Source: Nemertoderma westbladi
Taxonomy: Eukaryota; Animalia; Xenacoelomorpha
Assembly (NCBI GenBank): GCA_032718475.1
Contig: JAUCBJ010007222.1
Coordinates: 1 to 35,998 of the forward strand
Direction of reading: 5' to 3'
DNA: 35,998 bases
Every line of letters begins with the position of its first letter. Positions within the stretch are counted from its first letter, which is position 1. The notes beneath the pieces were generated by a model. That model saw nothing but the letters and a program-made list of their open reading frames with translations, searched no databases and was not told the origin of the DNA. Shown here piece after piece: positions 1 through 35,998 of this stretch. Both the position numbers and the translations under genes were made by a program.

Positions 1-1
1 T

Positions 2-2827
2 GCAAATACCACTGTCCAGATAGCAGAGAGAGAAATCAATAATTTGTCTCCCGTCGTCCCGCGTCAGCCCGCTACTATGTTGGCGACTCCCGCTTCGGCG
101 GTTGAGTGGGTGGAAGAGGGACGGCGGGGGATGAATCTCCTGCTAGGACAGATGCAGGAGACTGTCCACCAACTTAAGGGAACGGTGAGGGAAAGTAGAG
201 CAGAGTTGCAAGAAGTGCAGCAAAGTATCGCGTTAGAACGCGACAAATTAGTCAATATACAAAAGGGCATACCAATACCCCCTGTAACATTGTGTCAACC
301 TGTTAGGTCTGAAGTATTACATGCGCAAGGTGTGGAGCCTACACGCATCTATACTGCTAGTGAAGTTGAAACTCCTATAGCAAACCCTATTAAGGGTGAT
401 TATAGACCTGTTATTAATGATATTCCCTATAGACCTGATAATGATCCGAGAAATTTGTATACCGATAATTCGATATTAAATAACACGATGGCCCAAGAAA
501 GCTTTACGCGTCAGATGGCTAGAACCGAAGCCCGCCAAGCGGTCAAAGTGGGAGAGATCGTCAAATTCAATGGAGATGAGATGAAATGGTTACCTTTCAA
601 CGAATATTACAAAGATAGCATACAGAACTCTGTACTATCTAACGGAGAGAAACTTAGATTCCTCATCAAGTGCTTGGAAGGACCTCCCAAGTTAATGGCG
701 TTAAAGTTTATTGGACATCCAGATGGATTAAGACAAGTTTGGGATACATTAAACATCAGGTATGGTAACAAGGATAACATAGCTAAGTATTTGTATACAA
801 AGTTAGTAGCCCCCCGACACTTCCTTAGTAGTGGGATTATAGAGTTTTCCGATGAAATACAAGAGATCTGTAGACAACTGGACTGGTTAGGTAAGTCGCA
901 CGAATACCAGAGTTCCATGGTTATTGGAGCCATAGTCTCTACTTTACCAAAGGGTGGAGTATGTACACGCTGGGACAAGAAAGTGTTGTACATGAGTGAA
1001 CAACAACGACGAAGTCCTACCATGGCTGATCTCATGTCCTTCTTAGATAGTGAAGTAAAATTACAACTCATAAGGCAGTCCAGAGAGAAAACATCGGAAA
1101 ATAAGGTAAGTGAGAAACCCGTTTCTAGGAGAAGGATAATCCCAGTGTGTTACACTGACGACGGCGAAAGCCAAGCTTCTCAAGAAGAGGACAGCGGGAA
1201 AGACACCGAACGATCTTACTATGACAACAAGACCTATAAAGACGTAAGTAAATACAAGTCTCGAACCAGTGACAGGAGAGAACAGGTAACAACAACTCCT
1301 CCTACGTCTCCTAAGAGAATTCACGGAAGAAAGCCCGAAGAAAGAACGAGAGTGCAGAACGTTAACCAAGTTAAGGTGAGTAACATCAAACCAAAATGTG
1401 CGCTGTGCGACGGGCCCCACCGTTTGAGTGCGTGTGCAGAATTCCTAAAGAAATCCATGGCAGATAGACGTGGAGTCCTGTGGGATAAGCGGTTATGTTA
1501 TAACTGTCTCAGACGCGGACACCAGCGGCGAACCTGTTACTCTGACGCAAGGTGTGCTAAGTGCGGCGCGAAACATCATAGCTTGTTGCACACGGAATTC
1601 GAACGAAACAGCCCGAGTCAGGTAAGTGAGCCCAAATCACATGTCCAATTCAGTGATGTGAACGACACTGACCAAAGTTCTGAGTGGGAAGGATTCTATA
1701 CGGACGAATTCTCCGACGCCAACGAATCCTGTTACCTAATAAATACCGCAGTGTATCGAGCACTTACTTACGAAAAAGACACCACCAATGAGTTTCCCCC
1801 AACTACTTTTGACAAACCACCATCTTGGAAAACTCCAACTTCCAATGTAGGAATCAGAGAATTTCCTGTAGTGCAGGTAAGAGTTCACGGTCCCAACAAG
1901 AGTTACATAGTGAACGCCCTACTTGACTCCGGCAGCACAGGAACATTCATCGATCAAGAACTAGCCGAAGATATCTTTGCTGGACAACCCAAGTTCCGGA
2001 CTAAATTGAATATGTCAGGAATTATGCAGGTTTGGAAATCTACCCTAACGGCAGATTACTATGTAGGTGTGTTGTCCACCCCCCAGGATAAGTTAGGAAC
2101 ACAAGGTATAAGGTCAGTAAAAATGGTGGCTATAAAGAACTTTGCTACTACTCAAGCAGAACCTTATAACTGGGACGAGGACGAGTGCATCCAACATCTT
2201 GAGATACCTCGATTCCAAACCGATTATCCTGGAGTGCAAATACTCATCGGCCAAAACGCGCATGAGGCGCTCGAGCCATTAGAGAAACGGCCTGCTCAAC
2301 CACAGCCACTACAAACCTATGCGGTAAGAACTAGAGTAGGTTGGTACTTCACTGGCCCTTCCCGTAGAACTCTCAAAGAGAGATTACCTCAACAACAGGT
2401 ATACCAAGTAAAGGGGGAAGTGGAGAGCAGTGATGTGGACGACCCAACTGAGGGAACACCATACTCCTCAGATAATGACGATATTAACTCCAATGTAGAT
2501 CAATGGAGACATTGCCTTAGGACGATTAATCCAGCCGACATCGCTTCCAGAGGAGCAACTCCTCAAGAACTGATAGATACTCCAGGCTGGTTAGGTGGAT
2601 CCGACTTCTTAAGTAAAGAAGAAGAAGAATGGCCTCCTCATCTTACCACGGCGGAGAGTAGACAGGCCAAGGGAGCGGAGAAACTAACACAACCACTCAA
2701 TCGCCCAGCTAGTCGTTTATGTTTACTGGAAAGAGACCGAAAACTGTCCGGAAACTATGGAAGGCAAGATACTCTTCCTACGACCACTTCCCTAATCCGA
2801 CAAATATCTAGGGACTCCATAACGTAA
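2..2827 (+). mobile_element. BEL/Pao LTR retrotransposon Gag-protease ORF, internally deleted (no RT or integrase core); N-terminus lies upstream of the window
   Basis: Frame is open from base 2. DUF1759-like Gag (KFNGDEMKWLPF...EKLRFLIKCLEG). BEL-type triple zinc knuckle (CALCDGPHRLSAC, CYNCLRRGHQRRTC, CAKCGAKHHSLLH). Aspartic protease ALLDSGS...ILIGQ...RTRVGWYFTGP. After that only the Pao RNase H tail (QWRHC..NPADIASRG...WLGGSDFL...EEWP, ~2489-2635) and the DUF5641-like end motif (RPASRLCLLE, ~2696-2731). Confidence 0.92.
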
Positions 2828-3949
2828 TAACATATGGAGTGGGCGTGTGACTATATCATTTTATATTTGTTTTTATTTTATATTTATGTATGTATTATTA
2901 TGTAATTTTATTATAATCGTTTTCTTTAATTTTATTTAGTAGAATGTTAGTTTAGAATATTTAGTAAATTAGTGCAATATATTAGTGTTTATTACGTACA
3001 TAATTACTTATAATATATATTTAGTGCGACGGCAAGAAGCAATTATTTTCTCTTTCCTTACTGTCCGTATTATATTATAAATGCGAGACTATAGTAAGAT
3101 GACATGTCAGTACTTCTTAAAGTACAATAAAGCCACTACTATATTTAAGTATTATTGGTAGGCAGAGTATTAGGAATGCAAAGTTCAGATCCTCGTGTCT
3201 CGGCTAAACCAAGCTCTGGGTAGACCTTGGAAACGACTTGCCTCTTCACACTGACATTGCTTCGTGCGATATTGCTCTTCTACCTTATAACAAATAATAC
3301 ATATAGTAGCGTGATGTCCCTCTAACAGTAGCGTCAATCGCAAATAAATCTGTTAAATTTTTGACCATCTGTAATTCTAGTCGATTAAGCTATCGTGGCA
3401 CCCACCGATATACTTGAAAGACAAATTCTAGAATCAGTGGTTAACGTCCCCAGACAAGTTCTGGAATAAATCGGTGCCCATCCTAAATATTAATTTAATA
3501 TTTATTAAAATTTGTAAAATCACGATCCTTCAAAATTTCTAGTCACTTAAGATATCGCAGTATTTACCGATATTCTTAGAAAGACTATTTTATAGAATTA
3601 AGGATCCTATGTCCCCAGACTTGCTCTGGAATAAAATTTATGTCAATTTAACATCAAATAATAAAATTCACGGGAATAAATTAAATTCATATTTAAATGA
3701 ATTTCATAAATTGTCATTTTGTGCAATTTATAACATTCCCAAAATTCCAGTAATTAATAGATCATGGGAGCGGAGATTCATATTGAGTGTGCTAAGAGTG
3801 TGAGAATCTCCAACATATAGTCAATAGCCGATAAAATTTATAAAATCATGCATAAAGAGGATATTGACAATTAAAGAATTACTATTAAATAACATCCCAG
3901 ATCTGTATGCATGAGGATTGCCCTAATTCTACCGCTAGTTTTCCATAAT

Positions 3950-3963
3950 GTCACCATGGCAAC
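3950..3963. promoter_or_regulatory. RFX X-box-like site
   Basis: GTCACCATGGCAAC matches the X-box consensus GTNRCC-AT-RGYAAC; function untested. Confidence 0.35.
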
Positions 3964-4447
3964 ACCCACGCTAGAATTAGAAGCAAGTTAAAAGAACAAT
4001 AAAAGGCTTGCCCCATTGTGTAGCATAAGAGTATACATAGCGCACTATTAGTATCCAAGGATACATATTAAATACGTGACATTCTGGAAGACACTGACTA
4101 ACGGACAAATGGTATGCATGTGTGCAGTAAGTAATGATTGTATGGAATTTGTGCGTTTATAGGTGAATGTTACTACTAAAGTGTGTTTACAGTAGCTAAT
4201 CGCAATTGTAAAATAGCCCTAACTCTACCGAGATAACCTCAAGTGGATTCAAGCCTTTGGGACGGACAGTGGTGGGACTTGTGTCGATTGTCGTTGTCGT
4301 GCTGTTGCTACATGTTGGCGCAAACACCGCGACAGCGGTACATCGGCGCTGAGAAACCCACTGTCCGGGGTCAAAGACTAGTAGGCAGCGACGCCCGCTT
4401 GCCTAAATATTGACTCATACTAATATTAACAAACTCAGATAGCAGAT

Positions 4448-5737
4448 ATGACGGAATTGATAGAAGATGACCTTGGTATTAGAGAGCGATATACTCTACC
4501 TTTACAAGCGTTTGTGGATAGCTTGATACGCGGTGAAGCCGATCCGACTATTACGGAGGACGATGGTCGTTATATCGAACCGCCGATGTCCCAAGAGCAA
4601 CTTACGTGTGAATTGGACTATCGAAAATTAACCGCTCGCTATACGCATCGTAATGGTACGTATATGGACTTCTTAACTACCGGCCATCCTATCGATTTAC
4701 AGGATACGGACGATGTAGACACCGAAAGGGAAATGGTTCTATTTAAATATCATACCCAGCGGCGTCGTAACGATAAACCGAGAATAGATCACGAAAATTC
4801 TATTCGTAACAGACTGGGAAGACGAACCAATATGTCTGGAATCTGAAGAGATTCAGCCTATCGCGCTCGGAACAACGACAACGATTACATCCTAGAATGG
4901 TATCAAGGTCCACAGTGTCTCACTGCGTACGATTATCGCCATGCCAACTATGTTTCTCGGCAACGTTGTCGGTTATGCGCATCGAGAGACCATGTTACGC
5001 CCATGGACACAAACGTCCGCTGTTCCTATTTCCACGAACAACCGGCGATGGAAATTTATTGCGCGTATTGCAGATTTAATAATTTGCATATTTTTGCGGT
5101 TTGCCCTCAATTTATGACTCAATGTCACCACTGTCAACTAAAGGGACACGCCAGTTTCGATTGCCCTTTTTAATCGCGATTTGGAAAGCGTAGATGAAAT
5201 GATCACACTACGTTACATTAGAGCTTGGGAAGCGAACGCTGATTTATATCGTGATTCGCGCCATCGCTATTATCCTGGACGCGCTTACGAAGGAATTTAT
5301 GCGTTCCATCCTTATCTATTCGCTTCTGTCGAACAGAAATCACGCATATCGAGTTACAGGAAGTATATCGACGGCCTTACGAGTACCGAGCCCGCGAACG
5401 CGAGTTGGAAAGAACCATTAAACCAAGGAAGTTTCTAACTGCCTATGGTCCACCCACGGCCCTCGTTCAGACCACTCGTAAAGGACCCGTAAGAGCGGCT
5501 GTCTTGAAACGAGCTCTCAAAGCCGTTAGACCCCTCTCCCCGGACGTTGATGTCAATCAACCCAGTACTTCGACCGGCGGATATACCGATCGCAATCCCA
5601 TACCTTCTGATGCAATCATATTGCACCCTTCACCCAGGAGTTATAGCCCTCCTCGTAAAGTGGCTCGCCCCAAAGAGAAAAGGACTCTTGCTAGCTTTAA
5701 AAAACTGCGTAAACGCCGTCCGCGCAAGAAAGACTAG
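4448..5737 (+). pseudogene. Decayed ~430-codon accessory ORF with three CCHC-like zinc knuckles and a basic C-terminal tail, probably retroelement-borne
   Basis: ORF 4448-4846 continues past TGA (4844-4846) in the same frame into CRLCASRDH-x9-C, CAYCRFNNLHIFAVC and CHHCQLKGHASFDC (4967-5164). A +1 shift in the T5 run at 5167-5171 joins ORF 5181-5438. A compensating shift returns to the original frame, ending KKLRKRRPRKKD*. Confidence 0.6.
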
Positions 5738-5807
5738 CTGTTTAGAGTATTTTTATATTTTAGAAACTGTGATTTTGTATATTTTATAGACTTAAATCCC
5801 ATTTTCT

Positions 5808-6849
5808 GGGAGCGGTGTAAAAGCTTTTGTGGGATAACTGATACGTTTGCCTTTGCTGGCCAGTTCCCCCCCAGGCGCTGGAATACTCTAAAAAGGTTTT
5901 CTAACTGTATATATATTCCCCTCGCCCGCAAGGTACCTTTACAGGTGTTTTAACGGACATAAAAATCATTCTGCTATATACGTGTTTTGGCGGACATGGT
6001 AAGGCAAAAAACTTGTAATGCACCAACTACCTTTCACAGCTTAGCCGTGATGATTCATATTACGACATCTAGCAGCTGGTTGCTGACATGGAAACAGCCA
6101 TTGGACGCGTAGTTCTTTGTTTGGCTTGGGCCAATCAGGGCGGTTTTTACTGTCGACGTGTAGCTTTTTAGTCGATCATAAGGAGAGTGTTCAGTCTTAC
6201 TGCTTTTTCTTGTTACTTTGTTGTTATTGCTGTCTAAGCCAGAAACACCGGCCTTTTGGGAAGAACTATAGTAAACTGCTTGAATTATCGAAAGTATAAA
6301 CTGTTACCTAATGAAACTCACTAATTAACATACTCACTTAATTTAATTGCATTAATCATATTGTTTGTACTGTTATTTTACCGTCAGTTATTAATTGTAA
6401 ATATTTGTTGATGGAAATATCGCTATTTGGATAATACGGATAAATCACCCAATTCCCAATTTTCTTGATAACACTACAGGTTAGAGAGACCGGCTATACA
6501 TAACAATTGCGATTTATATTAATGTGGTGTGTATTGAATCCAATGTTATTTAGCAGACCCTACGTGAGTCAATTACTGCTCTCTTTATGTGTGATCAAAT
6601 GTACTGACTGTCGGCAGAATAGTGTGTATGATTGTGATTGGTAACAAAGTATTTCCTAAAGAATACGTTTTATACTTTAATCATAAGCAGTATCGTTGCG
6701 TTTAGTATAAGTCTTAGTTCTGTTTAAATAGATAAAGCGCCACGTCCTAAAGGAACTGTTAATATTTCCCGAAAGCCAATAATATCTGTCAGAGATTAAT
6801 TATTAACGATCTATCGAATAATACATTAGGTATACACTGCAACCTTACA
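5808..6849 (+). mobile_element. Candidate polypurine tract and 3' LTR
   Basis: GGGAGCGG (5808-5815) directly precedes TGTAA (5816). TTACA ending at 6849 gives TGTAA...TTACA inverted ends. CCAAT and TCAGT-like promoter motifs lie inside. The 5' LTR is not in the window, so the boundaries are unconfirmed. An alternative PPT/TGT lies at 2836-2848. Confidence 0.35.
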
Positions 6850-8192
6850 CTGTAATAATACAATTCAAGCATCCGAATTCAGTCTCCCGGGTGTAGATCC
6901 ATCGGGTGAATGATCGCGCATGGGCTGACTTCGGCTAATGTTTTGCGTATTAGCATAAATTATTGTCGTATGCTAAAGTGGTTTTAATTAACGAAAAGAC
7001 ATATAAATTTTGGCAGGTTAAACTGCTAAAGGTCTTCGAAAGCGCGAACACTGTAATGACCTTGTCAGCTCCCCCACCCCACCCCTCACCAGCCACCATA
7101 CAACGAGTGCCCTGGTAATTTAAACATCACATATTAAATGTAGCCCTATTATGGTTGGTTGGCTATTGGATGGCCATTCCCATGTTAGCCAATAATATTA
7201 ATTGCGCATTGTTGTGTTGAGAGCTGTTGGGAGTTTGTAGTAGGATCACGTGACATTGGTAAATATACTGATTGCAATATTGCTTTTCTAAACCGCTCAG
7301 CCGGTACATGGAACGACTGTGCAGTTCTGCAGTTCCTTTGTATTTCATATTCTCCGAAACGTAATGACTGGTTGCATTCTTGCATTACATGATTACGGTA
7401 CCTCACCTTAGCAGGTTACTGGCATACTGGGTTAGGCAGTTAGGTAGGGGAGTCTGTGAGTAGAGTCGGCCTACTTGCCTAGCCTACTGCAACGACGGGA
7501 CCGGTTGAGGCTGAGCGGAGTCTTGTTATGTCTGTATGTCTGTCTGTACTGTATGCTGTAGGCCTACTCCAGTACTCTTGCTGTATAGGGTGAAAGGGCA
7601 GTGCAGTAGAGGTGTAGCGGTGTAGGTAGTAGTAGGAGTAGGGGTAGGTCTATCCAGCTATCACCGATGCTGGATGCTGGTCAGCTGGTAGCGTGGTAGG
7701 TTTGCAGTCATAGTTTGTACAAAATATGAATATAACATTGTTTGCAAGAAGGAAATAGGCTGATAGGTTGAAACCCCATTTCACAGACATAGCACATTGG
7801 TAACACTTTCATTCTGTCTGGAATCTGGGAATTGGTGCAACATAATTGGTTATTTTGATCGGATCCACTTTTGAGTCTGCATTGCCTACCATTATTTCCG
7901 GAATTGTGCTTGGTACACCAATTCCGGACAAGCCCGACTCAACAAAAAGAATGCCCAGTCCCACCCACCCACAAGATGGCACTGGACTGGACAATTGATG
8001 TTAGTGTTTTATTTTGAAGCTGAATAATGTAATGTAAAGAAAAAACTTAATTTGTAGACTTATGATTGGTCAAACTGAAGTAAAAGAGGGAAATTCAATA
8101 TTTTGTCCGGAATTGGTATAGTTAACCCTAATCTTGTATCATGTTTTTAACTTTCGTTTATTGTTTTGGTTCCCTCACCCCAACACCTGAAC

Positions 8193-9842
8193 GAGGTAGA
8201 ATAAAACGTCTGTCCTTATCTGATCTGATCTGACGACATCTGATCCTATAACCAATCAGGAGAAAGAGATATAGGTAAATAGCCAATAATAGGGCTGATC
8301 AGGTTGCCATGTTACGTATCAGTATCATCATATGAAAGAGCAGTAGGCCTACAGGCATACCGGTATGTAGCCAATGCAGCAAAGACATGTTAAAAATGCG
8401 ATATTCAGTAGGATGAAGGATGGCGGGTATGAAATGAGATGTCTTACATTTTATATGGCTTATGTACAATGTTAATAAAAAACTTCAACTTCAAAGTTCT
8501 GTGATTGCCCCAGCAAACATAGATAGTTTCAGATGTAAACAACTTTCGCAGACTGGCAGATGTAGTCGGTGTTGAAACATTAATCATTTATTAAAAACAA
8601 TACAGCCTTTCTGCCTTTGCTGCAATATTTTAGTAATCTTTCTTGTTAATAGTTTATTAATAGTTAAAGTTAATTATTTTATTTATAATATTATTACATT
8701 TAAAATATTTATTGTTTGTTTGTTACGCTAAAGGGAAGGCAGGAAGAGGTACAGTACCTCTGTACAGTACTGTTACTGCCGAATATGGCGAAACACTTTA
8801 ACATTCCCCATATTGCCCTGATTGCCAGCTGATACAGTGGAGTTTATTATACCCAAACGATGAAGGAAGATGGTAAGGTGGGTGGGAAGGTGGAAATCAA
8901 ACGTTGTTTTTACCTTCCTATTGAAGGAAAAGAGCAGGTTACAGCGGCGATAATTTCTAACCAAAACAATAAACGATGTTGTTGAAAATTTTCACCCACC
9001 GCCGAAAAATACAAGTTTCAGAATTCTTATGCAATTTTTACATATTCCATTGAATTCAGAACCCTCACAAATCCGTATAACGCAAGAAACCCCATATACT
9101 TCCGAAAAATACAAGTTTTGAGATGTACCGGTATAGTTGTTAGATAAATATTTATTCCATTAAATTCAGTGTTCAGAGCCCCCTTAAACCTCTAAAATGT
9201 AAGATAGGACTATGAGTTGTCACAATCAATTGAACTATTGAATGACTCCATTTTCAAAATTTCTTGCTGGCACCAAATTTTGCACACGGCACCGAAAAAT
9301 ACAACGTTGATGATATGCCTGGTGCAATTCATATATATTCCAACGAGACTAGAACGCCTAAAACCCCTATTGCGGAAAAAACAGCTTCAAATAATCAATT
9401 TACAAAATTGAAATATTTCAAAATTTGGGGCTGGCACCAAAATTTGGCACCCGCCGCTAAAAACAAGATTAAAATTTCTAGCTTATTTTATATGAATTCC
9501 TTTTAGTTATTTTCAGTTAGTCTTTTAGTTAGTACCGTTAGTTTCAGAGGGGGGGGGGGGGGGGGGGTGTGTTATATTGACTGACATGGGCAGAAACTCC
9601 AGTACTCATTTAGCTACCATTTAAGGATGCAAGGCAGAGATGCCTCGCTAAACCCTTCAAAGCATTCGTGACGAAACGAAAACTACCTTGGCCCCCATGC
9701 CGGGGTTGAACCCACAACCTCCATGAGATGTGAATTCAATATAACCACTACACCAAGGTGGGCTCTGAACCAAGGTGGAACAAGTGTCAGATACCGTCAG
9801 ATCAGATCAGATCAGATAAGGACAGACGTTTTAGCCATCCTA
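8193..9842. mobile_element. Non-autonomous Mutator-like TIR element
   Basis: ~50-bp imperfect TIRs sharing TAAAACGTCTGTCCTTATCTGATCTGATCTGA. 9-bp TSD CACCTGAAC at 8184-8192 and 9843-9851. Confidence 0.75.
9570..9763 (-). mobile_element. tRNA-derived SINE-like fragment
   Basis: Minus strand reads CCTTGGTGTAGTGGTTA (A box) ... GGGTTCAACCC (B box), followed by a non-tRNA body; no complete cloverleaf. The 3' end is approximate. Confidence 0.5.
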
Positions 9843-10658
9843 CACCTGAACACGCCTCTGTAAGTAACCTCAGAACCTGCTCTTTTAAATAAAAGTACCG
9901 GTACCGGTAACTTGCATATTCTTGTATCATGTGTTAACTTTCGTTTATTGTTTTGGTTCCCCCAACACGCCTCTGTAACCTGCTCCTTTAAATGTCAATG
10001 TTACATTCGGACTTAGTAATTTGTAGATCGAATGTAACATAGAACATAGTTATAGGATCCAATGTAACATAATTGCGGTTACGTTCGATACGTAATACAG
10101 TAATAACCTGATGATAACTACTATTTTACATTCGATCCTGATTACGTTCGGTCATGTATCCAAGTTAGCGTATTTTTATGGTGGCGTTTGGCATTTGGAG
10201 CCATGTTAATTGTTTATGCGGTTATGCCTATAGCTACTGGTTATTCTGTTATTAATAGCTACAGAGCTATACCCTGTAGGCCCTACCCCTCCTACCGGTA
10301 GACCATCTAAAAAGTGTACCGGATAGCGCGCCGACCAATATTCAGATATTTATGCGCGCCGCGCGCCGATGCAATTTCAAATCAAAACCCGCGCCAACGA
10401 AATTTTTATTCGCACTGCACATTGAAACAATTTTGAAGAGCGCCGCACCAATGCAATTTCAATTGTGAAGGAGTGTAACCAAAACCAAACCATAGCAGCA
10501 TAGCATACTGGCATAGTCTGCCAAAGTCAGTACTGCTTGTCTGCTGTGCACTGTGCTGTACCTGTCCCTGTTCAGCAGTGACCGGACAACAGAACAAAGA
10601 AAGGCGAGCGACAGAGCGAAGCGAGCCGAATTTTTTTTACAGCTAATGCAATTTTTAA

Positions 10659-12211
10659 GGGTTTGACTAAATACGCCACCGACAACCACCGACACCTTTC
10701 GCATACCACAAGTAAAATCGCAAACCGACAGTATACCAACAACTTCGGCAATGTTAGTAAACTATTTCAGTACATCTGTACATGGTTATACAATTTTTTT
10801 TTCCAATCCAAATATTTATAACAAATTATATTGTCCACTGTCGGCCTGTTGTCGGTGGTGTAATTAGTCATGATAATTTCTTTAATAGCCTATATAATAC
10901 CGCCTTCATAAATTATCTGTTTTAAATTATTATATTGCATACCGTACCGGTAACGTACCTAATGGTAAAAATCGTTAGTGTTTTTCATATGTCGGTGGTG
11001 GTATATTTCTGCGGTATCCGTTCCTATGCTCTGACATACAGTACAGTGCAATACAATTCCGAAATTTATTACTTTACATACACCTGCACATTGTGTGCAG
11101 TAATTGGTATTTACCTAAATGATGTAGGCCTAAACTAAAGTGAAGGAAGGAAACAAGAAACAACTGAAGCTCCTTTCTCTCTTGGATGTTACCGGAGAAG
11201 AATGGTTGCAGGTTGCCCAACACAATCTCCCAAGGATGACCACTTCATAATCATAACTATGTATTCACCCTTTTCTGTATCCCCTTACTGCCTTAAGCCA
11301 GGCGACATATTGCACTTTTGGATTTGTTAACCTAAGACAGTCTGACTACCACCGACAAAAACTAATAATAATAGCAACACACCGACATATGAAAAACACT
11401 CACGATTTTTACCATTACGCTATGCAATATAATAATTTAAAACAAGATAATATATGAAGGCGGTATTATATTTTAAAGAAATTATCATGAATAATTACAC
11501 CACCGACAACAGGCCAACAGTGGACATGGACAATATACTTTGTTACGGTCCTACGAATTACCCCAAAATACCCCAAAACACCCCAAAATACCCCAAAACA
11601 CCCCAAAAGACCCCAAAATAGTATAAAACTACCCCAAAATACCCCAAAATAGTTTAGAATTACCCCAAAATACCCCAAAATAGTTTAGAATTACCCCAAA
11701 ATACTTTTTTTTCAGCCTTTGTTTTGGAAATTTAATTTACCCCAAAATATGGCAAAATGACGAATTACCCCAAAATAATGACGAATTACCCCAAAATAAT
11801 TAAAAAATTTTTCTTCACTCTCGTTTATTGTTTTGGTTAAAAAAACTTGCCACTGTAACCTGCTCCTTTCCCTCGCTGTTAAAAAACATGGTTAGCTTAT
11901 TTTGGGGTATTTTGGGGTAATTTTTTAGCCTTTTTGGGGTATTTTGGGGTAATATTTGACTATTTTGGGGTATTTTGGAGTATTTTGGGGTATTTTGGGG
12001 TGTTTTGGGGTATTTTGGGGTAATTCGTAGGACCCCTTTGTTATAAATATTTGGAGTTGGACTGGAAATAAAAATTGTATAATCATGTACCGGTACTGAA
12101 ATAGTTTACTAACATTGCCGAAGTTGTCGGTATACTGTCGGTTTGCGATCTTACCTGTCGGTTTGTGTCGGTGGTATGCGAAAGGTGTCGGTGGCGTATT
12201 TAGTCAAATCC
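10659..12211. mobile_element. Foldback-type non-autonomous DNA transposon with ~340-bp TIRs
   Basis: Left arm 10659-~11000 is the reverse complement of ~11378-12211 once the nested MITE is removed. Ends GGGTTTGACTAAATACGCC / GGCGTATTTAGTCAAATCC. 8-bp TSD ATTTTTAA at 10651-10658 and 12212-12219. Confidence 0.85.
11546..12035. mobile_element. MITE with CCCCAAAATA minisatellite TIRs, nested in the right arm of the foldback element
   Basis: Ends CGGTCCTACGAATTACCCC / GGGGTAATTCGTAGGACCC. 10-bp tandem units are inverted between the arms. 8-bp TSD CTTTGTTA at 11538-11545 and 12036-12043. Confidence 0.88.
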
Positions 12212-13284
12212 ATTTTTAAGGCACTTCCGTCTGTCCGTAATTCTGTAATTGTTAAACCAACAAATCGGCGCCGGTTTTTATTTTTGGGAGCGCCATTCGC
12301 CAAAGCCGGCGCACTTTACGATTTTCGAGCGCGCCACGCGCCATATTGGCGCGCTTTTATTGTAAAGCGCGCCGGATGGTAGGGTAGGCCTAATGCTAAT
12401 GCAGTAAGCCTATCTGGCTGTCAGGCAAATACCACCTATCTGCCTATCAGCCTATTGTTGTATTGTTTACGTAGTCTTAGCCAACAGGCCAATGACGGCG
12501 TTACGTTAAGTACTGCAGTACTGTTAGCGTTGAGTAGGGTTTAGGCTAATGTTACAATTTTGGAATAAATGACCATAAAAGAACATTAAAAGACCATAAA
12601 AAATTTATAATCTATATATTTCTGTATTGGCCGTTTGGTATGAACAGATGAAGGTTAGCTAAATATATTTGATTCTGTTACCGGCTGCCGGCTGACCGGT
12701 ATGTTAATTAATAATGAGGTCAGGCAGTCAGGAGGTGTAGGCCTATCACCTGATCACAGCTCTGCACAGTATCATATAAAGAGGTTATGAGTTGAACAAG
12801 CCCACTAACAGTATGGGGCGTTCCTCACTCTCATCCAATGATCCAACCCTTGTCTAATGGCAGAATGGAACAAGATATGCCCACGTAGACGTACCGGTAG
12901 AGCTGTGATGTAGCGCTGTAGGTCTGTGCGTATATATTATACGTATAGCATAGGCCTAAGCCTACCCCTTACTGAACTTAATATCTTACAGTCTTATGTT
13001 ACTTAAGTCTAGGCCTACTCCACTCCATACGGTACGATACAGCCATATTCAATTCATCTAACTGCTTAACGTCTAACGCAACGCTTCCCCGATAAATAAC
13101 TCTAACACACTCTATGTGCTGTGCCGTGGCCTGTCTATAAACCAATAAACTGCATAATGCCAAATGCAGTAGGCCTATCGTTAATGCTGTAATGTTAATG
13201 TAATATCAGAATACTGGAATATATATATTGGATTGGTTGATTCTGTTATTAAGCCGACAACTGAATCACCGATCGCCTCCCACC

Positions 13285-14358
13285 ATGACGAATCTTATCG
13301 AAACAATCGAGATTTCCGGTTCACTTGATAGTTTAAATGATTCCGAGTCCGGCCGAACCCCAAAACGCCACAGAATTGTGAGCGAAAACTCCACGAAGCA
13401 GGAACCTAACGAGAAACGAACCTGCCAACCCGAAAACCCTTCGGGCGAACCGTTCGACACATTCGTAACCGCCTACGTATCCGCAAACAACACGCCGTCA
13501 ACGAGCCCCACACCTGAGGCAACGGAGGAGGACCAAAAGAAATCAGAGTTCTCCGACGGACTCCAGTTTATATCCCACATCCAGGAGAAAGTCGTCGAAG
13601 TTTCCTCGTTAAACCCGAATGCGAGGGAGTTCTCTATGCCGAAGTCATTCCGCGAGCGTTTAAACGGCGCGGTTGTTAACGGGGACGCCGCCTTGCTGAG
13701 CACCTCGATGCCCTCTGGGATGGGTCGGCGGTCCTTCAACACGGCGGATCTTATAGGCCCGGAGATCCGCTACATCCCGGTGACCCCCTCGCTGTACGGC
13801 GCCCCCCTGCTCGCCCCCCACTCCCTGGGCCCCGCTCCCCCCTCCCCCGAAATCGAGCGGCCCTGGGTGCTGACCGCCTTCGGTAGGAAGCTCGCTTGTC
13901 TGCAGTCCATCGCCGTCGGACGACTCGGGAACTTTATCGCCCCGTTTCAGTTTTCCGTCACCGATTTCAACGTTCTTTCCCAGGACCTCATGGAAACCAA
14001 CGGGAATCTTTACTCTCACGTTTTGGACCCGCAGTGGCTCGCGTGGTCTTACCGCTCCACCGTTATACTCGCGGACATTATCCGACATTCCTCCGACATC
14101 GTCTGCCTGCAGGAAGTCAACGAGGTCCATTTCTACGACTTCTTCCAGCCCAAAATGCGCCAACTCGGCTACACCTGCGTGTATAAGAAGCGACGCGGGG
14201 ACAAGCCCGACGGTTGCGCCACGTTCGTTCGGAGCAGCGTGTTCGAGGTGCTACACGTACAGAAGGTTGAGTACTACGTGTCGGATCGCTGCGTTCTAGA
14301 TCGCGATAATATCGCGCTCATACTCACACTGAAACCAAACTTCCCGAAGAACGTTAAG
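13285..14358 (+). CDS. angel: Angel-family (CCR4-like EEP phosphatase/nuclease) protein, coding exon 1 of 5
   Basis: Kozak-like CACCATG at 13285. Low-complexity N-terminus, then FNVLSQDL...LY...LAWSYR, DIVCLQEV, YKKRRGDKPDGCATF and LDRDNIALI, typical of Angel. Donor AAG|GTTGGT, phase 0. An additional upstream exon cannot be excluded. Confidence 0.9.
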
Positions 14359-14842
14359 GTTGGTACGACTACGCTTATAGCCTACTGTTATGTTATATTC
14401 AGATTACTTTATTTCCAGGGTAGAGTAGATAAATATAAATTAGATATTTTTTGTAGGCCTAAGAAGATTTTTTGCAGGATAATATACATGCAGGATAACA
14501 TAACTCTGGCAGACCCATAAAAGTCAACATTTTTGTTAAGATATACAATCTATTGAATCATATTATCTAGGCCTATTCAATATATTCCCCAAAGTAGAAC
14601 TTCTACACAGAAATGATGAATACGGTACGCTGATAACGTATTATAGGCTCTAAACTACTAGATTGAACGTAAAATATCTAAATGAAACTATCAAGGTGAA
14701 TTAATTTCACCGTAGAAATGTTGAATATTTGTAATGAAATATTGAATGATTAGATGTAATAATTACTTTCTACAGGGGGAGGGGGGGGGGGGGGGGTATT
14801 ACAAATCTACTTAATTTAGCAATCATGTCTCATTTATTAGCA

Positions 14843-14956
14843 ATGTGTGACAGGGGGGGAGTCGAGCCAGCGTAACACTTTGTGACAGAAGGGGGTGGGG
14901 GGGGGGGGGGGGGTCAAAAATCGGGAAATTTGCGTGACATACTTTATGAACACCCC
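14843..14956 (-). mobile_element. One-ended MITE fragment (possibly PIF/Harbinger-like)
   Basis: Minus strand GGGGTGTTCATAAAGTATGTCACGC followed by a C-run and repeated GTCACA motifs, resembling common invertebrate MITE ends. No partner TIR seen. Confidence 0.4.
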
Positions 14957-15430
14957 GTGATCTTTAAATATTGTTGCAACATGGGAGCGACTAAGTTCTT
15001 GTAAATCATCATATAATGCAGCAAAGCTGCTAAACATCTGACAAGCCACTCCACTACACCACTGCGGTGAAATTGTCTTGTGAAATTCGAAAGCATTAAT
15101 AAAAATAGAGTATAATATACCGGTATATATCAGTACCAAATATCAAAGGAATTCCATGGATGGATAGGCCTATATTTTAGGGAAATTGGTGATAACATCC
15201 GAAATTCCACAAAATATATTGTTTTATATTTGAATTCATTTATAATTAAATCAATTATATATTACTATTGTTATAAAGAGTAGGGTAGTTTAAAGTGTTT
15301 ATATGTACGGTACGTGCTTGATACATGCCTCACAACATATTGTATATGTGTGAGTTATTTAGGAAAATAACATGACTGATTGATTTACAGCCATGAAATT
15401 CATATTCGTTTTCCCTACTGGTTAAGTAAT

Positions 15431-17589
15431 GGTCCATTCCACGAGAAGTGTTCCCAGGGGAAAAAATATTTTTTACTTCCTATCACGCCATTGCATATCT
15501 TATAATATACATAGAAGATCAAATTTTCTAGAACAGTGATTGTTTCTTAGTCATTCCATGTTATATTGAAAATATTTGACTTCAAAGTTTGCCATAATAT
15601 TGCAGTTATCAAAATAAAAATTGCACTTATTATGAATTTGGCTGGAAATGATAAAAAGATTAATGTTTACTAAAACCGTTCTTGTCTAAGTATTAAAGTC
15701 GAATGTAAGGAAAAACATCCAAATTGTAATTCTGGATAATATAGTTGTGACCAACTTTGCGAATGAAATGTTACTTTTCGTTTGTAACACACGTAACATA
15801 ATATAACTAAAATTTTCAATTTCTAAGCTTTCACTGCATTTGGTAAGTCATGGTTTGGTTAAGCATACAAAGTAAGAATGTTATTTGCTCTAAAATGCCA
15901 CAAAGAGTAAAGTCTGTGAATAATCCAGTACAACTTACAAGACAATTAAAAAATGTAACACACGTAACATGTTACGTGTGTTACATGTATGAATTTCAAA
16001 GTTATATAAAATAATTCAAGAATATAATAACATCAATTAGAAATTATATACCATTCATTAAGGGCGATTCATAGTTACCATGATGTCGCATCAAACATCA
16101 CTTTAACAAGTGCTGCAAAATACCACGTCTCGACTGCGAGATCCGCTATGCTCTCTACCTAAATGACCTACCTTAATTTTTAATTAATATAAATCCTTTT
16201 ATCCGGTTATGTGCCTTTCTTTCTTTTTTTATCTAATACTAACACAATACATCGTTCTCTACTTTTACTGAAAGTGCAACTAAAATTATATTCTTTAATT
16301 CTTCATAATTTTTCCTTGTGGAAAATATACGCCCCATTTGATTCATTAAGGGCGATTCACACGGGATAAGAATGAGTCATGCCTAGTCATGAAACTTGAG
16401 TACTGACAGCTACCCAATGAAAAAAAGTACACCATAATAAAAATGGAAATCTTTCTCTTTTGATTTGTTATACTTAAGTTTCAGGACTGGTCACGAGTCA
16501 TTCTTACCTCCAGTGTGAATCCCCCTTAATGAATGGTATATAATTTCTAATTGAAGTTATTATATCTCATTGAAATATTTGTAAATAAATATATACAAAT
16601 GTCTCATAACATGTTACGTGTGTTACATTTTTTAATTATCTCGTAAGTTGTACTGGATTATTCACAGACTTTACTCTTTGTGGCATTTTAGAGCAAATAA
16701 CATTCTTACTTTGTATGCTTTAACCAAACCATGGCTTACCGAATGTAGTGAAAGCTTAGAAATTGCAATTTTTAGTTATATTATGTTACGTGTGTTACAA
16801 ACGAAAAGTAACATTTCATTCGCAAAGTTGGTCACAACTATATTATCCAGAATTACATTTTGGATGTTTTTCTTCACATTAGGCATTAATACTTACTTAT
16901 ATACGGGGTAATGACAAGACCAATTTTAGTAAATATCAATTTCTTATCATTTTGAGCCAAATTCAAAATATGGGCAATTTTCATTGTGCTAACTGCAATA
17001 TTAGGGCAATCTTTGAAGTTAAACATTTACAATATAACATGGACTGACCAAAAAACAATCACTGTTCTAGAATATTTGATCTTCTATGTTTTATTATATA
17101 AAACATATATTTGTATACAATATGAATGAACATAATTTACTTTGCAAATGAAGTAGTGGTCTTAAATGTAACACACGTAAGGTAACACACGTAACGGAGG
17201 TCACTCGCATTTTTGGTCTACTACTTTAGTCAGAATTGGTTATATTACCTGAAACTATGTTATTTATCATTTTAGATATCTAATTATATCGGATAGTCAC
17301 TGCTCTGCATTACTAATACTCTTGATTTTCATGAAATTTAACGTACATTATTTGTCCATTTTTGGGTGCATTTCAAGTGTAACATACGTAACACTTTTCT
17401 AAATGCTTACCGGTACTGAGAATCTAATATTTACTTTTGTTCAATAATATTTCACATACACAACATGGAATAACCAAACAATTATACAGAAACTATAAGT
17501 TATTGTTTGTGAAGTGTTTTCTAATAAAATTTGCATGATGAACTTCAAAAATCGTATCAGGATGAAACACACGTAACATGGAATGGACC
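15431..17589. mobile_element. Non-autonomous DNA transposon with a large internal inverted repeat (intron 1)
   Basis: Termini GGTCCATTCCA / TGGAATGGACC with 4-bp TSD TAAT (15427-15430, 17590-17593). Arms ~15508-16071 and ~16516-17090 are reverse complements. Recurrent GTAACACACGTAAC motif. Superfamily uncertain (a 4-bp TSD is compatible with Sola). Confidence 0.75.
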
Positions 17590-18191
17590 TAATATGGAAT
17601 TTGGGGGGGGGGGGGGGGGGGGTTGTTATGTTTTTGAGGAGAGCAACTATGAAACAATTGAGACGATTTAAATAAGTTTTTGATATCCACTATTATTTTG
17701 TGGTAAACATTTGGCATATGGGCGTGCCGGAGTTGGTATACTGTAATTGAGTTTTAAGGTTTTAAGTTAACTGGTTTTCTACTTTAGTTCGGGATTAGAA
17801 TCCCAGTTCGGTGTCTGTCTGGTAAAATCATGTGCTATAGTGCCCCGTCGTTTAGTATTCGTGGAATATTGTTTTAACAGTGTTTTACACACATTGTCTA
17901 TGATGTTATCGTTATGTTTATGTTTACCAAGTCTGTTCCGAGAAACTCAGTTTTTGTTTATAAATGGGATAAATTGTTCACAATTAGCTTATAATATTCA
18001 ACTGATAGATTTGATAAGGTATGTCGGATTAAACATGCAAACCAACAAACACATTAGAAGGTCCTAATTGATTTTATTCAGCAATGACAAAAGGCTTTAC
18101 GGCCTCCAATATAAATAATTTTAACATTATGATAGTTCTTTTTATGTCAGGTACCGGTAGGGATGTTGATCACTTGTTTTAACCCTCACAG

Positions 18192-18751
18192 GTGAGTAAA
18201 GACATGCGCGATATGCGATTAATAGTCGCCAACACGCATCTGTTATTCAACCCGAAACGCGGAGATGTGAAACTCTCCCAGTTGGGGTTCCTAATGGCGG
18301 AGATCGAGCGACTCTCCTACAAAGAACGAACCCTCAAACTAAACGACAACTACCAACCGGTCCTCCTCTGCGGGGATCTGAGCGCGTCGCCTACGTCGCC
18401 GCTCTACACCTTCCTGCGCCGCGGCTTCCTCAAGTACGACGGCTTGGATTGCGCGGCGGTGAGCGGACAGCTGGTCGAGGACTGGCCGACGTCCAGCCGC
18501 CACCGGTACCTCCGGTACCCCATACTGCCGGAGCAACTGCGTATCAACGAGGATTGCCAGTACCTCGGCGCCTTGTTCCAGCGACGCAAGCGGCAGGAGA
18601 ACCGCGTGGAGCGGTCCATCAGCGAGAGCGAGGGGGTCGCCGTGGGCAACCGGCAGCGGTTGCTGAGCAGCGGGAGGAACACGCCCACCTTCTCGGTTGG
18701 GAGTCCGGTTCCCGATGAAGAGGATGAGGTGGTTGACCCGGACCCGGAGAA
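18192..18751 (+). CDS. angel: Angel-family protein, exon 2
   Basis: Acceptor ctcacag|, phase 0. Encodes VANTHLLFNPKRGDVKLSQL and LLCGDLSASP. Donor AA|GTGAGT, phase 2. Confidence 0.92.
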
Positions 18752-18900
18752 GTGAGTGTTTCTGTAGATTATTATGGCCTGTGGGTGACTTTATATCCTC
18801 CTGGATATATATTGTTTTAAAGTAAAACATGTTAACTGTTTTTTTCAGTAACTCTTAAATTCCAACTATCCTAAAAAGTTAAATATTTCCCCGTTTACAG

Positions 18901-19067
18901 AGCCGGCATGGCGGCTGCCATGGATTTCCTTGGATTGGACTCGAGCACTAAACCTAAACGAGTTTACTCTCGGGAGTTCCTGCTGGAGTTACGGGACAGT
19001 CCGTTATGCGAGGCCGAGCCTCCGGGCCTGTCCACCTTCCCACCCGAGATGCGTCAGCAAGGGGAAA
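18901..19067 (+). CDS. angel: Angel-family protein, exon 3 (contains eIF4E-binding-like motif)
   Basis: Acceptor tttacag| and donor A|GTGAGT. Phases 2/1 keep the frame between exons 2 and 4. Encodes KRVYSREFLLELRDSPLCEAEPPGL. Confidence 0.85.
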
Positions 19068-19207
19068 GTGAGTGGAGATTATCTCGAGATATATTTATTG
19101 GATAACATCTTTTTGTATCATTTATTGATGAAATAATGTTGTTTATTAAACTAACAATAATAGTTAGTCCCTCATACTATTATTATTTTCATACGCATCT
19201 CCTGTAG

Positions 19208-19354
19208 GTGAGGATTCGCCTATTCCCCCCAACGATGCCGACGACTTAGACGATCAGCCAGCCTCCATGGCGGAATACCTTCGTAGCACCTCGGATATGG
19301 TGTTACGTCACAAACTTAGATTCCTATCCGCCTTCGAACACCACCTAGTGGATG
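19208..19354 (+). CDS. angel: Angel-family protein, exon 4 (not in the ORF track)
   Basis: Acceptor cctgtag| and donor G|GTAAGT, phases 1/1. Encodes ...VLRHKLRFLSAFEHH, matching the CCR4/Angel LxHxxxLxSAY segment. Confidence 0.88.
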
Positions 19355-19860
19355 GTAAGTGTATATGTTTTTAGCTTTACTTAACCTTCTTTATTTTATA
19401 TTTTTTTCTAGTTTTATAATCTAGTACTTAATGAGATTACAGTCCGAGTTTAGACATGCAGTAGATAAGTAGACAGGCCTACAACTGTTAGCTACTGACC
19501 TGTGAACCGACACAGTAACGAAGGGGTCTGACTTGTATACTGGGGGACGGAACTGACATTAACTTGACGGTCAACCGACGCATAAAACATTATCATCCGT
19601 CTCATACAGTTAATTAGTTACACTTCATATAGAAATAGACAACTCTCTCATCCTGATGGGTTATGTAATATTATTACTAATATTTTAATATTCTTTATTG
19701 AATAAGCTGTCTCCAATAGCTCATTTATTTTGTTTGTCCGCTTTACTAATGTTGCAATTTGTGTAAACGTTGCGTTAGTGAGTTTGGTTCCTGTGGGATA
19801 TTATTTGAGGTGAGTAACTGACGTGTATGTCAGGGACCGGCGCGATTGAGAAAGTCTCAT

Positions 19861-20418
19861 GGAATCGCCGGACAATTTGCCCCCAATTACACTTACTCAC
19901 CAAGGCCCCTAGGAAAATTGCACAATAAATAAGGTTCCTAACTAGTAGTTTAGCATTCCTAACTTGTTACAATATTAAACAATAAAAAACCGTATTATTA
20001 TATTTAATAAAACATCCATGTTTGCTTATTTATGTGCTCATTAATGTCGATATTTTCCAACTGAAGTAATTCATTACAAAAAAATAAAATGCTGACGCGC
20101 TGAAGCCATTCAATTACTTCATAAAATGGCTATAGCTAGCATAAAGACAATCACAATCAATTTGTTCTAGAAAAAAAATCGTGCAATTGTTGAAAAACAC
20201 AGAAAAAGTTGAGTTGTTGTGTTGATGTGTTTAAGTGTTGATCAAGGGAAATATTACTTGAATTTCATAAAACCATAGAAAATATTCAAAGGATTTCAAG
20301 ATTTAAAATATATTTATTAAATAAAATATCGGGGGGCAATTATCCGGGGGGAAATTGTCCGGGGGCAATTGTACTGGGGGCAATTAATTGTCCGGGGGGC
20401 AATAATTGTCCTAGTTCC
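19861..20418. mobile_element. Degenerate MITE with GGGGGCAATTGTCC subterminal repeats
   Basis: Left GGAATCGCCGGACAATTTGCCCCC; right ~5 tandem GGGGGCAATT(G/A)TCC-like units ending CCTAGTTCC. No TSD found. Confidence 0.45.
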
Positions 20419-22400
20419 GTTCCAGGTAGGGGAAGGGAGGTGGCGAGACAATCAAAATGGTACCCCACTGGGGGGGGAATCAATACTCGCAGCTGTACGA
20501 GTAAGTTTGAACATTATCATGTGATATTGCTTCGTGACTGGATCTTGGTTTAAGAATATCCACCCACTATAACCTCACTGCTCCTTCCCCTAAATTAATA
20601 ATATCGTTATTGACTTTACTACCCAGATCTAATTTGCGAGTATATCCCCAGAAAGTCTCGCAGGGACGCAACTATAGTGATACAAAGCAATGGATGGGCC
20701 TGTGACATCTGGCATATATAAAAATAAATTAAACTGGACAAAGTGCCATACTGTATCTGTTTGCATTGTCTGAGACTGGCTACTTTACTTCCTGTTTGCC
20801 TATCATTATATTGATTCCCAGTTTTATCTGGCAGAATTACGTAATCTTTTAATTTGCTCTCTATTTAATTACCGCTAGTTTTTGGTTTCAGCAGTAATCC
20901 AATAGCATACCGCAATGTATTACCGGTACTTTAGTGATTTTATGTGTGATTTTATCTCACTGTAAACAAAACGGATACACTTTGTGTCATGGGCTGGAAA
21001 AATCCGCAGAATTTACCAGTAATGGTGCAAAGTGCAAATAACCTCATTAAAGTATTTATCAGGAGTTCCAGTTACTTACATAATATGCGGGTGTTAGAGG
21101 ATTATTAGAGGGATGTCGCTAAAGTCATATTTTTGACATCCGCTCGGATTCGGATGTCTATTAAATCTTACATATTTTTGCCTGACCTCCCTTTATAAAT
21201 ATTCTCCAAAATTTTTAATATTCTTATCTTTATCCTTATATTAATATTAGTATTAATATTAGTATTCCCCATATTCAAACAAGAGTCTAAGGTTATAGAA
21301 CAGAATAGGACATATTCTAACAATAATATATCAAACAAAATTATCGCCACCAGTGCTAATTCTTCATGCACCAGGACATAATGGATTTACTTCTGGCAAA
21401 GTTGTTATCCAATCTAGTAAGAAATAGTTTTGATTATTTTATATTTTGATAATTTAAGTTAAAAGCAAAAAATTTAAGACAAAAAATAATAATTATTTAA
21501 ATTTTAATTGAGTGTTTATCGTTGGATATTTATGGTATATAATTTGCGACAGTAAATACAGCCAGCCGGGACTGTAATAATTCAATAGAAATATACTTAT
21601 CAAATAAATTGTAACAATTGAAGAATGTTTTTTCTCCGAAAGGCTAAGTCTACACATATTATAGTGAGTATAGTATAGTAAACCGCACTACTATAAACCC
21701 ACCCCTAGAATTAATACTACCTAGCTACCGTTTAACCGTTATTACTTCTCTGGATGTAACACAACAGTACAATGTACATTTGTTTATATCTTGTCTCAAG
21801 GAATTTCCCTCCCAAATTATTACCTTATCGTTTCGTGTTTTCCACGAATATGTTAATTAATATAATATGATATTATAGTGATATCAGTGTTACTGGAAAC
21901 CGAAACCTGGTCTGGTACATTGCATAGTCTCAGTATAGATTGATCTACTGCTGAAATCTCCCTACTTTAATTAATGCTTTGTATTATAATATATCCATTA
22001 CCAAACACTTCGTGCCATTTCCATATATTACTTTTATAAAGCAGAAGATTTCATTAACATTAAAAGTCTCCCTCAGATTCATCCACTGCGAAAGTCTCCC
22101 TTTATCTACTATAGTACTTGGGAGCGTCTCCCTCGAGATTGTTACACTGCAGCAGCAGAAGCCTCCATTAACTAGTTTAACCGAAATTAAGCCGCTGTTA
22201 ACTAACGTTATTTCTCTAAGATAAGGTTGTGCAACAGACAACTTATAATTCCAATGTATAATTATATTATAAAGACTTGTGTTTCGGGGGTTGCAATGTA
22301 ATCTTAAATCTAATTCTTTAATCTTTTATAGAGGTCGGGAAATTGTATGGGCCATTTACCGTGGCTGATTGTGGCCACTTAATTTCAGTTTTTTCATATT

Positions 22401-23076
22401 TGTCACCCGCGTGACAATTATTTATCACCCGGGTGACAATTATTTATCACCCGGGTGACAATTATTTATCACCCGGGTGACAATTATTTATCACCGGGTG
22501 ACACTTATTTATCACCCGGGTGACAATTATTTATCACCCGGGTGACAATTATTTATCACCCGGGTGACAATTATTTATCACCCGGGTGACAATTATTTAT
22601 CACCCGGGTGACAATTATTTATCACCCGGGTGACAATTATTTATCACCCGGGTGACAATTATTTATCATCCGGGTGACAATTATTTATCACCCGGGTGAC
22701 AATTATTTATCACCCGGGTGACAATTATTTATCACCCGGGTGACAATTATTTATCACCCGGGTGACAATTATTTATCATCCGGGTGACAATTATTTATCA
22801 CCCGGGTGACAATTATTTATCACCCGGGTGACAATTATTTATCACCCGGGTGACAATTATTTATCACCCGGGTGACAATTATTTATCACCCGGGTGACAA
22901 TTATTTATCACCCGGGTGACAATTATTTATCACCCGGGTGACAATTATTTATCATCCGGGTGACAATTATTTATCACCCGGGTGACAATTATTTATCACC
23001 CGGGTGACAATTATTTATCACCCGGGTGACAATTATTTATCACCCGGGTGACAATTATTTATCACCCGAGTGACAA
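22401..23076 (+). repeat. 22-bp subterminal tandem array (~30 copies), unit TGACAATTATTTATCACCCGGG
   Basis: Directly visible and nearly invariant; contains the palindrome TCACCCGGGTGA. Confidence 0.97.
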
Positions 23077-23186
23077 ATACTGGTGTTTTTCAGCAATCAA
23101 TCTTTATCCCTACAGTATCATTATTTTCTTGCAGTGTCTGATCTGTCTGTCTGTATATTCAAGTGGTACAGTATTTCTTATTCATC

Positions 23187-23654
23187 ATGAGTCTAATTGA
23201 TAACGTTATTGAACGGTATTTCTGGTTGGGATTTAACTACAGTGAAATAGCACATCTTGTCAAAAAGGCATAAATATTTCTTCACGAACGATTCGACGTA
23301 GGTTGAATTCGTCAGGTCATACACGGATTTTAGTTAGATCCATTCGATTTTGATGCTATTGTTAGTGTTCTTGAAGTAGAATCCTTCAATCGGAAAACAG
23401 CGGGCTATAGACAATTGCAACGCATTCTGATGGATGACTACCATCTGTTTGCACCGCGAAAGGTAGTTGCATTAATATTGAAAATTGTAGACGTAACTGG
23501 TAGAATATCTCGAATCGGAAATAAACTCACAAGGCGAACTTACTTTTCGAAGGGGCCGAATTTTTTATTGCACATTGATGGTTGGGATAAACTGAAACCA
23601 TTTGGATTGACAGTGCACGGATCTGTGGATGGATATAGTCGAAAGATTGTTTGA
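23187..23654 (+). pseudogene. Degraded DDE/integrase-core transposase, N-terminal part
   Basis: MSLIDNVIERYFWLGFNYSEIAHL; frameshift; ISSRTIRRRL; GYRQLQRIL...VVALILKIVD; RRTYFSKGPNFLLHIDGWDKLKPFGLTVHGSVDGYSRKIV*. The HIDG..KL...HG..DG.SR motif is typical of this transposase family. The rest of the catalytic domain is absent. Confidence 0.85.
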
Positions 23655-24298
23655 AGCGTCGTTGTTAGAAGCCTCACATTGTTAGAAGCGATAAAGGCAC
23701 CGAAAATGTTAACGTCGAAGCAATACATCGATATTTCAGATCCTTCAATGATGAACAATTATTACAGAAGTGCTCAGTATTTATTTTTTATTTATTTATT
23801 TATCAGTGCTCAGTAAGTATTTATAAAAAAAAATTGCAGTGAACTAAAGAAAAAAAGTGAATTAAAAGTTAAATACGTACATTTGGGTTTAATTTATATT
23901 CATAAATGACATCACTGTCATAAGGGGGGCGGGGTGTGGGGGGGGGGGGTGGGTGGCTGTATCCTCTGACATATTCTCATAACTGAGCCTCGTGCTGCGC
24001 GAAGGACCCACAAATGTTTTTCAACTGTAACCGGGTATCTTTTACCTGATATTATAACACTGTTTTTAAACAATATAAGCAATAATTCCGTTTAAAATAA
24101 CAGTTATTTATATGACAAATTAATAAAATTACGAACAAACAATCACGAAAACTGACCGATATTACAAAGAAAAATATTTATTGATGATTTAAAAATTATA
24201 ATCTAATCATGTATATAAGTGTAGAGGTACAGTGTTCTAACAGTTAATTGCAATATCTAAACAGTTATATTGTCTAAACTAACAGTAATACAGTATTC

Positions 24299-24625
24299 TC
24301 AAGGCAATGCAAACCCCAATGTATTCAACATATCCTCCATGAGACGGTCACAGAATACTTTGCTGGGCCCCAACAAATAACGGCCATTTATCGGAAAATG
24401 AATTGTTAACGCACATGTGTCCGCATGTACACGTCTTGCGCAATCTGATGTACGGTAAAATTCTAACTTTCATTCACCTGAAAAAATAGGAAACCGAGAC
24501 CCCGAACCGAACTGAAGCACAACACGCAAAGTAAGTGTGATTGAATTAATCCCTCCTTTGAGCAAGTCATTGACATCGGCTTTCATCGACATTACGTATT
24601 TACATGGATGTACCGGTTCCATGAA
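24299..24625 (-). pseudogene. HECT E3 ubiquitin ligase C-lobe remnant (G2E3-like) inside the transposon
   Basis: Hand translation: ...ITLTLRVVLQFGSGSRFPIFSGE*KLEFYRTSDCARRVHADTCALTIHFPINGRYLLGPSKVFCDRLMEDMLNTLGFALP*. This matches the HECT pattern L.F.TGS..P / AxTC...L.LP / C-terminal GF. One internal stop at 24472-24470. Confidence 0.7.
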
Positions 24626-24663
24626 CTACAGTATAAAGTATACAGTTACCACCCTTTGCAGAA

Positions 24664-25012
24664 TTGTCACTCGGGTGATAAATAATTGTCACCCGGGTGA
24701 CAAATAATTGTCACCCGGGTGATAAATAATTGTCACCCGGGTGATAAATAATTGTCAACTGTGTGACAAATAATTGTCACCCGGGTGATAAATAATTGTC
24801 ACCCGGGTGACAAATAATTGTCATCCGCGTGACAAATAATTCTCACCCGGGTAATAAATAATTGTCACCCGGGTGATAAATAATTGTCACCCGGGTGATA
24901 AATAATTGTCACCCGGGTGATAAATAATTGTCACCCGGGTGATAAATAATTGTCACCCGGGTGATAAATAATTGTCACCCGGGTGATAAATAATTGTCAC
25001 CCGGGTGACAAA
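24664..25012 (-). repeat. Inverted copy of the 22-bp array (~16 copies)
   Basis: Unit AATAATTGTCACCCGGGTGATA is the reverse complement of the left array. Confidence 0.97.
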
Positions 25013-25954
25013 TATAAAAAATCTGAAATTAAGTGGCCACAATCAGCCACGGTAGCCATTTGACATGCATTTATTTTTAATATGTAATGAATGACATTAT
25101 TGATGTAACAATGTATTGATTGGCAAGCTGTGTTGTTCGAGGTGTTTGTTATTGTACAGTTATAATAGGAAGGGATCTAGGGGTCTTAACCTCGAATGAT
25201 AAGTTTATTTTACCGAAAATAACTTATCTTTTATGGAAGCAATTTTAGGACTAATCCCATCACATGCTTATTACTTTTTAACCGGGTAGTGTAAAATTTA
25301 GGAATCGTAATTTTTATTGAAATAAATATCTCATATCTCGAATGACATTATGTCCGGTTTACTGCAACCGACTTTTCAAAGACGTAGTTCGCTTGTAATG
25401 ATAACCGCTAAATATCTCCACGTCCTCAAAAATAACAAATCAAATACTAAGTGTTTATAAATATATAAAAGTAAAATGTTAAGTTTAATAGTTATAAAAT
25501 TATGTAAAGTGGTTATCATAGAAAAGTACAACAAACGAACTGAATCTTTCAATGTGGGTAGTGGGATGTCGGGAAAGTAGTAGAATAAGAAAATGTAACC
25601 AATCAGTATCCTATCCGCTCACCCGTTAACTACTAACTGTGATATTTTCATTATTGCAACATGAACATATTCATATATATTTTTACAACAGAAGCTTCCA
25701 TTAATTTTGGAATTGTCTCCCTCAAGATTGTTCCACTTCGGAAGCCTCCCTCCATTAACTAAATACTTTTTTTTAACCTCATAAGTCTCATTTATTTACA
25801 TAGATAATAAAAACTGTACAAAAAATTCAGATAATATTAAATAATACCCACCACCAGCTGACGTTACTAGGCATTAGGCAACAAATGAAATGTAAGATGG
25901 AGATGAGCGGCATCAATTAACCGTTAACTAATCCTTTGTATTGTCTCCCTCTAG

Positions 25955-26241
25955 ATTGTTCCACTGCGGAAGTCTCCACCTACCACGCGCGGGTGTGCGA
26001 GAACCTCGACTACGTCCTCTACACGGCGGCCCCGGACGGCCACACCGAAGGGCCACTGAAGCTGGTCGGGCGTCTGGGTCTCCCGTCGTCAGCCGTGGTC
26101 GTCGCAGCGGGCGGACTCCCCAACCGGAAACACGGGAGCGACCACCTCCCGCTGGTCGCCAAGTTCGCGATCAGCAACGAACCAACGGGTCGGGGGATGT
26201 CCCACGCCGAGGGCCGTAAGAAACGCACGATCACGCTGTAA
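25955..26241 (+). CDS. angel: Angel-family protein, last exon
   Basis: Acceptor ccctctag|, phase 1. Encodes EVSTYH...LDYVLY...GGLPNRKHGSDHLPLVAKF. Spliced CDS is 1074+560+167+147+287 = 2235 nt = 744 aa plus stop. Confidence 0.92.
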
Positions 26242-26592
26242 CAGGGAGGGGGGAATTCAGTCCCAACTAATTGGTGCTGCGCTACTAGTATACGCGCTGG
26301 CTTGCTGCCCCCCCCCCCCCCCCCCCACACGATCATGGTAAAACTAAAAACTCGTCGCCGAATAACACCGTAAGATACTTACGTTTTATTATTCGAATTA
26401 GTTGAATTCTTTATTTCACGATGTTCGCCACAGTTATTGTTTTGGTCGTTTATAAACGTAAATAGTTTCGATGAATTTTTATAACTACCCGCAACTCCAA
26501 TATCGTCAGTTTTTATATTCTATCTCTATTAAAGGGAATTTCAATAAGTTGATTGTGGAAATAACGCTGGAAATACTAAATATTACAGACTA

Positions 26593-26598
26593 AATAAA
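26593..26598 (+). promoter_or_regulatory. Candidate polyadenylation signal of the Angel gene
   Basis: AATAAA ~350 bp after the stop codon, with T-rich sequence downstream. Confidence 0.35.
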
Positions 26599-26740
26599 TA
26601 CAGTATTTTTTTCGCGCATTTTTAACAAGCCGTGTTGCCTCTAAAGAGGATTGGAGTTGAATAAGCATTTTTCTTTATAGATAATATTATAAAAAGCGTT
26701 CAATAATAATATATAGTTGGTTGGTAAGAATTAGTGCCAC

Positions 26741-29700
26741 TAAATCTCCCGTTCGCTACGGATGTCCGTCCCTGTAGGTCCCTTGTAAATCTCCCGTTCG
26801 CTACGGATGTCCGTCCCTGTAAGTCCCTTGTAAATCTCCCGTTCGCTACGGACGTCCGTCCCTGTAGGTCCCCTGTAAATCTCCCGTTCGCTACGGATGT
26901 CCGTCCCTGTAAGTCCCCTGTAAATCTCCCGTTCGCTACGGATGTCCGTCCCTGTAGGTCCCCTGTAAATCTCCCGTTCGCTACGGATGTCCGTCCCTGT
27001 AAGTCCCCTGTAAATCTCCCGTTCGCTACGGACGTCCGTCCCTGTAGGTCCCCTGTAAATCTCCCGTTCGCTACGGATGTCCGTCCCTGTAAGTCCCCTG
27101 TAAATCTCCCGTTCGCTACGGATGTCCGTCCCTGTAGGTCCCCTGTAAATCTCCCGTTCGCTACGGATGTCCGTCCCTGTAGGTCCCCTGTAAATCTCCC
27201 GTTCGCTACGGATGTCCGTCCCTGTAAGTCCCTTGTAAATCTCCCGTTCGCTACGGACGTCCGTCCCTGTAGGTCCCCTGTAAATCTCCCGTTCGCTACG
27301 GACGTCCGTCCCTGTAAGTCCTTTGTAAATCTCCCGTTCGCTACGGACGTCCGTCCCTGTAGGTCCCTTGTAAATCTCCCGTTCGCTACGGACGTCCGTC
27401 CCTGTAGGTCCCTTGTAAATCTCCCGTTCGCTACGGATGTCCGTCCCTGTAAGTCCCTTGTAAATCTCCCGTTCGCTACGGACGTCCGTCCCTGTAGGTC
27501 CCCTGTAAATCTCCCGTTCGCTACGGATGTCCGTCCCTGTAAGTCCCTTGTAAATCTCCCGTTCGCTACGGACGTCCGTCCCTGTAGGTCCCCTGTAAAT
27601 CTCCCGTTCGCTACGGATGTCCGTCCCTGTAAGTCCCTTGTAAATCTCCCGTTCGCTACGGATGTCCGTCCCTGTAAGTCCCTTGTAAATCTCCCGTTCG
27701 CTACGGACGTCCGTCCCTGTAGGTCCCCTGTAAATCTCCCGTTCGCTACGGACGTCCGTCCCTGTAAGTCCCTTGTAAATCTCCCGTTCGCTACGGATGT
27801 CCGTCCCTGTAGGTCCCTTGTAAATCTCCCGTTCGCTACGGACGTCCGTCCCTGTAAGTCCCTTGTAAATCTCCCGTTCGCTACGGATGTCCGTCCCTGT
27901 AAGTCCCTTGTAAATCTCCCGTTCGCTACGGACGTCCGTCCCTGTAAGTCCCTTGTAAATCTCCCGTTCGCTACGGACGTCCGTCCCTGTAAGTCCCTTG
28001 TAAATCTCCCGTTCGCTACGGATGTCCGTCCCTGTAAGTCCCTTGTAAATCTCCCGTTCGCTACGGACGTCCGTCCCTGTAAGTCCCTTGTAAATCTCCC
28101 GTTCGCTACGGATGTCCGTCCCTGTAAGTCCCTTGTAAATCTCCCGTTCGCTACGGACGTCCGTCCCTGTAAGTCCCTTGTAAATCTCCCGTTCGCTACG
28201 GATGTCCGTCCCTGTAAGTCCCTTGTAAATCTCCCGTTCGCTACGGATGTCCGTCCCTGTAAGTCCCTTGTAAATCTCCCGTTCGCTACGGACGTCCGTC
28301 CCTGTAAGTCCCTTGTAAATCTCCCGTTCGCTACGGATGTCCGTCCCTGTAAGTCCCTTGTAAATCTCCCGTTCGCTACGGACGTCCGTCCCTGTAAGTC
28401 CCTTGTAAATCTCCCGTTCGCTACGGACGTCCGTCCCTGTAAGTCCCTTGTAAATCTCCCGTTCGCTACGGATGTCCGTCCCTGTAAGTCCCTTGTAAAT
28501 CTCCCGTTCGCTACGGACGTCCGTCCCTGTAAGTCCCTTGTAAATCTCCCGTTCGCTACGGATGTCCGTCCCTGTAAGTCCCTTGTAAATCTCCCGTTCG
28601 CTACGGATGTCCGTCCCTGTAAGTCCCTTGTAAATCTCCCGTTCGCTACGGACGTCCGTCCCTGTAAGTCCCTTGTAAATCTCCCGTTCGCTACGGATGT
28701 CCGTCCCTGTAAGTCCCTTGTAAATCTCCCGTTCGCTACGGACGTCCGTCCCTGTAAGTCCCTTGTAAATCTCCCGTTCGCTACGGACGTCCGTCCCTGT
28801 AAGTCCCTTGTAAATCTCCCGTTCGCTACGGATGTCCGTCCCTGTAAGTCCCTTGTAAATCTCCCGTTCGCTACGGACGTCCGTCCCTGTAGGTCCCTTG
28901 TAAATCTCCCGTTCGCTACGGACGTCCGTCCCTGTAAGTCCCTTGTAAATCTCCCGTTCGCTACGGACGTCCGTCCCTGTAAGTCCCTTGTAAATCTCCC
29001 GTTCGCTACGGACGTCCGTCCCTGTAGGTCCCGTTCGCTACGGACGTCCGTCCCTGTAAGTCCCTTGTAAATCTCCCGTTCGCTACGGATGTCCGTCCCT
29101 GTAAGTCCCTTGTAAATCTCCCGTTCGCTACGGACGTCCGTCCCTGTAAGTCCCTTGTAAATCTCCCGTTCGCTACGGACGTCCGTCCCTGTAAGTCCCT
29201 TGTAAATCTCCCGTTCGCTACGGATGTCCGTCCCTGTAAGTCCCTTGTAAATCTCCCGTTCGCTACGGATGTCCGTCCCTGTAAGTCCCTTGTAAATCTC
29301 CCGTTCGCTACGGATGTCCGTCCCTGTAAGTCCCTTGTAAATCTCCCGTTCGCTACGGATGTCCGTCCCTGTAAGTCCCTTGTAAATCTCCCGTTCGCTA
29401 CGGACGTCCGTCCCTGTAGGTCCCGTTCGCTACGGACGTCCGTCCCTGTAGTCCCTTGTAAATCTCCCGTTCGCTACGGATGTCCGTCCCTGTAAGTCCC
29501 TTGTAAATCTCCCGTTCGCTACGGACGTCCGTCCCTGTAGTCCCTTGTAAATCTCCCGTTCGCTACGGATGTCCGTCCCTGTAAGTCCCTTGTAAATCTC
29601 CCGTTCGCTACGGATGTCCGTCCCTGTAAGTCCCTTGTAAATCTCCCGTTCGCTACGGATGTCCGTCCCTGTAAGTCCCTTGTAAATCTCCCGTTCGCTA

Positions 29701-32700
29701 CGGACGTCCGTCCCTGTAAGTCCCTTGTAAATCTCCCGTTCGCTACGGACGTCCGTCCCTGTAGGTCCCGTTCGCTACGGACGTCCGTCCCTGTAAGTCC
29801 CTTGTAAATCTCCCGTTCGCTACGGATGTCCGTCCCTGTAAGTCCCTTGTAAATCTCCCGTTCGCTACGGATGTCCGTCCCTGTAAGTCCCTTGTAAATC
29901 TCCCGTTCGCTACGGACGTCCGTCCCTGTAGGTCCCGTTCGCTACGGACGTCCGTCCCTGTAAGTCCCTTGTAAATCTCCCGTTCGCTACGGATGTCCGT
30001 CCCTGTAAGTCCCTTGTAAATCTCCCGTTCGCTACGGACGTCCGTCCCTGTAGGTCCCGTTCGCTACGGACGTCCGTCCCTGTAAGTCCCTTGTAAATCT
30101 CCCGTTCGCTACGGATGTCCGTCCCTGTAAGTCCCTTGTAAATCTCCCGTTCGCTACGGACGTCCGTCCCTGTAGGAATCTCCCGTTCGCTACGGACGTC
30201 CGTCCCTGTAAGTCCCTTGTAAATCTCCCGTTCGCTACGGATGTCCGTCCCTGTAAGTCCCTTGTAAATCTCCCGTTCGCTACGGATGTCCGTCCCTGTA
30301 AGTCCCTTGTAAATCTCCCGTTCGCTACGGACGTCCGTCCCTGTAGGTCCCGTTCGCTACGGACGTCCGTCCCTGTAAGTCCCTTGTAAATCTCCCGTTC
30401 GCTACGGATGTCCGTCCCTGTAAGTCCCTTGTAAATCTCCCGTTCGCTACGGATGTCCGTCCCTGTAAGTCCCTTGTAAATCTCCCGTTCGCTACGGACG
30501 TCCGTCCCTGTAGGTCCCGTTCGCTACGGACGTCCGTCCCTGTAAGTCCCTTGTAAATCTCCCGTTCGCTACGGATGTCCGTCCCTGTAAGTCCCTTGTA
30601 AATCTCCCGTTCGCTACGGATGTCCGTCCCTGTAAGTCCCTTGTAAATCTCCCGTTCGCTACGGACGTCCGTCCCTGTAGGTCCCGTTCGCTACGGACGT
30701 CCGTCCCTGTAAGTCCCTTGTAAATCTCCCGTTCGCTACGGATGTCCGTCCCTGTAAGTCCCTTGTAAATCTCCCGTTCGCTACGGACGTCCGTCCCTGT
30801 AGGTCCCTTGTAATCTCCCGTTCGCTACGGACGTCCGTCCCTGTAAGTCCCTTGTAAATCTCCCGTTCGCTACGGATGTCCGTCCCTGTAAGTCCCTTGT
30901 AAATCTCCCGTTCGCTACGGATGTCCGTCCCTGTAAGTCCCTTGTAAATCTCCCGTTCGCTACGGACGTCCGTCCCTGTAGGTCCCGTTCGCTACGGACG
31001 TCCGTCCCTGTAAGTCCCTTGTAAATCTCCCGTTCGCTACGGATGTCCGTCCCTGTAAGTCCCTTGTAAATCTCCCGTTCGCTACGGACGTCCGTCCCTG
31101 TAGGTCCCGTTCGCTACGGACGTCCGTCCCTGTAAGTCCCTTGTAAATCTCCCGTTCGCTACGGAGTCCGTCCCTGTAGGTCCCGTTCGCTACGGACGTC
31201 CGTCCCTGTAAGTCCCTTGTAAATCTCCCGTTCGCTACGGATGTCCGTCCCTGTAAGTCCCTTGTAAATCTCCCGTTCGCTACGGACGTCCGTCCCTGTA
31301 GGTCCCGTTCGCTACGGACGTCCGTCCCTGTAAGTCCCTTGTAAATCTCCCGTTCGCTACGGATGTCCGTCCCTGTAAGTCCCTTGTAAATCTCCCGTTC
31401 GCTACGGACGTCCGTCCCTGTAGGTCCCGTTCGCTACGGACGTCCGTCCCTGTAAGTCCCTTGTAAATCTCCCGTTCGCTACGGATGTCCGTCCCTGTAA
31501 GTCCCTTGTAAATCTCCCGTTCGCTACGGACGTCCGTCCCTGTAAGTCCCTTGTAAATCTCCCGTTCGCTACGGATGTCCGTCCCTGTAAGTCCCTTGTA
31601 AATCTCCCGTTCGCTACGGATGTCCGTCCCTGTAAGTCCCTTGTAAATCTCCCGTTCGCTACGGACGTCCGTCCCTGTAAGTCCCTTGTAAATCTCCCGT
31701 TCGCTACGGATGTCCGTCCCTGTAAGTCCCTTGTAAATCTCCCGTTCGCTACGGATGTCCGTCCCTGTAAGTCCCTTGTAAATCTCCCGTTCGCTACGGA
31801 CGTCCGTCCCTGTAGGTCCCGTTCGCTACGGACGTCCGTCCCTGTAAGTCCCTTGTAAATCTCCCGTTCGCTACGGATGTCCGTCCCTGTAAGTCCCTTG
31901 TAAATCTCCCGTTCGCTACGGATGTCCGTCCCTGTAAGTCCCTTGTAAATCTCCCGTTCGCTACGGATGTCCGTCCCTGTAGGTCCCTTGTAAATCTCCC
32001 GTTCGCTACGGATGTCCGTCCCTGTAAGTCCCTTGTAAATCTCCCGTTCGCTACGGACGTCCGTCCCTGTAAGTCCCTTGTAAATCTCCCGTTCGCTACG
32101 GATGTCCGTCCCTGTAAGTCCCTTGTAAATCTCCCGTTCGCTACGGATGTCCGTCCCTGTAAGTCCCTTGTAAATCTCCCGTTCGCTACGGACGTCCGTC
32201 CCTGTAAGTCCCTTGTAAATCTCCCGTTCGCTACGGATGTCCGTCCCTGTAGGTCCCTTGTAAATCTCCCGTTCGCTACGGATGTCCGTCCCTGTAAGTC
32301 CCTTGTAAATCTCCCGTTCGCTACGGACGTCCGTCCCTGTAAGTCCCTTGTAAATCTCCCGTTCGCTACGGATGTCCGTCCCTGTAAGTCCCTTGTAAAT
32401 CTCCCGTTCGCTACGGATGTCCGTCCCTGTAAGTCCCTTGTAAATCTCCCGTTCGCTACGGATGTCCGTCCCTGTAAGTCCCTTGTAAATCTCCCGTTCG
32501 CTACGGACGTCCGTCCCTGTAAGTCCCTTGTAAATCTCCCGTTCGCTACGGATGTCCGTCCCTGTAAGTCCCTTGTAAATCTCCCGTTCGCTACGGACGT
32601 CCGTCCCTGTAAGTCCCTTGTAAATCTCCCGTTCGCTACGGATGTCCGTCCCTGTAAGTCCCTTGTAAATCTCCCGTTCGCTACGGACGTCCGTCCCTGT

Positions 32701-34195
32701 AAGTCCCTTGTAAATCTCCCGTTCGCTACGGATGTCCGTCCCTGTAAGTCCCTTGTAAATCTCCCGTTCGCTACGGATGTCCGTCCCTGTAAGTCCCTTG
32801 TAAATCTCCCGTTCGCTACGGACGTCCGTCCCTGTAAGTCCCTTGTAAATCTCCCGTTCGCTACGGATGTCCGTCCCTGTAAGTCCCTTGTAAATCTCCC
32901 GTTCGCTACGGACGTCCGTCCCTGTAGTCCCTGTAAATCTCCCGTTCGCTACGGACGTCCGTCCCTGTAAGTCCCTTGTAAATCTCCCGTTCGCTACGGA
33001 CGTCCGTCCCTGTAAGTCCCTTGTAAATCTCCCGTTCGCTACGGATGTCCGTCCCTGTAAGTCCCTTGTAAATCTCCCGTTCGCTACGGACGTCCGTCCC
33101 TGTAAGTCCCTTGTAAATCTCCCGTTCGCTACGGATGTCCGTCCCTGTAAGTCCCTTGTAAATCTCCCGTTCGCTACGGACGTCCGTCCCTGTAGGTCCC
33201 GTTCGCTACGGACGTCCGTCCCTGTAAGTCCCTTGTAAATCTCCCGTTCGCTACGGACGTCCGTCCCTGTAAGTCCCTTGTAAATCTCCCGTTCGCTACG
33301 GATGTCCGTCCCTGTAAGTCCCTTGTAAATCTCCCGTTCGCTACGGATGTCCGTCCCTGTAAGTCCCTTGTAAATCTCCCGTTCGCTACGGACGTCCGTC
33401 CCTGTAAGTCCCTTGTAAATCTCCCGTTCGCTACGGATGTCCGTCCCTGTAAGTCCCTTGTAAATCTCCCGTTCGCTACGGACGTCCGTCCCTGTAGGTC
33501 CCGTTCGCTACGGACGTCCGTCCCTGTAAGTCCCTTGTAAATCTCCCGTTCGCTACGGACGTCCGTCCCTGTAAGTCCCTTGTAAATCTCCCGTTCGCTA
33601 CGGATGTCCGTCCCTGTAAGTCCCTTGTAAATCTCCCGTTCGCTACGGACGTCCGTCCCTGTAAGTCCCTTGTAAATCTCCCGTTCGCTACGGACGTCCG
33701 TCCCTGTAAGTCCCTTGTAAATCTCCCGTTCGCTACGGACGTCCGTCCCTGTAAGTCCCTTGTAAATCTCCCGTTCGCTACGGACGTCCGTCCCTGTAAG
33801 TCCCTTGTAAATCTCCCGTTCGCTACGGATGTCCGTCCCTGTAAGTCCCTTGTAAATCTCCCGTTCGCTACGGACGTCCGTCCCTGTAGGTCCCGTTCGC
33901 TACGGACGTCCGTCCCTGTAAGTCCCTTGTAAATCTCCCGTTCGCTACGGATGTCCGTCCCTGTAAGTCCCTTGTAAATCTCCCGTTCGCTACGGATGTC
34001 CGTCCCTGTAGTCCCCTGTAAATCTCCCGTTCGCTACGGACGTCCGTCCCTGTAGTCCCTGTAAATCTCCCGTTCGCTACGGATGTCCGTCCCTGTAAGT
34101 CCCTTGTAAATCTCCCGTTCGCTACGGACGTCCGTCCCTGTAAGTCCCTTGTAAATCTCCCGTTCGCTACGGATGTCCGTCCCTGTAGGTCCCTT
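26741..34195. repeat. 45-bp satellite array (~7.45 kb, roughly 170 units), unit TAAATCTCCCGTTCGCTACGGA(C/T)GTCCGTCCCTGTA(A/G)GTCCC(T/C)TG
   Basis: Directly visible; three variable positions plus a recurrent 32-bp deletion variant. Confidence 0.99.
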
Positions 34196-34885
34196 TGGCG
34201 TGAATCCAACGGTTCCTAAACACCCATCCATACCATCTGGCCTTGTCACATCGACTCCATTATACTGGAGTATCTCACCACCGAGGTTCTGGATTTACCA
34301 GGGAATGTTGGTTACTTTGTTACATGGTTATTGGTGGTTATTTCCTTTATTCTTGTTATTCTTATAATGTAACGCTTATTCTCTCCTTCAGTGGAGACAA
34401 CACGGCTCGGGTAGGATACTATTATTATGAGTAAAGTTGACCTATAATAACTATTTACTTGATGGCCTGTATAATACTCATGTCTCTATTATAATCCTCG
34501 CCTACACTCGTTCCCGCTGTACTACCGTGACTAACTAACTAGTATCTTCCACGCTACCCTCGGCCCATGGACAACATAATCTAGGAACTAGAATTATTAT
34601 ATAAAGAAGGAATCTCTGTTGAACCTATTCCTTATACAGTTACACCCTATTCAGTTATAGTCCGAGTCGTGTAAACCGCTCGCAGTGCTTGGCGACACGC
34701 GGCTTACAACCGATATTATGTTCCTTCCGGTTGATCCAAAGGGAGACGCCCCAACCCCGTGGTTACAATATTCCCGCGACCACATAGGAAATATAATTAA
34801 TATTAAATTACAGCCATCAATTAAATAGTTATTATTTAATTTCCACCACGCGATTTTTTCATCCAGTATAATATTTATCGGTGAG

Positions 34886-34899
34886 GTTGCCATAGTAAC
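34886..34899. promoter_or_regulatory. RFX X-box-like site
   Basis: GTTGCCATAGTAAC matches the X-box consensus; no associated gene could be confirmed in the window. Confidence 0.3.
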
Positions 34900-35998
34900 G
34901 CATTACGAGGTTTAAAGTCAATGGCCATGCCAACCAGTAGTATTGTTGTTTTGTCCAGAATGAAAGATTTTTATAACTCTCTGATCATATTTGAGTGTGA
35001 GGTGATTGTGCGTATGTATTAAATACAGTGGATGTTTTGTGTCTCGGCTAATTTCTATTGTCCTGCACGTTGTAAATGTCACATGTAGTTTGTCTTGGGA
35101 TGTTATTTCTATTTAAATTTATTAGCTTTATGTTTCTGCATTTTTTTGTGGTTAATTGAGTTGTAATGGTTAGAAAATTGTTACTAACTTTGTTGCTTAA
35201 AGTTGATAAATAACGTTTAATGGTAATTTCAATAATTATGAGTAACTTGCTTATCCAATAAGGGCGAAAGAGACAGATTGGTTTCTTTTTGAGCCTTTCT
35301 TCAATAATTATAGTCTCGTTATATTTTTAGATAATACCGAAGTAATGATACGAAGTAAGATTAATTACCGGTATCTAGTCGATTAACATAATTAGATTAA
35401 CCTTGAATAATGGAGTTCGTTTTGAAGTTATGTAATTTTTGTGAAAGTTAGTTAGTTATTTTTTTACTAAACCCTCCTTAATGCTCGTTTATGACTTGGC
35501 CCCCTCTTACATTCACATCCTTTGACTTTTGCAGCCAAAGGCGTAGCTGCAATGCAGCGTTGCGTTTAATCGAATTAGCTTAGGTTAGTTTCCGCAACTG
35601 CATGTACACAGCTTACAAGCAAACGTAATTACAATCGTATTTGCATGGGTCGCGTGTTACTTAGCCTATGTACGGCGGTACGCCTACAATAAATGGGTTT
35701 GGTATTTATCCGTTTATTGTGTTCTTCTCTATTACTATGTCGGTTTTACCGTTTTTGGGACGGTTTTAGCCACTATTTATTTTCCACTTTAAACTAATTA
35801 GTAATAATTATAATTAATAAATAATTATTATTTCTGTAAATTTGTATTATATTTCAATTTCAGCTCCGTTTACATAACTTATTCCAGCAGTTAATATCCT
35901 TTAAAAATATTTAAAGGATATATGGTAAAACAACTCGCTGTTAAAAAGTGGTTAAACCCGAAACAAAATCGAGTTAAAATAACTATATTTTTAATACA

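Follow-up and report, generated by a model that had tools for sequence, protein, structure and literature searches.

The 35,998-nucleotide stretch of Nemertoderma westbladi DNA analysed here (the window) encodes an Angel protein that combines a putative 4E-BP-like segment, inserted in its EEP domain, with a PAM2-like motif in its N-terminus. Three features look new: the presence of a predicted eIF4E motif in an Angel that falls outside the vertebrate clade, against the published vertebrate-only view; both motifs, differently arranged, in a second lineage; and a Ser in place of the catalytic GDxN Asn. No earlier report of an Angel with these features was found. Taken as a whole, the best explanation is an Angel EEP protein that docks on mRNA by two motifs, and we give this reading an even chance of being right.

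Gene structure

The gene lies on the + strand. Its five exons form one open frame of 744 codons, with GT-AG borders at all four introns and matching phases (0, 2, 1, 1), which bears out at the DNA level the five-exon model of the earlier note. The features are as follows.

13285..14358, + strand: exon 1, aa 1-358; N-terminus acidic and of low complexity, PAM2-like motif, and the first half of the Angel EEP domain, with catalytic residues N229 and E277 (LQEV)
13603..13641, + strand: PAM2-like motif; L3, N4, P5, A7, E9 and F10 present, Met at position 12, usually Pro
18192..18751, + strand: exon 2, aa 359-545; EEP core (THLLFNP, H374; GD, D420) and first part of the long insertion
18381..18383, + strand: Ser422 (codon AGC) at the GDxN position
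18901..19067, + strand: exon 3, 167 nt, phase 2 to 1; within the EEP insertion
18956..19054, + strand: 4E-BP-like segment, aa 564-596; canonical motif (Y567) and Ser-Pro at the register of 4E-BP1 S65-P66
19208..19354, + strand: exon 4; last, acidic part of the insertion, after which the EEP fold resumes (HxLxFxSxF)
25955..26241, + strand: exon 5; catalytic motifs of the C-terminus, DY (D668) and SDH (D712/H713), with the stop codon

GC content is 53-66% in the exons versus 27-35% in the introns; exon 3 has a GC of 59% and a GC3 of 64%. Skipping of exon 3, or of exons 3 and 4 together (314 nt), loses the frame, and the only alternative phase-1 donors are two weak sites in the tail of exon 2. 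Exon 3 as an optional cassette was ruled out by frame. Deduced from the DNA alone, the transcript is very probably spliced according to this model. The N-terminus encoded by exon 1 has no obvious mitochondrial presequence.

Angel identity and catalytic residues

The protein belongs to the Angel (CCR4d/e) subfamily of EEP enzymes, as had been claimed. ANGEL2 (6RVZ) is the best PDB match for exon 1 (E 2e-34; 122 bits versus at most 44 for CNOT6, nocturnin and PDE12), exon 2 (E 6e-24; 88 bits versus at most 33 for other EEP enzymes) and exon 5 (E 1e-7; 35 bits versus 15 for other EEP enzymes). A close orthologue was not found; the best relative is 52% identical across the EEP part. A metagenome scan with exon 1 yielded no relative among 194 pattern matches, and the ESM Atlas gave no usable match to aa 1-215. 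For protein P0004, the ESM Atlas returned generic Angel clusters only.

Seven of the eight catalytic-motif residues are kept (N229, E277, H374, D420, D668, D712 and H713). The complete set (N, E, H, D, N, D, D, H) is broken at the GDxN Asn, which is Ser422 here and Asn in 230 of 231 relatives. Ser422, Asp227 and Arg304 were each found in none of these 231 proteins. We take the GDxN Asn to occupy the position of N212 in APE1. The APE1 N212A mutant is less active, yet its substrate binding equals that of wild type (PMC6735896). Since the GDxN Asn is replaced, the activity of the enzyme may be lowered, and we somewhat doubt that full phosphatase activity would be retained. Ser422 weakens the claim of full activity, and with it the earlier proposal of a delivered RNA 3'-end enzyme, and leaves the placement in the Angel family standing.

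The same substitution and the APE1 precedent speak for a catalytically crippled scaffold, which would displace eIF4G from eIF4E, grip PABP and hold the mRNA in a repressed loop while the EEP pocket binds RNA ends. However, the other seven residues are intact, the second lineage described below retains the GDxN Asn, and Ser422 may be a variant or a single-base assembly error. We consider this scaffold quite improbable.

The putative eIF4E-binding segment

The YxxxxL-phi peptide, KRVYSREFLLELRDSP (18956-19003, aa 564-579), lies in exon 3 within the EEP insertion, where the earlier note had placed it. The bare motif is uninformative alone, because YxxxxL-phi turns up in 46% of 20,000 shuffled versions of the protein, and it was rejected as evidence. 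In an unbiased profile scan, Pfam eIF_4EBP matched 33 residues here with an E of 8.7e-5 and 22.8 bits, slightly below the cut-off of 24. A PDB search with the segment gave six matches, all of them 4E-BP1 or Thor (best E 0.005). The segment aligns with residues 51-80 of 4E-BP1; its linker follows 4E-BP1 as far as P79 and fills hydrophobic positions with L and F, and PGVT is absent. It was also detected by a profile of 14 segments from vertebrate-type Angel1 (iE 6e-4), a profile on which none of 38 named invertebrate Angels scored. The segment scores 13.7 bits on the Angel1 profile, and its higher score on 4E-BP leans towards the scaffold, the two profiles being not directly comparable. It sits in the same EEP insertion as the Angel1 segments of fish and hagfish.

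We therefore describe exon 3 as encoding a predicted canonical YxxxxL-phi in a 4E-BP-like context, and this segment probably binds eIF4E. In 4E-BP1, loss of the PGVT non-canonical residues cuts binding by two orders of magnitude (PMC8558276), and HELZ, with a YxxxxL-phi next to its PAM2, binds eIF4E only indirectly (PMC3135610). The S65-like Ser-Pro, found in one of 28 vertebrate-type Angel1 segments, could place eIF4E binding under phosphorylation control.

The PAM2-like motif

The PAM2 peptide, SSLNPNAREFSMP (13603-13641, aa 107-119), was found in the N-terminal low-complexity region as claimed. PAM2 is defined by Phi3, N/S4, P/V5, A7, E9, F10 and P12 (PMC2854688), and the motif agrees with this definition at six of the seven conserved positions. 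In the unbiased profile scan it matched Pfam PAM2 with an E of 0.13 and 12.5 bits, below the cut-off of 20. The strict core L[NS]xxAxEF arose in 0.2% of 20,000 shuffles, and the looser published definition in 7%; the latter occurs in 5 of the 38 named invertebrate Angels, and across 282 proteins it matched 21 versus 12.7 expected from shuffles. A separate, early set of regex counts used patterns tuned post hoc, which makes the shuffle rates of that set optimistic; weight was placed on the Pfam/profile and PDB searches and on the 20,000-shuffle comparison given here. The 30-aa PAM2 region had no PDB match at E up to 10, and strict PAM2 was absent from every vertebrate-type Angel1 in the set. 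We lean towards the view that the motif would bind MLLE.

The eIF4E motif could instead be genuine and PAM2 incidental, the protein being a non-vertebrate Angel1-like eIF4E partner. The sub-threshold Pfam score, the missing Pro at position 12, the modest excess of the loose definition over shuffles and the lack of strict PAM2 in vertebrate-type Angel1 all favour this alternative, but the strict core is rare in shuffles, and PAM2 is also present in the one further non-vertebrate lineage that has the 4E segment. We regard an incidental PAM2 as unlikely.

A further alternative is that this is a normal or degenerating Angel copy whose two motifs resemble the real ones by chance, within disordered sequence, or stem from a wrong gene model. 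Several conserved sites are substituted, both Pfam scores fall below threshold, and no close orthologue was found that would demonstrate conservation. On the other side stand the 744 open codons over five exons with high GC3, the need of the frame for exon 3, the detection of the 4E segment by three separate comparisons and the silence of the 38 named invertebrate Angels on the same profile. Such a copy is very improbable.

A second lineage with both motifs

The pair of motifs recurs in a second lineage of 11 proteins that are 74-90% identical. The 4E segment is present in all 11 and PAM2 in all eight that reach that far. Both occur in each of the eight full-length members in another arrangement, N-terminal of the EEP domain, and among 29 hand-picked Angels only two members of this lineage match both Pfam families. 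One member is encoded by an intronless gene on a 3.4-kb contig. This recurrence supports function.

Conservation of the motifs against their flanks, a check put forward by the earlier note, was examined in this lineage with a divided outcome. The motifs are kept, and PAM2 is invariant in 8/8 with flanks at 0.51-0.59 identity, but they are equalled in conservation by 37 of 475 N-terminal windows in one count and by 90 of 472 in the other.

By a crude count, the N-termini are acidic in the protein described here and in the second lineage, and basic in several Angel2 and invertebrate Angels. An acidic N-terminus is consistent with what a cytosolic role would require, and the protein is likely cytosolic. 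Angel enzymes with both motifs would likely dock on mRNA via cap-binding and poly(A)-binding proteins.

Phylogeny

Trees were built with FastTree and smaller IQ-TREE runs. The protein fell outside the vertebrate clade, Angel1 included, in all three finished trees. AU tests gave p values of 0.099 for grouping with Angel1, 0.445 with all vertebrate Angels and 0.368 with the second lineage. As none of these groupings was rejected, we claim neither convergence nor shared ancestry. In the accessible part of PMC3763552, the Angel eIF4E motif is described as vertebrate-only, a single gain in Angel1 via an exon of obscure origin. A 4E-BP-like segment in this insertion of an Angel beyond that clade, together with its other position in the second lineage, points to an older origin with many losses or to Angel having been recruited to eIF4E repeatedly. 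The earlier note knew of no description of an Angel with eIF4E and PABP motifs; this stands for the pair, of which we found no earlier report, but Angel-eIF4E binding was rejected as a novelty, being published for human Angel1 (PMC3763552), a precedent that the note had missed.

Proposed role

In human Angel1, Tyr506 of the C-terminal EEP region mediates binding to eIF4E, and a Tyr-to-Ala change abolishes this binding (PMC3763552). Human Angel1 displaces eIF4G in extracts but not in cells, and bulk translation is unaffected (PMC3763552). This argues against a general closed-loop repressor competing with eIF4G, the role offered in the earlier note, and also against the crippled scaffold. According to a preprint (bioRxiv 10.1101/2022.04.28.489582), human Angel1 co-purifies with eIF4E, PABPC, LARP4 and ATXN2, and its role in non-stop decay requires the catalytic Glu.

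Under two-motif docking, the exon-3 segment would bind eIF4E and PAM2 would bind PABP. The 2',3'-cyclic-phosphatase pocket, possibly weakened, would then reach a subset of mRNAs under surveillance, much like human Angel1. PAM2 would make the link to PABP direct, a directness not demonstrated for human Angel1 in the portion of the literature available. That eIF4E and PABP would be held simultaneously on one mRNA seems rather unlikely. The presence of PAM2 in both non-vertebrate cases suggests a route by which Angel could reach poly(A)-bound mRNA, a step relevant to human Angel1 in non-stop decay, and the Ser at a near-invariant catalytic-motif site offers a natural probe of whether Angel surveillance needs catalysis.

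A bolder possibility, which we put forward as speculation and think unlikely, is that in at least two non-vertebrate animal lineages Angel is a single-chain cap-to-tail clamp, with PAM2 and a 4E-BP-like segment bearing a phosphorylatable S65-type site replacing eIF4G. The clamp would supply the closed loop of chosen mRNAs with a pocket for RNA 3' ends, which in the present protein is partly disarmed. If true, the eIF4E link of Angel would be ancient or gained repeatedly and no vertebrate invention.

Comparison with known systems

Vertebrate ANGEL1 (human Q9UNK9) shares the Angel EEP domain and a YxxxxL-phi segment, which in fish and hagfish Angel1 occupies the same insertion. Its motif exon is reported as an extra 111 nt in the accessible part of PMC3763552, whereas the exon here is 167 nt and asymmetric. 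Compared with vertebrate ANGEL1, the protein adds PAM2 and the S65-register Ser-Pro, has no GVTD tail and carries Ser in place of the GDxN Asn. ANGEL2 (6RVZ/6RW0) is the top structural match for the three EEP-bearing exons and has seven of the eight catalytic-motif residues examined in common. ANGEL2 and Drosophila Angel (PMC9525292) are mitochondrial-matrix phosphatases without an eIF4E motif; in contrast, the present protein starts with an acidic stretch, carries an insertion of 150 aa and bears motifs for partners in the cytosol.

With 4E-BP1/2 and Thor (5BXV, 4UED, 4UE8), the segment aligns ungapped over 29-30 residues, including 4E-BP1 Y54, L59, R63, S65-P66 and L75. Unlike them, it lies inside an enzyme and has no T70-P site, no PGVT and no further 4E-BP part. 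PAN3, Tob, eRF3 and HELZ bring an RNA-processing activity to PABP by means of a PAM2 that lies in disordered sequence (PMC2854688, PMC3135610). None of these is an Angel, and in HELZ the YxxxxL-phi that gave indirect eIF4E binding is an overlapping one. In Leishmania, eIF4E4 is reportedly a cap-side factor docked on PABP1 by a PAM2; there the docked factor is the cap-binding protein itself.

Gene model

The window's Angel-family gene was modelled from the DNA. It encodes a PAM2-like peptide, of the kind that binds PABP, and an eIF4E-type peptide (the 4E segment). The earlier note had described both, and both lie where it placed them.

Features of the Angel gene (exons from the gene model)
13285-14358, + strand: exon 1
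13603-13641, + strand: PAM2-like peptide, residues 107-119
18192-18751, + strand: exon 2
18901-19067, + strand: exon 3, carrying the eIF4E-type peptide; 167 nt, phase 2 to 1
18956-19003, + strand: eIF4E-type peptide, with Y567
19208-19354, + strand: exon 4
25955-26241, + strand: exon 5, the catalytic exon

All four introns are GT-AG, their phases agree, and 744 codons are open once the exons are joined. GC content is 53-66% in the exons versus 27-35% in the introns. We infer that the gene is spliced as five exons. In-frame loss of exon 3 is impossible, whether singly or together with exon 4, and the only routes bypassing it are two weak alternative donors. Thus, a full enzyme with the catalytic exon 5 most likely contains the motif.

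Repeats and putative mobile elements

Intron 4 holds an insert resembling a mobile element (22397-25014). Two arrays of a 22-bp unit, inverted relative to each other (31 copies, 22397-23076; 16 copies, 24662-25014), enclose a disrupted frame for an integrase core (23334-23654; Pfam rva_4, E 3e-7). Within the intron, the exon-5 acceptor junction recurs in degenerate form at 22128-22151 and 25717-25740 (3 matches across the window against 0 expected), and a third, weaker copy was seen by eye near 22070. These are possibly duplications tied to the insert. A 7.5-kb satellite (26741-34195; 45-bp unit, about 171 copies, 135-bp higher-order period) begins 500 bp past the Angel stop codon. Disrupted frames at 4430-5737, which include a CCHC zinc knuckle (Pfam zf-CCHC_3, E 0.0035, below cut-off), are probably a retroelement remnant. 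Inverted 10-bp-unit arrays at 11559-11704 and 11898-12022 resemble the termini of a short non-autonomous element. By eye, intron 1 carries a long inverted-repeat element whose stretches (about 15400-16060 and 16560-17590) are mutually reverse complementary.

Putative eIF4E-binding segment

A bare YxxxxL-phi arises in 46% of shuffles of the protein, so the motif alone proves nothing. The longer 4E-BP-like context around it does carry weight. Pfam eIF_4EBP matches exon 3 over 33 residues (E 8.7e-5; 22.8 bits, cut-off 24), and all six PDB matches of the exon are 4E-BP1 or Thor, with a gapless alignment to 4E-BP1 51-80. A profile of 14 vertebrate-type Angel1 segments recovers the window segment (iE 6e-4), which lies within the insertion that carries theirs. 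A Ser-Pro stands in the register of 4E-BP1 S65-P66; among the matches listed, 1 of 28 vertebrate-type segments has it. PGVT, which belongs to the non-canonical site, is missing; deleting it reportedly weakens the binding of 4E-BP1 by two orders of magnitude (PMC8558276). HELZ offers a caution: its YxxxxL-phi next to a PAM2 bound eIF4E only indirectly (PMC3135610). We consider it improbable that the motifs occur by chance or that the gene is a decaying copy.

PAM2-like peptide

Compared with the structural definition given by PMC2854688, the peptide has L3, N4, P5, A7, E9 and F10, and Met stands where P12 is usual. Shuffles contain the strict core in 0.2% of cases, and among the matches listed the window protein alone of 282 has it. 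The loose definition is matched by 7% of shuffles and, among the same matches, by 21 of 282 proteins (12.7 expected). Its Pfam score is 12.5 bits (cut-off 20), and a PDB search with the PAM2 region gave no match. This PAM2 is plausible, if less secure than the eIF4E motif. An incidental PAM2 is unlikely, though it is the alternative we take most seriously. P0157, an Angel clustering with gastropods, has a PAM2-like peptide at residues 580-592, unscored by Pfam, without an eIF4E segment.

Family placement and catalytic residues

The closest PDB structure for exons 1, 2 and 5 is human ANGEL2 6RVZ (E 2e-34, 6e-24 and 1e-7), with nocturnin, CNOT6 and PDE12 far behind. We pooled 281 relatives from overlapping sets (3, 22, the best 150 of 2,589 and the best 120 of 242), some of them CCR4-like proteins from plants and protists. 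None of these best matches is a close orthologue; the top exon-1 match has 52% identity, over the EEP part only (best 150 of 2,589). One relative, P0026 (1,091 residues), has two tandem Angel EEP domains.

Catalytic residues were aligned over 231 relatives with a complete domain, leaving out 50 partial or duplicated ones. N229, E277, H374, D420, D668, D712 and H713 are all retained. Among these listed matches, residue 422, Ser in the window protein, is Asn in 230 and Thr in 1, and none shares Asp227 or Arg304. The earlier note did not mention these three departures. We take Ser422 to occupy the position of APE1 N212. The APE1 N212A mutant showed reduced activity and normal binding (PMC6735896). 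Ser422 could be a one-base variant or error. A disarmed closed-loop repressor would be a doubtful reading, less probable than an incidental PAM2.

Second lineage and invertebrate survey

A separate group of 11 Angels (74-90% mutual identity; best 120 of 242 matches) also bears both motifs. Unlike in the window protein, both precede the EEP domain. Among the matches listed, the 4E segment is present in 11/11 and PAM2 in all eight sequences extending that far. Of 29 hand-picked Angels, the two taken from this group were alone in matching both Pfam eIF_4EBP and PAM2. One member has an intronless coding sequence, on a contig of 3,438 bases, which means that gene modelling did not create the pairing. 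Identity is 0.98 in the PAM2 window (adjoining blocks, 0.51 and 0.59) and 0.92 in the 4E window. Since 37/475 and 90/472 N-terminal windows are equally conserved, this conservation is support, not proof.

Among the matches listed, the 4E profile gives no score in any of 38 named invertebrate Angels (echinoderms, molluscs, brachiopod, arthropods, nematodes, rotifer), and 5 of these carry the loose PAM2 pattern, near the chance rate. Both motif-bearing lineages have an acidic start, in contrast to several Angel2 and invertebrate Angels, on a crude count of 32 proteins; a further exon upstream of these starts is possible.

Origin of the motif

In three trees built on subsets of 125, 74 and 42 rows, the window protein fell outside the vertebrate Angel clade (SH-type support 98) and apart from the second lineage. 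None of the groupings tried was rejected by AU tests: p was 0.099 for placing it with Angel1, 0.445 for placing it with all vertebrate Angels and 0.368 for joining it to the second lineage. PMC3763552 places the origin of the Angel1 motif in vertebrates, as an extra 111-nt exon of unknown source, whereas the window's motif exon is 167 nt, phase 2 to 1. The motif may be ancient or repeatedly gained. Hagfish Angel1 (P0229) and its close relative P0129 have a divergent segment (iE 8e-9 and 6e-7) and branch ahead of the Angel1/Angel2 split in two trees, which hints that Angel2 lost it.

Comparison with known Angel proteins

The earlier note knew of no description of the motif combination for Angel. 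Half of that novelty falls away, as Angel binding to eIF4E was published in 2013; the PAM2 pairing was not found in print. A search mostly outside subscription journals and the PAM2 surveys cited by PMC4574140 returned no PAM2 in Angel and, within the same mainly non-subscription scope, no invertebrate Angel with an eIF4E motif. Three features were not found in print: the eIF4E motif in a non-vertebrate Angel, the PAM2 that accompanies it in both lineages, and the change in the catalytic motif.

PMC3763552 shows that Tyr506 mediates eIF4E binding by human Angel1, which displaces eIF4G in extracts, not cells, leaves bulk translation unaffected and is insensitive to mTOR inhibition. Angel1 was found with eIF4E, PABPC, LARP4 and ATXN2, and non-stop decay requires its catalytic Glu (bioRxiv 10.1101/2022.04.28.489582; the paper has no occurrence of "PAM2"). 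PMC9525292 assigns ANGEL2 and fly Angel to the mitochondrial matrix, and ANGEL1 to the outer membrane. The cyclic-phosphatase activity is credited to Pinto 2020 (cited in PMC13247085, PMC9525292 and bioRxiv 10.1101/2022.04.28.489582).

For the window protein, the exon-3 segment would dock on the dorsal face of eIF4E and PAM2 on the MLLE domain of PABP. The two weak contacts together could keep the RNA-end pocket on some cytosolic mRNPs, for example in surveillance of faulty messages. The most likely reading, which we put at about even odds, is that the protein, holding this pocket on a subset of mRNPs through eIF4E and MLLE, would act like human Angel1 with an extra handle.
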